From: Nitrosopumilus sp.
GTDB taxonomy: Archaea; Thermoproteota; Nitrososphaeria; Nitrososphaerales; Nitrosopumilaceae
Assembly: GCA_965218695.1 (NCBI GenBank)
Contig: OZ244651.1
Coordinates: 864,001 to 928,000 of the forward strand
Length of the DNA stretch: 64,000 nucleotides
Direction of reading: 5' to 3'
In this document: positions 1 through 64,000 of the stretch, piece after piece
How the letters are laid out: each line of letters begins with the position of its first letter
Position numbering within the stretch: the stretch's first letter is position 1
Notes under the pieces: generated by a model
What the model was told of the DNA's origin: nothing
The model's input: only the letters and a program-made list of their open reading frames with translations
Database searches by the model: none
Made by a program: the position numbers and the translations under genes

Positions 1-1008
1 AAGCTGCCGCGCAATCTCCACTGTCTGGGCTATCCCGGTGGCCCCAAGCGGATGCCCCGCCCCGATCAGGCCCCCGCGTGGATTAACCATAAAGCTGCCA
101 GTATCATACGCCTCCTGTATCATTTCAAGACCAGCCCCCTTTTCTGCGAGTCCCGTGGATTCCAGTGCCAGGGGTTCGCAGACGGAGAATGCATCATGCA
201 CCTCTGCCACGTCGACATCCCGTATGTCGCAGCCTGCCATCTCCAGGGCATGATGTGCTGCATCCCTTGTCGACTCTAGGGAGTCAAACGAGGAATTCCC
301 TCCGAACCCTGCCGATGTGGTCTTCTGCCCAATCCCCCTTATCCACACCGGCGCATCACAGATTCCCCTCATCGCCTCCTCTGAGGCAAGAAGGACTGAG
401 GCACCGCCGCTGCACGGCCTGGAGCAGTCCAGCATCCTCAGATCGTCAGTCAGCTTCCTGGACGCTGCCACCTCCTCTCGGGTGTATGTCCTTTTGGAGA
501 GTGCCTCCGGATTGCCGCGTGCCTGCCTGTGGTTCTTTACAGGCACCACTGCCAGATCCTCGTCTGATACGGCAAACCGTCTCTTGTATGCCCTGGTAAG
601 GATGCTGCCCCAGAATATCGGATGCTTGAACTCCCCCCTGGAACTGTCCCACTCCAGAACCCGTCCGGGACTGTCATGCCTCTCTGCCCCTGATACCAGA
701 ACCGTCTCTGCCAGACCTGATGCGACATATGCATACCCTGAGACTATCGCGTTGGCGCCCGAGTTGCACAGGTTCTCCACCGAATGGGCGGCTTGGGGCC
801 TGATTCCCATCGCCTCTGCCAGAATGGGGGCAAGGTACTTTGAGTTGCTGTTTGTGGATACCAGGACCGCATCCACATCGCCCCTGTCCATGCCGGGACT
901 ATTCACAAACAGGTCTCCTGCAGACTGCTGCAGCAGCGCCTCAACCTGCATGTTCTCCATGGTAAACGGCGTCATCCCGTACCCTGCGATTCCGACCCTA
1001 CCTGCCAA
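1..1008 (-). CDS. Thiolase family protein (acetyl-CoA acetyltransferase-like), 3' end runs off the window
   Basis: Hand translation (not in ORF track): MAGRVGIAGYGMTPF...ENLCNSG...AEVHDAF...VNPRGGLIGAGHPLGATG, typical thiolase motifs; TTG start overlaps the upstream LLM gene. Confidence 0.88.
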   Translation of the reverse strand, partial: MAGRVGIAGYGMTPFTMENMQVEALLQQSAGDLFVNSPGMDRGDVDAVLVSTNSNSKYLAPILAEAMGIRPQAAHSVENLCNSGANAIVSGYAYVASGLAETVLVSGAERHDSPGRVLEWDSSRGEFKHPIFWGSILTRAYKRRFAVSDEDLAVVPVKNHRQARGNPEALSKRTYTREEVAASRKLTDDLRMLDCSRPCSGGASVLLASEEAMRGICDAPVWIRGIGQKTTSAGFGGNSSFDSLESTRDAAHHALEMAGCDIRDVDVAEVHDAFSVCEPLALESTGLAEKGAGLEMIQEAYDTGSFMVNPRGGLIGAGHPLGATGIAQTVEIARQL

Positions 1009-1963
1009 GAAACGTCTCCACCAGTAGATTAAACGACGCCATGGTATCATCTCCAACCGGATTGAACTGGATTATGGGCAGGTCCATTCCGGTCTCCCTG
1101 AATCTGGCAAGCTGCCTTTTGCACTCCTTGGGGGTCCCACATATGACAAGTTCACTGAGCATGGAGTCCGGTACCAGCCTGTGGTTTGTCTTGAACCCCG
1201 TCCTCTTGAACTCGTCATATATCTCTGCAGTCTCGCGCTCAAACCCGCAGCGTCCAAGAAACTCGCGGTACACCATTCCCACCGAGATGTAAAACGCCAG
1301 GGTTCTTTTTGCCCTGGTAATTGCAGCCTCCGAATCCTCCGAGACGCACGTGATTATCTGGCATGTCACGTCAATCTCCCCCTTTGGGCGCATCTGCCGT
1401 ATGGTATCCCTCATCTCCCCCAGCGGCCTGAGATAGAATATCACCCCGTCTCCAACCTCCCATGCCAAGTTTACCATCCCCTGGTTGACGGCAGCCAGGT
1501 ATATGGGAATCCTTCTCTTGGGACGGACCAGCAGCCCAAAGTTCTTCAGGTGGAATGTCTGCCCCGAGTGGTTTATCTGGTCTCCGGACAGTGCCTTTCT
1601 GATCACCCCGACATACTCCCTCATCCGCTGCAGGGGGCGCCTGAACCTGTATCCGTGAAGATCCTCCACTATAGGCATGCTGCTGGTGCCCAGCCCCAGA
1701 ACCATCCTCTGGCCGGACAGTGCATCTGCAGTGGCAGCCCCCATGGCAATCAGCGCAGGACTTCTTGAGTATATGTTGATTATTGAGGAGCCTATCCTCT
1801 GCGAGGTCGTGACACCGGATACTGCCCCGAGCATTGCAAAGTTCTCCATCCCCCACGTCTCTGGAATCCATATGGTATCTACGTGCGTGCCTGACAGTAT
1901 CCTGGAGCACTCCATCACCTGATCTACTGTCAGCAGGGATCCAAGGCTGCATGAAATCCGCAT
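998..1963 (-). CDS. LLM-class flavin/F420-dependent oxidoreductase
   Basis: 321 aa; IWIPE, GSSIINIYSRSPALIAMGAATAD, LGLGTS, PIYLAA motifs of the luciferase-like family. Confidence 0.88.
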   Translation of the reverse strand: MRISCSLGSLLTVDQVMECSRILSGTHVDTIWIPETWGMENFAMLGAVSGVTTSQRIGSSIINIYSRSPALIAMGAATADALSGQRMVLGLGTSSMPIVEDLHGYRFRRPLQRMREYVGVIRKALSGDQINHSGQTFHLKNFGLLVRPKRRIPIYLAAVNQGMVNLAWEVGDGVIFYLRPLGEMRDTIRQMRPKGEIDVTCQIITCVSEDSEAAITRAKRTLAFYISVGMVYREFLGRCGFERETAEIYDEFKRTGFKTNHRLVPDSMLSELVICGTPKECKRQLARFRETGMDLPIIQFNPVGDDTMASFNLLVETFLGR

Positions 1964-2526
1964 GAATGCTGTACGGACATGCTATATTCTAGTGTATGGG
2001 AATCGCACCCGTATGGACTCAGGTCCAATACAATTCTAGGCACAAATTTGCAATGAATTATTCCTGTGTTTATAAGGGACCTGAGTGCGTACTCGCACCC
2101 AGGAACACGCATCGCCGGACACCAAGACAGGACATCTTGATGCTTTGTCCTTTTTGGACGCCCCTGCAGGATGCCCCCTGGGACAGGATTCTACTCCAAC
2201 CTCCTCTTTGGGGCGGCATGCTAAATGTGCGAATCCGGTTCCCTTGCATCCGATGCTGGCTCTTTGCATGCGCGCGGCCTGATAGTATCTGGTGTCATAC
2301 CCCGAATGTGCAGTTGTTTTAGCAACAGGTAAATTTTGATTGAGGTTGGGTATTATCCTATTCTGAATAGATCAGGGGACATGAGCGAACAGATTGCCGG
2401 TAAAGGTCCACACGGCCACGCGTTCTGGCAGGATGTTGCAGCATACGCATCAAGCACCACTGATGAGGGGTTCGTTGAAGAGATGGCATACATGATAGTC
2501 ACGCTGTACCGGACAGGTGCCTGACG

Positions 2527-3189
2527 CTATACCGTCTTTACTCTTGATGCGCACTCCTCTATATCCTTGAATGAGTCTATCGAGTACCACCAGACGTCCC
2601 TGAACTTTACCGTGCCCAGCCTGCCTCGTCTGGCGTACTCTGGAAAGAGCGTTCTCTCTATGTCCCCGACGTCTGGCAGATCCCCTGCTATGTCCCTTTG
2701 AAGATGGTATATCCCGGCATTCATCCACATGTCATGAATCTGGCCCTTCTCTTTGAATCCTGTTATGGTGCTGCCGTCTGTCTCCAGTATGCCAAACCCT
2801 GTCTTCAACTCGACTGAGGCCACGACGTTGGGCGCTTTGATGATCCTCTCCAGATTGATATCTGTCAGGACATCGCCGTTCATTACCAGAAACGACTCGC
2901 CTGCAACCATGCCTGCTGCCCTCTTGATGGCGCCGCCCGTACCAAGGGGGGACTCTTCCACTGAGAACCTAACATTGATTCCCATGTCCTTGGCGTGCAT
3001 GTGGTTCTCTATCATTTTGGACTTGTATCCAGTGCAGACTATCACGTCTGTTATCCCGTATCCCTTGAGGTATCTCATCTGCCATTCTATGAGAGGGACA
3101 TTCCCTACGGGTACCAATGGCTTTGGGACATAGTCTGTGACGGGCCTGAGCCTCTTGCCGCGTCCCCCTGCCAGTATTATTGCATCCAA
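2527..3189 (-). CDS. Sugar-phosphate nucleotidyltransferase family protein
   Basis: AIILAGGRGKRLRPVTDYVPKPL, PLGTGGAI, NGD and NAGIY motifs. Confidence 0.9.
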   Translation of the reverse strand: MDAIILAGGRGKRLRPVTDYVPKPLVPVGNVPLIEWQMRYLKGYGITDVIVCTGYKSKMIENHMHAKDMGINVRFSVEESPLGTGGAIKRAAGMVAGESFLVMNGDVLTDINLERIIKAPNVVASVELKTGFGILETDGSTITGFKEKGQIHDMWMNAGIYHLQRDIAGDLPDVGDIERTLFPEYARRGRLGTVKFRDVWWYSIDSFKDIEECASRVKTV

Positions 3190-3398
3190 CCAGAAACACT
3201 CTGTTCCCAGGCTATATCAAAATTTCAGATCATGGCAGGATGCATGGCGTGATGCCGAATCCTGCAGTAATCACTGCTCTGTCAGGTAGTAGTGCAGCTC
3301 CGTATAGCACTCTACACAATAGTCCTCAAAGTCGGTATGATCGCAGTCATAGACCTTTGCCACGTCTGCACTGCACTTGGCACACGTGGGCATGTGCC

Positions 3399-3803
3399 TC
3401 AGCCTGCGGCGCGGGATCTTCTTATCTTTATCCCGCCCAGTGCCATGATTATGGCACCAACTGCAATCAGTGCGCCGCCCTCACCTGCAGCCCTTGCCGT
3501 ATTCCCGTCTTCCCCGGCAGCTGCTACGAAGATTCCGCCTCCGATTACAATCAGGACTCCAGTTATTATCAGCATGATGCCAAGTCCCGTAAACGGCGGC
3601 CTCTTGGCGATAAAGAATGCAACAAACGACAGGACTATCGGGGGGAGTCCGAACCCTATCCCGCGGGTCATTCCGTCAAATGGCAGGAATCCGTCTCCTC
3701 CTCCGCCTCCGCCTACTATGACGTCGGCACCATACACCACCAGCAACGCAATTGATATTCCGGACAGCACAATCGGGGCAGATACCATGTCTAAAATCTT
3801 CAC
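3399..3803 (-). CDS. Hypothetical membrane protein (about 4 TM helices)
   Basis: 134 aa with four hydrophobic segments and a poly-Gly loop. Confidence 0.7.
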   Translation of the reverse strand: MKILDMVSAPIVLSGISIALLVVYGADVIVGGGGGGDGFLPFDGMTRGIGFGLPPIVLSFVAFFIAKRPPFTGLGIMLIITGVLIVIGGGIFVAAAGEDGNTARAAGEGGALIAVGAIIMALGGIKIRRSRAAG

Positions 3804-3832
3804 TATGAATTAATAAACGTACTATGGCGGCG

Positions 3833-5195
3833 AACTTTGTTTCCTAATTATGAACCAGAGACACCCGTCTGTACAATACTGCCTATGTCATCGTCCTGCA
3901 TCCCCTCCATTTCCTGCCGTCCTTGATTCGGGTCTGTAGACTTGTACGATCCTTGGCGTGCCGTACCCGTTGTCAATGGCAGTATCGATCATCTGGTTGT
4001 ACAGCTGCACCTTTCCGTATATCTCGGCCTTGACGTTCTCCCATTTTCGGGCGCTTATGCACTCGCCCAACACCCGCTTGAACGTGGAGAATGTAATCTC
4101 GGCTGACCACCGCTGGTTGTACCCGGACTCCTCGCGCCACGCCTTCTGGAATTCCCTTTTCTGTTCACGCGAAAGGCCGGCAAACTCGCGCTCGGCCGTC
4201 TTGTCAATGTGGTCCATCCCCCCAAGCTGTTCGAATCCGGCCTTCTTGCGGGGCATGCACCCTTTTGCCTTTCCGGCAAAGTTTATGCGGACTGGAATCA
4301 GCGGGGAGATGCCGCGATCGTCACAGTACCTGTGGATCTTCCTGGCGTCGTACGCGCCGTCGGCTGCCACCCTGGTGCCTGCAGACGTGTCTGCGCTTGG
4401 TGATTTTTCTGCGTTTGCAAAGGCCTGCTCCACCAGTTCCTCAAACTGCGGAGAGTCCCCGCACCTGTCGTCAGTGATTGCCACGGCGTAGATCTTTTTG
4501 GTCTTGGCGTCCACGCCGACGTGCATCTTTATGAACCCGCGCCGGGTCCCCCACTTTGCCGTCATCCAGTCGCCGCGGTTTGTGGGCTTGAGCCCCGTGG
4601 AGTCAAATGCAAACAGGCTGATCTCTGTTCTGGCGCCGCCGTCTGAAAACCACACCGAAGTCGTGTTGCCGGCACCCTTCTCGTCAAAGGTGCAGCCAAG
4701 CTTGGCAATCCTCTTCTGGAATGCCGAGTACGTGGGTGAGTTTTCCTTGCCAACCACGGTCTCTGCCAGGCCCTGGAGCTGCCTGTACCTGATGCCGGTG
4801 GCATTCCTGAACAGGAACGCTGCTGCAAAGCACGCGTTTGAGAACACGTACGGGTGGCCGACCTTTCCGCTGTTTAGCTTCTCCACGTCCCGCGTCAGGA
4901 TCTCCTGGTTTATCTGGAGGGACCACAGCTGACCGCGGTCTATGTACCTGCGGTCATCGTACCGGAACCTGCGCCCTTCTGATTTGAAAGATTTTTTAGC
5001 GTCATGCGTGCCCGTCTTGTCTGGAGATGGCGTGTTTTCAGTCATGGTTGTTGGCCTGACTGTCTGCACGCCTCTCTGATCAATACAGTTTTCTATTGAA
5101 AGTGTTTGACACGGTATTCAAATTCGTCTGGGCTGACTGACTGACATGACTCTGGAAGAGTTAGGCGTGGTTGAAGATAATTAGGAAACAAAGTT
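3833..5195 (-). mobile_element. IS5-family (IS903-like) insertion sequence, copy 1, 1363 bp
   Basis: Perfect 19-bp TIR AACTTTGTTTCCTAATTAT; 9-bp TSD ATGGCGGCG (3824-3832 / 5196-5204). Confidence 0.93.
3888..5069 (-). CDS. IS5-family DDE transposase
   Basis: FDSTG, KMHVGVD, ADGAYD and YNQRWSAEITFSTFKR motifs. Confidence 0.93.
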   Translation of the reverse strand: MQTVRPTTMTENTPSPDKTGTHDAKKSFKSEGRRFRYDDRRYIDRGQLWSLQINQEILTRDVEKLNSGKVGHPYVFSNACFAAAFLFRNATGIRYRQLQGLAETVVGKENSPTYSAFQKRIAKLGCTFDEKGAGNTTSVWFSDGGARTEISLFAFDSTGLKPTNRGDWMTAKWGTRRGFIKMHVGVDAKTKKIYAVAITDDRCGDSPQFEELVEQAFANAEKSPSADTSAGTRVAADGAYDARKIHRYCDDRGISPLIPVRINFAGKAKGCMPRKKAGFEQLGGMDHIDKTAEREFAGLSREQKREFQKAWREESGYNQRWSAEITFSTFKRVLGECISARKWENVKAEIYGKVQLYNQMIDTAIDNGYGTPRIVQVYRPESRTAGNGGDAGR

Positions 5196-5289
5196 ATGGC
5201 GGCGTGGTGGTGGCGGGGCTGCCTTCCATGCTTCCGGCTTCAGACATGCGCGCGGCCCCCGTTTCCCTGATTCAACGGAACAGGCAAGA

Positions 5290-6435
5290 TCATACGGCAG
5301 GCATGGTTGCAAGATCCTTTTTGAGTGCAGGTAACCTCTCGAGTAGCTGGTCTATGGTCTCCCCGTTCTGTGCAACCAGGTTGACATGACCAAGCTTTCG
5401 CATGGACCTTGAGATCTCCTTGCCGTACATCTTCAGGTACGCGCCGGGTTCTGAGATCGAGATGGGACGGTATCTGCCCTCAAAGGAGGATGATCCCAGA
5501 ATGTTGTACATTACGGTGGGGTGGACAAGTCCCGTATCGCCAAGTTCGAGGCCAAGGATTGCCCGCAGGTGCTGCTCAAACTGCGAGGTGTGGCTTGACT
5601 GGAGCGTGTGATGGCCAGAGTTGTGCACCCTGGGGGCAATCTCGTTGATTATGATCTGGTCGTCCTGCGTGAGAAACATCTCTATCCCAAACACCCCTGC
5701 CCCCTTGAGGACGGCCATCGTATCTGCTGCAATCTTTTCGGCCCTTTCTGCAACATGTCCTGAGACCCTGGCAGGCGCTATCGTCTCCTGCAGTATGTTG
5801 TGTTGGTGTATGTTCTCAACTAGAGGATACGTCTTAATCTGTCCCTTGGTGCTCCTTGATGCAATCACTGACACCTCCATCTTGAACGGCACAAACCTCT
5901 CCAGCATAAGGCCGCTTCCCCCAAGATGCCTGAATGCCTCCTGCACCTCATCCTCTGAGTCAATCTTAAAGTTTCCACGGCCGTCATACGCATCCCTTCT
6001 TGCCTTGAGCAGTGCGGGATACCCAAAATCCTTCAGGCGGTCCCTGAGATCGTCAAGTCCGTCTACCCTGACAAACTCCGGAACCTGGATGCCGTGCTCT
6101 GCCAGAAATGACTTTTGCAGCAGCTTGTCCTGGATTATCCTCAGTGTGTCCGGTGACGGATTTATCTCCACATCCCCCTCTACTGATTTGAGTACGTCGC
6201 TGTCCCCTGACTCTATCTCGTATGTGATCACGTCGGCCCTCTGTGCCAGAGTGACAATTGCATTCCTGTCCTTAAAGTCTGCGACAATCTGTTCTGCGCC
6301 TGCCTGGGATGCCGGACAGCCCCTTGTGGGATCAAGCACTACCACCCCTGATATGTGCTCTGGCATTCTTCCGGCAGCCTCCGTAATCATCATTCCAAGC
6401 TGACCGCCGCCAATAATGCCAAGGACCCTTCCCAT
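5290..6435 (-). CDS. purK: N5-carboxyaminoimidazole ribonucleotide synthase
   Basis: LGIIGGGQLG, AYDGRGN, NEIAPRVHNSGH, SQFEQHLRA, RKLGHV; start placed at MGRVLG; divergent from purE. Confidence 0.95.
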   Translation of the reverse strand: MGRVLGIIGGGQLGMMITEAAGRMPEHISGVVVLDPTRGCPASQAGAEQIVADFKDRNAIVTLAQRADVITYEIESGDSDVLKSVEGDVEINPSPDTLRIIQDKLLQKSFLAEHGIQVPEFVRVDGLDDLRDRLKDFGYPALLKARRDAYDGRGNFKIDSEDEVQEAFRHLGGSGLMLERFVPFKMEVSVIASRSTKGQIKTYPLVENIHQHNILQETIAPARVSGHVAERAEKIAADTMAVLKGAGVFGIEMFLTQDDQIIINEIAPRVHNSGHHTLQSSHTSQFEQHLRAILGLELGDTGLVHPTVMYNILGSSSFEGRYRPISISEPGAYLKMYGKEISRSMRKLGHVNLVAQNGETIDQLLERLPALKKDLATMPAV

Positions 6436-6675
6436 CACTACTCCGGATGTCATACGGCTAAAAATAGATACTGCATGCTCTAGAATACCTGAAAACCCCC
6501 GGGGCCATCTTTGATGGAGGCCGTACCGCAGCATGCCACACTCTTGAAGTTCTGGCATGGTGCGCCTGCACGCACGCTCACCCCTCACATCCTGCATCAT
6601 TCATCCCGAATGCAAAACATGCCAGGACAGCGTGTGGTGGACAGTCATTAAATACCATCTGCTTGTTGTAGTATC

Positions 6676-7251
6676 ATGGGATACTCTGACAAGCCCTTGA
6701 TAGGAATCATCATGGGATCAAGCTCTGACAGCAGAATCATGAAGGGGGCAGCCGAGATTCTGGACACATTCGGGATAAGACACGAGGATCAGATCATATC
6801 TGCACACCGAACCCCCTCTAGGCTGTCCGAGTATGCAAGGCATGCCGAGGAGGCTGGACTCCGGGCGATAATTGCCGGTGCCGGGGGTGCCGCACACCTG
6901 CCCGGGATGATAGCATCGCACACAATCATACCCGTCATCGGAGTTCCAATACTTGTCTATAACGACAAGACTCCGGGAAAACCAAACTCCGGATTCTCTG
7001 CGTTTGGAGGGCTGGACTCGCTGCTGTCCATCACCGAGATGCCCTCTGGATCCCCCGTTGTGTCAGTCGGCATCAACAAGGCAGGCAATGCCGGGATATA
7101 CGCTGCAAAGATCCTTGCAAACGAGTTTCCTGCACTGCAGGATGCAATAAGGCAGCACAAGTCTGCCCAGTATGATTCCGTGGTACGCCAGTCCGAGCAG
7201 CTAAGAAGCGACGGCCTGTCCGAGTTTGCAGACCGGCTCCAGTCTAGCTGA
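6676..7251 (+). CDS. purE: N5-carboxyaminoimidazole ribonucleotide mutase
   Basis: IIMGSSSD, SAHRTP, AGAGGAAHLPGMIAS, GLDSLLS motifs. Confidence 0.97.
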   Translation: MGYSDKPLIGIIMGSSSDSRIMKGAAEILDTFGIRHEDQIISAHRTPSRLSEYARHAEEAGLRAIIAGAGGAAHLPGMIASHTIIPVIGVPILVYNDKTPGKPNSGFSAFGGLDSLLSITEMPSGSPVVSVGINKAGNAGIYAAKILANEFPALQDAIRQHKSAQYDSVVRQSEQLRSDGLSEFADRLQSS

Positions 7252-8452
7252 GTATGGTAAACTGGGTCTTCCTCTCTTGCAGTCTCTTAATCAATGCGTC
7301 TGTCTGCTCCCTTCCCTGCGTCTCAAGACTCAGGATCACTCCTGCAGAGCCCACTTTGATGCCTGAGCTTAGCCTGTCATGAACAACCTCCACGATATTT
7401 GCATTTGCCATGGTTATCTCATCGACTATCTCCTTGAGTGCGCCTGGCCTGTCCGGGAGAATTATGGATATCTTGAGAAGCCGATCCATAGCGGCAAGCC
7501 CCTTGTCGACTATCTGCCCTAGAAGGTACATGTCCACGTTGCCTCCTCCCATCACGACCACCACCTTCTTTCCAGATGCGGGCTTGTTTGCAATGAGGTA
7601 TGCCAGGCTTGCAGCTCCTGCAGGCTCTACTACAAACTTTGCCCTCTCCATGAGAAGAAACATGGTGTTTGTAATGTCCGCGTCATCGACAAGAACCATC
7701 TCATCTACAAGCTCGTTGATCACCGAGAACGTTAGCTGCCCGGGAATCTTGACTGATATGCCGTCTGCAATCGTTTTTGAGCTTGGGCTGGAAGTCAGGA
7801 ATCCATTCTTTACTGATTCGTACATTGATGGAAATGCGCTTGTCTGTACCCCGATAATCCTGACCTTTGGGTTCTTCTCCTTTACTGCTATCAGCACGCC
7901 TGCTGCAAGCCCACCGCCTCCCACGGGAAGATAAATCTCATCCACGTCTGGCAGGTCCTCCAGTATCTCAAGGCCTATGACCCCCTGGCCTGCAATTATC
8001 TGGGGATCATCAAAGGCATGAATCATGACAGCGCCACTCTCCTTGGAGATGTTCTCTGCTATTGCAAATGATTCCTCGTAGTTTACCCCCTCCAGAATCA
8101 CGCTTGCCCCGTACGACTTTGTGGCTGCCACCTTTGCCGGGGATGCGTTCTTTGGCATTACAATGGTGCACGGAATGCCTTCAAGGGACGAGGCAAAGGC
8201 CACGCCCTGTGCATGATTTCCTGCAGATGCTGCAACCACACCGCGTCTCTTCTCTGCATCCGGCATCGTTCTTATCTTGTAGTATGCCCCGCGAATCTTA
8301 AACGAGCCTGTCTTTTGATGGAATTCTGGCTTTAGATATACATCGGACTGTACCATGCTGCTCAGTGTCGACGAGCGGATAAGCGGCGTTCTCTTTATCG
8401 CACTGCCTCTCATGGAGTATGCCCGTACTATCTCATCGTATGACGGTTTCAC
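7244..8452 (-). CDS. ilvA: Threonine ammonia-lyase with C-terminal ACT domain
   Basis: TGSFKIRGA PLP lysine motif, ASAGNHAQG, PVGGGGL, ACT motif LPDRPGAL. Confidence 0.92.
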   Translation of the reverse strand: MKPSYDEIVRAYSMRGSAIKRTPLIRSSTLSSMVQSDVYLKPEFHQKTGSFKIRGAYYKIRTMPDAEKRRGVVAASAGNHAQGVAFASSLEGIPCTIVMPKNASPAKVAATKSYGASVILEGVNYEESFAIAENISKESGAVMIHAFDDPQIIAGQGVIGLEILEDLPDVDEIYLPVGGGGLAAGVLIAVKEKNPKVRIIGVQTSAFPSMYESVKNGFLTSSPSSKTIADGISVKIPGQLTFSVINELVDEMVLVDDADITNTMFLLMERAKFVVEPAGAASLAYLIANKPASGKKVVVVMGGGNVDMYLLGQIVDKGLAAMDRLLKISIILPDRPGALKEIVDEITMANANIVEVVHDRLSSGIKVGSAGVILSLETQGREQTDALIKRLQERKTQFTILS

Positions 8453-8558
8453 AAATGATGTTATCTTGCAGGTTATTTATTTGAGTTCATGCTTGGTCCC
8501 GGCCGCCGGCACATGCTGTGATGATGGCGACGGCGACCATCCCGTGCAGTCTGGCAGG

Positions 8559-9398
8559 TCACGCCCCTATGGCGCCTGCAAGCTCATCCAGGCGTTCTGT
8601 AATGGCATGCTTTACGGCGTCTGGAATCTTTCTTGGATCAAAGAGTCCCTCCCTGTTCCTGTTCTTGACAAACTCCAGATCAATCATGCACAGGCACCCC
8701 TCCTCGCCTGTCACCAGCCTTGTATCGTCGATTAATACCGGGGTAGTCTGGTATGTCTCGACAAGCAGTGAATCCAGCTCCTCAAAGAGCATGGACTTTC
8801 TGTCCGTAACCTCCTTTAGTTCCGCATCCGTGCTGTGCTCGATCTCGGCATAGACCTTCTCGCGCAGCTCGTCATTTTCATACAACACCTCAAAGAGCCC
8901 CTGGTGATCAAAGTCCTTGCATCCCATCTCCCTTAACTTGTTCAGGACGAGCTGGTCGCTGCTGTCTGAGATCTGCTGCTCCCTGTTCTTTGTCAGATCT
9001 ACTATGCCGGCAAGCTCCTTCTGGCAATCAAGCACACGCTGGACCGGCTTGTAGTATAGCAATACATGGAACTGTATTGACAGGTGCAGTGACATGAGGT
9101 AGTTTCCCACCATCACCCCCGATTTTGTAAAGATTCTACGAATGTCCTCGTTGTTTGATACTGAGACGTCCTGCACGGACCACTCGGCAAGGCAGGCATT
9201 GACTCCCTTGAAGTAGTCTGCCACCTGCTTTGGTTCAAACGTGTTCTGCCTGACTATGGTCGAATCTCCCATCATTACAGTAGTCTCTGACATCCTTGTC
9301 AGATCCGTCATCGTGTCCAGGAACCTCTTCTGAATGAGGTCATTCCTCTGGTTTAGTCCCAGAATGAACTCGTTGGGTGTGCGGTTTCCAAGCCTCAT
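8559..9398 (-). CDS. Hypothetical protein
   Basis: 279-aa ORF with normal composition and an upstream TATA-like element; no motif recognised. Confidence 0.75.
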   Translation of the reverse strand: MRLGNRTPNEFILGLNQRNDLIQKRFLDTMTDLTRMSETTVMMGDSTIVRQNTFEPKQVADYFKGVNACLAEWSVQDVSVSNNEDIRRIFTKSGVMVGNYLMSLHLSIQFHVLLYYKPVQRVLDCQKELAGIVDLTKNREQQISDSSDQLVLNKLREMGCKDFDHQGLFEVLYENDELREKVYAEIEHSTDAELKEVTDRKSMLFEELDSLLVETYQTTPVLIDDTRLVTGEEGCLCMIDLEFVKNRNREGLFDPRKIPDAVKHAITERLDELAGAIGA

Positions 9399-9575
9399 AA
9401 ATTCTGCTGCATGCTACCTTCCTTAAACCTTCATTAATATCTAAATAGTGCGCCGACAAGCATGAGCATGGATGAGTACACTGCATGCCCGAATCCCACC
9501 TGGATGATTGCTGCCTGTCATGATATATGGAACAGGTCTCTGCATCTCATGACGGATTCCTCATAGGGGTAGAAG

Positions 9576-10385
9576 ATGAGCAGTAAAGACAGGTCCAAAA
9601 AAACAGAAGAGTCAGGCACCAAAAAACAGGGCACCAATGTAGTGGACATGCTTCTGGGCAAGAGCCGGGCAAGAACACTTGACTCTGCCACCATGATTAT
9701 GGAGACGCAAAAGCGTGTCTGGGCGGCACTCAAAAAGGGCTACGAGTACACTGCAGTGGTTGACGAGTCCGAAGACTTTCTGCGGCAAAACGTACTTGCA
9801 AAGCTGGACATGGTGGTATTGTACGTGGACCTTGTAGGTTCTACCAACATGGCACTGGAGATGCCTGCTGAAAAGATTGCAATCATAGTCAGTTCGTTCT
9901 CCCAGGAGATGGCATCTGTCATCAGGCAGCATCATGGATACGTCCTGAAGTTTGTCGGCGATGCCGTCATTGGATACTTTGTCTCCGGGCAGAGCGGATT
10001 GCTGGCAAACGACTACGCGACAAACTGCGCAAAATCCATGATATCCGTAATACGTGACGGGATCAACCCCGTCCTGGACCAGTATGACTATCCGGAATTG
10101 CAGGCCAAGATTGGTGTAGATTTTGGCCAGAACATCGTGGTTCGATACGGCTCCGATCCAAAGCACTCCCATGTGGATCTGATGGGACCTGCCATGAACA
10201 TCGCAGCCAAGATTCAAGGCATGGCACACCCCAACCAGATCCTCATCGGCAACGATGTCTACGAAAGACTGCACCCCACACTCCAGAATCAGTTTGAACG
10301 GATTGTCTGGAGGAATGACGAGTGGAAGTACCGTTCCAGATTGACCGGCGATATCTACCAGGTCTACGGGTTCAAACCACAATAG
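9576..10385 (+). CDS. Class III adenylate/guanylate cyclase domain protein
   Basis: VLYVDLVGST, VLKFVGDAV, KIGVDFG, DLMGPAMNIAAKIQ catalytic motifs. Confidence 0.92.
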   Translation: MSSKDRSKKTEESGTKKQGTNVVDMLLGKSRARTLDSATMIMETQKRVWAALKKGYEYTAVVDESEDFLRQNVLAKLDMVVLYVDLVGSTNMALEMPAEKIAIIVSSFSQEMASVIRQHHGYVLKFVGDAVIGYFVSGQSGLLANDYATNCAKSMISVIRDGINPVLDQYDYPELQAKIGVDFGQNIVVRYGSDPKHSHVDLMGPAMNIAAKIQGMAHPNQILIGNDVYERLHPTLQNQFERIVWRNDEWKYRSRLTGDIYQVYGFKPQ

Positions 10386-10590
10386 TACGCAGGACCTTCC
10401 CGCCAACCGTGCAGAGTCTTCCTTCTAACATGCTTGTGCCAGTGTGATCTTCTCGAATGGTTCATCTGCCATGGGGGCATGTGCAGAGGCAAAACGGCGT
10501 TCATGGAATGTTGCGGTGAGCCATTGGTGCGTAGACTGATTACCGTATGGTTCTGGCGTGTTGCAGGGGATCTGCTTTTGCGCGTGACTG

Positions 10591-10986
10591 TCAGTAGAGG
10601 ATGTTGGAACCGGAACCGTCTGCTGCAGATTCCTTTTTGAGCATCTTCTTCAACCTTGCGTTCTCCTTTTGCAGCTTGTCGTTTTCAGTCTGGAGCATCT
10701 CAACTGAATTTTTTCTGCTGTATAACGGATGACCGGGAGGAACTATTGAGGAGTTCATGGTAAACAGGCCTGCTGCGTGTTGCTGAAACATATGATGAAA
10801 CTGATAAAGATTGTGACTGATGGATGCTGCATTCCGGGTGAACTGTTCCTTGGTTGGATCCCCGTGCGTCCCAAACATGGGTCTGCCGGCCATCGGAGGA
10901 AGTCTTGGAAACTGCAGAGCTATGTGGGGAATGTCCGGATTCAATCCATATAGGTTCCTCAGGTGACCATCTACATGATTATCCAA
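10591..10986 (-). CDS. Hypothetical protein with C-terminal coiled coil
   Basis: 131 aa ending in LQTENDKLQKENARLKKML. Confidence 0.55.
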   Translation of the reverse strand: MDNHVDGHLRNLYGLNPDIPHIALQFPRLPPMAGRPMFGTHGDPTKEQFTRNAASISHNLYQFHHMFQQHAAGLFTMNSSIVPPGHPLYSRKNSVEMLQTENDKLQKENARLKKMLKKESAADGSGSNILY

Positions 10987-11174
10987 CGGTTCTCTTCAGG
11001 CATCTGCCTTATTTGTGCCTTGCCTTGCCAACAGTCGGCATACCGGTTCTCGGGTCCGTGTCCACAAGTCGGCGGCAAGGAATAAGATGGTGCATGGTGT
11101 CAAGAGGCATATCATTTTTGGAATCTGGCAACGCCGAAGCAGTGGAAAAACCTTATTAATTTCTCATAGAACTC

Positions 11175-11576
11175 TTGAATATGACCCGTTCTGACAATAA
11201 AGAGTGGATTGAGACGATAACCAGATACCGAGAGCAATGCAAGAAGATCCTGAGTCTCTCAAAAAACATCAGATATGTCGGAGTCATGAACATTTACGGC
11301 AGAACCCTGACTGGAGTCATCAAGCCTGATCTAAAACCACTGCTCAAACCGGATCGTGCAAAAGATGAGTTTTTTTTAGTTTCAACATTCTCTGCATTAA
11401 GAAGAAACACCACTGGGGGCATCGGAATGCTCAACCATGCCGTATTCCATCATAGCAAGGTCATAATTGTCGCCATACCACAAAAGGATGTCACCTTTTA
11501 CATCACCATAAACAGACGCGAGAAGGAGCTGGAGAACACTATGGCCCTAATCAAGAAACAGATTAAGAAGGCGTAG
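11175..11576 (+). CDS. Roadblock/longin-like small protein (DUF6659-like)
   Basis: CKKILSLSKNIRYVGVMNIYGRTLTG pattern typical of this thaumarchaeal family; TATA-like TTATTAA upstream. Confidence 0.7.
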   Translation: MNMTRSDNKEWIETITRYREQCKKILSLSKNIRYVGVMNIYGRTLTGVIKPDLKPLLKPDRAKDEFFLVSTFSALRRNTTGGIGMLNHAVFHHSKVIIVAIPQKDVTFYITINRREKELENTMALIKKQIKKA

Positions 11577-11634
11577 ACCCAATGCCCGGTCAGTCTGTCT
11601 GCCGGGTGATGTCTTTGAAGGTTGACTCGGGGAT

Positions 11635-11930
11635 TTAGTTTCAACATTCTCCGCATCGGGAAGAAGCACCACGGGGCATCGGAATGATCAGCCATGCCGT
11701 ATTCCATCATAGCAAGGCCATAGTTAGTACCCTGCCACAAAAGGACGCCGCCTCCTACCAGACAATCCAGATGTGGACTCATTCTGGTAAGCCTTCAATG
11801 CAGACAAGACCATGGGGCCTCTTGCCAAGCATCATATCGCCTGAATCACCACTAGATCCTGTCGCGCCGCAATCACGCGTGGGTTATCTGTTCTACATCA
11901 CCATAAACAAACATTAGAAAAACTGGGGAG
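11635..11930 (+). pseudogene. Degenerate tandem duplicate of the 3' half of gene 11175-11576, interrupted by a small insert
   Basis: Aligns with about 11375-11540 (tttagtttcaacattctc...ccatgccgtattccatcatagcaagg...tacatcaccataaaca) with a frameshift and a stop. Confidence 0.8.
11759..11890. mobile_element. MITE-like 132-bp insertion
   Basis: Absent from the intact paralog; ends CAGACAATCCA vs CAGATAACCCA (reverse complement); flanks TCCTAC / TTCTAC. Confidence 0.55.
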
Positions 11931-11956
11931 TGTTGTCGTCCTAATTGAAAAACATA

Positions 11957-12367
11957 TCAAACAGGAGTAAACCCGTGATACCCGCCTGTCTGCTGGTCCT
12001 TGTTTTTGAAGGTTGGCTCAAAGAGGGATATCAGGTAGCCATCAGGATCCATGGCGATTGCAAACTTTTTGTTGCTGTCGTCTACAACATCTCTGTGAAG
12101 CCGAACCCCTTTTGCAGTCAGCTCCTCAATTGCAGACTTTACGTCGCCTACAAGAAAGCCAATTGCGATTCCTTCCTCAATGGATTTGTTTGTAGGCTGT
12201 GGCTGTGATGCAAGATGCAGACTCAGTAGAGGCCCGGACGTACCCAAGTCAATCCATGATTCCCCACGCTCTTTAATTGGGAGTCCGATAAAATCATGAT
12301 AAAACTGCAGAGATCGATCCATGTCCTGCACTGCAAGCATTACGTTTCCGATCTTCTTGATATTCAC
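11957..12367 (-). CDS. VOC / glyoxalase family protein
   Basis: NVMLAVQDMDRSLQFY, IGFLVGDV, DPDGYLISL motifs. Confidence 0.9.
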   Translation of the reverse strand: MNIKKIGNVMLAVQDMDRSLQFYHDFIGLPIKERGESWIDLGTSGPLLSLHLASQPQPTNKSIEEGIAIGFLVGDVKSAIEELTAKGVRLHRDVVDDSNKKFAIAMDPDGYLISLFEPTFKNKDQQTGGYHGFTPV

Positions 12368-12401
12368 AGGGTTTCTATTTCAAAGCTCCTTAAATCCATT
12401 T

Positions 12402-12620
12402 TCATTGAACCTCGACCATCGTCTCGGTTCGCAACACTCCGTTGATGTTCTGGATCTGGTTGGCCGCGTCCTTTATCTCTACTAGTTTCTCGACGTTGAT
12501 TATGGCGACTGCATCAAACTGTCCGCTGGTGGGAAATGACTCCGTGACTGATGTTACCTTGCGAAGCCGTGCCGCTATGAGTTTTTTGGGAGATTTTACC
12601 AAAATTATCGCCCTCACCAT
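12402..12620 (-). CDS. Stand-alone Lrp/AsnC ligand-binding (RAM) domain protein
   Basis: TSGQFDAVAII and INGVLRTET motifs. Confidence 0.85.
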   Translation of the reverse strand: MVRAIILVKSPKKLIAARLRKVTSVTESFPTSGQFDAVAIINVEKLVEIKDAANQIQNINGVLRTETMVEVQ

Positions 12621-12853
12621 CCCAGATTCACCTCCACTTCGATCAGCGTTTCGGTAGTAACAATGTCCTTGATCTTTTTAAAGTCAATGACCATGCTGTT
12701 GATCTCATTGATGTTACCCTGCATGAGCACGCTGATGTCTGCCCTGCCGGTAACTATCATTATCTGCTTGATTATCTTGCGTTTCTTTCTTAGTATCAGC
12801 ACGGCAGAATCAACCTTGCCTGGCTGCACAGTTATCAAACATAGTGCACGCAT
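12614..12853 (-). CDS. Stand-alone Lrp/AsnC ligand-binding (RAM) domain protein
   Basis: MRALCLITVQPGK, VTGRADI, IVTTETLI; start placed at 12853. Confidence 0.85.
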   Translation of the reverse strand: MRALCLITVQPGKVDSAVLILRKKRKIIKQIMIVTGRADISVLMQGNINEINSMVIDFKKIKDIVTTETLIEVEVNLGW

Positions 12854-13425
12854 ACATGTCATATACCGATGTGACGGATAAGTATTTCCTGGAAATTGTG
12901 ACAAAAAAAAGCAGCCTCCGGATCCGTTCACGCCCTTGCTCAGACGAACGGACACCTCCCTGCACCGGTAGCATCTGGCATCCCATGCTTGATGAGGATG
13001 TGACCCCTGCAGGGAACCAACAAAGCAGATGTCTGGAGACAATTCCTGCAGGAGTTGAGACTGGCTAATTAAGATCGTTTCAGCCTGCGGATACTGCCAA
13101 GACCATCACCAGACGCACCAAGGCGTGCCCAAAATGTCGGGTCAACTACCCCACAGGGGTGCGTACCCTGCCCAGAAGAGTCCGGCAGACGGCTACAGGC
13201 ATGGTGTAGGAACTCGATGTCAGCCAGTACCACGTCACATGCAGCCAATGTGATCACGCGGATAAGAGATTACAAAGTCAGCCAAACCCCGTCTGTGTGG
13301 CATGCAGACTGACCCAATCTTTGAAAATACGTGCAATTTTTGTCCAAACGGCTGCAAAATAATGGACGCGTCATGCATTCAGGTTGTAATTTGCCTACGC
13401 CACCCGATCATGGAACAGTTCCAGT

Positions 13426-13719
13426 CTAGTCAAATGCCTCTTGAGATCTTGCCTCTTCAAGATATGCCCTTCTTTCCTCGTTTATCTTCTCCTGATCAAT
13501 CTGTATGTCGTCATCAACTATGACGATCCCCATATCGTCAGCCGGCGTCCTCGTAGCACGCCTTGGTTCCGGCGTGGATTTTACCGTTCCACCTTCCTTC
13601 TCCCTATCAGGCATGGATTCTGCAGCTGAAGATGAGTCATTCTCAGGTGCGATTTCCTTAGTTTCAGGCTGATCCCTCTCTGCGACTTTCTTCTTTGTAG
13701 GCTTTTTTTCAGTTACCAA
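13426..13719 (-). CDS. Hypothetical charged, low-complexity protein
   Basis: TTG start (MVTEKKPTKKK...) about 25 bp after a TTTAAA box; C-terminus INEERRAYLEEARSQEAFD. Confidence 0.65.
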   Translation of the reverse strand: MVTEKKPTKKKVAERDQPETKEIAPENDSSSAAESMPDREKEGGTVKSTPEPRRATRTPADDMGIVIVDDDIQIDQEKINEERRAYLEEARSQEAFD

Positions 13720-13765
13720 TGTCGAAAAATAGGGGCTGAGCTTATTTTTAAATATTGTGTATTTC

Positions 13766-15128
13766 AACTTTGTTTCCTAATTATCTTCAACCACGCCTAA
13801 CTCTTCCAGAGTCATGTCAGTCAGTCAGCCCAGACGAATTTGAATACCGTGTCAAACACTTTCAATAGAAAACTGTATTGATCAGAGAGGCGTGCAGACA
13901 GTCAGGCCAACAACCATGACTGAAAACACGCCATCTCCAGACAAGACGGGCACGCATGACGCTAAAAAATCTTTCAAATCAGAAGGGCGCAGGTTCCGGT
14001 ACGATGACCGCAGGTACATAGACCGCGGTCAGCTGTGGTCCCTCCAGATAAACCAGGAGATCCTGACGCGGGACGTGGAGAAGCTAAACAGCGGAAAGGT
14101 CGGCCACCCGTACGTGTTCTCAAACGCGTGCTTTGCAGCAGCGTTCCTGTTCAGGAATGCCACCGGCATCAGGTACAGGCAGCTCCAGGGCCTGGCAGAG
14201 ACCGTGGTTGGCAAGGAAAACTCACCCACGTACTCGGCATTCCAGAAGAGGATTGCCAAGCTTGGCTGCACCTTTGACGAGAAGGGTGCCGGCAACACGA
14301 CTTCGGTGTGGTTTTCAGACGGCGGCGCCAGAACAGAGATCAGCCTGTTTGCATTTGACTCCACGGGGCTCAAGCCCACAAACCGCGGCGACTGGATGAC
14401 GGCAAAGTGGGGGACCCGGCGCGGGTTCATAAAGATGCACGTCGGCGTGGACGCCAAGACCAAAAAGATCTACGCCGTGGCAATCACTGACGACAGGTGC
14501 GGGGACTCTCCGCAGTTTGAGGAACTGGTGGAGCAGGCCTTTGCAAACGCAGAAAAATCACCAAGCGCAGACACGTCTGCAGGCACCAGGGTGGCAGCCG
14601 ACGGCGCGTACGACGCCAGGAAGATCCACAGGTACTGTGACGATCGCGGCATCTCCCCGCTGATTCCAGTCCGCATAAACTTTGCCGGAAAGGCAAAAGG
14701 GTGCATGCCCCGCAAGAAGGCCGGATTCGAACAGCTTGGGGGGATGGACCACATTGACAAGACGGCCGAGCGCGAGTTTGCCGGCCTTTCGCGTGAACAG
14801 AAAAGGGAATTCCAGAAGGCGTGGCGCGAGGAGTCCGGGTACAACCAGCGGTGGTCAGCCGAGATTACATTCTCCACGTTCAAGCGGGTGTTGGGCGAGT
14901 GCATAAGCGCCCGAAAATGGGAGAACGTCAAGGCCGAGATATACGGAAAGGTGCAGCTGTACAACCAGATGATCGATACTGCCATTGACAACGGGTACGG
15001 CACGCCAAGGATCGTACAAGTCTACAGACCCGAATCAAGGACGGCAGGAAATGGAGGGGATGCAGGACGATGACATAGGCAGTATTGTACAGACGGGTGT
15101 CTCTGGTTCATAATTAGGAAACAAAGTT
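13766..15128 (+). mobile_element. IS5-family (IS903-like) insertion sequence, copy 2, inverted relative to copy 1
   Basis: Same 19-bp TIRs, same 1363-bp length and identical translated transposase; 7-bp direct repeat GTATTTC on both flanks. Confidence 0.93.
13892..15073 (+). CDS. IS5-family DDE transposase
   Basis: Protein identical to 3888-5069. Confidence 0.93.
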   Translation: MQTVRPTTMTENTPSPDKTGTHDAKKSFKSEGRRFRYDDRRYIDRGQLWSLQINQEILTRDVEKLNSGKVGHPYVFSNACFAAAFLFRNATGIRYRQLQGLAETVVGKENSPTYSAFQKRIAKLGCTFDEKGAGNTTSVWFSDGGARTEISLFAFDSTGLKPTNRGDWMTAKWGTRRGFIKMHVGVDAKTKKIYAVAITDDRCGDSPQFEELVEQAFANAEKSPSADTSAGTRVAADGAYDARKIHRYCDDRGISPLIPVRINFAGKAKGCMPRKKAGFEQLGGMDHIDKTAEREFAGLSREQKREFQKAWREESGYNQRWSAEITFSTFKRVLGECISARKWENVKAEIYGKVQLYNQMIDTAIDNGYGTPRIVQVYRPESRTAGNGGDAGR

Positions 15129-15137
15129 GTATTTCTG

Positions 15138-16314
15138 GAGGTTGGTGCGTAATTCTTCTGACCGCCTAGTCTAGTCCGATACGTTCAATGATCCCATGAT
15201 CGCCCGCACGCGATAATGATCAAACACAACAGACGGGAAAGATACTGGCAGTACTACGAACTTGCAAACGAAGTCGAGGCATCCCACCTGAGGAGGACGC
15301 TGATTGAAATGATTCTTGAGAACCCCTGCCCGCGCTCCGAAAACGACAACAGGGGCCGTCCTCGGATTCACTCCAAGGACAAGCTGGATTTTGCCTGCCT
15401 GCCTGCCTGCTGATGAGGGCATACAACAACACCTTCCGCAGGATCGAGTCAGACCTGCACGACATGCGGACTCCCTGGGACGGCGAACCCGTGCCGGATC
15501 ACACCACGATAGTCAGGCACCTCCAGATCATCCCGCCAGACTGGATGGATTTGGTGCTGGCCGAGACTGCTCGCCGATGCATCGCCGGGGCGTCCGGGGC
15601 AACCGGACCGCTGGCTGCAGACAGCAGCGGAGTGGAGACTACCCGGTACGAGGACATCGAAAAACCCTGCAAAAGGGAGCGCGATTTCGTCGAGATGCGC
15701 CAAAAGGCCTACTGGAAATACCACGTAACGGCCATCATGGGGCTACAGATCGTGCTGGCCGCGTTTGGCACGCCTGGCAACGTCAACGACGTCACGATGC
15801 TGCCAGTCATGCTGGCAGAGATCAGGCGCCGCGGGTATGACTTTTCGGGGCGCGTCTTTGATGCGGACCGCGGGTATGACGCCGACTACAACTTCAAGGA
15901 GCTGTTCTGGATGGGCATGACGCCCAACATCAAGCAGAGAAAGGACGCCGTCAGCAGGGGCAAGCCAAGCAGGAAGAAGGCAGCCGGGCTGTTTGACTCG
16001 CACGAGTACAGGACAAGAGCCCTGGTGGAAGGCATATTCGGGGCCGAGGAGAGCCGGCGGCACCAGCTTCACTGCAGGTTCGTGCGCGAAGACAATCGGC
16101 GCCGGTTTGCCAAGGGACGAGCAATCTCATGGAACATCCGGATCCTCAACCGGTTTGAGTGTGCCTGCCGGCTAAATATACCGATACCGTCCTACGGCGG
16201 TTCGGCTCGCACGGAGTGCGCCTGATGATCCAACCCGTCCGTATCTGACCCCGTCCGTGAGAATGCGGCGGGAAATATTCAGATTAGGACATATCGGAAT
16301 TATGCACCAACCTC
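15138..16314 (+). mobile_element. IS5/IS4-like insertion sequence, 1177 bp
   Basis: TIR GAGGTTGGTGCGTAATTC / GAATTATGCACCAACCTC (17 of 18); 9-bp TSD GTATTTCTG (15129-15137 / 16315-16323). Confidence 0.9.
15216..16225 (+). pseudogene. DDE transposase frameshifted at a (GCCT)4 tract
   Basis: ORFs 15216-15413 and 15413-16225 join (DFACLLMRAY) if 8 bp are removed; PDHTT, ADSSG, ADRGYD, RALVEGIFG motifs. Confidence 0.85.
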
Positions 16315-16413
16315 GTATTTCTGTGGATTGTCGCGTAAATCAATCAAGTCATAATCTGCCTTGTCCTTGGGTTCCGTCTGACGTGGACTGCATTCGTTGT
16401 GGCTTTTTTCGTG

Positions 16414-17133
16414 TCATGCATAGGCTACCTTGACTCCCAAATCTGCGGTATGCTCCAGCCTGTTGAGGACCTCGATGTTCCAGTCTATCGCCTTTAGCAG
16501 CCCGAACCTTCTCTGGTTCACGCCCATGCGGAATCTGCAGTACAGCTGATGGTGTTCTGTCTCCTCGGCTCCGAATATTCCCTCGATCATCCCGCGTTGT
16601 TTGTAGAGGATGGCATCGAACAATTTGGCTGCCTTTTTCCGATGTTTTTTGCCCCTGCTCTTTGCGTTCTTTCTCTGCTTGATGTTGGGAACCATGTCAA
16701 GTGTAAAGACTGCCTCGCAGTTGCTGTCAGAGCCGTATCCCTTGTCGGCGTTAAGCCTCCACCCGTCAAAGATTACCTTCATTCTGGCAATGCGGTTCAG
16801 CATCGTCTTGAGCACGACCATGTCCGTCGTGCGGTTGGACGTGATCCTGCAGGACAGTATGATCTGCAGTCCGACTACCGCCGTCACATGCCACTTGACG
16901 TACCGGTTTACCCTTTTTGGGGCGAATTCGTGCCTGATTTTGTCCGGCCTGTCGGCGGTTTCGTACCTGTCCGTCTCCACCCCGGTGCTGTCTGCGGCCA
17001 GCATCCCTTCTGTCGTACCGGCCGCATCCATGCATTGGCACGCAGCCTCCCTCAGGATTCGTTCCAGCCACCAGATTGGAATCGTCTCAAGGAATCGCGC
17101 TATCGTTGAGTGGTCCGGATACCCACGTGTCAC
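16414..17133 (-). pseudogene. 5'-truncated DDE transposase related to 15216-16225
   Basis: Begins at PDHSTIARF and lacks the N-terminal region; ADSTG, ADKGY, RGMIEGIFG; no left TIR found. Confidence 0.82.
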
Positions 17134-17147
17134 AGGCTGCTTATAAA

Positions 17148-17175
17148 TTGGATAAATTATCCAAGAGCTTAAATA
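17148..17175 (+). promoter_or_regulatory. Palindromic operator candidate plus TATA box of cbtBA
   Basis: TTGGATAA-A-TTATCCAA (17148-17164) followed by TTAAATA (17169-17175), 22 bp before the ATG. Confidence 0.6.
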
Positions 17176-17197
17176 GATTCATCAAACGTTAACATTC

Positions 17198-17410
17198 ATG
17201 TCTACAACAAGACAGACTCACGTGTCCAGACCAATCCCAAAACTGGCAGTGTTCGTATTGGCTGTAATCTTTGCCACAGGAATGTTCATTGTAGGGTTTG
17301 ATCAGGGACACATATTCAGTCTGGTTTATGGTGAGCAGGCATTTGTTGATCTTTACATACATGAGCTTACCCATGACATGAGACACACAGCCGGCTTTCC
17401 CTGTCACTAG
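17198..17410 (+). CDS. cbtB: Cobalt transporter subunit CbtB
   Basis: One TM helix followed by the HELTHDMRHTAGFPCH signature. Confidence 0.92.
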   Translation: MSTTRQTHVSRPIPKLAVFVLAVIFATGMFIVGFDQGHIFSLVYGEQAFVDLYIHELTHDMRHTAGFPCH

Positions 17411-17422
17411 GAGCATGCCATC

Positions 17423-18154
17423 ATGAGAACATCTCTTTTTATACTAATAGTCTTAGCGTCCGGAGCATTTGCCGGACTTTTATACGGGGTTACAAACCTT
17501 GCAGTAGTTGAGCCGTATCTTGACGAGGCAATCGAGATCGAAAACCAGGCCCTGTTTGCCTCCGGCCAGATATCTGATGCGGATCAGTTCCAGATAGAGT
17601 ACGAAAGTTACAGGCTCTGGCAGAAGGGCGGCCAGGTTCTTGCAGGGGTGATATATGGGATCTCGGTAGGCGCACTGTTTGGAATCGTGTTTGTCCTGTC
17701 CAGACGATCCCTTCCAGGGAGAAATGATCTGATGAGATCCGTAATCCTGGCAGGCATCATGTGGACTGCGCTGTATGTGGTGCCATTCCTAAAGTATCCG
17801 CCGGGCCTTCCGGGTACTGGAGACGGCGAGACCCTGCTTGTCCGATCTGTCCTGTACCTATCTGTCATTGGGATCTCCGGATTCGGGGCACTTGGCTTCT
17901 ACCGGCTGTCAAGACGGTTTGAGGGAAACAGAAAGATTGCATCCCTTGCAGGCTATGTGATTCTGATTGCCGTGACCTTTCTTGTAATGCCTGAGGATGC
18001 TGTCGGGACTGATTCCCCTACGGACCTACTCAGCGGCTTCCAGACTGCGTCATTCCTTACAGCTACTGCCTTTTGGGCGTCTGTGGGGGTCATTACGGGA
18101 CTGTTTTGGATCCGGCTCCTACCCGATGCCCAGAGAACCCGGCAGTATGAATAG
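17423..18154 (+). CDS. cbtA: Cobalt transporter subunit CbtA
   Basis: VEPYLDEAIEIE and VPFLKYPP motifs, multiple TM helices, directly after cbtB. Confidence 0.9.
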   Translation: MRTSLFILIVLASGAFAGLLYGVTNLAVVEPYLDEAIEIENQALFASGQISDADQFQIEYESYRLWQKGGQVLAGVIYGISVGALFGIVFVLSRRSLPGRNDLMRSVILAGIMWTALYVVPFLKYPPGLPGTGDGETLLVRSVLYLSVIGISGFGALGFYRLSRRFEGNRKIASLAGYVILIAVTFLVMPEDAVGTDSPTDLLSGFQTASFLTATAFWASVGVITGLFWIRLLPDAQRTRQYE

Positions 18155-18225
18155 CTGTTCCAAGAATATAGAATGAGAATGAAAACATCTCGTTTAAATA
18201 TGCCAAATTGATCCCTACTATCTGT

Positions 18226-18555
18226 ATGTCTAGGCGACTTACGCTTCCACAGTTAAAGAAATACGATACCACCCAGAAGGTTATTGAGGCACTAGCCAAT
18301 GCCGAATCCCGTGCCATTCTGTTTGCAATTGTCAAGGAGGGAAACACAGCTGCGGATCTGTCTGATAAACTTAAGATTCCCCTCAGCTCGGTATACAAGA
18401 AACTGACCGAACTTGAGGATCTTACGCTGATTCAGGTTGAAAAATGGATGCTCTCTGACAGCGGAAGAAAGTACAAGATATATCGAAGCAGGGTACAGAG
18501 GGCCGAGATCTTCATTAAGAAATCCGAACCCGTCCTGACTCTGATACCAAACTAG
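18226..18555 (+). CDS. Winged-helix (ArsR-like) transcriptional regulator
   Basis: LANAESRAIL...IPLSSVYKKLTELE...GRKYKIYRS; TTTAAATA box at 18193-18200. Confidence 0.85.
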   Translation: MSRRLTLPQLKKYDTTQKVIEALANAESRAILFAIVKEGNTAADLSDKLKIPLSSVYKKLTELEDLTLIQVEKWMLSDSGRKYKIYRSRVQRAEIFIKKSEPVLTLIPN

Positions 18556-18560
18556 GGGCC

Positions 18561-18911
18561 ATGGCAAAACCAAGCATCATTCAGCTATCCGAAGTGGACA
18601 TTACCCAGAAGATAATAGGATCGCTTAGCAACGTGTGTACAAGGGCGGTACTGTTCTCTGTCAAGAACCACTCCAAGGATGCAACCCAGATTGCCGACGA
18701 GCTGCAAATCTCACTTTCGACTGTCTACAAGACGCTGTCCACGTTGGAAGATCTTGCGCTTGTAGAGGTGAACAGATACGTCTTTTCAGAGGATGGCAAG
18801 AAGATCAAGCAGTACAGAAGCCGAGTTGGCAGGGTGGAGATTACCATGGAGAATCTGACGCCGATCCTCAACCTGTATCCAAACATCGTCAGCCTAAAGT
18901 CAAACGACTGA
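18561..18911 (+). CDS. Winged-helix (ArsR-like) transcriptional regulator, paralog of the preceding gene
   Basis: LSNVCTRAVL...ISLSTVYKTLSTLE...GKKIKQYRS. Confidence 0.85.
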   Translation: MAKPSIIQLSEVDITQKIIGSLSNVCTRAVLFSVKNHSKDATQIADELQISLSTVYKTLSTLEDLALVEVNRYVFSEDGKKIKQYRSRVGRVEITMENLTPILNLYPNIVSLKSND

Positions 18912-19160
18912 CATCTGATTGGCTGGCTCGCCGTCCTCACGACCGAATTTGTATGACAACTGTCATCCATGCATGGATGGATGTATACATGCGGTGGCAG
19001 GAGACTGATCTTTCATGTGACACTCCCACACCTGAATGCAGGTTCAGCTTGTGTGATGTATATGGCAGAAGCGGCCGGGCATGGAATCCTGTCTGTTTCA
19101 TGCCCGGATACCAAACCGGCACTCATGAATTTTGTTGTGTGATGGCCGCATCCCTTGGAA

Positions 19161-20186
19161 TTACGTGGTGACGCCATCCAGCATGTCCGAGTCTGCAGCA
19201 TCCCTTATCTCCCTTGCAATGCGTCTTCCCATACTCATGGGCTGGTCAAACAGAAGGGAATAGTACGGAGACCCGTCCATGTAGATGTTGGTTCCTGCAA
19301 CAATTCTGGCAGAGAACTCAAAGGAAGTAAACCTTGCATTCTCATCATAGACTCCCTCGATACAGAACGGCCCGTTCATTCCAGGCGATACGAGTCTTCT
19401 TGAGGCATCAACGAACCTCTGGCCCATGCGATACACCTCGTCCAATAATGACTCCCGGAGTACCAGCGGACTGTTCCCTATAACGTTAAACGAGGGAACC
19501 TTGCTGCGCTTCATCTGTTCGGGTGACGGTATCCTTGCCAGTCCCTCTATGTCCGATTCATGCCTTTGATCAGCTCCAAAGAACTCCAACTCATCCCTGA
19601 CAGGCGAGTAGAAGAACTGCAGGTATGCCAGCACTCCTGCAGCATACTCTTGAATGTACAGCGTCTCATCCTCTGATATTATCCCCTCCGATACAAGCTG
19701 TCTCCTTTTGGAGTCATAGTCCTGCGGATTGGCTGCAATGAAATACCCCTTTCCGCCTGCGGCCCCTTGTCGTTTTACTATCACCATTCTGTCAATGTCC
19801 TCGGGATCCGTGACCTGCCTTGGCATTGGAAGGTCTGCTGCCCTCATGAGCCTCTCCTTCATTGTCCTATCAGATTCCCATCGAAGAATCCACTTGTTCC
19901 CAAAGACGGGCGTCTTTATGGATTCGATCTCCCCGGGACTCATCTGGGCTATCAGGGTTCCGTGCGGAATCAGGATTGCATCGTTGTCATCTAGAACCGA
20001 CTGGCACCTCTGCTCAAGAACCTCCCTAAACGAATCCACCACCACCATCTCGTCAATGAATGGAAACCTCCGGTACAGGCTCTGGCGCCTCTTCTCGCAG
20101 ACCAGTATCGTCTTAAAGCCCTCGTCCTTGGCTCCCTTTAGTACCTGTAATGAACAGTGCGAACCCAGCGTTGCAATGGCAGTCAT
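19161..20186 (-). CDS. purP: Formate--phosphoribosylaminoimidazolecarboxamide ligase (PurP family)
   Basis: IATLGSHCSLQVLKGAKDEG, GAAGGKGYF, LRESLL, GPFCIE, FEFSARIVAGTN, MSMGRRIA. Confidence 0.92.
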   Translation of the reverse strand: MTAIATLGSHCSLQVLKGAKDEGFKTILVCEKRRQSLYRRFPFIDEMVVVDSFREVLEQRCQSVLDDNDAILIPHGTLIAQMSPGEIESIKTPVFGNKWILRWESDRTMKERLMRAADLPMPRQVTDPEDIDRMVIVKRQGAAGGKGYFIAANPQDYDSKRRQLVSEGIISEDETLYIQEYAAGVLAYLQFFYSPVRDELEFFGADQRHESDIEGLARIPSPEQMKRSKVPSFNVIGNSPLVLRESLLDEVYRMGQRFVDASRRLVSPGMNGPFCIEGVYDENARFTSFEFSARIVAGTNIYMDGSPYYSLLFDQPMSMGRRIAREIRDAADSDMLDGVTT

Positions 20187-20215
20187 GAATTGTGATCGAG
20201 ATTGGGTTCTGCGCC

Positions 20216-20425
20216 TTATGAATTATGTGCAGATGAGACATACTCAAACACCTCGTCAATGAGCCCTGCGCTCAGTGCATGCCGGGCATCCTCCGGAACC
20301 ACCTTCAGAACAAAGTCGTACAGCGTGACTCCCTCGGGCAGGTCGTCCCTCTCCTGTAGCAGGGAGTACACTGCAATCCCGTTTGCAATGATGGCAACCA
20401 TCCTCTCCCGTTCGGACAATGTCAT
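20216..20425 (-). CDS. Small hypothetical protein
   Basis: 69 aa, co-oriented with and just upstream of purP. Confidence 0.65.
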   Translation of the reverse strand: MTLSERERMVAIIANGIAVYSLLQERDDLPEGVTLYDFVLKVVPEDARHALSAGLIDEVFEYVSSAHNS

Positions 20426-20769
20426 GACAGGCGTACCTGACTGTGGTATTTATTTTACAGACTTGGATAACGGAGTCCATATTCTGCAGGGATCGGACCC
20501 GTCTGGAACTGCAAAGGATGATCCCTGTAGTTTTGGAACAGGAATCTGTCACATGGTGTTTGACGGGGGCATGATTCTGTCAGCAACAACAGCAGCAGCA
20601 GCAGTATCTGCAAAGGTCTGGATGGCTCCTGCGTGTTCACTGATGTAACATGCCTGGGTCTGCAAGGCAGGAACGAACTCGCGCCGGATGCTGGCATGCA
20701 TGACCCGGGCGCGATGCAGGCGACCCCCGGCGTCTTAAAATTTAGATAAGATGGGCCCAAAAAATATTC

Positions 20770-21144
20770 ATGGTCACGCATGGTGAGCATCTGAAGGGGA
20801 TACTTGGCCTTATTCTCAAATCCTATGACGCGCTCCGTGAAATCCAGGACAGGCCCGGGGATCTCGACTCGATCAAAATGGAGCTGCTGAGGATAAACGG
20901 GTTTTTACGGGTAATTGCAAATAACATCGAAGGTGACAGGATACAGGTGTCTGACTTTGGCCCGCTGAAGAAAAAGTTCCGGCACTATCTGGAGAACTAC
21001 TACTTTGAAAAGGAGATCGACACCATCATTGAGATATATCCTGCCGACACGCACAGAATCAAGAATATCCGGCTAAAGATACTAGAGGCGCTTGAAGACA
21101 GGAAGATGATGGATGCGACAGCAGAGATGGTTGGTGCCCTGTGA
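20770..21144 (+). CDS. Hypothetical protein
   Basis: Helical 124-aa ORF (true start may be 20780) after an AT-rich promoter-like tract. Confidence 0.7.
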   Translation: MVTHGEHLKGILGLILKSYDALREIQDRPGDLDSIKMELLRINGFLRVIANNIEGDRIQVSDFGPLKKKFRHYLENYYFEKEIDTIIEIYPADTHRIKNIRLKILEALEDRKMMDATAEMVGAL

Positions 21145-21413
21145 CTGAAGAGACCTGTATTTTGTGTGGCTGCCGGGACCACAAGCTGTTTGGATGCTCA
21201 AGGCACGTTCTAAAGAAATGCTCATGCTACAGATGACCGCGCTTGGGACCTGATCTCTGGTGAAAGTTGAGACAGCACGGGCATTCCTTTTCAAGACAGT
21301 CAGACTCGTGGTGGTGACCGCATATGCCACACTCACAACTTTTGGACATAACCCCGACACCCACGCATGAATATACTTTGTCGACAGATTATTTATGAGT
21401 TTGAGATTAAAGG

Positions 21414-21722
21414 CTATCTTTTAGATCTGCGAGGCTTGTACTTTCCCTTCAATTCCTTTTCAATTGCCTCCTTTTTATTGTCAACTGCCCGGATAATCTC
21501 CTGTATTACTCCGTCCAGATCGCTGTCTCGGGCACCGGGTTTTACATTTTCTGCAATCGCATTAATCGTAGTGGAGATGTTTGCACTCACGTCCTCAAAA
21601 CTCTCAGGATCCTCGTAGGCCACGTTGTACAGGCTCTTGAGGCTGTTGACCTGTCCTATCACCTGTTCTGTCAGGACGATCACATAGTCATTTCCATTAA
21701 CACTAAACTCCCTTGAACTCAT
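21414..21722 (-). CDS. Hypothetical protein
   Basis: 102 aa with a basic C-terminus; TTATAAA box upstream. Confidence 0.7.
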   Translation of the reverse strand: MSSREFSVNGNDYVIVLTEQVIGQVNSLKSLYNVAYEDPESFEDVSANISTTINAIAENVKPGARDSDLDGVIQEIIRAVDNKKEAIEKELKGKYKPRRSKR

Positions 21723-21812
21723 ACGATTTTTGAAATTCTTTTTGTTTATAATGCTTTTCGAATGTTTCTGGGCAGGTGGTTAGGTTTACGCCCAACTCCA
21801 CAACGTTGCATA

Positions 21813-22900
21813 TAGTGTCGATCAAAAGTTTTTTACATTTAGGGACTTTCTACAGATGAACTCCATTACGTCAATCCTTGGACGCGCGGTCCTGAAATAC
21901 TCCGACATCGCGTTGCGCATCTGCACTATCGTGGCATAGTACTCGGACACCAGCACGTTACGTTTCGCCTGGTGCCAGTACTCCTCCACGCCGCTAAGCT
22001 CGGGCGTTGCAGCTGGAAGCCACATGACCTTGATGTCGGGATTTTCCTTTAGAAATTTCATCACGATCCTTGACTTGTGTTGTGGCGCATTATCCATGAT
22101 TACGACCACCTTTCCAAAATGCCTGACCAGATCCTTGAGATACTGCAGGACCGTCTCCTTGTCAAATTTTTCATGCGTCCTGAAGAACTGCCTGCCGTCT
22201 GTTACAATGGAACCGTATGCCACCACCTTTCCGTGCCGTCCCTTGTATGTCGTGACAATCGGCTCGCCTTCTGGCGACCAATACTTTACGCCCGATGCCG
22301 GATCGTCTACAAATATGGCCTCGTCAAAGACGACTGGGAGAAAACCCTTCTCTTGCAGGCGTGAAATCCGCCTTTTGGCGTTGCGCTGCCACTGCCTGAT
22401 CTTTTTGATCTCTGGCCTGTTGACGTGGATGCGCTGGACCGTCTTGGCAGACAGGCCAAGCCTGTGCATTATCTTTGTGACGTTTGAAATGTGGTATGTC
22501 ACCTTGAATTCTTTGCGTATGTTTTCTTTGAGCTGCTTTGGAGTTGTGATGCTGCCAGTCCTTGCTGCAAGCCCCGCAATCTTCTCAAGCCCGACCTTGG
22601 GCGGCCTGCCCGGGCGGGGCCTGTCTTCCAGGCCTGCAAGACCCTCGCTATCAAAATGCCGGACCCAGCTTGTGACAGTGTGCGGGTCGCAAAAGCACAG
22701 TGATGCCACCTCGGATACGCCCAGCCCCCTGATCTTGACCATGCAGACGGCGTGGATCCTGTCCTTTATGGTTCCCCTCTTCTCTTTCTTGTAGGCCTGG
22801 ATTAACAGCTTTTTGCTTTTTTCATCCATGTGGGCGGTAGTGCGGAGTGATCAAAAAATGTTACGCTCAGACTGACGTAGAAGACTTTTGATTGACACTA
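21813..22900 (-). mobile_element. IS630-family insertion sequence
   Basis: TIR TAGTGTCGATCAAAAGT / ACTTTTGATTGACACTA; TA on both flanks. Confidence 0.92.
21822..22829 (-). CDS. IS630-family transposase
   Basis: HTH plus RPGRPP, FDEA, MDNAPQH, PELSGVEEYW motifs. Confidence 0.93.
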   Translation of the reverse strand: MDEKSKKLLIQAYKKEKRGTIKDRIHAVCMVKIRGLGVSEVASLCFCDPHTVTSWVRHFDSEGLAGLEDRPRPGRPPKVGLEKIAGLAARTGSITTPKQLKENIRKEFKVTYHISNVTKIMHRLGLSAKTVQRIHVNRPEIKKIRQWQRNAKRRISRLQEKGFLPVVFDEAIFVDDPASGVKYWSPEGEPIVTTYKGRHGKVVAYGSIVTDGRQFFRTHEKFDKETVLQYLKDLVRHFGKVVVIMDNAPQHKSRIVMKFLKENPDIKVMWLPAATPELSGVEEYWHQAKRNVLVSEYYATIVQMRNAMSEYFRTARPRIDVMEFICRKSLNVKNF

Positions 22901-23184
22901 TACATCAGACCCAAATGGTTACGTTTCTGGACATGCATTCAACATTTCTCCAAGCGTAAACATGATCGACTCTGCAAGGCCCCGCCTGGTTTTGGGCGTG
23001 GCCCGGACATGTGCCTTGGGGGGAGACCACATGGAAATGCCCGCGCTGTCAGGGTGACGGTGGTCCCTGTGGCCTTGCCCTTCCATGAGAGTCTGCCTGA
23101 CATTGCCCTCATCCGGGCCGGTCGTATCTGTGTGCGGGCAGACCCTGACTTGCATGCACTTTAAATTATCACAACCTGCCTGTA

Positions 23185-24528
23185 ATGACGATGGGCGCCG
23201 GCGCGTATCTCAAGTGTATTGATCCCAGATGCGGTCTGGAATATCCAGTAGAGTACGCCGATGTGCAGTGTGCCAAGGGACACCTGCTTGATGTGATGTA
23301 CGGGAACAGACCGTCTGAGAGCCTCAAGGAGACATTCTACATGAGGCGGAACCCACAGGGCAGCATATTCAACGAGAGTGGGGTGTGGCGATTCAGGGAT
23401 CTGCTGAACTTTTGTCAGATAGATACAGAGGACGTACGGGAATGTTCAGAGAATCTTGTGTCCCTGGACGGAGCCGAAGGCAGGCAGTCAAAACCGTACC
23501 AGATGTCCAAGGTCGCAGAGTTTATCGGAATTCCGAGCCAGTGCCTCTGGCTACAGCCTGAAGGATACAACCCCAGCGGCTCGTTTAAGGATAACGGAAT
23601 GGCAACTGCCGTGACGCATGCCAAGATGGTGGGCGCCGAGAAGATAGTCTGCGCATCCACGGGAAACACCTCTGCCTCTGCGGGAATGTTTGCAGCCAAC
23701 GAGGGGATAGACTGCGACGTCTACATACCAGCAGGACAGATAGCCCCGGGAAAGCTAAGCCAGGCATCCCAGTTCGGAGCCCAGATTGTAGAGGTTGACG
23801 GGAACTTTGATGATGCACTAAACCAGTCCCTGGAGGATGCCAGGAACCACGGCGGATACACGGTAAACTCTGTCAACCCGTTCAGGATAGAGGGGCAAAA
23901 GACGATTCCGTTTCGTGCCCTAGAATATCTTGATTGGGAGGCGCCTGACTGGATAGTATATCCAGGGGGGGCGTTGGGAAACACCGCAAGCTGTGGCAAG
24001 GCCCTTACGGAGCTGTATGATCTGGGGTGGATCAAGAAGATCCCGCGGATTGCAGTCATTAATGCACATGGAGCCTCTACCCTGTCTGAGCTGTACAATG
24101 GGGAATTTGAAGGTGAGGAGCTGCGATGGAACAAGGGACGCCCAAACACCGATCTGATTACCAGGTACTATGACTATCTGGACCAGGAGAGGCTGCGTCC
24201 AAAGACCCACGCCACTGCAATTCAGATAGGAAGACCTGCAAACATTCTCAAGGGATTACGCGCATTGGAGTTTACAGACGGCGTGGTGACCACCGTCTCG
24301 GACTCTGAGATGCTTGACGGCATGTCCGTTGTCGGATTGAACGGATTTGACTGCGAGATGGCATCCGGTGCCACCGTGGTGGGCGTGAAGAAACTGATTG
24401 GCCAGGAAGTGATTAAACGGGATGACACCGTGGTGGGAATTCTTACCGGCAGGCAAAAGGATGCAATGCTGTCTGTGACGTATCATAACAACCCTGAAAA
24501 CATATTTGCAAGGCCTCCCAAGAACTAG
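23185..24528 (+). CDS. thrC: Threonine synthase
   Basis: NPSGSFKDNG, CASTGNTSAS, NSVNPFRIEGQKT, ATAIQIG motifs. Confidence 0.95.
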   Translation: MTMGAGAYLKCIDPRCGLEYPVEYADVQCAKGHLLDVMYGNRPSESLKETFYMRRNPQGSIFNESGVWRFRDLLNFCQIDTEDVRECSENLVSLDGAEGRQSKPYQMSKVAEFIGIPSQCLWLQPEGYNPSGSFKDNGMATAVTHAKMVGAEKIVCASTGNTSASAGMFAANEGIDCDVYIPAGQIAPGKLSQASQFGAQIVEVDGNFDDALNQSLEDARNHGGYTVNSVNPFRIEGQKTIPFRALEYLDWEAPDWIVYPGGALGNTASCGKALTELYDLGWIKKIPRIAVINAHGASTLSELYNGEFEGEELRWNKGRPNTDLITRYYDYLDQERLRPKTHATAIQIGRPANILKGLRALEFTDGVVTTVSDSEMLDGMSVVGLNGFDCEMASGATVVGVKKLIGQEVIKRDDTVVGILTGRQKDAMLSVTYHNNPENIFARPPKN

Positions 24529-24817
24529 CCTGTCCTGGCAGATGCATGGATCCGGCAACGATGAGGCTGGAAGGTCTGACAGGGCACCGGAGAGGGTAAC
24601 GTTCACGGTCGCAGGACAGGCTACGCGAACCCATGCCCGTTGCCATGGGCTGCACCGCCAGGCGTGCATGCTGTGCCTGTAACCCCTAGTCGTGAATCTA
24701 GCCCGGCAAAATGAAAAGATTAAATCCATGCTCGGCACATATACTGCAACCAAGAGATGGTGTCAAAGAACTAAATGAACAAAGGCACAATTGTTCCAAG
24801 CAATTCTATCGGAGGGA

Positions 24818-26074
24818 ATGATGGCAGATTTGTGGATTGAAGTACTGGTGCTGGCAGTACTCATCGGGATGTCCGGCTTCTTTAGCGGATTGGAAGTCGC
24901 GCTGGTCGGAGTCAGAAAATCAAAGATAGTCCAGCTGCTAAATGACAAAAAGAAGGGCGCCAAGGCACTGCACAAACTCAAGACGAACCCAAGCTGGATG
25001 ATGTCAAGTGTAAACCTTGGAAACAACCTTGTCAACGTGGGCGCATCTGCCCTTGCAACCAGCGTGGCAATAAGGCTATTCGGTGATGAGGGGCTGGGAA
25101 TCGCAGTGGGGATAATGACGTTTCTGATTCTGATATTCGGGGAGATCACTCCCAAGACATACTGTAATGCAAACTCTACAAAGATTGCACTCAGATACGC
25201 GCCTGTTCTGTTGGTATTCAGTTATGCGTTCTACCCTGTAGTCAAGTTCTTTGAAATTATTACCCGGGGCGTTGTCCGGCTGACAGGAAGCAGTCACGCC
25301 CCTCCACCAATTACTGAAGATGAGATACGGGGGGTGATCGCACAGGGGCTGGAGGAGAAGGCAATTGAGCGCGACGAGATGGAGATGGCAGCAGGCGCCC
25401 TAAAGTTTGACGATACTGTGATCCGTTCTGTCATGACGCCGCGCACGCGGATGTTCACGCTTCCCTCAAAAATGCTGCTCTCTGAGGCCCTGCCCATGAT
25501 TAACCAGAGCGGGCACTCAAGAATTCCAATATTTGAGAATTCAAGGGACGAGGTGGTCGGGTTTGTCCACGTCCGGGACGTCCTAAAGGAACTCGAAGGG
25601 AACAATCGGATGATTCGGCTCAAACAGATGGCAAGGGAACCTGTCTTTGTATCCCAGGAAAAGACGGTCAGCTCCCTGCTCAAGGAGATGAAGGGAAGAA
25701 AGACGCACATGGCAATCGTTATTGACGAACACGGCGGGACTGAGGGGTTGGTTACCCTAGAGGACCTGCTTGAGGAGATAGTCGGCGAGATTGAGGATGA
25801 GACTGATGCGGCAAGGCCTGCAGGATACGAAAGGGTAGACAGAGACACCATAATCGCCAGCGGGGAGATCGAGATTGACACCATCAACGGGATCTTCAAT
25901 ACTCGGATTCCAGAGGGTGACGACTATGCCTCGCTCAGCGGGTTGCTGCACGAGAGGCTTCATGACATACCGCAAGAGGGGGACAAGATCGAGATCGACA
26001 ACCTGAGGATAATAGTCGAGGAGGTATCAAAGAACATTCCGCAGCGTGTAAGGATACGAAGAGTCCACAGTTAG
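24818..26074 (+). CDS. CNNM/CorB-family (hemolysin-like) CBS-domain membrane protein
   Basis: FFSGLEVAL, GNNLVN, FGEITPK, VMTPR, HSRIP, DEHGGTEGLVTLEDLLEEIVGEI, CorC domain. Confidence 0.93.
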   Translation: MMADLWIEVLVLAVLIGMSGFFSGLEVALVGVRKSKIVQLLNDKKKGAKALHKLKTNPSWMMSSVNLGNNLVNVGASALATSVAIRLFGDEGLGIAVGIMTFLILIFGEITPKTYCNANSTKIALRYAPVLLVFSYAFYPVVKFFEIITRGVVRLTGSSHAPPPITEDEIRGVIAQGLEEKAIERDEMEMAAGALKFDDTVIRSVMTPRTRMFTLPSKMLLSEALPMINQSGHSRIPIFENSRDEVVGFVHVRDVLKELEGNNRMIRLKQMAREPVFVSQEKTVSSLLKEMKGRKTHMAIVIDEHGGTEGLVTLEDLLEEIVGEIEDETDAARPAGYERVDRDTIIASGEIEIDTINGIFNTRIPEGDDYASLSGLLHERLHDIPQEGDKIEIDNLRIIVEEVSKNIPQRVRIRRVHS

Positions 26075-27117
26075 GCTTTGAAGTGCTGCTGCAGCTGGTG
26101 TTTCTTTTCTGCCATGTGAAACACCGACTCTGTGTGTGCTGCAGCCTCGCGGTATACTCTTCCAAACAGCATTGCCTGCATCAGCATGTGATTCTCTGGA
26201 ATGACTATCCCGGTTTGATCATCCGAGTACATCATCTGGACGGTATCTTCGATGGAGGCTGTCATGTTGGCATGTATGTGAATCATGTTGGTGTCTGTAA
26301 AGTGGAACTTCATGTTCCGGGCATACTCCCTTACATCCTTGGTGCCCCGGGCAGTCCAGAGCACGGCAACCCCGGGCTCTTCTGCAAATATACTGTGAAT
26401 CTCAGATGGGTTTGGGGCAGTACCGTCAAACCGGACATCCATGATGTGCAGGTGCATCTGCCTTGTAGGCACCTTTATGGCCCTTACGAAGAGCGGCGCG
26501 TCCCTTCCGAAATACGTCTTGACGTCATCCCCGTGATGGGGTCCCTCTGTCATCTCTATGGTGTCCGGAACGTCCTTGTCTGTCTGCTCCATGTCTGCCC
26601 ATCTCCTTATCAGGGTCACGTCAAAGCGGGACAGGCGACTGCCGTATCTGTCACGTAGCGGTTCGAGTATCCTTCCCATGCCTGTCACATTGCAGCTGCC
26701 CTGCATGATATGCTGCTCTCCCAGTGCCTGATCGTAGTTTGATCTGGAGTTGAATAGGATCTTTGAGACTGCATCCGGCCCCGTAACCGTCTCTCCTCCC
26801 TGGTATATGGCCATAATGCCCCTGGGCTCGTAGAGATCCCTCTTGTTTGCAAAGCCGCGTCCTCCCGGGGATGCATCAATCACCAGATCACACTCGTCCA
26901 GTGCAGATTCGACGGTTCCTGAAATCTTGTGTTCCGGGAAGCGCTCCAACCTTTCCTGAGGGACATAAACTGCAAAGCCTTTGGTTATTGCAGCATCCAC
27001 TGCCCCGTCATGAGAGTACTTTCCAACGCCGACAACTGATACCTCCGGATCGTCCATCAGGAATGCGGCAATCCGGCTTCCGATGGAGCCATACCCGTTG
27101 ACAAAGATCTTCTTCAC
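26071..27117 (-). CDS. gap: Type II (archaeal) glyceraldehyde-3-phosphate dehydrogenase
   Basis: VNGYGSIG, YQGGE, GSCNVTG catalytic Cys, IVIPEN. Confidence 0.9.
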   Translation of the reverse strand: MKKIFVNGYGSIGSRIAAFLMDDPEVSVVGVGKYSHDGAVDAAITKGFAVYVPQERLERFPEHKISGTVESALDECDLVIDASPGGRGFANKRDLYEPRGIMAIYQGGETVTGPDAVSKILFNSRSNYDQALGEQHIMQGSCNVTGMGRILEPLRDRYGSRLSRFDVTLIRRWADMEQTDKDVPDTIEMTEGPHHGDDVKTYFGRDAPLFVRAIKVPTRQMHLHIMDVRFDGTAPNPSEIHSIFAEEPGVAVLWTARGTKDVREYARNMKFHFTDTNMIHIHANMTASIEDTVQMMYSDDQTGIVIPENHMLMQAMLFGRVYREAAAHTESVFHMAEKKHQLQQHFKA

Positions 27118-27527
27118 AGATGGGAGTGGGGTCTGGCCTATTTATTTAGATTATTTTGGATGTTCGCAAAACCGACACGCCTCTGACCTCAGGAAAGCCC
27201 TGGCGGTTGGCAGCGTATGGCTTTGTGTATGATTCTCAACCTTGTTCCACAAAGAACTAAATGGACTTCTGTCCGTCGTGGTTTGTTGAGGCGCAGTAGG
27301 TTGGTTGGACTTGGGGGTGCAGTTGCTGCCGGAGTGCTGGCTGCATTGCTTGCGTTCGGAGGTTCAGAGGACACGTCGATATCGGATCCTGGGGAGATCG
27401 GGACCGGTTCTACCATTGCCGCAGAGACGCTGCTGGCACACGGTTCCCCGGTTCTGGGGGATGCAGATGCGCCAATAATCCTTGTGGAGTTTGGCGACTA
27501 TCAGTGCCATTTCTGTAACGTCTTCTT

Positions 27528-29147
27528 GTATCTGTGTAGTTTTTTGATCAAATGTTGAACTCCATATCTACAATCAGAAAATCCGCGTCTGTCTAATTTT
27601 TTAAAACTATTTTTGATCACTTGATCGAGTTTTTCTCTCCGTCCTAATTTTTAGATCATTGTTGCCCACGGTTTGCATATGTCTGATGATAATTCCGAGT
27701 CAAGGATTGCAGAACTGGAGGAAAAAGTGGGTATGATGGCAGAGCAGATGGCCGAAAAAGACCGGCAGATGGCCAAACTCGCTGATCTTTACGCTGCCGC
27801 CCTCAAACAGATCCAGGATCTCACGGCAGAGTTGCAGGAGGCAAAGGGCATCATATCGGCTGCCGTTGCAAGGAGCATCGGCGCAAAACCGGACAAAAAG
27901 ACCGGCAGTACCCGGCGCCGCGCAAAGGGCAAGGGCAAGGCCAAGGGCAAGCCAAGTGACCACAAACGCACGGGCCTTGCGCGTCCTGAAAGAATAGACG
28001 CAGAGGAGACGGCAGATCCCCACACGTGCGACAACTGCGGCAGCTCCGACCTCTCCGAGTGCGTATCCACGTACACAAAGGTGGTAAGGGAGGCTGCCAA
28101 GACGGAACTAAAGCACATCAAGGTGACAGTAAAGAGAAGGCGTTGCAGGAACTGCAAGAGGACCGTGTCCGGCAGGACTCCGCTGGCACTGCCAAACTCC
28201 AGGTACGGGATCAACTTTATGATAATGATGGTCATCCTCCGGCTGCACGGCATGTCAGACCTCAGAATATGCAATATTGTCATGATGATGTACTCGGCAA
28301 GAATCACGGAATCTGCGATAAACCGCATGGTGTGCAGGATGGCCCGGGAGCTCGGGCCGCTGTACGAGAAGATCAAGGAGGAGGTAAGAAACTCGCGTGC
28401 GATAAACGGGGACGAGACAATCTGGCGCGTCGACGGCACGAACTACTGGCTGTGGGTGGCTGTAGCCAGGTACGCCGTAATCTACGAGGTGCACCGCCAC
28501 AGGAACTCGAAGGTTCCAAAAAAGATGCTCGGCAAGGACTACCCGGGATGCGTCACGTCTGACTCGTGGGCCGCGTGGAACGTCATCGGATCCGAACACC
28601 AAAAGTGCCACCTTCATTACGCCCGGGACATCAAGGACACCCTGAAATACAAGAATCCCGGCTACGACTACAAGCGTCACGCAAGGACGCTGCGCGCGAT
28701 ACTGTGGGACTCGCACATCGACGGCGCCGTTCCGGGAGGGGCAGACGCGCTTGCCGCAAAGAAGAGGCTGGATCGTCGTATTGCGTCACTTATCGGCAGG
28801 CTCAAGAAGAACCGCGACTGCAAGCACTGCAACAGGATGCGCAAGAGGCTGGTGCGGGAAAAAGGCCACCTGTTTGCGTTTCTGGAGACAGACGGCGTCG
28901 AATACCACAACAACCGGGCAGAGCGGGCCATCAGGCCGTGCGTCATCCTGCGCAAGAACAGCAACGGGAGCAGGTCAAAGAAGGGTGCAGATGCCATTGC
29001 CACGCTGATGAGCATCAAGCAGACATGCAAGGCAAGGGGAGATGATCTTGGCACGATCCTGCGCGAGGGCCTGGCTCCACGTCAAAAAACTGCATAGACG
29101 CGCGTAGGCATGGAGTTCAACATTTGATCAAAAAACTATGCAGTTAC
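27528..29147 (+). mobile_element. IS66-family single-ORF insertion sequence, 1620 bp
   Basis: About 37-bp TIR GTAtCTGtgTAGTTTTTTGATCAAATGTTGAACTCCA; 8-bp TSD GTCTTCTT. Confidence 0.93.
27679..29097 (+). CDS. IS66-family transposase
   Basis: Coiled coil, CxxC zinc ribbon, GDET, SD, HQKCHLH, NNRAERAIR. Confidence 0.93.
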   Translation: MSDDNSESRIAELEEKVGMMAEQMAEKDRQMAKLADLYAAALKQIQDLTAELQEAKGIISAAVARSIGAKPDKKTGSTRRRAKGKGKAKGKPSDHKRTGLARPERIDAEETADPHTCDNCGSSDLSECVSTYTKVVREAAKTELKHIKVTVKRRRCRNCKRTVSGRTPLALPNSRYGINFMIMMVILRLHGMSDLRICNIVMMMYSARITESAINRMVCRMARELGPLYEKIKEEVRNSRAINGDETIWRVDGTNYWLWVAVARYAVIYEVHRHRNSKVPKKMLGKDYPGCVTSDSWAAWNVIGSEHQKCHLHYARDIKDTLKYKNPGYDYKRHARTLRAILWDSHIDGAVPGGADALAAKKRLDRRIASLIGRLKKNRDCKHCNRMRKRLVREKGHLFAFLETDGVEYHNNRAERAIRPCVILRKNSNGSRSKKGADAIATLMSIKQTCKARGDDLGTILREGLAPRQKTA

Positions 29148-29712
29148 GTCTTCTTCCACTCTACGGAAGGGCGTATTCTTGAAGAGTACGTGGATGCCGG
29201 GCAGGTCAAGATGATATTCAAAGACTACAACATCATAGGCCCGGACTCCATTAATGCCTCGCACGGGGCCCACTGTGCAGGTGATCAGGGACTGTTCTGG
29301 GAATATCACGATACACTGTACTCCAATTGGACCGGGGAGAACGACGGATGGGCATCACTAGAGAACCTGGATGTGTTTGCCCTGCGTGTCGGGCTTGATA
29401 CGGATGAGTGGTCTGAATGTATGACTGACAGGCCACACTCTGGAACCATTCTTGCAAGCAACAATGACGCAAAAACGCTGGGGCTTGGCGGAACTCCTGC
29501 GTTCTTTGTGATTGGGCCTGACAGCAGCGTTACGCGCATCTTCGGCGCACAGCCATACCAGACATTTGAGCAGGCCTTTGAGGATGCGCTTGATACTGAT
29601 TTGTAGTCGCTGAGGCGGGGATTATATCCACACACCTGTCCATGACTGCAACGGGGCCACCTGTCCGGAATCTGTCATATAACCTTATTAGGGAATTCTC
29701 TCAGCCAAGCTT

Positions 29713-31107
29713 ATGGCAGCAGGAATTGATGACATTGCAGTCTACATTCCCAAACTCTACATGGATGCCTCGGACATTGCCGCAGCCAGAGGAGTTGATC
29801 CGGTAAAACTGAAAAAGGGTCTGGGCATATCGCAGATGGCAATAGCTGATGCCAATCAAGATCCCGCATGTTTTGCGGCAAACGCATGCCTGAAGCTCAT
29901 GCAGAGGAACAACCTGTCCCCAGATGACATCGGAAGGCTGTACGTCTCGACCGAGTCCTCCTTTGACGAGTCCAAGGCAATGAACTCGTATGTGGTCGGC
30001 ATGCTTGAGCAGATTTATGGGCCAGATACGTTCGAGCACTGCGGCGGTGTCGAGACCAAGTTTGCATGCGTCAGCGGTTCCTATGCCCTTTACGACAACA
30101 CAAACTGGATCAGGGCCGGGGAGTCAGAAGGCAAGTATGCCCTGGTGGTAGTCTCTGACATTGCCAAGTATGACCTGGGCTCCAGCGGCGAGATGACGCA
30201 GGGTGCAGGTGCGCTGGTACTGCTCCTCAATGATAGTCCAAGACTGCTCTCGTTTGACCCGCGGGTCACGGCCACATCAATCAAGGATGAGTATGACTTT
30301 TACAGGCCGTTTGGAAAAGAGACCCCGATTGTACACGGACAGTACTCCAATCTACTTTACATGATCCAGGTAAGAAAGGCCCTTGAGGCATACAAAAAGA
30401 AGGCGCTCGCCACCGGGCTTATCAAGCTGGAGCCGGGTGGAACCATTCTGGATCACATGGACTACATCAACATGCACCTGCCGTACAGCAGCATGGGAAA
30501 GAAGGCCCTGGCATATCTAGTCAGGCACGAATGGCGCCGGCTCCCGCGATGGGAGAATGTCCTGCAGCATGCGGGAATATCAGAACCGGCTCCAAAGGAT
30601 CCCCGGGGCACAATCGAGTCCATACTGGGGGACGATGAGTTCATGACAAAGGATCGCAAGTTTACAAGACTGCTCACCCAGACTCCGGAGTTTCAGGAGA
30701 TATACGAATCAAAGCTTGCAAGCTCACTTGTCGCCTCAAGCACGATAGGGAACCTCTATACTGCCTCCCTGTATCTGGGATTCCGAAGCAGCCTGGAGTT
30801 TGAGCACAAAAAGGGAATAGACCTGGAAGGCAAGCGGGTCGGATTCGGTTCGTATGGGAGCGGAAGCAGTGCCATGGTGTTCAGCGGTATCATCCAGCCC
30901 AAGTACAAGGAGATTGTACGGAGCATGAACCTGGAGGCGGAGATAGGACAGAGAACGAGACTGACACTGGTAGAGTATGAAAAGCTTCATGAGAACAAGC
31001 TGGCCCCAAGTGAACCCATAGCAGACGCAAAAGGCGAGTTTGTTCTGGTGGACGTAAACACGGACGCCGAATCCCGTGGCAAGAGATGCTACACCTTTAA
31101 TGAATAA
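29713..31107 (+). CDS. Hydroxymethylglutaryl-CoA synthase family protein
   Basis: STES, KFACVSG catalytic Cys, SDIAKY, TQGAGA, DFYRP, GNLYTAS, SYGSG. Confidence 0.92.
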   Translation: MAAGIDDIAVYIPKLYMDASDIAAARGVDPVKLKKGLGISQMAIADANQDPACFAANACLKLMQRNNLSPDDIGRLYVSTESSFDESKAMNSYVVGMLEQIYGPDTFEHCGGVETKFACVSGSYALYDNTNWIRAGESEGKYALVVVSDIAKYDLGSSGEMTQGAGALVLLLNDSPRLLSFDPRVTATSIKDEYDFYRPFGKETPIVHGQYSNLLYMIQVRKALEAYKKKALATGLIKLEPGGTILDHMDYINMHLPYSSMGKKALAYLVRHEWRRLPRWENVLQHAGISEPAPKDPRGTIESILGDDEFMTKDRKFTRLLTQTPEFQEIYESKLASSLVASSTIGNLYTASLYLGFRSSLEFEHKKGIDLEGKRVGFGSYGSGSSAMVFSGIIQPKYKEIVRSMNLEAEIGQRTRLTLVEYEKLHENKLAPSEPIADAKGEFVLVDVNTDAESRGKRCYTFNE

Positions 31108-31646
31108 TGCCCGAGGAGTCCAACCCAATCAAGGATCTCCTGTTTGAGCATATCCAAACATCACAGGCCATCCCGGGATTCCTCTCAGAGAGGAGGTTTG
31201 ACCTGATCATAAAGGATGTCATGGATGGCTGCGGGGCAGTCATGTCCATGGGTGATGAGGCCGTCGGGGTGCTTGCAACCGGACTGCTCCACTACCTTCT
31301 CACCAACGCAATCATTCCAAGCCAGAGAAAGGTGGAACACAGGGGGATGGAATTGGACATAGTGATACCTGACATCCGGACGCTGGAGGCGGATCCCAAA
31401 AAGGCGCTGCTTGTATGCATTCCAAAGTCATCTGATGTCGGTGTCATACGGGACAGAATAACACAGCTGGGCAGGGTTCAGCCTGAGGCTCAGAACATAT
31501 GGGTGGTTCTGGCCCGTGATGCTCCGATACAGAACCGAAAATTCATCCTCTCGGACAATCACGGCACGTTCTCAGGGATCATATTTGAGATCTCCAGGTT
31601 CATCAGCCTCAACAAGACAGGCAGATTCAAGATTCTGCGGGCATAG
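31107..31646 (+). CDS. Hypothetical protein, possible PD-(D/E)XK-like fold
   Basis: Translationally coupled to HMG-CoA synthase (TAATG overlap); SQRKVEHRGMELDIVIPD segment. Confidence 0.7.
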   Translation: MPEESNPIKDLLFEHIQTSQAIPGFLSERRFDLIIKDVMDGCGAVMSMGDEAVGVLATGLLHYLLTNAIIPSQRKVEHRGMELDIVIPDIRTLEADPKKALLVCIPKSSDVGVIRDRITQLGRVQPEAQNIWVVLARDAPIQNRKFILSDNHGTFSGIIFEISRFISLNKTGRFKILRA

Positions 31647-31844
31647 CCATAATTATTACTGCTGCTCCCATCCCCTTGGATGGTTCAAGGCACGTGTTTT
31701 GGCCGCCCACCAGCCACAAACTATGCCGCAAGCAGTCAACCAAACGCTGCTCCCGTATCTCTAAAATTTATAATAATTATGTGGCATGGGGCGTAATGAA
31801 TTGCATGGTTTCAGTGGTAAAAAAAGGGAAGAATGAAACGATCC

Positions 31845-34096
31845 GTAAGAGGTCGCCTTTGCGAAGCGATTCCGTGCCTGTTCTGTCCCGATTAATTACC
31901 AACTGAGCTACGTTTTTGACCATAAATACCCGATTAATTGCACGTTATCAATACGGTCCGCAGGCAGGCAGAGCGGTTTTCGGATCAAGGCTCTTCCGGT
32001 TGGATCTTTTGCGCCGCATTTTCCGGCAGGCGCTGCGTGCCCAAAAGCTTTATGGATCATGCCTTCCCGTGTTATGGCATGGTGCCTGTAATCGACTTGG
32101 AAAAGATTGACTGGAACTCCGTAACCGACACAAAGTCCCTCTTCGAATCAGTCCTTGCCATGCTCAAATCCAAGGACGAGGAGAGCATAGCGCTGAGGAA
32201 AAACATCGAGCAGTTGAAGGGGGAGGCAGAGGCCTTCTCAGGGGAACATGCGATGCTGACGGAGATGGATGCCAGGATCAAACTGCTGGAAGAAGAGAAT
32301 GTGCAAAAGGACTCCGAGATAGAACAAAAGGACTCCGAGATAGAAAATCTGGGAGGGGATGTGGAGAATTTGAAGGCAGAGGTAGAGAAGCTGAGGGCAG
32401 AAAACGCCGCCCTCCTGCAGGGATGCGACGTCTCGCAGGCAGTCATGGACAGGATAGCCCGCCTGGAGAGGCAGGCAACAGAGCAGGCCTCGCAGCTAAA
32501 GGAGGCGCGCGCGGCCAACTCGGCGCTGGCAGCCGAGAATCTGGGCATCAAAAGCCGCCGCTCCAAGAAGCGGCTCCGGGAGTCATCCGGGCCTGCGCCG
32601 GACCCGTTCAGGAAAGTCGTCTGCCTGCGCACCGGCAGGAATCCTCCCCCGATATCCGAAAAAAAGCTAGTCGACATGCCCGCCTGCCCGCACGGCCACG
32701 CCCTCTCGACGGAGCCCACCGAGGTAACCTTCCGGGTAGTCGAGGAGATTATCGACGGGAAGCTGACCGGCATCCAGTATACCGTCGTCCGCAGGTACTG
32801 CGGGGAATGCGGCAGGCAGTTTGTCCCCGAGATCCCCGGGGTCGTCCCAGGGGGGCGGTTCGGTGCCAGCATGACGTGCCTGGAGACTACCATGAGGATG
32901 TACGACATCCCCTACGGAATCATCTGCAGTCTGATCAACATAATCCACCACGCAGGCCTTGCCAAGTCGACTGTCATCGGCCACGTGGATGCCGTTACGG
33001 GATCCCTCCACCCGCTCTACGAGGAGATGCTTGAGGAGATATTCTTCTCAGGGCATGTCTTCGGGGACGAGACCAGCTGGAGGGTAGCCGGGATGCTGTA
33101 CTGGCTGTGGGTGCTGGTAGGCGACGACTCGACTGTCTTTCACGTGGACAGGAGCCGGGGAGGCGACGTGCTGGAGACCCTGTTTGGAGGGTACGCAGGC
33201 CACGTCACCTCTGATTCACACGCTGCGTGGAACCGCATCGGCAGGACCCACCAAAAGTGCCACTACCACTACCTCCGCGAGATCATCCGCACCCTGACCA
33301 TGAAAAACCCGGGGCCAGAATTCAAAAAGTTTGCCAAGGCCCTAAAGGGGATAATCATCGATTCCTGGCACGCAGAGAAGGGACTCAACCCGAACGATGA
33401 TGCGGCCGCGCGAAACCTCAAGGTGCGCAACCTATTGGCCAGGGTGAGGCGCCTGATGTCTGGCAGCTACACCGAACCCCACTGCAAGCGGTTTGTCAAG
33501 CGGCTGCGGCGCGAGATCACCCACCTGTTCCCATTCATCCGCCTCAACACAAAGTGCCATAACAACGATGCCGAGCGCCCCCTGCGGCCCAGCGTCGCAT
33601 CCCGGAAGGTCTCAGGCGGCAGCAAGAGCCTTGCCGGCGCATACAACCACGCCGTCCTGGCCAGCATCCGCGAGACGTGCAGGATGCGCGGCGTCAACCC
33701 GCACGACTTTTTGGTCGACTACATGCGAGGCATGGTCGAAAAAATACCGGCAGCAGCAGCAGCAACGGTATAAATCCTGCAAAATCCATCCATGGCTGCC
33801 CTGCATGTCCTGCGCGACCCCCACAGCACCGGTTGCCTGACACATGTCAGGCCGCCGTGCCGGCCCGCCACCCGATTCGGGCACAACGCACCGCCCCGGA
33901 CAGCGCCAAAAAAGGCCACTTCGCAAGCCCGATCACCGGATCGGCCAAAATACAGCTCAGCCGAGCCTCATCCCCGCCCGGAAAAAACCCTGAATAATGC
34001 CAATTAAATGGGCATTTATGGCCGAAAACGTAGCTCAGTTGGTAATTAATCGGGGCAGATCAGGCACGAAATCGCTTCGCAAAGGCGACCTCTTAC
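31845..34096 (+). mobile_element. IS66-family element with very long TIRs, copy A (no TSD)
   Basis: GTAAGAGGTCGCC... inverted repeats matching over about 96 bp; flanks AACGATCC / GTCGCATG do not match. Confidence 0.9.
32079..33773 (+). CDS. IS66-family transposase with long N-terminal coiled coil
   Basis: CPHG...CGECG, GDETSW, HQKCHYH, NNDAERPLR, RKVSGG; start uncertain. Confidence 0.92.
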   Translation: MVPVIDLEKIDWNSVTDTKSLFESVLAMLKSKDEESIALRKNIEQLKGEAEAFSGEHAMLTEMDARIKLLEEENVQKDSEIEQKDSEIENLGGDVENLKAEVEKLRAENAALLQGCDVSQAVMDRIARLERQATEQASQLKEARAANSALAAENLGIKSRRSKKRLRESSGPAPDPFRKVVCLRTGRNPPPISEKKLVDMPACPHGHALSTEPTEVTFRVVEEIIDGKLTGIQYTVVRRYCGECGRQFVPEIPGVVPGGRFGASMTCLETTMRMYDIPYGIICSLINIIHHAGLAKSTVIGHVDAVTGSLHPLYEEMLEEIFFSGHVFGDETSWRVAGMLYWLWVLVGDDSTVFHVDRSRGGDVLETLFGGYAGHVTSDSHAAWNRIGRTHQKCHYHYLREIIRTLTMKNPGPEFKKFAKALKGIIIDSWHAEKGLNPNDDAAARNLKVRNLLARVRRLMSGSYTEPHCKRFVKRLRREITHLFPFIRLNTKCHNNDAERPLRPSVASRKVSGGSKSLAGAYNHAVLASIRETCRMRGVNPHDFLVDYMRGMVEKIPAAAAATV

Positions 34097-34103
34097 GTCG
34101 CAT

Positions 34104-35018
34104 GTGGCATATGTCTTCTTTCCGCTCCACGGGCTGTCGGGCGACTTTGATGACATCCGATTCTCTGACGATGTCTCAGTCTCACGCCTTGGCTCAAATC
34201 AATATGCAATGGTAACTGACATGGATACGGATCACGGTTATGTCCGAAAACCCGAGAAGAGGTTTCGCAAACTGCGGTACGGCGTCTTCATAAGACGAAC
34301 GCTAGAGAACGGTAGGGCCGTGTCATCGGAGAGGATGAAGGAGAAAGCGCAGAGAGTTTTGGATTCCTTCCGACTCTTCAAATCCGGCCTGATTTATACT
34401 GGTGCCATGTATTCGTACTCGCCTGATTCTTGGCCTAGGAAGAACCTGTTTACTTCAAGAGTAGGAGTAGAGAATCCACCCGAGATGGAGTCCGAGATGT
34501 TTGTCTCGGGGATCGAGATCGATCGGATTAAATGCTTCTTCACAAGGTTTACCCGATTGGAACACATTGAGCAGCAGCATTACCTGACTACATCCATCCG
34601 CAGATTCAACACATCCTATAACAACAAGCACATTGGAGACAAGATTGCTGATCTGTGTATCTCCTTGGAAACCCTTCTGAACGATTCCCCGGGAGAGATT
34701 ACTCTGAAATTATCCCTGCGTGTCGCACTGCTTTTAGGCGATACCGAAGATAACAGGGAATACCTGTGGCGATTCATAAAGAAATGCTACAACGTCCGCA
34801 GCGAGATAGTCCACGGCAAAAAGCGGAGAAGGATCACTGTCATGGGTAATACCATGACTGATCATCAGACCGCGCAGAGGCTTGAGAATGTTACTAGGCA
34901 GGCAATCACTAAGGTCGTGCTGCTGCAAGGGGGGATATCCGGCCAGAAGAATTTGCTGGATTCTCTGGACTGTTCGATTGTTAACAGGAAAAAACTGTTG
35001 GAATCAGAGAAACTATGA
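34104..35018 (+). CDS. HEPN-domain protein (ApeA-like), putative antiviral RNase
   Basis: DLCISLETLL, LSLRVALLLG and YNVRSEIVHG (RxxxxH) motifs. Confidence 0.8.
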   Translation: MAYVFFPLHGLSGDFDDIRFSDDVSVSRLGSNQYAMVTDMDTDHGYVRKPEKRFRKLRYGVFIRRTLENGRAVSSERMKEKAQRVLDSFRLFKSGLIYTGAMYSYSPDSWPRKNLFTSRVGVENPPEMESEMFVSGIEIDRIKCFFTRFTRLEHIEQQHYLTTSIRRFNTSYNNKHIGDKIADLCISLETLLNDSPGEITLKLSLRVALLLGDTEDNREYLWRFIKKCYNVRSEIVHGKKRRRITVMGNTMTDHQTAQRLENVTRQAITKVVLLQGGISGQKNLLDSLDCSIVNRKKLLESEKL

Positions 35019-35022
35019 TCTA

Positions 35023-35196
35023 TAGCGACACGCCAAAGTTCGTTCCAAGAAAATTACACCAAGCCGAAAACTTTGTAGATCACCTCATCCTTTGACACAA
35101 CATGGATGAAACAGAGCGGGAAGAACTCAAAAAGGCATACAGGAAGGAGAAAGATCCTAGGGTGGCTGCAAGAATGCTCGCGGCGCACGTGGTCTA
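35023..35196 (+). mobile_element. Left end and first codons of an IS630-family element (remnant)
   Basis: TA plus TIR TAGCGACACGCCAAAGTTCGT; ORF from 35102 (MDETEREELKKAYRKEKDPRVAARML) resembles the N-terminus of 21822-22829 and is cut by the next IS. Confidence 0.8.
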
Positions 35197-35198
35197 TA

Positions 35199-36552
35199 GA
35201 GATTATGCGTAGTAGAGGCCAAAATGTTTCGCTAATTTACCATCTGAATTTTTAGATGCCCACGTCCATTAGCCGAAAGATTTTGATCCGGGCACACATC
35301 CCGCGCCCGCATGACACCTTCACGCGCGCCGGTTCGCAATGAAGCAAGGCTCCCAAAGGGAAGCAGGTTTCTTCCCGGCACAAGCAGGAGGGTTCTTTGC
35401 TGCATGATCAAAAGGTCTTCCCCCGGCAAGGCCAGGGACATCCTGGTCGCCTGCTGCAAGCGCAAGGGGGGCAATGGAATATGGTCCATCGCACGCGAAC
35501 TGATGAGGCCGTACTCCACCATTCGCGGCTGGCTCGTCCGGATGGTGTGGCGCGGCCTGGGCGGAAGGTTTGACCGGAAGTCGACCGGAAGGAAGAAGAT
35601 CCTGAATCCGCAGACGCTCAAGAAGATAATGGGGTGGACGCGCAGGGATCCCTCGAGGTACGGGTTCGGGCCGGCATCGTGGCGTCTGGACATGGTAAAC
35701 GAGATGATCAGGAGGGAGACCGACAGGCACGCCAGGCCCCGCACGCTGCGGAGGATCCTGCGCCGCCTCGGCCTTTCGTACTCCAAGCCTAGGCCGGCGC
35801 CGCGCAAGACCGCCCCTGCAGAGGAGCAGGACATGTTCAAGGAAATGGTGAAAATGACGATCCTGGGCGTGTCCGGGCACGGGTACGCGGTGCTGGCAGT
35901 AGACGAGGCAGGCGTCATGCGCGGGACATCGCTAGGATACGGGTGGCGCCAGGCCAAGAGCCGCGACGAGGTACGCACCGGGTTCTCCACCAAGGCAGTC
36001 AGGCTGTTCTGGGCGCTTGGACGAGACAGGGTCCACGTAAAGACCGTGGGGCGCACGAACTCCGAGACGTTCGTGGAATTTCTCAAGGAGTTGCGCCAAG
36101 AATACGGTCGGCTAGTCATACTCTTGGACAACGCGTCATACCACAGGTACAGGGTGGTAAATGAGTTCGTCAAGTCCACCTGCGGGGAGATCAAGCTGGC
36201 CTACCTCCCGCCATACACCCCGCAACTCAACCCAATCGAGATCCAGTGGAGGGTACTCAAGGAAATGCTTGCGGGAAAGTACTTCGAATCGACAGATGAC
36301 CTTGTCGGCGCAATAGCAGACCTGATCGATTCGGGCCAGATGAGGCCAGTCAGACTGATGAAATACCTCACTCACTGAACGACGAACCAAACCCCCACAG
36401 CAACACGCGCCCGTGACTCCAAACCGCATCATGCCAGCCTCACGGGCGGCATGCCCGCATGCCATAATTACGAATTCTTACCGTGCTTGATTTTTGGAAT
36501 GTTTCTCTTGGAAAATAAGCGGATCTTTATGGCCTTGACTACGCATAATCTC
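35199..36552 (+). mobile_element. IS630-family insertion sequence
   Basis: TIR GAGATTATGCGTAGT..AGGCCA / TGGCCT..ACTACGCATAATCTC with TA on both flanks. Confidence 0.9.
35311..36378 (+). CDS. IS630-family transposase
   Basis: VDEAG, LDNASYH, LPPYTPQLNPIEIQW motifs. Confidence 0.92.
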   Translation: MTPSRAPVRNEARLPKGSRFLPGTSRRVLCCMIKRSSPGKARDILVACCKRKGGNGIWSIARELMRPYSTIRGWLVRMVWRGLGGRFDRKSTGRKKILNPQTLKKIMGWTRRDPSRYGFGPASWRLDMVNEMIRRETDRHARPRTLRRILRRLGLSYSKPRPAPRKTAPAEEQDMFKEMVKMTILGVSGHGYAVLAVDEAGVMRGTSLGYGWRQAKSRDEVRTGFSTKAVRLFWALGRDRVHVKTVGRTNSETFVEFLKELRQEYGRLVILLDNASYHRYRVVNEFVKSTCGEIKLAYLPPYTPQLNPIEIQWRVLKEMLAGKYFESTDDLVGAIADLIDSGQMRPVRLMKYLTH

Positions 36553-36558
36553 TATTAA

Positions 36559-37308
36559 CTATTCTTCTTCTTTGAGATGTTTTTTGAAAAATTCAATAGC
36601 ATTTAAAATTTTTTCAGGAAAAACTTCTTCTTCTGAAAGTTCAATTTCTTCTTCTTCATAAGGGAAATTAGTCATAGCAATTGAATCAATTCCACGTTTT
36701 ATATACATCCCAGTTTTTGAATCTAATCCATATCCTATTTTTTTATGATATTTATGTTGATATGGTTCTATTTCCAAACTTTGGTGCCATCTCTTTTTTT
36801 CATCATCCCAATCCACATACAAAGCATTTTTTCTTACTTCAAAATCGAATAGAAGTGAAAAATTAACTTCAATGTCCATTTCAGGATGTATCTTTTCCCG
36901 ATCTTCTGCAATTTTCTTGGCTTCACGATGATGATTTTTATATTTAGGTGGAAATTTGTCTCCATCATGAAGAGAGTCAATTGTTCGATAAACTTGACAT
37001 TCTTCAGGTAATTCTAAAAACGCTTCATCAAATTTAGGATTATGAGGTTGTGATCCACGCCCAAAAATTGTTTGCGGTACTTGGAATTTTCCTTCATTTG
37101 ATGCTTGAATACATTTTTTCAAGAGTAATGATTTACCAAATTCCTCTATTGCAATAGTGTACAACGCTACTGCTGTGGATTCGTTTCCATTATTTTTACA
37201 TAAAATTTCTGTATCATTAAGTAATTGATAAACTTTGGAAATACACAAAGTGATTCCTGTTTCTAATTGAGTTTTGGTAAGTAGAAATTTTTTTCCCAAT
37301 TTTAACAT
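36559..37308 (-). CDS. AbiV-family (HEPN) abortive infection protein
   Basis: ALYTIAIEEFGK, HNPK and RKNALYVDW match the AbiV pattern; strongly AT-rich versus its neighbours. Confidence 0.78.
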   Translation of the reverse strand: MLKLGKKFLLTKTQLETGITLCISKVYQLLNDTEILCKNNGNESTAVALYTIAIEEFGKSLLLKKCIQASNEGKFQVPQTIFGRGSQPHNPKFDEAFLELPEECQVYRTIDSLHDGDKFPPKYKNHHREAKKIAEDREKIHPEMDIEVNFSLLFDFEVRKNALYVDWDDEKKRWHQSLEIEPYQHKYHKKIGYGLDSKTGMYIKRGIDSIAMTNFPYEEEEIELSEEEVFPEKILNAIEFFKKHLKEEE

Positions 37309-37661
37309 CTAAGGATTTGGTTGATTTAAGAATTGTGATGCTAATAGTTAGTTTCACAACCTGGGTCTTAACGGCACCTCCTTGATCCAAGCGCGGGCGC
37401 TTGCGACAATCCTACACCGCGGAGTATAATTTCGTGAATAACTGCCAGATTTGATGCAGGCCCGAAGACAGGATTGCCGAATTTCTTCCAAGCCACTTGT
37501 TATTCTTGCCCCAAAATACAGGTTCGTTCAGATCCGTGAAGGGTCGTGGGGCGGCCGTTTACCGTTTCCGGACCTGCGTGCGCACGATCCCCTGCGCGCC
37601 TGCAGGCGCCTGCCTGTGCCTTTCTGTAGAGGTACCCCTCGATGTCAAGTTTTGGCAGGGA

Positions 37662-38608
37662 CTACCTCAGCCACTTGTCGATGCCGCTGCACATGGAGCT
37701 GAACCGGACGTACGGCACGTCCAGGACCGCGTGTTTCATCTGGCGCCACACCTCCTCGATCGCGTTCAGATCCGGGCAGCCGGGCGGCAGAAACTGCAGC
37801 TCCACGCTGTCCAGGCGCCCGATCTCTTCCCTGACGAACTTCGACCTGTGCTGCGGCGCGCCATCTGTGATCATCAGGATCTTCCCGAACCTTTCGCATG
37901 CGGCCTTCAGGAGCTCGACAAACTCCTTTCCGGTAAAGGAGCCGTATCTCTGGAAGAACCCCTCCCCGTCCAGCGTGATCAGGCCGAACACGATGGTCTT
38001 GGAGTGCGATCCCGTGTACGTGTAGACGCCGCGGACCCCCTTGGGCGTGTAGACGCCCTTCCTGAGCCGCGCGTCGGCCACGCATATCGCCTCGTCCTGC
38101 ACGCATACGGTGTAGCCGGCCCTCATCCTCCCCTCTATCAGCGGCCCCAGCCTCTTGCGGAACCACGCGATCTTCTGCCTGCTTGCTCTCTTCACGCGCC
38201 GTCCCATCGGAACCTTCCTGGTGAATCCCCAGCTGCGCAGCAGGAAGCGCGCGTACGGTATCGCATACTCCGTCATGTACTCCATGCCGGAACCGTCGCG
38301 AATGATATCGCGCAGGCCTTCTGCCGTCAGGTAGACTGTCTTTTTTACTTTTTTTTAACGGCCTTCAGGGTCTCGCCTGAGATCCTCGGTGGGCGGCCTG
38401 AGCGGGTGCGGGTCTGCAGGCCTGCAATGCCCCCCTTCAGGTACCGGCTGTGCCACTTGACGCCCCATGACGGGGCCATGCCCAGAAGGCGCGCGGCCCT
38501 GGTCACGCTCATTCCGTCCCTTTTCACCATCACGTTCAGCATTATCCTGTCCCGCACCTGAGGATCCTTCTCAGTCTTGCGAATCTTGAGCATCTGCTTG
38601 TATTTCAT
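37662..38608 (-). mobile_element. IS630-family transposase in two frames (-1 frameshift site), apparently with a premature stop near the C-terminus
   Basis: orfA 38345-38608 ends at A8G-TAA; the -1 frame continues to QDEA, DGAPQH, PDLNAIEEVW; a family-like tail (SLPKLDIEGYLYRK) follows the TAG at 37662; element ends not resolved. Confidence 0.82.
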
Positions 38609-38805
38609 GGCCTGTCTGGGCTGTTCTGATCAATGAACTTTTCGCTGCAAGACAAGCCTTGTTCAAACCAGATGGCCGATTCCTGGTTTCCCACTGCTGT
38701 GATCTCGCACTTTTATTCGGCGGTATCGGTCTCGTTAACACAAAAGAACCGCTTTGACCCCTAAGCCTCAGCTAATCTGGCCTTTCCATCGCACTAAGTG
38801 TAATT

Positions 38806-39858
38806 TTATTTGGAAGATGAGAAAGTGGTATAAACATAATCCAATACATGGCAAATATCGTCTATTGTATTTGGGCCAAAGTCAGAATCATACGAGTACA
38901 CACGAGGTTTATGATTGGTCTTAGATTGAGTAATATTTGAGTTTTGTTTTGTTAAGATAACTCTGTTCTTATCAAGACTTAGTGTATCATTATTAGACGT
39001 AGCTGAAATAGAAATAATTACTAGTTTTTCTTTCAGTCTGTCTTGAATTATTTTGTTTAGTTCATAATCCCTATATGAAAAACCAATAACAATCAACACA
39101 TCGATGTCTTTTAATGTATTTTCAAAACGACGCAATAGTGCATTAAATGGTATTCGATTATAGTCTTTTTCACCAAGAGTCGGTGCAATCATAACATCGT
39201 AGTTGGCTCCATGCAGTCCAACATCGCCCAACTTAATTATCTCTCGTTCTTCATCATATTGTTTTTGCCAGCTAACTGAACCATGTAATTTGTTCAAATA
39301 AACCGGATTATTGCTGTGCGGTTCCCATTTATTACGCCAAAAGTACGTAAGGGAATATTCGTTCCCCACAAAACCGTCAATAACTTCCCTACTTTTATAT
39401 TCACAGTATTTTTCAATTACTAAATCGTAATTGGTGGTAATAACTTGAAATTTGTCATTGCCTTGTTTAGTCATAAGCGACTCCAGTTTTTCATAAACTG
39501 TTTCAATATCTATAACTGCGCTTGGTTCAAGCGTAAATGATTCCACAATAACATTACGGATGCTTGATTTTAAAGTAGTTAGACTATCTATTATGGTATC
39601 ATACTTCAGACTATTACCAGATAGGTAATATGTCATTGCGCGCACGATATTATAAATGGGACGGGTTCGAGAATTAATTGTATCGTCCATAATAGTATAC
39701 AAGTTTTCAATATCTGGGGATATTTCATTATTATTTAACAAATGCATAATAAATGCATTAGATCTGTGTTTTGGGATCAATTTTTTTAGAATTTGTTTCG
39801 TTGTTGGTTGGGAAACAAATACCGACGCACCAGCACCAAGAAATAATCCAGTTTTCAC
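38806..39858 (-). CDS. SIR2-like (SIR2_2) domain protein, putative antiviral NADase
   Basis: LFLGAGAS, ITTNYD, KLHGS, IGFSYRD motifs; strongly AT-rich. Confidence 0.88.
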   Translation of the reverse strand: MKTGLFLGAGASVFVSQPTTKQILKKLIPKHRSNAFIMHLLNNNEISPDIENLYTIMDDTINSRTRPIYNIVRAMTYYLSGNSLKYDTIIDSLTTLKSSIRNVIVESFTLEPSAVIDIETVYEKLESLMTKQGNDKFQVITTNYDLVIEKYCEYKSREVIDGFVGNEYSLTYFWRNKWEPHSNNPVYLNKLHGSVSWQKQYDEEREIIKLGDVGLHGANYDVMIAPTLGEKDYNRIPFNALLRRFENTLKDIDVLIVIGFSYRDYELNKIIQDRLKEKLVIISISATSNNDTLSLDKNRVILTKQNSNITQSKTNHKPRVYSYDSDFGPNTIDDICHVLDYVYTTFSSSK

Positions 39859-40428
39859 ATAATCTAAAAAACAAAAAAGCTATTTAAGCTATGTGATAAC
39901 TACAGCTAAGCGAAATGTGCTTTGATCTAGGCAAAATCTGACAAGAATGCAAGCAGATCAATAAGGGTACGGCCCTATGGTTTTTGTTGTCTAGACAAAA
40001 AACCAAGCAGGGCCGCGATCTACTGAACAATCCAAGAATATATCAAGATGTCGCAAGCGGCATGAAAAACATGCTTGCCTGCGCCAACACGTCAAACAGG
40101 TACAATGCGGTATTTGGAACAGACGATCTAAATCACGGCATGCTGAGGGGAGCCACCATGGATTCGTCCGTAGGCGGGTGCGCAAACGCGGTAAAGCGCA
40201 CGCACTGCGACGCTCCCTCCGACAGGTGGCATGCATCGGCAATCAAGGGGATGGAGCAGGGCACGGTTCAGCGCGCATTCGAAGAAATGGTGGCAGTGCA
40301 ACTTGACACATTCAAAAAACTGGGCAAATTCCCAAAAGAAGGACTGGACATCGCAATCGACATGCACCTCATACCGCGTTATGACCGGGCACCCGGAGGG
40401 GAGCTGACCCGTTCCAAATACAAAAACG

Positions 40429-41954
40429 GTAAGTGTTCACGTCGTGCCTAATTCAGTTCACTCTTGGGTAAATTTTGTGCAAACCACAGATCCAAATAGG
40501 ATGGTAATCCAAACCCGATGTGAAAAGCCAGGCTGAACTCAAAAAGATGTACACGGATCTCAAGACTGAGAACATCAAGCTCAAGCAGACGATTGAGATG
40601 CAAGGGCAGATAATTGAGGAATTGAATCTGGCAGTTGCTGATCTTAAGCGCAGGCTGGTGCGGCATGACAATTACAACACCCCGTCATCACAAAAAAGGG
40701 GGCCCGGATGGCCTGACACAAAGGGAAAAGGCGACGAAAAGAATGCCTACAATAAATCCACAAAAGCCTCCCGGGATCAAAAGGACCGCGTGGATGCGGC
40801 CGGCAGCGGGAAGTCGCGCGGGGGGCAAAAAGGCCACATGGGCCGCACCCGCAAGCCAAAACCCACCGAGTTTGAGGAACACACCCCGGAGGCCTGCCCC
40901 GAATGCGGCTCGGGTAGCCTTTCCATAGTGCAGTCAGAAAAACGCGACATTACCAAGGTGGAGCGCACGATAAAGGTCATCACCACGCGCCACACCATAA
41001 ACACGTGTCGCTGCTCCTGCGGTCTGGTGGACATCAAGCCCGAGACCGGCCTTCCAGACAAGGGCAGCTACGATCCGAGCATAACGACTGATGTTGCAGA
41101 CGATTACGTGTGTCGCATGCCGTTTAGGATGATCGCAGACCGCATGTCGCGGTACGGAATTACACTCTCCTCGGGCACGGCGCACAACATAATGCGCAGG
41201 CTGGGAACGTCGCTGGGCGCCCCTGCGGCAGCCATTGCCGCCATGATACGCAAGGCCAAGATACTGCACGCCGACGAGACATCGATTCACCTAAACGGCC
41301 GCAACGTCTGGGTGTGGATACTGCACGATCCGCTGACCGGGCACGCGCTGTACGTGATACGGGACAGCCGGGGGGCAAAGGTTCTGAAAGAAGCGCTTGG
41401 GGGTTGGGACGGCACGTTAGTGTGCGACGGCTGGACGGCGTACGGAAAATACCGCGTCCAGCGCTGCTGGTCGCACATAATACGCGAGGCCAGGGACATC
41501 TGCAACCGCAATCCGGACTGCCCAGGCGCGCGCAACGTCCTGAAGCACCTGCGCATAATCTATGATTATGCCAGAAGGGCAAGCAGGAAACGCTCGCGCT
41601 CTCTCCGGGACAACGCGTCTGCCATGCTGACGTCATGCATCGAAAAGATCGTTGCAAGGTACGCCGACGATCCAATATTGGAAAAATTCATGGTCAAGAT
41701 CAGCAATGCTGGCAGCGACCTGTTCCGGTTCGTGCTGAACCCAAAGATCCCGCCTACAAACAATGCTGCAGAACGCGGGTTGCGCGAGATAGTCGTGCAC
41801 AGAAAAATACGGGGCAGCATAAGGGCAGAGGAGACGATGACGTGGATGGCGAATTTCTTTTCATGTGTAATGACATGGAAAAACAAGAAATTGGATTACT
41901 TGGCGGAGATTGCAAAATACGCCTAAAAATGAGTTAAACCACGTGAACACTTAC
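40429..41954 (+). mobile_element. IS66-family element, 1526 bp, nested in the ISH3-like element
   Basis: TIR GTAAGTGTTCACGT; 8-bp TSD CAAAAACG. Confidence 0.94.
40520..41926 (+). CDS. IS66-family transposase
   Basis: GGQKGH, CPECG, HADET, CDG, QRCWSH, TNNAAERGLR. Confidence 0.94.
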   Translation: MKSQAELKKMYTDLKTENIKLKQTIEMQGQIIEELNLAVADLKRRLVRHDNYNTPSSQKRGPGWPDTKGKGDEKNAYNKSTKASRDQKDRVDAAGSGKSRGGQKGHMGRTRKPKPTEFEEHTPEACPECGSGSLSIVQSEKRDITKVERTIKVITTRHTINTCRCSCGLVDIKPETGLPDKGSYDPSITTDVADDYVCRMPFRMIADRMSRYGITLSSGTAHNIMRRLGTSLGAPAAAIAAMIRKAKILHADETSIHLNGRNVWVWILHDPLTGHALYVIRDSRGAKVLKEALGGWDGTLVCDGWTAYGKYRVQRCWSHIIREARDICNRNPDCPGARNVLKHLRIIYDYARRASRKRSRSLRDNASAMLTSCIEKIVARYADDPILEKFMVKISNAGSDLFRFVLNPKIPPTNNAAERGLREIVVHRKIRGSIRAEETMTWMANFFSCVMTWKNKKLDYLAEIAKYA

Positions 41955-42437
41955 CAAAAACGGAACCACGTATTTTGAGCGTTACATGACAGTCCAGTGC
42001 GTAAACGACAAGATGCGCATGGTCCTTGCAGCATCATACCTCAAAAGGCTCGAATTCGTGCCTGATTACGTGGATGCAGTCCTCAAGACCATGGCAGGGA
42101 TGGGCATCAGGATCCGCCTGGCGCTGCTTGACCGGGAATTCTTCTCAGTCGACACGATAAGCAGGCTGCGGGCAAACGGCGTAAGGTACCTGATGCCGTG
42201 CAGGAACACGCCCAACGTGGTGGAAGCCCTGCAGGATTTTGCACAAGGAAAGAGGGAAAGGATCTCAACAAACGTGATTGAGAACAACCAGGGCTCCGTC
42301 GAATATTCCATGATAATAACTGAAAGAAAAAACGCCAAAGACCCTGATGTCCCGGAAGAGAAATACATCGGGTTTGCAACAAACCACCCCACAATCAAGA
42401 CGGAGGCTTATGCCAAAAGATGGGGAATAGAGACCGG

Positions 42438-43609
42438 AGACATAATCCGTAATTAGAAATTGTACATATTTTCCTATACTGTGTAGGTTTTTTGACTCCT
42501 ATCAGGTTGCTTCCCGGACTAGGAGAACCCTGAGGTTGGCAAATCCGCAGACGATGTCATTGACGGTGTCGTATTTTTTCAGGCGGTTTCGGTAGACACC
42601 GCTCATTATGCGAAACCGTTTGACCCTGCGGATGGCGTGCTCCACATACACCCGTGCCTTTGAGTGCTTTTTGTTGAATTCCTTCTGCTCGGGGGACAAT
42701 TCTGCGCCTTTTTGCTTCTTGTACGGCACTACTGCATCCCGGTCAGGAAATTCTTTGTTGATCCCCTGGTATCCGTTGTCCAGGATCTCTCTGACTTTGA
42801 TCCTTTCCTTGTCCTTGCTCCCGTCCTTGCGTGGAAGGTTGTCAGGGAATGTCGGGTGTTTCTTTTTGAATACTGCAAAGTCGTGGATCCTGCCCGGGGA
42901 ATGCCGGGTCTTGTGAATGATGAGGCCATCTGTGGCCGACGTGTACTGGATCTTGGACGTGTGCCTGTGTGCCTTGCCCGAGTAGTGGGACCGTTCCATG
43001 TCCTTGCGTCCGGGACGTTGTATCTGCTGCTCTGAGGCATCAATCAGGGCAGTCAGGCCCGGAATGATCTCCTCAAGATCGTCAAGCGTCTTGGTGGCCT
43101 TGATGTTGGCGTAGATCTTTGACGGAAGCGGAACGCACTGCCGGATCGACGGCTCCAGTGCCCCCATGCTGCGGGACACGCTAGCCTGGCCCATCTGAAA
43201 CACCATGGCAAGAAGATCCTGCGTAGCGTATGTCCTGTAATAAAACAGGACCAGAAGAAACCTGTTTTTCAGATCCAGTTTCCACCTGCGTCCGGCACCA
43301 ATGCCGCGCACCCTGCTTCTTTTGGCGAGTCGCTTTTGCTCTGCCTTGGGGTATTTTTTTGCCAGCCGCCCTGCCACCAAATTAAATTCGGAGACTGTCA
43401 GTCCAGTGCACCGGATGAACAGTTTGGGCTTTTTTGCTAATTTGTCGTATAATGACATGCTTTGACATTGGCAATCAGAATAAAACACGGCTGACGTATA
43501 GTTTTGATCATCGGGCAAGTTCGAATTGACATGCAATTCCATGCAGTCAGCCAGATTTGTCCTGCAATGCGTCCAATCTCGTGATTATGCCCAATTACGG
43601 ATGATGTCT
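42438..43609 (-). mobile_element. IS5-family (ISL2-like) element nested in the ISH3-like element
   Basis: TIR AGACATAATCCGTAATT / AATTACGGATGATGTCT; removing the 3-bp TSD CGG restores the host frame. Confidence 0.9.
42502..43542 (-). CDS. IS5-family transposase (HTH_Tnp_4 plus DDE_Tnp_4 type)
   Basis: IDASEQQIQRP, YSGK, HD, DNGYQG, RVYVEHAIRRVK; true start probably near 43458. Confidence 0.9.
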   Translation of the reverse strand: MELHVNSNLPDDQNYTSAVFYSDCQCQSMSLYDKLAKKPKLFIRCTGLTVSEFNLVAGRLAKKYPKAEQKRLAKRSRVRGIGAGRRWKLDLKNRFLLVLFYYRTYATQDLLAMVFQMGQASVSRSMGALEPSIRQCVPLPSKIYANIKATKTLDDLEEIIPGLTALIDASEQQIQRPGRKDMERSHYSGKAHRHTSKIQYTSATDGLIIHKTRHSPGRIHDFAVFKKKHPTFPDNLPRKDGSKDKERIKVREILDNGYQGINKEFPDRDAVVPYKKQKGAELSPEQKEFNKKHSKARVYVEHAIRRVKRFRIMSGVYRNRLKKYDTVNDIVCGFANLRVLLVREAT

Positions 43610-43978
43610 CGGGTACGGTAAAATCGAGGAGTGCAGGGCCAAGACGCGGATTTCGGACATGGAATCGCGGATGTTGTGTTTTTACTATTCCCTAACATTG
43701 TACAATGAATGGATAATCGTCAGGGCAATGCTTTCTGACGGTACCGAAAGGCAGAGTGTCATGACCATGCTCACGTTCAAGGTGCAGTTGGAATCACTCC
43801 TCATACGCCAGTCCAAACCGCCTACCTGATCTCAGATGAGGCACTTTTCGCTTAGCTGAACTATGGTTGTGTCCTAGAGACATAACCCCACAACCATCCG
43901 CCGTCGTCGCGTCGGTACAGGTATTCTTCGAATTCTTGGGATTGTGGCATTTTTCACATACCGCCAGCTTCAAATATT

Positions 43979-45505
43979 AGAAGCCATGCGTAATCCCTCC
44001 ATTTCGTTGGGTTAAACCAGAAAAACCCAGAAAATATTAAAAATTCTGATTTAATTCTCGCCATGTTAGCCATGTGGGGATCCTGTCCTGCCAGAAATAC
44101 AAAATAACGTGCGCAACCTTGCAGCACCACGATGTGCACGGAATTAATTGTTTGAAACGGCGCTGCCGGGGACGTTTGCCTCTTCCCAGTTTATTACCGG
44201 CCCCAGCGTGCTACCTGAAGGAGGTCCTTTCTTCATCTGGTTCCACACGAGGTCCAGGTTTACAAGCCCGGTTATTATGTTAAATTCCCTGTTAAAGTCG
44301 CCAATCTTTCCCTTGTATGGCGCGGTAAGCCGGCCGTACCGCTTCAGCCTGCCAATGGAGTGCTCTACCTTTACCCGGGCGGAATTGATTTTGTGGTTGT
44401 GTTCTTTTTCCTCCTTTGTAAAGCGCTTGTGGTTCTTGGTCTTCTTGTGCGGCTGCAGGGTGTTTGTACCGGGCATATCCTTTGCGATTCCCTTGTAACC
44501 GCGGTCAGTAAGGGTGTGGATCCTGTCCTCTTCGGGGGTGTTCTCGTCGCACATGCGGTCCCACCATTTTCCAAATGGCAGCGGGCTCTCCCTGAGCAGC
44601 GTGATGTCGTGGACGGATCCCACGGTGCTGCCGGATATGGCGACTATCACCCCGTTTTCATTTATGCAGACTGTGGTGTTGAGCGTGAATTTCTTCTTCT
44701 TGCCCGAATACATCATGCTCCTCATCTGTTTTTCGTCCGGCCTCTGTATGGGGCAGTGCGTGCCGTCGATCATCATGATGCCCCCGTCAGGTCCGGAAAT
44801 TATTTTTTTGAGATCCTCTTTTGTCTCCGTGTCTGCCATCTCCTTTGAGATGTTGGCAGCAGTGGGCAGCGCCACGTCAAGCACCTCGTCTAGTACATCG
44901 ATATACCGGGACACGGTTGCCTGGTCTATTCCAAAGAATGCCGCAAGCACGCCCTGCGTGGGATTGCCCTTTTTGTACATCAGTGACATGAGCAACGCGT
45001 GCCTTGGGTACAGCTTGCAGCGGTTCCCGGGATCCGATGCCCTCGTCTCGTCATTCCTGAAGAGTGGGGATTTGCCGCTTTGCCTTATCCACGCCTCGGC
45101 CCTGTCAAGTATGTATTGGAACTGTTCCCTGCACTTCAGCGTCGCGTCATGAAGCTTCTTCCCGACTCTGATGATGTCGTCAAGCACCTCCACGCGGTGC
45201 AACAGGGCGGGCTCTCCTGCGGCTCTAGATTCGGAACCGTCCCGTGTGCGCCACAGGCTTTGCTCGTGCCTGGCAGCTGCGTCCTGGCGCTTGATGTCAG
45301 CGTCCTGGCGCTTGATGTCAGCGTCCTGGCGCTTGATCATGTCTCTGAGAGCCTTATTCTCTTTTTGCAGGTCGCTTGTTTTCTGATTCGACAACAGTAT
45401 GAACCGGCATATTTTGGTTTTAATTGAATGGATCATAAATTTTTGACAGCAGGGCTAACATGTCAACGCGGAGTTTGAAAAAATTCTGGATTACGCATAT
45501 TTTCT
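43979..45505 (-). mobile_element. IS5-family (ISL2-like) element
   Basis: TIR AGAAGCCATGCGTAATCC / GGATTACGCATATTTTCT; ATT on both flanks. Confidence 0.88.
44144..45436 (-). CDS. IS5-family transposase with N-terminal heptad repeats
   Basis: IDGTHCPIQRP, YSGKKK, HD, DRGYKG, RVKVEHSIGRLK; IKRQDA repeated three times. Confidence 0.9.
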   Translation of the reverse strand: MIHSIKTKICRFILLSNQKTSDLQKENKALRDMIKRQDADIKRQDADIKRQDAAARHEQSLWRTRDGSESRAAGEPALLHRVEVLDDIIRVGKKLHDATLKCREQFQYILDRAEAWIRQSGKSPLFRNDETRASDPGNRCKLYPRHALLMSLMYKKGNPTQGVLAAFFGIDQATVSRYIDVLDEVLDVALPTAANISKEMADTETKEDLKKIISGPDGGIMMIDGTHCPIQRPDEKQMRSMMYSGKKKKFTLNTTVCINENGVIVAISGSTVGSVHDITLLRESPLPFGKWWDRMCDENTPEEDRIHTLTDRGYKGIAKDMPGTNTLQPHKKTKNHKRFTKEEKEHNHKINSARVKVEHSIGRLKRYGRLTAPYKGKIGDFNREFNIITGLVNLDLVWNQMKKGPPSGSTLGPVINWEEANVPGSAVSNN

Positions 45506-46072
45506 ATTCTGGCAAGAAGAAGAAATTCACGCTCAACACCACCGTGTGCATAAACGAAAACGGGGTGATAGTCGCCATATCCGGCAGCACCGTGGGATCC
45601 GTCCACGACATCACGCTGCTCAGGGAGAGCCCGCTGCCATTTGGAAAATGGTGGGACCGCATGTGCGACGAGAACACCCCCGAAGAGGACAGGGTCCACA
45701 CCCTTACTGACCGCGGCTACAAGGGAATTGCAAAGGATCTGCCCGGCACAAACACCCTGCAGCCGCACAAGAAGACCAAGAACCACAAGCGCTTTACAAA
45801 GGAGGAAAAAGAGCACAACCATAAAATCAACTCCGCCCGGGTAAAGGTGGAGCACTCCATCGGCAGGCTGAAGCGGTACGGCCGGCTTACCGCGCCATAC
45901 AAAGGAAAGATTGGCGACTTTAACAGGGAATTTAACATAATAGCCGGGCTTGTAAACCTGGACCTCGTGTGGAACTACCTGGAGAAGGGACCGCCTCCTT
46001 CAGGCGGCAATCTGGGGCCGGTGATAAACTGGGAACAGGCAAACGCCCCCGGCAGCGCCGTCTCAAACAATT

Positions 46073-47598
46073 GTAAGTGTTCACGTCGTGCCTAATTCAG
46101 TTCACTCTTGGGTAAATTTTGTGCAAACCACAGATCCAAATAGGATGGTAATCCAAACCCGATGTGAAAAGCCAGGCTGAACTCAAAAAGATGTACACGG
46201 ATCTCAAGACTGAGAACATCAAGCTCAAGCAGACGATTGAGATGCAAGGGCAGATAATTGAGGAATTGAATCTGGCAGTTGCTGATCTTAAGCGCAGGCT
46301 GGTGCGGCATGACAATTACAACACCCCGTCATCACAAAAAAGGGGGCCCGGATGGCCTGACACAAAGGGAAAAGGCGACGAAAAGAATGCCTACAATAAA
46401 TCCACAAAAGCCTCCCGGGATCAAAAGGACCGCGTGGATGCGGCCGGCAGCGGGAAGTCGCGCGGGGGGCAAAAAGGCCACATGGGCCGCACCCGCAAGC
46501 CAAAACCCACCGAGTTTGAGGAACACACCCCGGAGGCCTGCCCCGAATGCGGCTCGGGTAGCCTTTCCATAGTGCAGTCAGAAAAACGCGACATTACCAA
46601 GGTGGAGCGCACGATAAAGGTCATCACCACGCGCCACACCATAAACACGTGTCGCTGCTCCTGCGGTCTGGTGGACATCAAGCCCGAGACCGGCCTTCCA
46701 GACAAGGGCAGCTACGATCCGAGCATAACGACTGATGTTGCAGACGATTACGTGTGTCGCATGCCGTTTAGGATGATCGCAGACCGCATGTCGCGGTACG
46801 GAATTACACTCTCCTCGGGCACGGCGCACAACATAATGCGCAGGCTGGGAACGTCGCTGGGCGCCCCTGCGGCAGCCATTGCCGCCATGATACGCAAGGC
46901 CAAGATACTGCACGCCGACGAGACATCGATTCACCTAAACGGCCGCAACGTCTGGGTGTGGATACTGCACGATCCGCTGACCGGGCACGCGCTGTACGTG
47001 ATACGGGACAGCCGGGGGGCAAAGGTTCTGAAAGAAGCGCTTGGGGGTTGGGACGGCACGTTAGTGTGCGACGGCTGGACGGCGTACGGAAAATACCGCG
47101 TCCAGCGCTGCTGGTCGCACATAATACGCGAGGCCAGGGACATCTGCAACCGCAATCCGGACTGCCCAGGCGCGCGCAACGTCCTGAAGCACCTGCGCAT
47201 AATCTATGATTATGCCAGAAGGGCAAGCAGGAAACGCTCGCGCTCTCTCCGGGACAACGCGTCTGCCATGCTGACGTCATGCATCGAAAAGATCGTTGCA
47301 AGGTACGCCGACGATCCAATATTGGAAAAATTCATGGTCAAGATCAGCAATGCTGGCAGCGACCTGTTCCGGTTCGTGCTGAACCCAAAGATCCCGCCTA
47401 CAAACAATGCTGCAGAACGCGGGTTGCGCGAGATAGTCGTGCACAGAAAAATACGGGGCAGCATAAGGGCAGAGGAGACGATGACGTGGATGGCGAATTT
47501 CTTTTCATGTGTAATGACATGGAAAAACAAGAAATTGGATTACTTGGCGGAGATTGCAAAATACGCCTAAAAATGAGTTAAACCACGTGAACACTTAC
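46073..47598 (+). mobile_element. IS66-family element, second copy of 40429-41954
   Basis: Same TIRs and length; 8-bp TSD AAACAATT. Confidence 0.94.
46164..47570 (+). CDS. IS66-family transposase
   Basis: Protein identical to 40520-41926. Confidence 0.94.
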   Translation: MKSQAELKKMYTDLKTENIKLKQTIEMQGQIIEELNLAVADLKRRLVRHDNYNTPSSQKRGPGWPDTKGKGDEKNAYNKSTKASRDQKDRVDAAGSGKSRGGQKGHMGRTRKPKPTEFEEHTPEACPECGSGSLSIVQSEKRDITKVERTIKVITTRHTINTCRCSCGLVDIKPETGLPDKGSYDPSITTDVADDYVCRMPFRMIADRMSRYGITLSSGTAHNIMRRLGTSLGAPAAAIAAMIRKAKILHADETSIHLNGRNVWVWILHDPLTGHALYVIRDSRGAKVLKEALGGWDGTLVCDGWTAYGKYRVQRCWSHIIREARDICNRNPDCPGARNVLKHLRIIYDYARRASRKRSRSLRDNASAMLTSCIEKIVARYADDPILEKFMVKISNAGSDLFRFVLNPKIPPTNNAAERGLREIVVHRKIRGSIRAEETMTWMANFFSCVMTWKNKKLDYLAEIAKYA

Positions 47599-47773
47599 AA
47601 ACAATTAATCCCGTGCACATCGTGGTGCTGCAAGGCTGCGCACGTTATTTCGTATTTCGGGCAGGACAGGATCCCCACATGGCTAACATGGCGAGAATTA
47701 AATCAGAATTTTTAATATTTTCCGGAATTTTCCGGTTTAATCCAGCGAAATGGAAGGATTACGCATAGCTTCT

Positions 47774-48644
47774 ACTGGATCATGATCCAGTTGACCTTCC
47801 GGTTCGAATCTTTTTTCATCCTGCCGTGGTATGACGTGTCGCCTGACTGGTGCAGCGTCGGGCACATGCCCGCCCAGGATACGAACTTTTTCGGGTTCCC
47901 AAACCTACCGATGATGTCGATCTCCGCTGCCAGCAGCGCTGCAGAAAACATGTTCATTCCCGTCATACTCAGCAGCAGCTTCGGGGCGTGGGCGTCACGG
48001 ACGTAGCGCTTGATCTCGGCCTCGGTTCTTTTGATCTCGTCGTTGTAGTGCCGTATCTGTGATATGCAGCCGTCCAGCACGAACCTGTCCTGGGAATTCT
48101 TCAGGTCTGCCTCTTCAAGATACCTTAGGGTTTTTCCTCTCCAGACGCTGGTTCCGCCATTCTTTGGATTTATGTCGTATTTGTCCGTCAGCGTGTGCAC
48201 AAAGTTGATTACTTTTGTCCGGTCCTGCACCAGGGCCATCTGATACCTAAGGATCTGTTTCATTCCCCGGGATTCGGCCGAACCTATGTGGCAACTCGGA
48301 ATCAGGTCGGCTCGCAGCAGGTGGGCAAGCGTTCTTGCATCTATGATGTCATTCTTTATGCTGGCCCATGCGATTGCCTTGACCTTGAACGGATTAGCAA
48401 GCGTCAGCGGGACTCCAGCGGACTCAAAGGCATCGGCAGTCTTTATCCAGTGGTTTCCGGTGGATTCGCAGACTGCCCTGCACTGGCCGTATGTAGCCTT
48501 TACGTATGCTGCAAACTCTAATGCCTCTCGGGATGTGTTGTTGTACGACGACTCTTCCAGAATCGTTCCTTCATGTTTCATTACGCACGTTACACATTTT
48601 CTCTTTCCTATGTTGATTCCAATACTCTTTTCTATTTCTTTCAC
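47774..48644 (-). pseudogene. IS110-family recombinase, C-terminally truncated, first catalytic Asp replaced by Asn
   Basis: SIGINIGK (family GID), CESTG, KNDIIDA, GMCPTLHQSG; ATA where an ATG is expected after GGAGGTGA; cut by the IS5 end at 47773. Confidence 0.88.
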
Positions 48645-48808
48645 CTCCCTTTTTTTATGTGACAGGCTGGAAGCTGCAGACATCTATCAAGGCTCTAGAC
48701 CCAGTAACACAGCAGCTCGGATAGCCCCATTCACGAACCAGGTCTTTGTGACCATGTGCATTTAGGGGTCAGCCCGCCACATGTGGTGGGTGGGTGGGGT
48801 TATCATGT
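48645..48808 (-). ncRNA. Candidate IS110 bridge-RNA-like non-coding RNA
   Basis: About 165-nt non-coding end; stem GACCUGG/CUGGGUC encloses UUCGUGAAU, identical to the DNA flanking the element (48809-48817), an inner hairpin and a second loop strand. Confidence 0.62.
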
Positions 48809-48833
48809 ATTCACGAACTTTGGCGCGTTAGTA
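48809..48833 (+). mobile_element. Right-end remnant of an IS630-family element matching the left end at 35023
   Basis: Reverse complement TACTAACGCGCCAAAGTTCGT matches 35023-35043 at 17 of 21 positions in register; followed by TA. Confidence 0.7.
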
Positions 48834-48887
48834 TAGGTGGGCAACGACATGATTTTTGGATGCTGCGATTCTGAAACATTCTGTCAT

Positions 48888-49118
48888 TTAGAATCCAGTG
48901 GATACTCCCGGATAGTAATCAATGCCTGTCGGACTATACATGAACGCTATGTTTAGCACCAACTGCAGTGCCGTAAGACCAAGACCCAGATACAGGCATT
49001 TTTTTGCCTTTTGCGGATCATCACGTCTCAGTACAAAATATGCAATAATTCCTCCAAGCGCCCCGACTAATATTGGCAGCAAAAACCACCAGTTGCTTCG
49101 GGTTCTCTCCTCGTGCAT
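48888..49118 (-). CDS. Small hypothetical membrane protein
   Basis: WWFLLPIL...GGIIAYFVLRRDDPQKAKKCLYLG; two TM segments. Confidence 0.78.
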   Translation of the reverse strand: MHEERTRSNWWFLLPILVGALGGIIAYFVLRRDDPQKAKKCLYLGLGLTALQLVLNIAFMYSPTGIDYYPGVSTGF

Positions 49119-49308
49119 GATGCATGATGGGCATTTTTACTATTATTTCTTCTGTTGGCCTTTTGTTCCCGAATTTGTCCGGCATCCCCTGATCCTGCAA
49201 AAACCCTCTGTTACGTGGCCCTGCATGGCATTGCATAGACTGTTGTTGCACAGTCTGGCGCGGCACGGTATCTGGCAATATGACAGAAATGCCGAATTCC
49301 ATTCCGTG

Positions 49309-51455
49309 GTAAGAGGTCGCCTTTGCGAAGCGATTCCGTGCCTGATCTGTTCCGATTAATTACCAACTGAGCTACGTTTTTGACCATAAATACCCGATTA
49401 ATTGCACGTTATCAACACGGTCCTCAGGCAGGGCGGTTTTCGGATCAAGGCTCTTCCGGTTGGATCTTTTGCGCCGCATTTTCCGGCAGGCGCTGCGTGC
49501 CCAAAAGCTTTATGGATCATGCCTTCCCGTGTTATGGCGTGGTGCCTGTAATCGACTTGGAAAAGATTGACTGGAACTCCGTAACCGACACCAAGTCCCT
49601 CTTCGAATCCGTCTTGGACATGCTCAAATCCAAGGACGAGGAGAGCATGGCACTGAGAAAAGACATCGAGCAGCTGAAGGAGGAGGCAGAGGCCTTCTCA
49701 GGGGAACACGCGATGCTGACGGAGATGGATGCCAGGATCAAACTGCTGGAAGAAGAGAATGTGCAAAAGGACTCCGAGATAGAGAAACTGAGGGCAGAGA
49801 ATGCCGCCCTCCTGCAGGGATGCGACGTCTCGCAGGCAGTCATGGACAGGATAGCCCGCCTGGAGCAGCAGGCATCAGAGCATGCCTCTCAGTTAAGGGA
49901 GGCGCGCGCGGCCAACTCGGCGCTGGCAGCCGAGAATCTGGGCATCAAAAGCCGCCGCTCCCAGAAGCGGCTCCGGGAATCACCCGGGCCTGCGCCGGAC
50001 CCGTTCAGGAAGGTCGTCTGCCTGCGCACCGGCCGTGATCCTCCCCCGATATCCGAAAAAAAGCTAGTCGACATGCCCGCCTGCCCGCACGGCCATGCCC
50101 TCTCGAAGGAGCCCACCGAGGTGACCATCCGGGTAGTCGAGGAGATCATCGACGGGAAGCTGACCGGCATCCAGTATACCGTCGTCCGCAGGTACTGCGG
50201 GGAATGCGGCAGGCAGTTTGCCCCCGAGATCCCAGGGGTCGTCCCAGGGGGGCGGTTCGGCGCCAGCCTGACGTGCCTTGAGACGACGATGAGGATGTAC
50301 AACATTCCCTACGAACCCATCCGCAAGCTGATCAACATAATCTACCACGCAGGCCTTGCCAAGTCGACAGTCATCAGCCACGTGGATGCCGTTACGGGAT
50401 CCCTCCACCCGCTCTACGAGGAGATGCTCGAGGATATATTCTTCTCAGGGCATGTCTTTGGCGACGAGACCAGCTGGAGGGTAGCCGGGATACTGTACTG
50501 GCTGTGGATACTAGTCGGTGACAACTCGACTGTCTTTTACGTGGACAAGAGCCGGGGAGGAGACGTGCTGGAGACCCTGCTTGGAGGGTACGGCGGCCAC
50601 GTCACCTCTGATTCACACGCTGCGTGGAACCGCATCGGCAGGACCCACCAAAAGTGCCACTACCACTACCTCCGCGAGATCCTCCGCACCCTGACCATGA
50701 AGAACCCCGGGCCCGAATTCAAAAAGTTCGCCAAGGCCCTGAAGGGGATAATCACCGATTCCTGGTTCCCGGAGAAGGGACTCGACCCGGACGACGACGA
50801 GGCCACGCGAAACCTCAAGGTGCGCAACCTATTGGCCAGGGTGAGGCGCCTGATCTCCGGCGAGTATACAGACGCCCACTGCAAGCGGTTTGTCAAGCGG
50901 CTGCGGCGCGAGATCACCCACCTGTTCCCATTCATCCGCCTCAACACAAAGTGCCATAACAACGATGCCGAGCGCCCCCTGCGGCCCAGCGTCGCATCCC
51001 GGAAGGTCTCAGGCGGCAGCAAGAGCCTTGCCGGCGCATACAACCACGCCGTCCTGGCCACCGTCCGCGAGACGTGCAGGAGGCGCGGAGTCAACCCGCA
51101 TGACTTTTTGGTTGACTATATGCACGGTCTTGTCGAAAAAATTCCGACAGGAGCAGCAGCAACTGCATAAATCCTGCAAAATCCACTCCCTGACTGTTCC
51201 ATGCAGACCCGTCGCGCCGGCAGCCTGGCATAACCTCGCCTGATCCCGGCACAATTCACCGCCCGGCCGCTTCAAAAAAGGCCACTTCGCAAACCCGATC
51301 ACCGGATCGGCCAAAACGTAGCTCAGTCTGACCCTCCCGGAAAAAACCTGAAATAATGCCAATTAAATGGGCATTTACGGCCGAAAACGTAGCTCAGTTG
51401 GTAATTAATCGGGGCAGATCAGGCACGGAATCGCTTCGCAAAGGCGACCTCTTAC
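49309..51455 (+). mobile_element. IS66-family element with very long TIRs, copy B
   Basis: Same approximately 96-bp TIRs as 31845-34096; 8-bp TSD ATTCCGTG. Confidence 0.93.
49539..51170 (+). CDS. IS66-family transposase
   Basis: Close paralog of 32079-33773, lacking 21 aa of coiled coil; start uncertain. Confidence 0.92.
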   Translation: MVPVIDLEKIDWNSVTDTKSLFESVLDMLKSKDEESMALRKDIEQLKEEAEAFSGEHAMLTEMDARIKLLEEENVQKDSEIEKLRAENAALLQGCDVSQAVMDRIARLEQQASEHASQLREARAANSALAAENLGIKSRRSQKRLRESPGPAPDPFRKVVCLRTGRDPPPISEKKLVDMPACPHGHALSKEPTEVTIRVVEEIIDGKLTGIQYTVVRRYCGECGRQFAPEIPGVVPGGRFGASLTCLETTMRMYNIPYEPIRKLINIIYHAGLAKSTVISHVDAVTGSLHPLYEEMLEDIFFSGHVFGDETSWRVAGILYWLWILVGDNSTVFYVDKSRGGDVLETLLGGYGGHVTSDSHAAWNRIGRTHQKCHYHYLREILRTLTMKNPGPEFKKFAKALKGIITDSWFPEKGLDPDDDEATRNLKVRNLLARVRRLISGEYTDAHCKRFVKRLRREITHLFPFIRLNTKCHNNDAERPLRPSVASRKVSGGSKSLAGAYNHAVLATVRETCRRRGVNPHDFLVDYMHGLVEKIPTGAAATA

Positions 51456-51667
51456 ATTCCGTGTCGTATTACACCACACTCTTGCAGAATGAATTTTCCG
51501 GAGCCTTCTTGGAATTGCTGTCTCGGTTTTGACAGAACCCGTATGTGCCCCGCATGATCTGTCGTACTGACGCAGGCAGTCGTGGCCGTGGCCGTTCCCC
51601 ATGCACCTGCAACAACGCAGGTATCGGTCTGCCGGCATTACAGGCTGCCGCGCACCGCATGCAGTCC

Positions 51668-52402
51668 CTAAACGCCCGAGGGGGAGGAGGAGGGGGCGTT
51701 GTTGTCCTGGATGATGCCCCTCACATCAATACTTTTCCTGAAGGTCTCATATATGGCATCATCATCATCGTCGTCGTCGGCCATGTCCTCTGTGAACGGA
51801 ACCGAGCCCAGAACCCGTATTCCGGTCAGGGCTTCAAGATCCCTTGACAGATCCGATGCCGGATACCCGCCGGCAAAATCATTAATGATTATCCCCTTGA
51901 CGCTGACCCCGTATCTCTGGCATGCCATGCATGTCATGACCGTGTGGTTTATGGTTCCGACCTTGCTGCCTGCAACCACCACCGCAGGTATGCCCATCTC
52001 TGCAATCAGGTTCGCAACAAAATATTCCTCCAGTATGGGAGTCATTACCCCGCCAATCCCCTCCACAACAACCGTGTCGTGAATCTTGGCCAGTCTTTTG
52101 TAGCTGCTTGTGACGGCCCCTACATCCGGATTCATCCCCAGATTCGTCCGGGCAGTATACGGGGATGCCTGGATTGGGAAGAACTGCGGGTTTATCAGGG
52201 ATTCCGGGTCGTCAGACCGCGCGGCCCGGCGAAGAATGTCTGCATCCTGTGACTTGAATCCTGACTTTTGGGCGTCCCCTGCGGCAAACGGCTTCATCAC
52301 GCCCACGTCTATCCCCATCATCCTGAGGGTGATGGCAATGCCTGCTGCAACATGCGTCTTGCCCACCCCGGTGTCTGTTCCCGTGACAAAAAGCGAATCC
52401 AC
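51668..52402 (-). CDS. bioD: Dethiobiotin synthase
   Basis: FVTGTDTGVGKT, MKP, VEGIGG, GTINHT. Confidence 0.95.
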   Translation of the reverse strand: MDSLFVTGTDTGVGKTHVAAGIAITLRMMGIDVGVMKPFAAGDAQKSGFKSQDADILRRAARSDDPESLINPQFFPIQASPYTARTNLGMNPDVGAVTSSYKRLAKIHDTVVVEGIGGVMTPILEEYFVANLIAEMGIPAVVVAGSKVGTINHTVMTCMACQRYGVSVKGIIINDFAGGYPASDLSRDLEALTGIRVLGSVPFTEDMADDDDDDDAIYETFRKSIDVRGIIQDNNAPSSSPSGV

Positions 52403-52576
52403 GATGTTTCCTGTTGGGGTGATCCGTTAAAATCCTACTGATTACTATCCTGATGGCCATCCCGCCCGTGCTCGGGCCTCATTGAAAAGCCAGGAATGGT
52501 CGCATCTGCTATTCCCTGGGGGTGTGTTTGTGAGGCCAATTATCATTATTAGGAGGAATGCCCCCACCAATACTGT

Positions 52577-53893
52577 TTGAATGACACTAGCTTTGTCTGG
52601 CATCCGAACACACAGATGAGCGAGTGGGAGTCCTTTGACAGGATTACCAGTGCAAAGGGTGTCTGGCTTGTCGACTCCCACAGGAGACGCATGATAGATG
52701 CCGTGGCCTCCATGTGGTGCAACGTATGGGGCCACTCGGACGCAGAACTTGTCCGCACCATCGTCTCACAGACTAAAAAGATGCAGCACACCCCCCTGTT
52801 CAATCTGACCCACGGGCCCGCAGAAGACCTGGCAGCCGGCCTCATAGACATCTCGCCTGGAATGCACAGGGTGTTTTACTCGGATAACGGCTCTGCGGCA
52901 ATGGAGGTTGCCATAAAGATGGCGCTGCAGTACTGGAATAATGCCGGGGAGAAAAGGACCAGAATCGCCACGCTCCGAAACGGATACCACGGGGACACGT
53001 TTGGCGCAATGTCCGTCGGATACGTTCCGGAATTCTTTGGCAGGTTCAAGCGACAGTTGTTCTCGGCCACGCGCCTGCCTGTCCCTGACGGGTACCGCAC
53101 CCCCAAGGGACTCACTCCTTCTGAGGATCAGAGCCGCTGCCTGGGCATGATAGAGTCCGTATTGTCCCGGGACGACACTGCCGCATTTGTAATGGAGAGC
53201 GGCGCGCAGGTTGCAGGAGGCGTAAGAATCTATCCTGAGGGATTTCAAAGGGAGATAGGCAGGATGTGCCAGAAGCATGGCGTGCTGCTGGTCCTGGATG
53301 AGATTGCCACCGGGTTTGGCAGGCTTGGCTCGATGGTCCAGTACGCTGAACAGGGATGCACCCCTGACATTGTGGCATACGGCAAGATGCTGACCGGGGG
53401 ATACCTTACCATGGCAGCCACGCTTGCAAACAGCAGGGTCTATGACTCTTTTCTTGGGGAGTTTGGCGATGCACGGCACATGTTCCACGGCCACACGTAC
53501 ACGGGCAACCCGATAGCAGCTGCCGTTGCAGACAGGAACCTCAAGATGTACCGCAAAAGACGCCTGATTGAGCGGATCCAAAAGACATCCAAAATATTCA
53601 AAGAGTACCGACAAGACCTTCTGGCACACGAGATGGTGGGGGACGTAAGGCACAAGGGAATGCTGATGGGAATAGAACTGGTATCAGACAAGAAGAAGAA
53701 AACCCCAATAACCTCCAAGACGTCCCTCAACAAGATACTGTTCGAGGAGGGAAGAAGGCATGGAATCTACCTGAGATCCCTTGGCAACATCCTTCTGCTG
53801 GTGCCGCCACTGGCAATCTCCGAGTCCGAGCTGCACACTCTTCTTGAGAGGGCGCTGCGAACCATCCATACGGCCTCTGCCAGGATCCTCTGA
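52577..53893 (+). CDS. bioA: Adenosylmethionine--8-amino-7-oxononanoate aminotransferase
   Basis: VWHPNTQM, SMWCNVWGH, YHGDTFGAMSV, DEIATGFGR, GKMLTGGY, HGHTYTGNP. Confidence 0.95.
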   Translation: MNDTSFVWHPNTQMSEWESFDRITSAKGVWLVDSHRRRMIDAVASMWCNVWGHSDAELVRTIVSQTKKMQHTPLFNLTHGPAEDLAAGLIDISPGMHRVFYSDNGSAAMEVAIKMALQYWNNAGEKRTRIATLRNGYHGDTFGAMSVGYVPEFFGRFKRQLFSATRLPVPDGYRTPKGLTPSEDQSRCLGMIESVLSRDDTAAFVMESGAQVAGGVRIYPEGFQREIGRMCQKHGVLLVLDEIATGFGRLGSMVQYAEQGCTPDIVAYGKMLTGGYLTMAATLANSRVYDSFLGEFGDARHMFHGHTYTGNPIAAAVADRNLKMYRKRRLIERIQKTSKIFKEYRQDLLAHEMVGDVRHKGMLMGIELVSDKKKKTPITSKTSLNKILFEEGRRHGIYLRSLGNILLLVPPLAISESELHTLLERALRTIHTASARIL

Positions 53894-53931
53894 CGGTTAA
53901 CCGGAATACCACAGACCGGTTAACCATTCCA

Positions 53932-54065
53932 GGTTCTGTAAAGTTACGGTGACCCGCGACTTGACTGATCCGCATCGACTGAAGTATTCGAATCCGGCTT
54001 CCCGGATCTAGCCCTCACCATCGCTTCATCTGCGGACCCGACTGGGCCAAACCACAGCCCACGTG
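53932..54065 (-). ncRNA. Candidate omega-RNA scaffold overlapping the tnpB 3' end
   Basis: Motifs TGAAGCGATG (54019-54028) and AGTCGATG (53973-53980) are shared with the second tnpB; hairpin ATCCGG-GAAG-CCGGAT between them; closing stem GGTCCGCA/TGCGGATC. Confidence 0.6.
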
Positions 54066-55164
54066 CAAGTATGTTTTTACCTGCATTCTTGTCCCTGTCT
54101 ATGGACACGTGGCAGCGTGTGCACGTTACCATGCGGTGCGCTTCGGGGTTTACTTTTCCCCCACATTCCGCGCACCTTGATGACGTACCTGCCGCCGATA
54201 TTTTCTTGGTCGGAAGGCCGATCCTTCTAGCCTTGTATTCAACCATGAATTGCAAAATATGATATCCCCAACTGTTCAGTTTGGTTCTGGTCTTTTTTGA
54301 CGTCCCGCAACCTTTCTTCCACTTGCCTTTCATGTCCGTCAGGTCTTCCATGACGATTCCCCGGTTCCTTGAGACGATCTCGTTTGCTGCCGCGTGCATG
54401 ATGGGCGTGGTCCTGTCTTTTTCTTTCTTGCCGTACTTTGAGGCAATCTTCTTCCTTACACGGTGGTCATTCCGCTTGAAACGACTGACTTTACCCCTGC
54501 ATTTCTCCCTGATATGCCTGACTTTGGCAATGTCCATGACTTTTACGTTGCGTTGGCTGTCATACGTGGTGATGTTGTCCAAATTCAGGTCCATTCCGAG
54601 CCATCCGTCTGGGACTGCTTGCTCGACGGTCTCTGAATATGACACGATCAGCCTGTCCTTGGTAAGCGTGATGCCGCCAAGTTTTCCACCTTGGATCTTC
54701 TCTGACACGTAGGATGCGAGCCTGATTCGGACATGGTTTCCGAGCATCGCGGGAATAACAATGGAACCGTCAGTGATCTTATAGTTCTGGTTGTTTATCT
54801 TGAGCACGTCTTTTCTGACGTACGGCCGCGTGGTTTTTTTGGGCTTCTTGGCAGGGTTGGATTTTCTTGTCTGGGTATTGCCTTTCTTTTTGTCCTTGGC
54901 CTTCCTTGCGGCCTTGCGGAGCGCGGTACGCCATGCTTTTAACAGAGATTTTCCGGTCTTGATTGCCTCCTGCGTGTGGGTGGCATAGTATCCTTTCCGC
55001 CTCATCTCAGGATACGCGAGTTCTTGGAACTTTTTGGTTGACGTGATGTTGTGGAGCATTCCCAATCTTATGGCCTCGTTGGTGTCGTGCCTGAAATTCT
55101 CAAACGTTTCTTTGAGCTCGTCGTGGCGGTCGTGGAACTGCCAGACGCATTCGGTGTGTTTCAC
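53944..55164 (-). CDS. tnpB: TnpB RNA-guided endonuclease
   Basis: RuvC I GMDLN, RuvC II MEDL, zinc finger TSSRCAECG...CTRC, RuvC III DRDKNAGKNI; triad intact. Confidence 0.92.
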   Translation of the reverse strand: MKHTECVWQFHDRHDELKETFENFRHDTNEAIRLGMLHNITSTKKFQELAYPEMRRKGYYATHTQEAIKTGKSLLKAWRTALRKAARKAKDKKKGNTQTRKSNPAKKPKKTTRPYVRKDVLKINNQNYKITDGSIVIPAMLGNHVRIRLASYVSEKIQGGKLGGITLTKDRLIVSYSETVEQAVPDGWLGMDLNLDNITTYDSQRNVKVMDIAKVRHIREKCRGKVSRFKRNDHRVRKKIASKYGKKEKDRTTPIMHAAANEIVSRNRGIVMEDLTDMKGKWKKGCGTSKKTRTKLNSWGYHILQFMVEYKARRIGLPTKKISAAGTSSRCAECGGKVNPEAHRMVTCTRCHVSIDRDKNAGKNILARGLWFGPVGSADEAMVRARSGKPDSNTSVDADQSSRGSP

Positions 55165-55309
55165 GTATTATGTTGGCCGGCGCGGCTTTTAAGGGCGGCC
55201 GAACACACGATATCCGCATATCCGTGTTAGTGTGCCGGCATGAGTGGGTCACTGTAACTTTAGTTCCCCTTTTCAGTATAATTATAAATGGAAAAGCACC
55301 ACGCACTTC

Positions 55310-56284
55310 ATGGGTGCGGAGTTCATAACGGCCTGCCAAGACAAGGTGATGACCTCCGGGGCAGGAATATCTGCAGAGGAGGCAAGGATGCTGTTTTATG
55401 TTCCCGACGTGCAGCTGCGGGATCTTGCGCGCGCAGCCGATGCCGTCACCAGGAGGTTTAACGGAGACATGGTGGATGTGGAGCAGCTCAACAACATCAA
55501 AAAGAATGCATGCAGCGAGGACTGCTCGTTCTGCGGACAGTCTGCCCTTTATGATACCGGGATTGAATCATACCAGCTTCCCGAACCGCAGGATATACTT
55601 GACAGGGCCAAAAGGGCCCACGAACAGGGCGCATCATCATACTGCCTGGTGGCTGCGTGGAGGAGGCCGTCCCCGGCAGACTTTGAGAAGGTGTGCCGGA
55701 TAATCGAGGCCATTCGCAGCATTCCAATCGGCATAGAGTGCAGCCTTGGATTCCTGAGTGCGGATCAGGCAGAGAGGCTCAAGGAGCTTGGCGTGAGGCG
55801 GTACAACCACAACTTGGAGACTGCACGATCAAAGTTTCATGACATCTGTACAACCCACACGTACGACGACCGGCTTGATACCCTGCATACTGCCCGCAGG
55901 GCCGGCCTGGAACTGTGCACCGGCGGAATAATCGGCCTTGGGGAGAGCAGAGGGCAGAGGCTGGAGCTTGCGCTGGAGCTGGCAGGACTGCATCCAGAAG
56001 AGGTTACGATAAACATACTGGTGCCCGTGCCGGGAACGCCGCTTGAGCTGCAGACGGCACTCCCAAACCACGAGATAGTCCGAATGTTCTCAGTCGTCAG
56101 GTTTCTGCTGCCAGAATCGATAATCAAGATATCCGGTGGGCGGGAGATACATCTTGCAGACTCCGGCGAGGAGCTGCTGCAGAGCGGAGCCAACGGCATC
56201 ATAACCGAAGGATACCTGACCATGGACGGGAATGATGCCGGGAGAGACTCTGGGATGATCAAAAGAATTGGACTCAAGGCATAA
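55310..56284 (+). CDS. bioB: Biotin synthase
   Basis: CSEDCSFCGQS radical-SAM motif, YNHNLET, CTGGIIGLGE; TTATAAA box upstream. Confidence 0.96.
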   Translation: MGAEFITACQDKVMTSGAGISAEEARMLFYVPDVQLRDLARAADAVTRRFNGDMVDVEQLNNIKKNACSEDCSFCGQSALYDTGIESYQLPEPQDILDRAKRAHEQGASSYCLVAAWRRPSPADFEKVCRIIEAIRSIPIGIECSLGFLSADQAERLKELGVRRYNHNLETARSKFHDICTTHTYDDRLDTLHTARRAGLELCTGGIIGLGESRGQRLELALELAGLHPEEVTINILVPVPGTPLELQTALPNHEIVRMFSVVRFLLPESIIKISGGREIHLADSGEELLQSGANGIITEGYLTMDGNDAGRDSGMIKRIGLKA

Positions 56285-57404
56285 TAGCCTGGATTTTGCC
56301 GATGCCAGGCTGCATCGCATACGGGAGGACGGACTGTACCGGATACTCAAGCCCGGGTCGGTGCAGGGCCAGCACATCACGATCGACGGCGAGAGACTCA
56401 TCAACCTGTGCTCGAATGACTACCTTGGAATTCCCGCAACGCCTGTCAGAACCGGACAGTCCCAGTCCAGCTCCCGGCTGGTATCGGGAAACGATCCCGT
56501 CTATGCCCAGCTGGAAGAGGCGCTTGCAAGGCACAAGTCGCAGCAGGGCAGCCTGGTATACCCGACCGGATACATGGCAAACACGGGGGTAATGCCTGCA
56601 GTGGCGCAAAAGGGGGACCTGATTCTCAGTGACGAGCTGAACCATGCAAGCATAATAGAATCGTGCAGGCTGTCCGGCGCCCGGGTCTCCGTGTACAGAC
56701 ACAATGACATGGACGATCTTGAGGAGAAGCTTGAGGAGGGCGCCGCAGGGAACAGGTTCATCGTCACCGAGGGCATATTCAGCATGGACGGGGACTATCC
56801 TGCCATGCGGGAGATTGTGGATCTTGCAGGCAGGACCGGTGCCGTAACGGTACTTGACGATGCCCATGGGGACTTTGTGGCAGGCAGCGACGGCAGGGGC
56901 GTGCCCGACCTGTTCGGGGTTGCAGGCAAGGTGGACATCTACATCAGCAGTCTGAGCAAGGCACTGGGCTCGTTTGGGGGATACGTGGCCTCTGACGAGA
57001 GGATAATCCAACTGTGCATAAACCGATCAAGGCCGTTCATCTACACGTCTGCACTGCCGGCGTTTCTGGTAGAGCATTCCCTGGGACGATTCCTCTCTGA
57101 CCGGGAGGCCCGAAGGCAGGTGCTTGCGCGCAACACCAGACAGATGGCCGACGGGCTGAAAAGAATCGGCTATGACGTAACATCGCAGACCCACATCATT
57201 CCGGTCGTGGTTGGCAGGGAACGCGATGCGCTGGAGATGGGCGAGTTTCTTCGCAAGAGGGGCGTCTTTGTGCAACCCATCCGGTACCCGACGGTTCCAA
57301 AAGACCAAGCAAGGCTGAGGGTATCGGTTACGGCATGGCTTACAGATACCGACATTGAAGAGTCGCTTGGCGCCTTTGAGAGTGCCCGTGGGCGGTTCTG
57401 CTGA
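56268..57404 (+). CDS. bioF: 8-amino-7-oxononanoate synthase
   Basis: SNDYLG, TGYMAN, DELNHASI, EGIFSMDGD, DDAHG, SLSKALG, IRYPTVP. Confidence 0.93.
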   Translation: MDSRHNSLDFADARLHRIREDGLYRILKPGSVQGQHITIDGERLINLCSNDYLGIPATPVRTGQSQSSSRLVSGNDPVYAQLEEALARHKSQQGSLVYPTGYMANTGVMPAVAQKGDLILSDELNHASIIESCRLSGARVSVYRHNDMDDLEEKLEEGAAGNRFIVTEGIFSMDGDYPAMREIVDLAGRTGAVTVLDDAHGDFVAGSDGRGVPDLFGVAGKVDIYISSLSKALGSFGGYVASDERIIQLCINRSRPFIYTSALPAFLVEHSLGRFLSDREARRQVLARNTRQMADGLKRIGYDVTSQTHIIPVVVGRERDALEMGEFLRKRGVFVQPIRYPTVPKDQARLRVSVTAWLTDTDIEESLGAFESARGRFC

Positions 57405-57509
57405 TCAGCGTGCAGCATCAAAGCCGCCTATCGCAGGTGAGCCGACGATTACTGCAATCGTGACGATTATTCCCAATGCTATACCCACTATCACAAGGCG
57501 ATTGTTCAT
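57405..57509 (-). CDS. Very small single-TM protein
   Basis: MNNRLVIVGIALGIIVTIAVIVGSPAIGGFDAAR, with a TTTTTAA box about 25 bp upstream. Confidence 0.5.
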   Translation of the reverse strand: MNNRLVIVGIALGIIVTIAVIVGSPAIGGFDAAR

Positions 57510-57619
57510 GGGGTATGATGAATGTGCCTCAGTTAAAAAGATACCCAGAATTTGGCGCCCAAGGCTGTCCGGTGCGCAGTCAGTCGCCAAGCGCACCCGC
57601 CGAACTAGCGCTTCGGGAT

Positions 57620-58711
57620 TTATGTCACAATCTTGTCAAGGCTGTCCTCGTTCAGGGCCCGCCTGATCTCCATGGCAATCCTTCTGCCTATGCCAAACGT
57701 TGTCCCGTACTGGTATTTCGTGTACGGGCTGGTTGTGGCGACTATCGGGTTTCCAGGAACCCGCAGGGAGACGTCATACACCACCAGCTCAAGATCCTTG
57801 GTGATGACGCTCTGGAGCGAGAACGGCCCTATGATTCCCGGGGAATACTCTTTTTTTACGGCATCGACGAACTTGTCGCCCATTTTCAGTACCTTCTCAA
57901 GCAGGGACTCCCTGATGCTTGCAGGGGTGTGCCCGACCTCGATGTTCTGCGGGTTAATTTCAATCTGCATCTGCTGGTTTGCAGTAAGGGCGTTGTAGTC
58001 GTGGATGTCAGTCTGCAGCCTCCTTTCAATCCCTATGAAATCCACCTGGTCTGATATCGGGGTGTGGAAGAAGTTAAAGTTCATGTACGTTCCGATGGCA
58101 AGCTCCTCGATGCTTGCCGTTGCCAGATCCTTCTCAGATATCACACCCTTCCGGATTCTGTCGTGCACCTTTTCTCTGTAATCCCCATATCCTGCTGCAG
58201 TGAAAAAGGCCCTCTCAAGGGGCCTGTCCTTCTCCTGCACCTTCACTATGCACGGCCCATCTATCTCCTCCGGGCCGGTAAACACCTTGGGGTATCGGAT
58301 GCCTGCCTTTTCAAGCAGATAGTACTGTCCCTTTTCTGCCGTCCTCTCCTCTGCCTGGAACAGCCGCCTGTTTCCAAATATTGGCACCCTGAAATCGTCC
58401 TCTATGGTCTTGTATCCAAGGTATGCTGTAAGGGAGCGGTGCGGGACGATGATCGTTCCTGACTTCCTCATCCTCTCCTGGTTTTTGTCCGATGCCATGT
58501 CTCTGAATTTGTCCAGCACTACGATCTCGTCTGCAATCCTTGAAAATCTCTGGTACGGCAGCTCCCTTCCCTTCTGGCAAAAGACCACAGTCGACAGTCC
58601 CTCGTCTTTTGCCCCGTCCATGATCTCAAGTGCCGAATGGCTGCCCAGAACACCTACCCTCACATCCGAGTAGCCCTCCACAACACTCCTCACATCAGAG
58701 TCCTCGATCAT
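57620..58711 (-). CDS. purP: Second PurP-family ATP-grasp protein
   Basis: GVLGSHSALEIMDGAKDEG, ERAFF, IRESLL, GPFSLQ, DVSLRVPG, GRRIAMEI. Confidence 0.85.
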   Translation of the reverse strand: MIEDSDVRSVVEGYSDVRVGVLGSHSALEIMDGAKDEGLSTVVFCQKGRELPYQRFSRIADEIVVLDKFRDMASDKNQERMRKSGTIIVPHRSLTAYLGYKTIEDDFRVPIFGNRRLFQAEERTAEKGQYYLLEKAGIRYPKVFTGPEEIDGPCIVKVQEKDRPLERAFFTAAGYGDYREKVHDRIRKGVISEKDLATASIEELAIGTYMNFNFFHTPISDQVDFIGIERRLQTDIHDYNALTANQQMQIEINPQNIEVGHTPASIRESLLEKVLKMGDKFVDAVKKEYSPGIIGPFSLQSVITKDLELVVYDVSLRVPGNPIVATTSPYTKYQYGTTFGIGRRIAMEIRRALNEDSLDKIVT

Positions 58712-58811
58712 GTTTCATCTTGAATGTAAGGACGTAATATAACTAGCCTTTGGGCATTCCTGTCTCTTATGATACCACAAGACTTTTCCCATCTGCGATC
58801 ATACATGATCC

Positions 58812-58964
58812 GTGCTGTACCATTTTGAGCTGCAGATGGCGGGGGTGATCCTGTTGACTGCCATGGCCGCAGGCGGGATATCGCTGTGGATCAAGCGCAG
58901 AAGGCACAGGGAGCCTGAGGAGGAGGAACAGGATGTCTCCGGCACTGGCTCTGATGTGATCTAA
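58812..58964 (+). CDS. Possible small single-TM protein
   Basis: Hand translation MLYHFELQMAGVILLTAMAAGGISLWIKRRRHREPEEEEQ...: TM segment followed by a basic stop-transfer patch. Confidence 0.4.
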   Translation: MLYHFELQMAGVILLTAMAAGGISLWIKRRRHREPEEEEQDVSGTGSDVI

Positions 58965-58997
58965 GAGATAAAATAGCTCAGCGGTATACTAGTATCA

Positions 58998-59558
58998 TTG
59001 AAACTTGTTATAGGGATGACCGGGAGCACAGGCGCAGTCTATGGGGTGAGGATGCTTGAGGTGCTCAGGAAAGCCGGCATTGAGACACACCTGATAATCT
59101 CCAAGTGGGCCAGAACCTGCATAGGGATGGAGACCAAATACACAATCGACTACGTCAAGTCCCTGGCAACGGACGTATCTGACGAGACAAACATGGCATC
59201 CGGGGTGTCCAGCGGAACATACCGGACAGACGGAATGATAGTGGCCCCGTGCAGCATGAAGACACTGGCTGCCATCGCAGGCGGATACGACGACACCCTG
59301 ATTGCAAGGGCCGCAGGCGTCACGATAAAAGAGTCCAGAAAACTGGTACTCATGGCACGGGAGACCCCGCTGTCTGCCATCCACCTGGAGAACATGCTAA
59401 AGCTTGCAAGGCTGGGCATAGTGATACTGCCACCGGTAACCGAATTCTATACCAAGCCAAAGTCGGTGGACGACATCATAAACCACGGCGTTGGAAAATG
59501 CCTGGATCAGTTTGGAATAGATCACGGCCTGTACACCCGGTGGGGCACCAGTGATTGA
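58998..59558 (+). CDS. ubiX: Flavin prenyltransferase
   Basis: GMTGSTG, SSGT, APCSMKTLAAIA, RAAGVTIKESRKL, RETPL. Confidence 0.95.
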   Translation: MKLVIGMTGSTGAVYGVRMLEVLRKAGIETHLIISKWARTCIGMETKYTIDYVKSLATDVSDETNMASGVSSGTYRTDGMIVAPCSMKTLAAIAGGYDDTLIARAAGVTIKESRKLVLMARETPLSAIHLENMLKLARLGIVILPPVTEFYTKPKSVDDIINHGVGKCLDQFGIDHGLYTRWGTSD

Positions 59559-59752
59559 TCCGCTCAGGGAATATCCCAATGCCTTCAAGGAGATTCCCCC
59601 TGAGTCTTGGTGACGTGCCTGCGTCTGCCTGAGAATTCCAAGGCCCACACGCAGCCTGATGCCCTCAGTCACGCCACCATGGCGTTGGCGAGCCGGGCTG
59701 TCCCCTCACGAGGCATTGGCAAACCCGTTTTTGGCGCTTGAGAAACCACGGA

Positions 59753-60157
59753 CTATTCCTTGGAATCCCCGACCAGCCAGATGGTGTTTCTGTCCTGATC
59801 ATGGATGCGGCTCATCATTCCGCCCCAGACCTGCTTTTCAGGTTTGGTGATATCAACCTGCCTTGATCTTAGTTCCCGGTATGTCGCCTCGATGTCCATG
59901 GTGTAAAACCAGATTCCGGTGGGTGCCCCGACTCTTGCCCTTGCCCGCTCAATCTGTTCTGGGGCGCAGTCTTTCAACTGGGCGGGGTCTGCCAGGCTGA
60001 TCACCGTCTCTGATCCCTTTGGACCCACTACAACCCACCTGTATCCTGCCACGTCCGTATCCACCTTTTTTTCAAGCCCGAGCCTCTGTGTGTAAAACTC
60101 CACTGCCCTTTGCTGGTCTGAAACCATGACTGTCATGCCCTCTATCCCGTCGATCAT
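59753..60157 (-). CDS. VOC / glyoxalase family protein
   Basis: VSDQQRAVEFY, WVVVGP, DIEATY, WGG, DQDRN; start placed at 60157. Confidence 0.88.
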   Translation of the reverse strand: MIDGIEGMTVMVSDQQRAVEFYTQRLGLEKKVDTDVAGYRWVVVGPKGSETVISLADPAQLKDCAPEQIERARARVGAPTGIWFYTMDIEATYRELRSRQVDITKPEKQVWGGMMSRIHDQDRNTIWLVGDSKE

Positions 60158-60352
60158 TCCACCGGGTCTGTCTTCTGCAGATATAAAAAATTTCAAGCCG
60201 GCAGCGTAAAGGAACGTCCGGCGGACACTGTGTCGTGTACGGGAGGAGCCTGACTCCTCGCGGGGAGATTCCTTCGGGTGCCGGCCGTACTCCTGCCGGC
60301 CAGTACCTCGGACAATCATGGTTTATACCCGAGGCAGGCGCACCACACATGA

Positions 60353-60787
60353 TTGCCAAGGTTCACACTGAAGAAGACGGTTCATGCACAACGGCAAAAG
60401 ACATACGACATGATGTCCGGTTTTGGATCCTACCCCCAGACGATCCCTCAGCACTTTCCGTCAGTCCGGGTCCGTTCCGTCCGGGGGGAGGTGGCAGTAG
60501 TAGAGGAGCACGTGAACCTTGGCGGGAGGCGCCTTGTCATCATGGCAAGGCACGTGTCCCGGCCCCCGTCTGCGCACGACCTGTTTGTAATCGGGGGCAG
60601 CCTCAAGGGGACAAGCATCATGCAGAGGTTTGAGGCGGCAGGAGACGACACCCTGGTCGTGACTGATGTGAACCTGCGGCTGGGTCTGGCCATGGGGATA
60701 AGCTCCGCACTTGACCGTGGCAGATACAAGCGCGACTATGGCGCCATTCTAGATGATCTTGCTGCTGCTGCAGAAGAATCGGGATGA
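60353..60787 (+). CDS. SRPBCC / polyketide cyclase-like protein
   Basis: YPQTIPQHFPSVRVRS, GGSLKGTSIMQRFE and a C-terminal helix fit the fold pattern. Confidence 0.75.
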   Translation: MPRFTLKKTVHAQRQKTYDMMSGFGSYPQTIPQHFPSVRVRSVRGEVAVVEEHVNLGGRRLVIMARHVSRPPSAHDLFVIGGSLKGTSIMQRFEAAGDDTLVVTDVNLRLGLAMGISSALDRGRYKRDYGAILDDLAAAAEESG

Positions 60788-60793
60788 TGATGA

Positions 60794-60991
60794 TTATGAC
60801 GACTTGTCCTTGAAATCCTTGAGTTCCTTTTCGCCCTCTATCTTGCCCTTTTCAAACTCGCCCTTGGCCTTGCCAAACGTCTTTGCAAGCTCCGGTATCT
60901 TCTTTGCCCCAAAGATCAGCACGACTGCGATGACTATTATGAATATCCATTCCTGTCCTGCGATAAAACCGGCCAAAACGGATCCGAACAT
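60794..60991 (-). CDS. tatA: Twin-arginine translocase TatA
   Basis: EW...LIFGAKKIPELAKTFGKAKGEF. Confidence 0.95.
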   Translation of the reverse strand: MFGSVLAGFIAGQEWIFIIVIAVVLIFGAKKIPELAKTFGKAKGEFEKGKIEGEKELKDFKDKSS

Positions 60992-61005
60992 GGTACAGTG
61001 TTGAC

Positions 61006-61806
61006 TCAGATTGAATTTAAGTGTTCAACTTTTTCCTTGCGTTCTATGATGAACATGCCTGTAAGGTACAGGGCGATCATCGGGCCTGCGATAAACCACA
61101 TGGTGACTCCGCTCCCGTCAGGCGTTACCGCCGCCCCGAATATCACTATGGCCACTATGGCATACCTTATGTTCTTCCTCCAAAAGCCGGTATCCGCGGC
61201 CCCCGATACTGAGGCAGCATACATTACCAGCGGCAGCTGGAACGAGAGCCCGAATGCCAGAAGAAACTGCAGGACGAAGGAGACAAAGTCGATCACGTTT
61301 AGGAACGTCACGAGCCCGGAGGACTCACCATACCTGTACAGGAACTCCAGTATGTATGGGACCACCAAGACGTATGCAAACACGCATCCCGTGGCAAACA
61401 GCCCCACTGCCGGAACCATGATGGTCCTGCTTACGTTTATCTCCCTCTCTTTGAGGGCCGGCCTGATGAATCCGACCATGTTCCACACTATCACCGGCAT
61501 TCCGGCCACGATCCCCACAAGGGCCGCAATGTATACCTGCGCAAAGAATGCCTGTCCCGGCGACGTCTGAATCAGATCCACATCCTCGGGCACCAGGTTG
61601 TCCCTCATGTGGTTTGTTATCTGCGCTGCGATGTTGTCAAGCGGTTCCGGGGTGGGATAGTACAGGACGACCTCTCCTGCCACCTGGACAGGCTCCAAAT
61701 GGAACGTCAGCATAAACACCGTAATGACACCAATCACTATGACAATCTTCAGTACCCTCTTTCTCAGCTCGTCAAGATGCTGACCGAACTCCTTCAGTTC
61801 AGACAT
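61006..61806 (-). CDS. tatC: Twin-arginine translocase TatC
   Basis: HLDELRKR, FIRPAL, FGLSFQLP, AVTPD, PMIALY. Confidence 0.95.
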   Translation of the reverse strand: MSELKEFGQHLDELRKRVLKIVIVIGVITVFMLTFHLEPVQVAGEVVLYYPTPEPLDNIAAQITNHMRDNLVPEDVDLIQTSPGQAFFAQVYIAALVGIVAGMPVIVWNMVGFIRPALKEREINVSRTIMVPAVGLFATGCVFAYVLVVPYILEFLYRYGESSGLVTFLNVIDFVSFVLQFLLAFGLSFQLPLVMYAASVSGAADTGFWRKNIRYAIVAIVIFGAAVTPDGSGVTMWFIAGPMIALYLTGMFIIERKEKVEHLNSI

Positions 61807-61916
61807 TGCATCATTTGCATGTTCAGGGTATATCAGAGTTTATGCGTAGTACTGGACATAATGTTTCGCTCATTTTCCCGTCTAGGCTGTAGCTGCTGCC
61901 AATCTTAGAATTATAC

Positions 61917-62004
61917 AGTAGATCTTATGTGCAACCTCCAAATTTTTAGAAAACGTGATTTTGCAGTTTTAGTAAAATCTGGAGTTTTACACGATAGGTC
62001 AACT
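61917..62004. repeat. Imperfect palindrome / MITE-like remnant
   Basis: AGTAGATCTTATGTGCAACCTCCAAATTTT versus reverse complement AGTTGACCTATCGTGTAAAACTCCAGATTTT. Confidence 0.5.
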
Positions 62005-62063
62005 CAACAGAAATTATACGTGATCAAGCCGTTTGCATATCCTTTTAAGGTAAAATACGGTAT

Positions 62064-63243
62064 ATGTACAGTATGACCACTCGCCACGTACTGTCCGTCT
62101 GGCAGCCGCACGCACTCGGCGCGGAATTCAGATACATGTTTGCCGAGTTCCGTTCAATCGTAAACGAGGCGGTACGGCTTGGCCGCAAGATGGATCTGCG
62201 CACGCGCAAGGAGTTCCAGAATGCACTGTACCGCACGCTGAAGGGCGACAGGACGTACGGGAAATACGTCCAGCACGCGGATGGGTTTTGCCATCAGGCT
62301 CCTCAAGCAGTACCGCACACTGCTAAAACAGAATCCAAAGACGCGCCTCCCGCGTCTGAGAAAAGATGTGCTGGAGCTTGACGGTCAGTTTTATACCATC
62401 AGCAACGGCGTGATCCGCATACCGTTGTGCCTCGGCGAATACCTATACATCCCGCTGCAGAAATACGTATTGGAACGGCTCGACGGCATGAAGCCGGGGG
62501 GCGTGCGGATCACATCAGACAGGCTGACAATCTCTTATGCCCAGAATGTGGAGAAGGTGATGCCAGACGACTGGGCGGGAGTGGATTTCAACGAGAGAAA
62601 CGCAACCATACACGACACGCGCGACAACACGACTGTGATTTCGCTGGGAAGGATCCCAGACACGCAGACCAAGTGCCGCGGCAAGGTGGCAAACTTTAAG
62701 CGCAACGACGTCCGCAAGCGGAAAAAGATTGCAGCCAAATACGGCAAGAAGGAGCGAGACCTCACAAACGACATGCTGCACAAGGCTGCCAAGTTTCTGA
62801 TATTATCCGGATTCGGCATTGTCTTGGAAGACCTCATGGGTATTCGGGAACAGCACCGGTGCGGGAGCAAAATGGGAAAGGGTTTGCGTGGACGGATCAA
62901 CGCTTGGCCGTTTTATAGGCTGAGAAATTTCATAGAGTACAAGGCACGTGAGGCAGGACTCCCCGTTGTTTTTGTGCCGGCACGCGGCACAAGCTCGCTT
63001 TGTGCGGAATGCGGGGGAAAGGTACGCCTCAAGCGCAACCGCATGGTACACTGCAGGACGTGTGACACACTCGCAGACAGGGATGAAAACGCGAGTAAGA
63101 ACATACTCTTTCGTGGCCCCGGGACCCGGGCCAGACTGGGCGCATGTGAAGCGATGATGGAAGAATCCCCTGGCGGGGCGGTACGACTAGTCGATGTTTG
63201 CTCAATGCAGAAAGGTGCGTGTCTGCGCACCGATTACGCATAA
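62064..63243 (+). pseudogene. tnpB: TnpB with a single-base frameshift near 62280
   Basis: ORFs 62064-62381 and 62281-63243 join (QHAMGFAI) if one G is removed; GVDFN, LEDL, CAECG, DRDENASKNI intact. Confidence 0.85.
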
Positions 63244-63248
63244 GGTCT
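63114..63248 (+). ncRNA. Candidate omega-RNA scaffold of the second tnpB
   Basis: TGAAGCGATG (63147-63156), CCCC-TGGC-GGGG hairpin, AGTCGATG (63189-63196), closing stem TGGGCGCA/TGTTTGCTCA, terminal hairpin GGTGCG..CGCACC. Confidence 0.58.
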
Positions 63249-63250
63249 AT

Positions 63251-63715
63251 CTATTTGCTGGGTATTGGAAGCAGTTTTGCCTCCGGCAGCCCCGCATCCT
63301 TTAACTGCTTTGCGGTAAGGTTCTCAAACTCCAGGGATATCACGGCTTTTGCATTAAACCTGTCCTCCAACTCCCTTGCAAGGCCCGCTATGTCCCTGCC
63401 AGAATAGATCTCCTCTGATCCCTTGAGGATCATCCTCTCTCCCTTTTCAATCTCCTTTCCCCCGAACTTGTCCTTGAGGAACCCCGTGATTGCGGGAATC
63501 TCCTTTCTGCTGATGTTGTTGTAAAAGTAGGATATTCCCCTTATGGACTCGTAGTCGTACGGGGTGCCGTTCCTGTACATGAAGACCCCGATGAACCTCG
63601 CCTCGCTTTCAGGTTCCCTGACGCATTTTATCTCCCAGTTGAGAAGGTACTGGTGGTCGTATGAATAATCGCCCATCTCGTCTGGTGTGATCTTCCAGTA
63701 CCTTGATCTTGCCAT
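63251..63715 (-). CDS. Hypothetical protein
   Basis: MARSRYWKIT...LPEAKLLPIPSK; start placed about 25 bp after a TTTATA box. Confidence 0.75.
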   Translation of the reverse strand: MARSRYWKITPDEMGDYSYDHQYLLNWEIKCVREPESEARFIGVFMYRNGTPYDYESIRGISYFYNNISRKEIPAITGFLKDKFGGKEIEKGERMILKGSEEIYSGRDIAGLARELEDRFNAKAVISLEFENLTAKQLKDAGLPEAKLLPIPSK

Positions 63716-63887
63716 CACGTGTGCATGGAATGTGCTGGTATAAATTCCCAATGGAGCTGGCTGGCTGGCCGGCACGGCGCATGCTAATAATCGTAAACAT
63801 GCTATCGGCACCGGCATCTGCGCCCCTCCCCGTCCAGAATCCGGGCGTGCATCCGACCTTGGTGCACAGGATCCGTACCCTCAGCCA

Positions 63888-64000
63888 TCATCTTGCTGCA
63901 AGCTTTTTTTGTACCTGCGTTATCTCAATCTCGACAGTCTCCAGCGGATCCTCTGACTTGTTTCTCTTTATCGAGAACATCTTTGGCTTTTCAAAGTCGT
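63888..64000 (-). CDS. 3' end of an unidentified gene entering from the right edge
   Basis: Open frame DFEKPKMFSIKRNKSEDPLETVEIEITQVQKKLAAR*. Confidence 0.45.
   Translation of the reverse strand, partial: DFEKPKMFSIKRNKSEDPLETVEIEITQVQKKLAAR

Follow-up and report, generated by a model that had tools for sequence, protein, structure and literature searches.

A predicted bridge RNA in the non-coding end of a dead archaeal IS110-family element at an IS630-family terminal repeat

Results and discussion

An IS110-family remnant within a nest of insertion sequences

The stretch of DNA analysed here (the window, 64,000 nucleotides) belongs to an archaeon, as the best Rfam matches of its SSU and LSU rRNA genes are to archaeal models, and contains a nest of insertion sequences at 44-51 kb. 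In this nest lies the minus-strand remnant of an IS110-family element, whose left end abuts the remnant of an IS630-family terminal inverted repeat (TIR) and whose other end stops at an IS66-family element. The features of the locus are the following:

47600-47774, plus strand: right end of an IS66-family element (its ORF, 46164-47570, matches Pfam DDE_Tnp_IS66), which cuts off the IS110 element
47774-48813, minus strand: remnant of the IS110-family element, with left end, predicted bridge RNA and truncated recombinase gene, and without right end
47775-48650, minus strand: recombinase pseudogene (DEDD_Tnp_IS110 and Transposase_20), with the first catalytic Asp changed to Asn and the last 69 residues missing
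48657-48782, minus strand: predicted bridge RNA, in which a closing stem (P1) surrounds a target-binding and a donor-binding loop (RNAalifold consensus)
48797-48806, minus strand: left subterminal inverted repeat AUGAUAACCC, 7 nt inside the end (read by eye)
48812-48813, minus strand: core dinucleotide TG at the left junction, the first conserved dinucleotide on the left and the last on the right in all copies
48814-48835, minus strand: remnant of the IS630-family TIR, TATACTAACGCGCCAAAGTTCG, the last 5-6 bases of which are the left target (LT)

Two IS66-family ends flank the locus, one at 47600-47774 (175 bp, about 30 genome copies, all ending at or near 47774) and one at 49309-49513 (about 10 copies). 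Contigs of the sequencing runs X1 and X2 join position 47774 directly to 49308, so that 1533 bp are skipped, with just 28 letters on the shorter side of the joint; this could represent a different locus at which IS66 ends abut, or a circle or tandem junction. Between the IS630 TIR remnant and the second IS66-like end there is a minus-strand ORF of 76 aa (48888-49118) with hydrophobic stretches, for which the Pfam matches were all sub-threshold (TspO_MBR, YLATT) and to which related DNA (73-78% identity) is found at three other places in the genome. Further to the left, two transposase genes of DDE_Tnp_4 type (IS5/Harbinger-like), of which one is complete and the other a fragment, are arranged head to head at 44144-46095.

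The recombinase gene is defective

The minus-strand ORF at 47772-48683 carries both Pfam domains of IS110-family recombinases, PF01548 (E = 2e-21) followed by PF02371 (E = 1.9e-15). The same two domains are found in an intact paralogue of 362 aa from the same genome, c243k (E = 1.2e-23 and 7.6e-25, respectively), which is a distant homologue of the structurally solved recombinases of IS621 (E = 2.3e-12) and ISCro4 (E = 1.4e-11), and whose motifs IGID, CESTG, NDTIDAR and HQSG align with the Asp/Glu/Asp/Asp/Ser motifs of IS621. The window protein is 78% identical to that of c243k. The catalytic residue set is complete in c243k and incomplete in the window copy, which reads IGINIG where the paralogue has IGIDIG and lacks the last 69 residues. 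As judged by its sequence, then, the window copy is dead through the D-to-N change, the lost C-terminus and the lost right end, in agreement with an earlier reading of the window made from its letters only (the sequence-only reading), which had described this recombinase copy as looking inactive.

Element boundaries and the TG core

The 2.63-Mb genome to which the window belongs contains nine longer relatives of the element (77-89% identity) as well as fragments. In a search of this genome, similarity to the nine longer copies ran from 48813/48818 down to 47774, where it stopped abruptly. Full copies measure about 1535 bp and have a right end of the form ...GGGTTA(A)CATAGATG, and it is by comparison with these that the window copy is seen to be without a right end. 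In 14 copies and fragments of the genome, aligned at their left junctions, the conserved sequence begins with TGAAT (from 48813 downward), and the five bases outside it (48818-48814) vary by subfamily. Several copies have long flanks in common (for example c2050k/c393k/c630k and c243k/c778k), so that some of the insertions are not independent.

The conserved sequence starts with TG-AAT and finishes with ...CATAGA-TG in all copies. The target of copy c243k is an IS5-like element (DDE_Tnp_1), at whose tip it is inserted, and four uninterrupted copies of that element read (C/G)TAGCGTGT-TG-CATAATTCAAC (also given as TAGCGTGT-TG-CATAATTC), with a single TG between the left target and the right target (RT). 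A single TG in the uninterrupted targets together with a TG at both element ends fits recombination at a shared TG core. Inside the termini, as read by eye, the right ends have the form GGGTTA(A)CAT followed by AGA and TG, and the subterminal repeat ATG(A/T)TAACCC is 10 bp long with one mismatch, one base shorter in c243k. The terminal extensions outside the repeats are TGAATAC (7 nt) on the left and AGA (3 nt) on the right.

The non-coding end folds as a predicted bridge RNA

The RNA was studied in an alignment of left ends from 30 copies. These stem from 17 genomes, namely the window genome and 16 out of 200 others sampled from its family, and 8 of 27 genera are represented, among them the window's own. 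Since related copies in the alignment are not independent, the counts below overstate independence. The RNAalifold consensus of the 30 copies comprises 27 pairs in five helices, and 15 of these pairs show compensatory changes. P1 is a closing stem of 9 bp with covariation in eight of its nine pairs. A CCCC/GGGG stem (P3) closes the first loop, which holds hairpin P2, and a GAGCUGC/GCAGCUU stem (P4) closes the second loop, which holds hairpin P5. The parts of the two loops, all on the minus strand, are listed in the order of the RNA:

48755-48763: RTG, the right target guide, AAAUGCACA; it occupies the 5' side of loop 1 and is the complement of core plus right target (top strand)
48741-48753: hairpin P2 (GGUC/GACC) of the target loop, with two-sided changes at pair 123/135 in 5 rows and at pair 124/134 in 14
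48732-48738: left target guide (LTG), GUUCG and core-binding UG, 3' side of loop 1
48706-48711: RDG, the right donor guide, UGUGUU; it occupies the 5' side of loop 2 and is the complement of AAUACA, positions 3-8 of the element
48690-48702: hairpin P5 of the donor loop, with four of four pairs changed on both sides
48681-48687: left donor guide (LDG), AUAGA and core-binding UG, 3' side of loop 2, equal to the right end of intact copies (CATAGA-TG)

When the consensus structure was taken together with six RNA-DNA pairs, 92.7% of 987 alignment cells were paired, compared with 34.8-48.3% after sliding by 1-3 columns. Changes on both sides were seen in 18 of the 33 pairs, and none of 500 shuffles reached any of these measures. 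A single-sequence fold of the window RNA (-61 kcal/mol, z = -3.08) is in agreement with the consensus. An Rfam 15 scan of 47500-49500 with E up to 10 returned chance-level matches only (CRISPR-DR29 and mir-200), and Rfam may contain no bridge-RNA model. No RNA-seq run was listed as containing the sequence when the intact copy was searched for. On the basis of the covarying 27-pair consensus, the non-coding 5' end of the element is predicted to encode a bridge (or seek) RNA; the bridge-RNA-like molecule proposed in the sequence-only reading is thus upheld, and its donor loop, left unresolved there, is resolved by the 30-copy alignment.

Four guides vary with their DNA partners

In the alignment, RTG (columns 112-120) stands before LTG (columns 139-145), and all four guides are located upstream of the recombinase gene. 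Matches of LTG, RTG and LDG to the DNA were counted by eye. In 16 of the 30 rows, representing 12 different guide sequences, the five bases of LTG are identical to those of the flank, the chance expectation being about 0.001 per row; just 2-3 of six positions match in G080b, G016a, G145 and G097b. The five bases preceding UGAAU in the loop vary as the flank does, being GTTCG in the window copy and fragment c376k, GTTGT in c2050k, CCTGT in c1622k, TCTGT in c1845k and TTAGT in a copy on contig C2. The AAU that follows LTG (48731-48729) is invariant among the aligned copies, and completes a 10-mer, ATTCACGAAC on the plus strand and GTTCGTGAAT on the minus strand, which occurs, as had been noticed earlier, at both 48729-48738 and 48809-48818. 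The second of these occurrences had been described as abutting the element; this holds for its outer five bases, which are flank, while its inner TG and AAT are the core and the first bases of the element itself. The earlier view that a guide in the loop matches the insertion site is borne out, in that (G)UUCG-UG equals the flank.

With regard to RTG, which is followed directly by U48754, the right flank is known for 12 guide/target combinations; over these, 55 of 72 non-core positions pair, where 37.5% would be expected with wobble allowed. All eight positions pair in c192k, c243k/c778k, c2257k, G014b and G059, seven in G014a, and six in G041, G063a and G135a; pairing is poorer in G019 (five of eight, mostly wobble), in G071a (three of eight) and in c2050k/c393k (three of eight in register, six with a shift by one). 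Because the window copy has no right end, its right target was inferred from paralogous TIRs: the window RTG pairs with TGTGCG of uninterrupted IS630 TIRs at six of eight positions.

As to the donor loop, the RDG helix (columns 55-60 with 167-173) has 87.8% of its cells paired and changes on both sides in three of six pairs; compensatory changes between the right donor (RD) and RDG are seen in G016, G135 and others, and RDG shows no pairing with the core. LDG occurs in two variants, AUAGAUG and AUAGGUG, and in all eight genomes in which a right end was found the variant present is the same as the right-end sequence; the right ends were read from a pattern scan and a ragged MAFFT alignment of right-end windows. 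Since the donor ends vary little, this concordance comes down to one A/G position. As read from these alignments, the four guides co-vary with their DNA partners. A handshake role was also considered for the two bases that follow LDG and was rejected, since their agreement with the right flank (8 of 24 positions) is near the chance level.

The target is a fixed position in IS630-family terminal repeats

The flank of the window copy matches a 24-nt TIR pattern that has 15 matches in the genome, compared with none for the reversed control, and it aligns with uninterrupted TIRs, in keeping with the earlier statement that the 10-mer overlaps an IS630 TIR. The host element is 1.1 kb long and present in dozens of diverged copies, both ends of which start with TATAGC...; as its transposase matches DDE_3 (E = 6.6e-24) and HTH_32 (E = 2.4e-13), we assign it to the IS630 family. 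Uninterrupted IS630 ends read ...CGCGCCAAA(G/A)TT(C/T)G-TG-TGCGAATAATCG, or end in ...TG-TGGAGC or TG-CAGTCT; the form that concerns the window is ...AAAGTTCG-TG-TGCGAAT... At least eight unoccupied TIRs carry AAGTTCGTG.

The position occupied in the window's TIR is also occupied elsewhere, namely by fragment c376k in the same genome, by G110a in another genome of the genus, and by a relative found as a loose contig end in runs X1, X3 and X4 of one study. The RTG of G110a predicts TG-CAGTC, which is an existing TIR variant; the right end of this copy was not found in L032 or L076, and a further insertion sequence interrupts its 3' region. Contigs of runs X1-X4 contain the window junction without differences, and these runs may be the source sample. 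Sister subfamilies are found at other targets, such as the IS5-like tip and, by our reading for c2050k, a DDE_Tnp_4 transposase gene, where the insertion lies in a conserved motif. As predicted from its guides and flanks, the programmed target of the window's subfamily is position 21-24 of IS630-family TIRs (...AAAGTTCG-TG-TGCG...), and the insertion site is an IS630-family end, as the sequence-only reading had stated.

At 35021-35044 the window contains, in addition, an unoccupied IS630-family TIR, ...CAAAGTTCG-TT, which has the cognate left target and TT in place of the TG core.

Proposed mechanism and alternative explanations

With the element boundaries, RNA fold, guide-DNA covariation, target identity and gene defects shown above, we consider it very probable that the remnant is a dead archaeal insertion sequence of the IS110 family, IS1111-like in type, the 5' non-coding end of which encodes a bridge (seek) RNA that would read the two ends of the element as well as the place where it lands. 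Transcription, RNA-protein binding and chemistry are inferred by analogy with IS621 and ISEc11. The long closing stem would hold the two loops in one molecule, in which the 5' side of the donor loop (UGUGUU) would pair with the left end and its 3' side (AUAGA-UG) would match the right end. A tetramer of the DEDD/Ser recombinase, together with the RNA, would then recombine the circular junction of right end and left end, expected as ...CATAGA-TG-AATACATG, with the target at the shared TG core. The right end of the window copy was removed on arrival of the IS66-like element.

The sequence-only reading had arranged the parts differently, with core AT, a loop closed by GACCUGG/CUGGGUC, UUCGUGAAU as the left and GUGUUA as the right guide, and a predicted target TTCGTGAATAAC(AC), on the plus strand GTGTTATTCACGAAC. 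All of these letters are present in the window, and the left guide proposed there overlaps the true LTG. The alignments nevertheless leave this arrangement hardly credible. Its three helices (CAUGUG/CACAUG, GACCUGG/CUGGGUC and GGCU/AGCU) have 64.9% of their cells paired across the 30 copies, a value equalled or exceeded by 168 of 500 shuffles, and their covariation is 0.097 compared with 0.099 in the shuffled alignments. The core is TG (48813-48812), and the AAT is the element's own start, which is kept in all copies regardless of the flank. The uninterrupted IS630 ends examined read ...GTTCG TG TGCG.../TGGAGC... and never ...GTGAATAAC, and the predicted target is absent from them. GUGUUA (48705-48710), finally, overlaps RDG, the segment that co-varies with the left end of the element, and the real right target guide, AAAUGCACA (48763-48755), lies on the 5' side of the target loop. 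That the 10-mer is a chance or internal repeat is a practically negligible explanation. It occurs six times on both strands of the genome, where we estimate about five by chance, and two of these occurrences are in unrelated contexts (C5:350 and C9:14598); the other four, however, are the loop and junction of the window copy and of fragment c376k, and we estimate the probability of a second copy within 80 nt at about 1e-4. The element boundary at 48813 places the outer five bases outside the conserved sequence, and since the five bases of the loop differ between subfamilies in step with this flank, the repeat is neither accidental nor internal, the latter having been named in the sequence-only reading as what would speak against it.

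The non-coding end might also be an mRNA leader only, for instance a translational regulator, the flank matches then being by-products of co-duplication with the host repeats. The 3' strand of the closing stem does lie about 10 nt upstream of a ribosome-binding motif, GGAGGUGA, and the long flanks common to several copies make the insertions partly non-independent. Co-duplication, on the other hand, is unable to bring 12 distinct loop sequences into agreement with as many distinct flanks, or to make the other side of the loop complementary to the opposite flank 1.5 kb away, and a leader gives no account of a second loop that tracks the element's own two ends; we therefore hold this explanation to be highly improbable. 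Very unlikely, too, is that the target-loop half alone acts as a short seekRNA, as in ISEc11, and that the donor-loop matches reflect ends recognised by protein instead of RNA-DNA pairing. In its favour, seekRNAs of 70-100 nt with target matches sufficed for movement of IS1111-type elements, according to PMC11187229, and the small variation of the donor ends, with its one informative A/G position in LDG, as well as the lack of core pairing by RDG, would suit such a model. It is countered by the compensatory RD-RDG changes, with three of six pairs doubly changed, by the LDG concordance in eight of eight genomes, and by P1, which joins both loops in one molecule and covaries in eight of nine pairs.

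Comparison with known systems

The closest known systems include the IS1111 group (ISEc11, ISKpn4, ISPa11), with which the archaeal elements have in common the DEDD recombinase, subterminal repeats, terminal extensions of 7 and 3 nt, guide order and natural reprogramming. As described by Siddiquee et al. 2024 (PMC11187229), seekRNAs of the IS1111 type carry the top-strand complement first, the subterminal repeats are 11-13 bp with extensions of 7 (or 6) and 3 bp, and the RNA lies downstream of the recombinase gene with few upstream exceptions such as ISMtsp17. In the elements studied here, by contrast, the RNA is upstream of the gene, the subterminal repeat has 10 bp, one of them mismatched, the host is archaeal and a 3' non-coding region of 280 nt is present.

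For IS621, Durrant et al. 2024 (PMC11208160) and Hiraizumi et al. 2024 (PMC11208158) describe an RNA with LTG 5' and RTG 3' in the loop, a CT core and a separate 5' stem-loop. Alike are the position of the RNA in the left end upstream of the gene and the presence of two loops, one reading the target and one the donor, each built as stem, guide, hairpin, guide and stem. Compared with these descriptions, the guide order is reversed in the archaeal RNA (right guide 5' and left guide 3' in both loops), the core is TG and not CT, a long closing stem surrounds both loops in place of a separate 5' stem-loop, and RDG does not pair with the core. A sigma-70 junction promoter is not expected in an archaeon. 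Bacterial IS110/IS1111-family elements in the 38-bp repeats of Tn3-family transposons resemble the present case in that they prefer a site of fixed position and orientation within the inverted repeat of another element; here, however, the targets are archaeal IS630-family TIRs and, for the sister subfamilies, an IS5-like tip and a motif of a DDE_Tnp_4 gene.

Archaeal IS110 recombinases are known, 662 being given by Vaysset et al. (bioRxiv 10.1101/2024.06.21.599552), and a 2026 preprint (10.64898/2026.10.21.760802) reports 32,190 bridge RNA loci and 86 models from bacterial and archaeal genomes. A non-exhaustive literature search returned no paper on the present archaeal family, which may be listed in the supplementary tables of such catalogues. 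Since large bridge-RNA catalogues exist, the gain offered here is one of detail and not of principle. The family provides a natural example of reprogramming: within a single archaeal family of genomes there are at least 12 guide sequences, and every one of them matches the site where its copy has landed. A bridge/seek-RNA mechanism, which in the literature compared was demonstrated at the bench in bacterial elements only, appears to be fully encoded in these archaeal elements, which combine the end geometry and guide order of the IS1111 type with the RNA position of the IS110 type. With about 360 aa the recombinases of the family are compact, and their TG core is defined; landing inside other insertion sequences would amount to a safe-haven or hyperparasitic lifestyle.

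A possible promoter in the target, and further observations

At the start of the IS630 TIR there is a TATA-like box, TATAGC/TATACT, and the IS630 transposase gene lies downstream of it. It is conceivable, though doubtful, that the choice of target also supplies a promoter: the IS110 element enters about 22 bp downstream of the TATA-like box, always left end first, so that a host promoter might transcribe the bridge RNA and recombinase and replace the circle-junction sigma-70 promoter of bacterial IS110 elements. If so, dead copies with an intact-looking RNA could guide the recombinases of intact sisters (78-89% identical) in trans to IS630 ends.

A search of genome contigs for related loci returned two, one of which is a partial match of 22%. 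The other, on a contig titled Nitrosopumilus MAG (L074), encodes a recombinase that is 66% identical over residues 5-283, which could reflect transfer between archaeal lineages or a binning artefact.

Intact copies have a 3' non-coding region of 280 nt (L005 1012-1291, minus strand; c243k), compared with 160 nt for the 5' region. It contains a conserved GGGATTATGC(A/G)TGTCAC between CCCCG and CGGGG, and in c243k 11 of these conserved bases equal the copy's own right target guide. In c192k and c2050k this region is interrupted by an insertion sequence with more than 30 copies that starts with GGTGTGTCCTAGAGGC (L002 at about 2947, equal to G000 C1:194236, and L003); the insertion adjoins a CTGC(A/T)TGCAGG palindrome, which is present on both sides, and a relative of this insertion sequence interrupts G110a in another genome (L076 at about 875). 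At C1:2266390-2266648 of the window genome (G000), two IS110 right-end fragments stand back to back, and after each of them comes TG-TGGATCT, similar to TGGATC/TGGAGC, the right target in IS630 TIRs.

Follow-up and report, generated by a model that had tools for sequence, protein, structure and literature searches.

A 1336-bp element at positions 53932–55267 of the window (the 64,000-nucleotide stretch analysed here, from contig OZ244651.1 of the ammonia-oxidizing archaeon Nitrosopumilus sp., assembly GCA_965218695.1) is probably a non-autonomous IS6-type transposon that carries only tnpB and its omega-RNA, and is moved by an IS6-family DDE transposase encoded elsewhere. According to the list of open reading frames tnpB is the sole gene between the ends, accompanied by the guide RNA, and no transposase gene was found inside the element. 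With inverted ends and an 8-bp target duplication but only tnpB as cargo, the element is most likely moved by a transposase from elsewhere; we infer both the identity of the enzyme and its action in trans from sequence comparison. The first-pass annotation had proposed an inverted-repeat TnpB element mobilized in trans by a DDE transposase, and this proposal is supported by the ends, the target duplications, the empty sites and the matching tips of IS6 elements described below.

The inverted pair that had been claimed at 53939–53955 and 55246–55262 was found again by computation, with 16 of 17 nucleotides (94%) complementary. Two matches to this repeat core with up to two mismatches were present in the window versus 0.02 expected, and none of 100 shuffles reached two. 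These 17 nt are the inverted core of a longer terminal repeat of 24 nt, GG(T/C/A)(T/A)CTGTAAAGTTAC(G/A)GTGACCC, which extends to the tips in all three copies and is visible at full length in copies B and C (copy A being that of the window); the tips of the element read GGTTCTGTAAAG... The repeat at the tnpB 3′ end (RE, GGTTCTGTAAAGTTACGGTGACCC, 53932–53955) starts where the homology among A–E begins. It includes the stretch in which the guide-RNA scaffold ends as well as the tnpB stop codon (53944–53946), which lies 12 nt from the element tip; that the stop codon falls within a repeat had been noticed from the sequence. The repeat at the tnpB 5′ end (LE, 55246–55267) measures 22 nt in the window copy, because two nucleotides (CA) are absent relative to copies B and C. 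The element consequently ends at 55267 and not at 55269; the extent given originally was correct on the left and 2 nt too long on the right. The element is flanked by a class-III aminotransferase gene (bioA-like, 52577–53893, plus strand; Pfam PF00202, 288 bits) and a radical-SAM/BATS gene (bioB-like, 55308–56284, plus strand; PF04055 and PF06968 on the longer reading frame 55244–56284), the putative start of the latter being the ATG that follows a TATA-like stretch, read from the sequence.

Three full copies, with 100, 97 and 84% nucleotide identity and homology spanning 53932 to 55267/8, are present in the genome. Aligning the genomic copies, a check proposed with the original description, showed that the inverted repeat is kept and that A–C end at the same places, none of them lacking the repeat or ending elsewhere. 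Genome-wide, the 17-mer core (up to three mismatches) occurs eight times, in every case at an end of copies A–C or of the truncated fragments D and E. Both fragments retain the same 176 nt of the RE, and no surviving left end was found beyond the IS inserted in them. The tnpB of copy C is frameshifted. Internally deleted mini-copies that retain both ends were also seen, one in genome G002 of the same genus (67 nt of RE and some 70 nt of LE, flanked by a duplication matching at 7/8) and one on a contig of metagenome run X5 (176 nt of RE, 44 other nucleotides and 178 nt of LE). In other genera the repeat core bounds elements devoid of tnpB, the pattern appearing in 9 of 201 genomes of the family (a reversed control gave one match); these are MITE-like elements of roughly 140 bp and one of 580 bp, the latter with an 8/8 duplication. 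A scan of named records for the repeat core returned 24 stretches, eight in Nitrosopumilaceae or Nitrosopumilus and 16 bacterial, the latter taken as chance since several tens are expected in the collection by a hand estimate.

The first-pass annotation reported no perfect target duplication. This holds for the window copy, in which CCATTCCA on the left (53924–53931) and CCTTTTCA on the right (55268–55275) are identical at 6 of 8 positions; the duplication of 8 bp is nevertheless real, as proven by empty sites in genomes G002 and G018 and by a bridging metagenome contig. Inspection of the bioA–bioB junction in relatives, which had been suggested as a check, found site A unoccupied in both genomes, each with one copy of CCWTTCCA, and the contig from run X5 joins 53923 to 55268, skipping exactly 1344 nt (1336 + 8). 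The duplications of copies B (CATGCAAG) and C (TATCAAAA) are perfect (8/8 each). G002, the nearest relative compared, with a flank identity of about 92–93%, has a single 8-mer at the empty sites of all three copies; all three insertions are absent from it and therefore took place after the split from G002. The bases adjoining the LE are variable, with no fixed target of 4–5 nt.

The tnpB gene (53944–55164, minus strand) encodes 406 amino acids from a GTG start. Its RuvC triad (D192/E273/D358) is intact, as had been claimed, and a CxxC...CxxC zinc ribbon is present; D192, E273, D356/D358 and C331/C334/C348/C351 are invariant among 12 aligned relatives, and the motifs can be aligned with TnpB/Cas12f chains of solved structure. 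The protein scores 121.6 bits against NCBIfam NF040570 (guided_TnpB, cut-off 100) and 56.8 bits against PF07282 (cut-off 26.3), while PF01385 at 22 bits stays under its cut-off of 30.5. Copies A and B both have complete 406-aa frames, with a dN/dS of 0.21 between them (18.5 synonymous and 14.5 non-synonymous changes), and the gene looks functional. A TATA-like box read from the sequence (TTAAAA on the minus strand, 55187–55192), lying within the left end of the element about 26 nt upstream of the start codon, is likely to be the promoter. TnpB and the omega-RNA are presumably expressed and cut DNA.

Covariation in 23 aligned RE regions delineates an omega-RNA scaffold at 53932–54107 (minus strand, 5′ limit approximate). 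The covariation model contains three helices on that strand, pairing 54056–54060 with 54044–54048 (helix 1), 54031–54038 with 53967–53974 (helix 2) and 53960–53965 with 53938–53943 (helix 3). Of its 19 pairs, 15 show compensatory changes; pairing amounts to 94.3%, compared with 26–32% when the partners are slid, and the covariation score of 0.68 (≤0.12 for slid partners) was reached by none of 500 shuffles. No Rfam match was found in 53800–55400 at E values up to 1. The 176-nt scaffold span is the stretch retained in fragments D and E and on the X5 mini-element contig, and copies A and B are identical over the 117 nt of scaffold nearest the end (53932–54048). The 3′ arm of helix 3 corresponds to nucleotides 7–12 of the repeat, so that the last scaffold hairpin appears to be built partly from the inverted repeat, one sequence being at once the predicted transposase site and a guide-RNA hairpin. 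The predicted guide segment, placed from the RE boundary and the known geometry of TnpB guides, occupies 53912–53931 (minus strand) in the flank and begins with the 8 nt of the target duplication; the guide start forecast in the first-pass annotation follows from the verified RE boundary at 53932.

Profile searches for transposases were made across the genome, which is 99.99% complete. No match to Y1_Tnp (PF01797) or to Resolvase (PF00239) was obtained in the whole genome, in agreement with the original observation that tnpA is absent and leaving no Y1 or serine TnpA beside any of the copies. Several zinc-finger IS6-like DDE transposases are encoded, of which four lineages have NF033587 as best match over the full profile; their scores of 116, 104, 96 and 84 bits do not reach the cut-off of 125 bits. 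A 388-aa transposase of the related genome G270 exceeds it (128.4 bits) and also matches SWIM and DDE_Tnp_IS240; its IS has the tips GGTTCTGTAAAGCC and GGCTCTGTAAAGTC, identical to the tnpB element over all 12 tip nucleotides. A second, 2.74-kb element of G270 has the tips GGTTCTGTGAAGTTATAGGCACC and contains a frameshifted IS6-like transposase, and an IS6 element of genome G151 has GGTACTGTTGC... tips with an 8/8 duplication. Over the repeat, IS6-family ISs of related genomes agree at 19 of 23 nt by hand count. A review of the IS6 family gives GG tips, a cTGTt motif and target repeats of 8 bp as its features (PMC7986276), and the IS6-like terminus recognized at the outset is borne out by the GG tips, the CTGT, the 8 bp and the identity to the G270 IS over the first 12 nt.

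The suggested search of the genome for an IS6 element with the same repeat had a divided outcome: IS6-like DDE transposases are present, but no IS of the genome carries the full 24-nt repeat. Only two of its IS6-like genes have clear repeat pairs, namely a six-copy IS of 1695 bp (tips GGTTCTCC..., with duplications of 9 and not 8 bp) and C9:37726–39364; a 379-aa gene has only a weak 15/24 end pair. No end pairs were found within the 1.5-kb flanks of the IS6 genes in genomes G134 and G340. The genome contains 352 repeated intervals of at least 400 bp, and among 25 repeat families surveyed only the IS6-like family has the tips of the element.

Other TnpB lineages of the family carry the same ends and 8-bp duplications. 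Both ends were recognized in 17 TnpB elements, and the duplications are 8/8 in seven, 7/8 in three, 6/8 in one and 5/8 in one, with a 6-nt repeat in another and none in the remaining four (L164, L167, L169 and L255). The repeat motif occurs in the RE of 14 of the 24 loci examined and in the LE of five, a disparity suggesting that conservation of the RE may be owed in part to the RNA rather than to the transposase. No IS6 transposase lies within about 1.5 kb of tnpB in any of 29 TnpB loci (four of them from unpublished genomes), nor do these loci include a composite with tnpB and an IS6 transposase in one pair of ends; near the repeat-bearing loci, too, only IS6 elements without tnpB were found and no such composite. 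A metagenome scan with a 12-protein profile confirmed 361 relatives, and among the best 80 of these, five (31–39% identity) could be compared at their ends.

We propose that an IS6-family DDE transposase from elsewhere, in this lineage probably a long variant that has SWIM and IS1/IS1595-type zinc-binding domains, would bind both 24-nt inverted ends and insert the element by staggered cuts 8 bp apart, producing the 8-bp target duplication. The end beside the tnpB stop codon would serve as transposase site and would also supply the final omega-RNA hairpin with its 3′ arm and tail. Because the RE doubles as the tail of the omega-RNA, outward transcription would append the flank (the 8-bp duplication and beyond) as guide, and a guide so formed would match only the unoccupied allele. 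The job of TnpB would then most likely be the cutting of empty sites, whereupon repair copies the element in or genomes without the element are disfavoured.

All four insertions of this lineage (A, B and C, plus the mini-copy of G002) have TAC or TAT as the triplet immediately outside the duplication on the side of the tnpB 5′ end, TAY being found at 2.3% of sites in the genome; in a second lineage (G340), TGC stands at the same outside position in both copies. This is the position where the TAM must lie for a flank-derived guide to recognize the empty allele. A coupling of site choice, or of insertion survival, to TnpB is unlikely but conceivable. If true, it would mean TnpB-driven homing of a replicative IS6-type transposon into empty alleles, with only TAM-adjacent insertions persisting, or alternatively that TnpB picks the targets, a primitive counterpart of CRISPR-associated transposons.

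The mover could instead be a DDE transposase of some other family that duplicates 8 bp, such as an IS66-like enzyme, the IS6-like tips being a mere resemblance. The genome is packed with ISs, several families of which have 8-bp flanking repeats in a crude survey of ends, an IS66-family transposase is encoded 3 kb away (49380–51170), and the genome's own IS6-like proteins all fall under the curated cut-off. Against this stand the restriction of such tips to the IS6-like family among the 25 surveyed, the agreement with IS6-family ISs in related genomes (12/12 tip nucleotides, or 19/23 over the repeat) and the combination of GG tips, CTGT and 8 bp that is the published IS6 signature (PMC7986276), leaving this explanation a small chance. 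We likewise give little credence to the element being an evolutionary fossil, whose ends once served transposition and whose tnpB and RNA are now non-functional. Copy C is indeed frameshifted, D and E are truncated, and copy A lacks 2 nt of one repeat, its duplication having decayed; but A and B keep full frames at a dN/dS of 0.21 and 117 nt of unchanged scaffold, and all three insertions postdate the split from G002.

A conventional member of IS200/IS605 (IS1341 group) or IS607, mobilized by a Y1 or serine TnpA and bearing an inverted repeat only incidentally, is very improbable. TnpB is the hallmark cargo of both groups, and the initial GG resembles the ends of many IS607 members (PMC13565253). 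Neither group has inverted ends or makes duplications, yet both features are found here together with empty sites for three of three copies; the nearly complete genome (99.99%) gave no match to a Y1 or serine recombinase, and the sequence beside the LE varies, unlike a fixed 4–5-nt target. Most improbable is the alternative raised in the first-pass annotation, in which the two arms together make up a palindromic site for a tyrosine recombinase and the element is a small integrative cassette. Tyrosine-recombinase-linked TnpBs with inverted repeats do exist, but those reported have an inactivated TnpB (PMC10691335), whereas the triad here is intact, and the insertion sites share no common core, each insertion duplicating 8 bp of different target DNA. 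The IS6-type transposon moved in trans is our preferred reading.

TnpB, the ancestor of Cas12, has an accepted role linked to scarless excision in the IS200/IS605 and IS607 families. The present case, an intact and constrained TnpB module in duplication-making transposons that are most likely mobilized by a never-excising, replicative enzyme of IS6 type, raises the testable question of what use an RNA-guided nuclease is to a transposon whose movement leaves behind no empty donor site. A short sequence acting both as transposase site and as guide-RNA hairpin would constrain how the module hops between transposon families. The elements also offer, for practical purposes, compact archaeal TnpBs with precisely defined, predicted RNA 3′ ends.

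The element shares with the IS1341 group of IS200/IS605 its TnpB cargo, an omega-RNA overlapping the 3′ end of the gene and a guide derived from the flank. The four traits that otherwise mark IS200/IS605 (subterminal hairpins, lack of inverted ends, lack of a duplication and dependence on Y1) are all missing from it, as is the IS607 combination of a serine-recombinase TnpA with neither inverted ends nor duplication. With IS6/IS26 elements it has in common GG tips, the CTGT motif, the 8-bp duplication and the occurrence of miniature derivatives lacking the transposase (PMC7986276). Classical IS6/IS26 elements are about 800 bp long with 14–20-nt repeats and encode a transposase only (PMC7986276), whereas the present element has tnpB but lacks a transposase, its probable partners being zinc-finger enzymes of the long form. 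The only IS6 member with a passenger listed in PMC7986276 is ISDsp3, alongside two MITEs. Cointegrates are the route by which classical IS6 elements move, and the simple insertions of copies without a transposase count against the preferred reading.

A search of titles and abstracts found no described link between TnpB and IS6, the co-mentions being judged incidental, and a literature search on TnpB and transposases in Nitrosopumilus and similarly named taxa returned no papers. Altae-Tran et al. reported TnpBs linked to DDE transposases and bounded by inverted ends in 2023 (PNAS, PMC10691335). As in the six DDE branches of that account, TnpB is located inside an inverted-repeat transposon with the 3′ end of tnpB at most 250 bp from the transposon end, and that account, too, presumes movement in trans for solo copies with matching ends. 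Those branches differ in that the partner named is IS630 and not IS6, and in that none of the loci examined here has a linked transposase; PMC13565253 names ISL2, IS630 and IS1031 as DDE partners, again not IS6. The parallel drawn at the outset with Fanzor in eukaryotic DDE transposons (PMC3627910, PMC10530073) is apt, TnpB-type passenger, inverted repeats and target duplications recurring in both, but the principle had a precedent in the prokaryotic DDE-linked TnpBs already reported (PMC10691335). Fanzor proteins are larger and belong to eukaryotic or viral hosts (PMC3627910, PMC10530073), whereas the host here is an archaeon and the TnpB is of the typical small kind, with a DRDxN RuvC-III motif.

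The element lies between a bioA-like class-III aminotransferase gene (52577-53893, + strand) and a bioB-like radical-SAM gene, and the sole long ORF in this interval (53944-55164, − strand, 406 aa) is, judged by its sequence, a TnpB. It scored 121.6 bits against NCBIfam guided_TnpB (cut-off 100) and 56.8 bits against Pfam Cas12f1-like_TNB (cut-off 26.3), with a sub-threshold 22 bits against Pfam OrfB_IS605. In an alignment of 12 relatives, the RuvC triad described as intact in the first-pass annotation (D192, E273 and D358) was invariant, as were D356, R357, C331, C334, C348 and C351, and the motifs could be aligned to TnpB and Cas12f chains of known structure. The gene starts with GTG, has a TATA-like TTAAAA ∼26 nt upstream within the tnpB-5′ end of the element and, as had been noted, terminates inside the left-hand repeat. 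Elsewhere in the window, an IS66-family transposase (49380-51170, + strand; PF03050, 100 bits) lies 3 kb upstream. A second TnpB homologue (62082-63165, + strand; 45% identity over residues 106-385), just upstream of which the N-terminus is matched separately at 33%, is probably split or frameshifted, and no GGTTCTGT tip was seen at its 3′ end.

The inverted pair at 53939-53955 and 55246-55262 is 17 nt long and matches at 16 of 17 positions, as first reported. A scan of the 64-kb window for the 17-mer with ≤2 mismatches gave two matches where 0.02 would be expected, a count that none of 100 shuffles attained. A DNA search of the element's own genome (2.63 Mb, 9 contigs, 99.99% complete) returned three full-length copies, namely the window's copy A (53932-55267), copy B on contig 1 (C1:765674-767011, 97% identical) and copy C (C1:825049-826376, 84% identical), in which tnpB is frameshifted. 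Between copies A and B, synonymous changes number 18.5 and non-synonymous ones 14.5 (dN/dS = 0.21). Two fragments, D and E (C1:1735775-1735957 and C1:294645-294827), retain 176 nt from the 3′ end of tnpB with the RNA scaffold, at 86% identity to A; their flanks are common to each other and to a locus in G002, a genome of the same genus, and an 18-copy 1168-bp IS truncates both, beyond which no surviving left (tnpB-5′) end was found. The genome is extremely IS-rich, with 352 repeated intervals of at least 400 bp in ∼25 families of up to 50 copies each.

Alignment of the genomic copies, a check proposed in the first-pass annotation, showed that the inverted repeats are kept and that the ends coincide: A to E start in common at window position 53932 with GG(T/C)TCTGTAAAG, and A, B and C share one right terminus, ...CTTTA(CA)GTTCC. 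Since the right repeat of copy A lacks the two bases CA, the element ends at 55267, and the boundaries first given (53932..55269) were exact on the left and 2 nt too far on the right. Read from the outside inward, both ends follow the 24-nt pattern GG(T/C/A)(T/A)CTGTAAAGTTAC(G/A)GTGACCC. The 17-mer core at ≤3 mismatches occurs 8 times genome-wide, in every case at an end of these copies.

An earlier reading of the flanks had found no perfect target duplication (ATTCCA against TTTTCA), which is superseded by a real duplication of 8 bp. Copies B and C carry CATGCAAG and TATCAAAA, respectively, on both sides, and copy A is flanked by CCATTCCA (53924-53931) and CCTTTTCA (55268-55275), identical at 6 of 8 positions. 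The empty bioA-bioB junction sought in relatives is present, with one copy of the 8-mer, in G002 (flanks ∼92-93% identical; spacer uninterrupted, single CCTTTCCA) and in a second genome, G018 (single CCATTCCA). The B and C sites, too, are empty in G002, with the 8-mer once each. Unoccupied alleles were thus found for A, B and C, verifying the duplications in 3/3 cases, and all three insertions are younger than the split from G002. Independently, a contig from the public sequencing run X5 joins 53923 to 55268, omitting 1344 nt, that is, the 1336-bp element and one 8-mer. Directly after the bioA-like stop codon we also observed a perfect 10-bp inverted repeat (53895-53925; GGTTAACCGG ... CCGGTTAACC, 11-nt loop), partly retained in G002 and G018.

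A consensus RNA structure of three helices was obtained for the terminal 220 nt (tnpB-3′ side) of 23 elements: helix 1 pairs 54056-54060 with 54044-54048, helix 2 pairs 54031-54038 with 53967-53974 and helix 3 pairs 53960-53965 with 53938-53943. Compensatory changes were seen in 15/19 consensus pairs. Paired cells amounted to 94.3%, against 26-32% with partners slid by 1-3 columns, and the covariation score was 0.68, against ≤0.12 when slid and with 0/500 shuffles reaching it; because some of the aligned elements are closely related, independence is overstated here, but the slid controls retain that relatedness. The region had no Rfam match, and copies A and B are identical over 53932-54048. 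The 3′ arm of helix 3 is nt 7-12 of the inverted repeat and covaries with its RNA partner, so that the same bases serve both the RNA and the transposon end. The predicted guide would be the flank, starting with the duplication UGGAAUGG and continuing UUAACCGG, the same guide as in the first-pass annotation; because the duplication overlaps the last two bases of the 53895-53925 hairpin, it would include one hairpin arm.

The repeats also bound elements without tnpB. G002 contains a mini-copy in which 67 nt of the tnpB-3′ end are fused to ∼70 nt of the 5′ end with both repeats kept, flanked by GATTCGGG and GATTCAGG (7/8), and an X5 contig consists of 53932-54107, 44 other letters and then 55085-55262. 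Furthermore, the same repeat core with unrelated interiors was found in 9/201 genomes and 3/27 genera of the family (reversed control, 1), including elements of ∼140 bp in G105 and G184 and one of 580 bp in G140 flanked by TATGACAT (8/8), indicating that the repeat serves as the end of mobile elements whether or not tnpB is present. For ∼140-bp MITE-like elements of another genus (L057 and L067 in G105; L054, L061 and L063 in G184 and G105), reading the tips as CGGGC makes 9-bp duplications a better fit than 8-bp ones.

TnpB relatives (E ≤1e-20) occur in 44/301 family genomes and 7/27 genera, tallies that include four unpublished genomes. The complement of GGNNCTRTNAA terminates the tnpB-3′ end in 14/24 published loci, and the motif lies upstream of tnpB in 5/24, one of them doubtful; among the five closest metagenome relatives, four have the same 3′ ending and two have both ends. 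A second lineage in the own genome, copy F, has an intact 406-aa tnpB (C1:2389795-2390934, 44% aa identity) in an element (C1:2386415-2390994) with 55-nt inverted repeats beginning GGTTCTGTTAAC. Its 8-bp duplication, TGAATTAT, is perfect, and the stretch separating the left end from the gene later received two insertions, one IS5-like and one IS66-like. The pattern is similar in more distant multi-copy lineages of G134 and G340. Flanking 8-mers were compared for 17 TnpB elements with both ends recognisable: seven matched at 8/8 (B, C, F, L251, L252, L254 and L260), three at 7/8 (L144, L253 and L258), A at 6/8 and L136 at 5/8, L159 had a 6-nt repeat only, and four showed no match (L164, L167, L169 and L255). 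IS6-like genes were absent within ∼1.5 kb of tnpB at all 29 loci checked (4 from unpublished genomes), so the tnpB elements are non-autonomous in all loci examined.

Which enzyme might move them? IS257 and ISS1, both of the IS6 family, have terminal inverted repeats beginning like the tip sequence quoted in the first-pass annotation. Neither a Y1 transposase (PF01797) nor a serine recombinase (PF00239) was matched in the own genome, and both searches gave matches in named control genomes. Four IS6-like DDE proteins of 379, 442, 352 and 404 aa are encoded in the own genome, with the NCBIfam IS6 model as best match over the full profile, scoring 116, 104, 96 and 84 bits, respectively, all below the 125-bit cut-off. 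The 404-aa zinc-finger gene resides in a six-copy 1695-bp IS (C1:685230-686924 and five others) with ends GGTTCTCCTGCATC... and 83-nt inverted repeats beginning GGTTCTCC. This IS makes duplications of 9 bp, not 8 bp, in 5/6 copies. In G270, an IS whose 388-aa transposase exceeds the cut-off (IS6 model, 128.4 bits) and also matches SWIM, IS1/IS1595 zinc-binding and DDE_Tnp_IS240 models has ends beginning GGTTCTGTAAAGCC and GGCTCTGTAAAGTC, the first 12 nt being identical to the tips of the TnpB element. The same genome holds a 2.74-kb IS6-type element (G270:C1:786717-789464) with ends GGTTCTGTGAAGTTATAGGCACC and long identical inverted repeats. Besides a frameshifted IS6-like transposase, its ORFs comprise an MT-A70-like DNA methyltransferase (DPPW motif) and one of 189 aa, a cargo that may be restriction-modification; no flanking duplication was found. 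These two G270 elements are the closest links to an enzyme. In G270, the IS6 element's right end (L133:6690-6779) sits 36 nt inside a solitary TnpB-type repeat (GGTTCTGTAAAGTTACAGTGACC), so two related ends are nested there. In G151, G340 and G134, such TnpB elements coexist with IS6 transposases that exceed the cut-off, and one G151 IS has GGTACTGTTGC... ends with an 8/8 duplication. In named genome records, the repeat core occurs in 24 stretches, 8 of them in records titled Nitrosopumilaceae or Nitrosopumilus; the remaining 16, bacterial, are regarded as chance.

We propose that the two repeats would be bound by an IS6-type transposase encoded elsewhere, which would make cuts staggered by 8 bp to insert the element. 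A left-end promoter would drive tnpB, and processing of the 3′ portion of the transcript would release the RNA scaffold, its guide being the flank. Being duplication plus downstream flank, such a guide matches only the unoccupied allele; at the occupied locus its first 8 nt recur beside the left end, but element sequence comes next. The likely role would be cutting of empty alleles, whose repair would then copy the element in. The anatomy of the element gives good support for the course of events as far as insertion; the trans-acting enzyme, expression and cleavage we infer. In the tnpB orientation, the three bases immediately outside the duplication on the 5′ side, the position required of a TAM, read TAC in copies A and C and TAT in copy B and the G002 mini-copy, against a TAY frequency of 2.3% per site in the own genome, in a small sample with the motif picked post hoc. 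Nothing similar lies on the other side of these four duplications, both copies of a G340 lineage have TGC at the equivalent position, and three tnpB-less elements with related ends, read by eye, lack TAY on either side. Site A is directly upstream of the AT-rich bioB promoter region.

The main reading of the first-pass annotation, a non-autonomous inverted-repeat element carrying TnpB and omega-RNA, holds on ends, duplications and empty sites, with the transposase presumably acting in trans. Six DDE-associated TnpB branches have been described, all bounded by inverted terminal repeats that also enclose solo TnpBs (Altae-Tran et al., 2023; PMC10691335). The DDE partner named there is IS630, and a 2026 review names ISL2, IS630 and IS1031 (PMC13565253). 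A described TnpB-IS6 link was not found in the literature searched, co-mentions being judged incidental from titles and abstracts, nor was any paper found on TnpB and transposases in Nitrosopumilus and its relatives; the present clade may be among those in the supplementary tables of PMC10691335. The IS6 review lists one passenger-carrying member and two MITEs (PMC7986276). The TnpB/omega-RNA module most probably travels as cargo within a family of non-autonomous transposons of IS6 type found in ammonia-oxidising archaea, and the element shares the 8-bp target repeats, the GG at the tips and the cTGTt motif that this review gives for the IS6 family (PMC7986276).

Follow-up and report, generated by a model that had tools for sequence, protein, structure and literature searches.

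A decayed tnpB element in Nitrosopumilus, probably mobilised in trans by an IS5-type DDE transposase

Introduction

Which enzyme moves a tnpB gene that lies alone between inverted repeats resembling the ends of other transposon families? The question is raised by the second of two tnpB genes in a 64,000-nucleotide stretch of Nitrosopumilus DNA (hereafter the window), whose 3′ end runs into a repeat similar to the ends of IS5 and IS630 elements in the same window. A preliminary description of the locus had proposed that this TnpB clade was captured between the ends of a different DDE family from that of the first tnpB, and hence that it swaps mobilising partners.

TnpB is the ancestor of Cas12. 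According to the available portion of a 2026 review, it is understood mainly via scarless Y1 or serine transposons, and its role in cut-and-paste DDE transposons is still argued; the same portion lists ISL2, IS630 and IS1031 as DDE partners and describes IS200/IS605 and IS607 as having neither terminal inverted repeats (TIRs) nor target-site duplications (TSDs) (PMC13565253). In the accessible sections of Altae-Tran et al. 2023, six DDE-associated TnpB branches (DDE-1 to DDE-6) are distinguished, all with inverted terminal repeats and with IS630 as the partner of the DDE-6 branch, and solo TnpBs whose ends are almost the same as those of elements carrying a transposase are read as a case of trans-mobilisation (PMC10691335). 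Our literature search returned no paper pairing 'TnpB' with 'Nitrosopumil' and nothing on this lineage.

Results

A repeat tip at the tnpB right end recurs across the genome

The sequence at 63232–63248, GATTACGCATAAGGTCT, is as described previously and holds the tnpB stop codon (TAA, 63241–63243). Its reverse complement agrees at 14 of 17 positions with the IS5 ends at 45489–45505 and 47757–47773, the core TATGCGTAATC being identical, and the reported likeness to an IS630 end also holds (14 of 17 against the right end at 36537–36553). The two upstream partners proposed for it, 61920–61936 and 62009–62025, each match the right repeat at 13 of 17 positions. When the window was searched with this reverse complement at up to three mismatches, five matches were found against 0.05 expected from shuffles: the query itself, the two IS5-type ends, the IS630 right end, and 62829–62845, a probable chance match within the tnpB coding sequence.

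Across the genome (2.63 Mb, 52.8% G+C, nine contigs, 99.99% complete), the core TATGCGTAATC occurs 39 times, against about one occurrence expected. The remaining 38 occurrences are the tips of repeated IS ends belonging to a few end classes, with GA after the core in 37 and TA before it in 34, and the tnpB right end stands in register with all of them: AGA, three variable bases, then TATGCGTAATC. One repeat tip is thus common to IS5-type, IS630-type and tnpB-only elements within a single genome.

The element encodes a frameshifted tnpB and no transposase

The features of the locus are as follows.

61832–61834, no strand: left copy of the target-site duplication, ATC (a related contig holds ATC once; ATC stands on both sides of 61835–63248)
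61835–61916, forward strand: truncated IS630-type end, forming the outer left end of the inserted unit (homology, empty site)
61835–61851, forward strand: outer repeat tip AGAGTTTATGCGTAGTA (13 of 17 positions as in the right-end repeat, TTATGCGTA intact)
61917–61919, no strand: AGT, a possible duplication relic from tnpB entry into the IS630-type element (size fits 3 bp)
61920–61936, forward strand: degenerate left inverted repeat belonging to the tnpB element itself, AGATCTTATGTGCAACC (homology breakpoint with a second copy)
62009–62025, forward strand: internal repeat-like motif in left-end orientation (13 of 17 match)
62073–63243, forward strand: tnpB, frameshifted near 62280 (guided_TnpB, Cas12f1-like TNB, P0002 alignment)
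63099–63248, forward strand: 3′ region expected to encode the guide-RNA scaffold, or omega RNA (family knowledge, conservation)
63212–63229, forward strand: subterminal hairpin GGTGCG...CGCACC (compensatory changes in remnants)
63232–63248, reverse strand: right inverted repeat AGACCTTATGCGTAATC, holding the tnpB stop codon (register with IS tips, remnant ends)
63249–63251, no strand: right copy of the target-site duplication, ATC (empty site, flank comparison)
43978–45505, reverse strand: nearest complete co-resident IS5-type element, candidate supplier of a transposase in trans (Pfam, NCBIfam, tips)

Between the repeats lies one gene, tnpB, with no second gene and no encoded transposase. The frame 62281–63243 (320 amino acids) scores 112.3 bits with the NF040570 guided_TnpB model (cut-off 100) and 70.8 with the Pfam model Cas12f1-like_TNB (cut-off 26.3). 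Alignment with the nearest relative, P0002 (56% identity), places the start of tnpB at 62073 and shows the reading frame shifting from residue 69 to residue 70, where a single additional base, at about 62280, splits the gene. Contigs from three public runs reproduce 62198–63159 without difference; tnpB is therefore a true pseudogene, and its frameshift is no assembly error. The same alignment shows ...VDFNE..., ...LEDL..., ...ADRDENAS... and CAECGG...CRTCD, with the RuvC D-E-D residues, which we take to be the catalytic ones from the family motifs, and the CxxC...CxxC zinc finger in place.

Besides tnpB, the element presumably carries a guide RNA, whose scaffold we place at 63099–63248 on the assumption that the arrangement usual in the TnpB family applies. 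Both the solo right-end remnants and the copies of a Nitrosopumilus MAG (Langseth_MAG_00093) conserve this 3′ region, and the hairpin at 63212–63229 appears in altered form elsewhere, for example as GATGCA...TGCACC in the remnant at C1:312594. The consensus fold contains seven pairs with compensatory changes among only seven sequences, a weak covariation, and nucleotide identity at the tnpB 3′ end is raised only modestly. A search of the 3′ region against Rfam gave no family match, the sole sub-threshold match being a snoRNA on the opposite strand.

A composite unit inserted with a 3-bp duplication

The tnpB element proper and the unit that was inserted at this locus have different left ends. 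In a second, degraded genomic copy (C1:1531013 to about 1529262), which has gained an insert of 1.27 kb and lost 850 bp internally, homology starts exactly at 61920, and several solo right-end remnants stop at the base equivalent to 63248; the element proper therefore spans 61920–63248, which bears out the more distal of the two left partners proposed earlier. This left repeat differs from the right one by four mismatches, all transitions, and can be aligned with AGARRYTATGCGTAATCGA, the left end of the MAG relatives. The motif at 62009–62025 is kept only in part in the second copy and could be a second binding site or a chance match.

For the insertion itself, neither 61920 nor 62009 is the left boundary, which the empty site puts at 61835. 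The unoccupied site was found in a related organism, on a contig of 6847 nt (depth 25) from a run with another study and organism label, whose flanks are 92.6% and 95% identical to those of the window over 528 and 508 bases. This contig passes from 61830 to 63248 with a single A between, reading ...CAGGGTA-A-TATCTATTTGC, where the window reads ...CAGGGTAT-ATC-AGAGTTTATGCG...CATAAGGTCT-ATC-TATTTGC. From this comparison, the unit inserted here is 61835–63248 (1414 bp), with a 3-bp ATC duplication. The TA that had been seen at the outer edges is accordingly no duplication in itself but combines the final base of the 3-bp duplication with the element's first base. At 61920, where the tnpB element proper starts, the preceding bases are AGT, with no match to ATC.

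Five elements of 1.3 kb encoding a 360-aa IS630-type transposase have ends about 87% identical to the stretch at 61841–61916. This homology ends at 61916, the remainder of the IS630-type element is missing, and the intact IS630-type copies read ...TATACCAAGTTGG where AGT (61917–61919) stands here. The outer left end at 61835, an IS630-type fragment, is a third and better repeat that was absent from the preliminary description. The simplest history is that the tnpB element would first have landed about 85 bp inside an IS630-type element, after which the IS630-type repeat on the outside (61835) would have paired with the tnpB right end (63248) as the two ends of one unit; alternatively, an insertion at this site and a later deletion could have produced the composite. 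Since the repeat tip is common to IS5-type, IS630-type and tnpB-only elements, such a hybrid-ended unit could move. With its frameshift and mutated inner left repeat, the copy at this locus is a fossil.

Co-resident IS5-type elements have the same ends and duplication length

The IS5-type element at 43978–45505 encodes, at 44144–45436, a 430-aa protein with DDE_Tnp_4 and HTH_Tnp_4 domains (Pfam), for which the best NCBIfam models belong to the IS5 family, with scores below the cut-off. Its tips are AGAAGCCATGCGTAATCC and AGAAAATATGCGTAATCC, and ATT stands on both sides. Eight further complete copies elsewhere in the genome (1471–1553 bp, tips AGA...TCT) all encode full-length homologues of the window transposase (53–94% identical), and all eight are flanked by perfect 3-bp duplications: AGT, AAT, ATT, ATT, ACT, ATT, ATT and AAT. 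Including the window copy, 3-bp duplications are thus present in nine of nine; all nine have the form A-N-T, from which the ATC at the tnpB locus differs. For an IS5-type copy, the sole candidate for a paralogous empty site is 78% identical and differs in length by three bases, and so carries little weight. The IS630 copy of the window, whose transposase gene lies at 35311–36378, has 2-bp TA flanks, and a 3-bp reading fails there (TAT vs ATT).

The repeat variant changes together with the DDE element across genomes

Searches of species-representative genomes with the window's TnpB gave no close relative. Among 151 and then 401 genomes of the family, matches outside this genome reached at most 45% identity to the window protein and 44% to P0002; these samples include four genomes flagged as unpublished, which serve as rows only and carry none of our claims. 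The closest relatives, 56% identical, are multi-copy in Langseth_MAG_00093, reached through P0002 in a separate scan outside the 401 genomes, and their copies break the assembly. The clade is accordingly present in two genomes only, this one among the 401 sampled and the MAG.

If the repeats belong to the element, they should be kept in these nearest homologues, and they are: the left ends read AGARRYTATGCGTAATCGA in six of six and the right ends ...GTTTACGCATARCGTCT in five of five. The two repeats of the MAG element match each other at 14 of 17 positions, and the stop codon is placed as in the window tnpB. Four of the five right-flank triplets have a matching triplet among the six left flanks, including the rare GCT, the ends having been paired by us because left and right ends lie on separate contigs. 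A motif scan for more left-end flanks gave the same six on the genome contigs and three unrelated matches on metagenome contigs. The MAG also holds DDE_Tnp_4-like elements with the tips AGAGATAATGCGTAATCGA and AGAWCTTATGCGTATTCGA, their transposase having been judged by eye from open reading frames together with Pfam hits.

More distant tnpB-only elements show the same pairing. In three genomes of another genus, 1.5-kb elements encoding a TnpB of about 470 aa (25–30% identical) are bounded by TAGAGATTATGCATAGAC, and a 2.04-kb element with identical tips in that genus encodes a 578-aa DDE_Tnp_4 protein and has a 3-bp duplication too. A fourth genome carries 1.45-kb tnpB-only elements with TAGAGKTTATGCGTAATC, and its DDE_Tnp_4 match is only a degenerate one. 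DDE_Tnp_4 is present in all four other genomes with such elements, and in four of the five genomes examined the tnpB-only and the co-resident IS5-type (DDE_Tnp_4) elements have the same repeat variant. These comparisons show that the variant differs by genome, with the tnpB-only and DDE elements changing together. Complete tnpB-only copies elsewhere have matching 3-bp duplications in five of six cases, the exception being L036. Attempts to find empty sites for the tnpB-only elements of the other genus gave none at three sites: the first holds a different 283-nt insert, the flanks of the second lie 4.7 kb apart, and the third insertion is common to both genomes.

An IS5-type enzyme is the best candidate for mobilisation

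The tnpB is, as had been proposed, bounded by inverted repeats of the kind carried by co-resident IS5-type (DDE_Tnp_4) elements. We consider it probable that 61835–63248 is a decayed non-autonomous tnpB transposon, most likely moved in trans by an IS5-type DDE transposase. The element would use ends of the same form as those of IS5-type elements (AGA, three variable bases, TATGCGTAATC); the transposase would bind these common repeats and cut and paste the element in trans, leaving a 3-bp duplication. As the most likely enzyme, it is assigned from two sequence features, the common repeats and the duplication length, and the 3-bp duplication points to an IS5-type enzyme since the window IS630 copy has a 2-bp TA.

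Mobilisation by an IS630-family transposase is improbable, though it is the rival with most in its favour. The IS630 repeat at 35196/36555 matches at 13–14 of 17 positions, the outer left end of the insertion is itself an IS630-type end, the tip of an IS630-like element in a related organism opens with AGACCTTATGCG, 12 bases that the tnpB right end shares, and DDE-6 TnpBs accompany IS630 in the accessible sections of Altae-Tran et al. (PMC10691335). However, duplications of 3 bp are found here, in five of the six tnpB-only copies elsewhere and in all IS5-type copies, against TA at the window IS630. After TATGCGTA, moreover, the right end reads ATC, as IS5-type tips do, where IS630 has GTA, and a DDE_Tnp_4 element of the other genus carries the identical repeat there. 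Of the earlier suggestion of an IS630 partner, the similarity of the tips therefore stands, but the TA flanks make IS630 the weaker candidate.

It is less probable still that the repeats have no link with tnpB, being solo ends or tiny repeat elements next to it by chance, or that their function lies in the guide RNA and not in transposition. The genome does contain solo right-end remnants and a back-to-back repeat of 36 bp (C1:183225–183261), and base pairing of the right repeat within the 3′ RNA is predicted. Against this, element boundaries coincide with the repeats, the stop codon lies inside the repeat in both organisms, and the left repeat falls outside any guide RNA, yet is kept in six of six MAG copies.

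An ordinary IS200/IS605 or IS607-type element (IS1341 group), moved by a Y1 or serine enzyme and resembling IS5 by coincidence, is very improbable: TnpB is classically found in those families, a subterminal hairpin precedes the right end and a short motif 5′ of the left end is conserved, but the 17-nt inverted repeats and 3-bp duplication seen here are features that those families lack in the available portion of the review (PMC13565253), and across genomes the repeat varies in step with the co-resident DDE element. Nor do their enzymes appear: searches for Y1_Tnp (PF01797) gave no match in this genome or in four others with such elements, and Resolvase (PF00239) none in this genome, while the controls responded in both cases.

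The two tnpB genes of the window have different ends

The first tnpB (53944–55164) does have different ends, as previously noted: together with two paralogues it is bounded by a 24-bp repeat, GGAACTGTAAAGTTACAGTGACCC, with clean 8-bp duplications in two of them. The corresponding end type, GGTTCTGTCAAGTT..., marks most of the homologues with 40–44% identity, and 8-bp duplications accompany it in L002, L011, L019, L021 and L025, though not in L026. A quick tree of 56 proteins groups the window protein with P0002 and P0003 in a fully supported clade. The rows around this clade carry the other end type, and a long branch of its own leads to the second genus. The part of the partner-swap proposal that holds is the presence of two end types in one TnpB family; the unrooted tree is also compatible with a single change of end type. 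A swap of end type is likely, judging from the ends and the tree.

That the two tnpB genes use different DDE families agrees with their different ends, but no transposase was found for those of the first, so the second half of the proposal stays an inference. Genome repeat scans for such a transposase returned only tnpB elements, remnants and unrelated genes, and Pfam matches to IS66 in genomes with first-type ends are weak and partial. An IS66-type repeat in the window resembles the first tnpB's ends at 10 of 14 positions and was not counted as evidence. In a complete relative genome with this end type, five repeat-bounded pairs are all tnpB-only, the sixth is a 0.8-kb derivative, and no larger partner with those ends was seen. 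This could suggest that inverted-repeat tnpB-only elements are autonomous, with the RuvC-fold TnpB itself transposing, but for the end type of the second tnpB four of five genomes also contain a DDE element with those ends, and the literature examined, in its available parts, offers no precedent (PMC13565253, PMC10691335); we regard autonomy as very unlikely.

A TAC triplet flanks the left end

On the left side, the triplet just before the duplication is TAC in all six independent insertions of the MAG. It is also TAC at the inner left end of the present element, whose flanking bases there belong to the IS630-type target. The triplet is TAT at the second genomic copy and at the outer end of the composite. 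At the mirror position on the right, TAY occurs in two of six only; TAC is found in none of three flanks of the DDE elements of the MAG and in three of the 16 flanks of the IS5-type copies of this genome. TAC upstream of the duplication, on the left side only, may be a TAM, in what is a small sample. Such left-right asymmetry is as expected from a TAM beside a guide-matched target.

Discussion

The association of TnpB with DDE elements is already known, and is documented here in unusual detail; the window tnpB clade may already fall within one of the branches of Altae-Tran et al. 2023. As in those branches, to the extent that the accessible sections describe them, TnpB lies within inverted terminal repeats with the tnpB 3′ end no more than 250 bp from the element end, and, as with their solo TnpBs, the ends resemble those of DDE-transposase elements (PMC10691335). 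Unlike those branches, no copy here has tnpB and a DDE gene within one repeat pair, and the host is an ammonia-oxidising archaeon. What our analysis adds, relative to the same sections, is the length of the duplication, an empty site, a composite with hybrid ends and a candidate for the TAM (PMC10691335). We considered and set aside an assignment to the IS630-associated DDE-6 branch, which would call for an IS630 transposase and an HTH gene inside the element together with a TA duplication: there is no second gene between the repeats, and the duplication is of 3 bp.

Fanzor, the eukaryotic TnpB homologue found in DDE transposons with TIRs and TSDs, is likewise an RNA-guided nuclease within a cut-and-paste DDE element (Bao and Jurka 2013, PMC3627910; PMC13565253, available portions), and there too a target-site motif adjoins the TAM, which in our case is a candidate TAM (PMC13565253, available portion). 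The element described here differs from Fanzor, as portrayed in the consulted part of that work, in its prokaryotic host, its small TnpB (about 390 aa) and its non-autonomous nature (PMC3627910). With the IS1341-group solo tnpB elements (IS200/IS605) it shares tnpB as the sole gene and a guide RNA expected at the right end; unlike that group, which is Y1-dependent and has neither inverted repeats nor duplications, it has both features, and no Y1 was found. IS5 or PIF-Harbinger-type transposases cross-mobilise non-autonomous elements and MITEs, which resemble the present case in their common ends, short duplication of fixed length and deletion derivatives. The difference is that the cargo here is a full RNA-guided nuclease gene.

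For annotation, a 'TnpB without TnpA' in these archaea is not to be classed as IS200/IS605. The locus and its relatives offer a compact natural case of TnpB in a cut-and-paste setting, with defined ends, a 3-bp duplication, an empty site, candidate transposases and a TAM prediction. More tentatively, the nuclease and the DDE transposon might be functionally coupled, with TAC as the TAM and a guide starting with the duplicated triplet; we think this possible rather than probable, given the flanking sequences on which the idea is built. If such coupling is true, TnpB would cut only unoccupied TAC sites, and copies beside TAC would be re-copied and retained. Taken with the 8-bp and 3-bp end types, it would mean that the nuclease hops between unrelated archaeal cut-and-paste transposons, and that an RNA-guided nuclease would retune to the target site of each transposon partner.

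A repeat tip common to unrelated families

In this genome, a near-identical terminal repeat tip (AGA, three variable bases, then TATGCGTA) is common to IS630-type (DDE_3) elements, IS5-type (DDE_Tnp_4) elements and the tnpB-only element under study, the first two encoding unrelated transposase families. Duplication lengths among the elements carrying this tip are unequal, at 2 bp versus 3 bp. A further 14/17 match to the repeat at window 62829-62845 (+), within the tnpB coding sequence at the region encoding E-D-L-M-G-I, is probably due to chance. The window also contains a dense insertion-sequence nest at 27528-51455.

Mobile-element features in the window and elsewhere in the genome (C1, a contig of the same genome)
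27528-29147, IS66-family element, 8-bp duplication
31844-34097, IS66-family element, 8-bp duplication
40422-41954 (twin at 46066), IS66-family element, 8-bp duplication
49309-51455, IS66-family element, 8-bp duplication
45505-47774, IS5-type copy inserted in another, truncated IS5-type copy
47772-48683, IS110-type gene
35196-36555, IS630-type element with the shared tip
43978-45505, IS5-type element with the shared tip
61835-61851, shared-tip site
63232-63248, shared-tip site
53944-55164 (-), first tnpB family, window member
C1:765678-767030, first tnpB family
C1:825049-826395, first tnpB family

Diverged DDE_Tnp_4 transposases with an N-terminal, QKDKKLE-like tandem repeat lie at C1:1637620-1639320 and C1:1805310-1806890, and one copy has an expanded array of about 20 units of this repeat; the DDE_Tnp_4 copies of Nitrosopumilus Langseth_MAG_00093 also carry it, with fewer units.

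Ends of the first tnpB family

The first tnpB family, also present at five loci in relatives (L002, L011, L019, L021 and L025), is bounded by a 24-bp inverted repeat (GGWWCTGTAAAGTTACRGTGACCC) and flanked by 8-bp target duplications (CTTGCATG, TTTTGATA), with 8-bp duplications in relatives as well (TTTTTCTA, TCATAATT, TGAATCAA, CTAGGAGA and CTTTYACG). Such repeats and duplications are likewise at odds with an IS200/IS605 assignment. Every repeat-bounded pair of this end type in one complete relative genome was tnpB-only, and no larger partner with these ends was seen there. At L092 (G065:C1:780642-783840, about 1217-1501), a 283-nt insert occupies the place where a related genome carries a tnpB-only element; the insert terminates in the first family's repeat (...GGTAACTTTACAG) and resembles a miniature element derived from this family.

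Remnants of the tnpB element

In the degraded second genomic copy of the element under study, an 850-bp internal deletion (C1:1529384-1529388) begins at the base of the window copy's one-base frameshift (62279/62280), a shared position that may reflect coincidence or a fragile spot. At C1:301077-301200, a right-end remnant of the element continues into a long (CTGC)n microsatellite. A single-copy, 36-bp back-to-back pair of its repeat tips (AGACCTTATGCG-CACC-TATTACGTATAAGGTCT) at C1:183225-183261 may represent either a footprint left by excision or a minimal deletion derivative.
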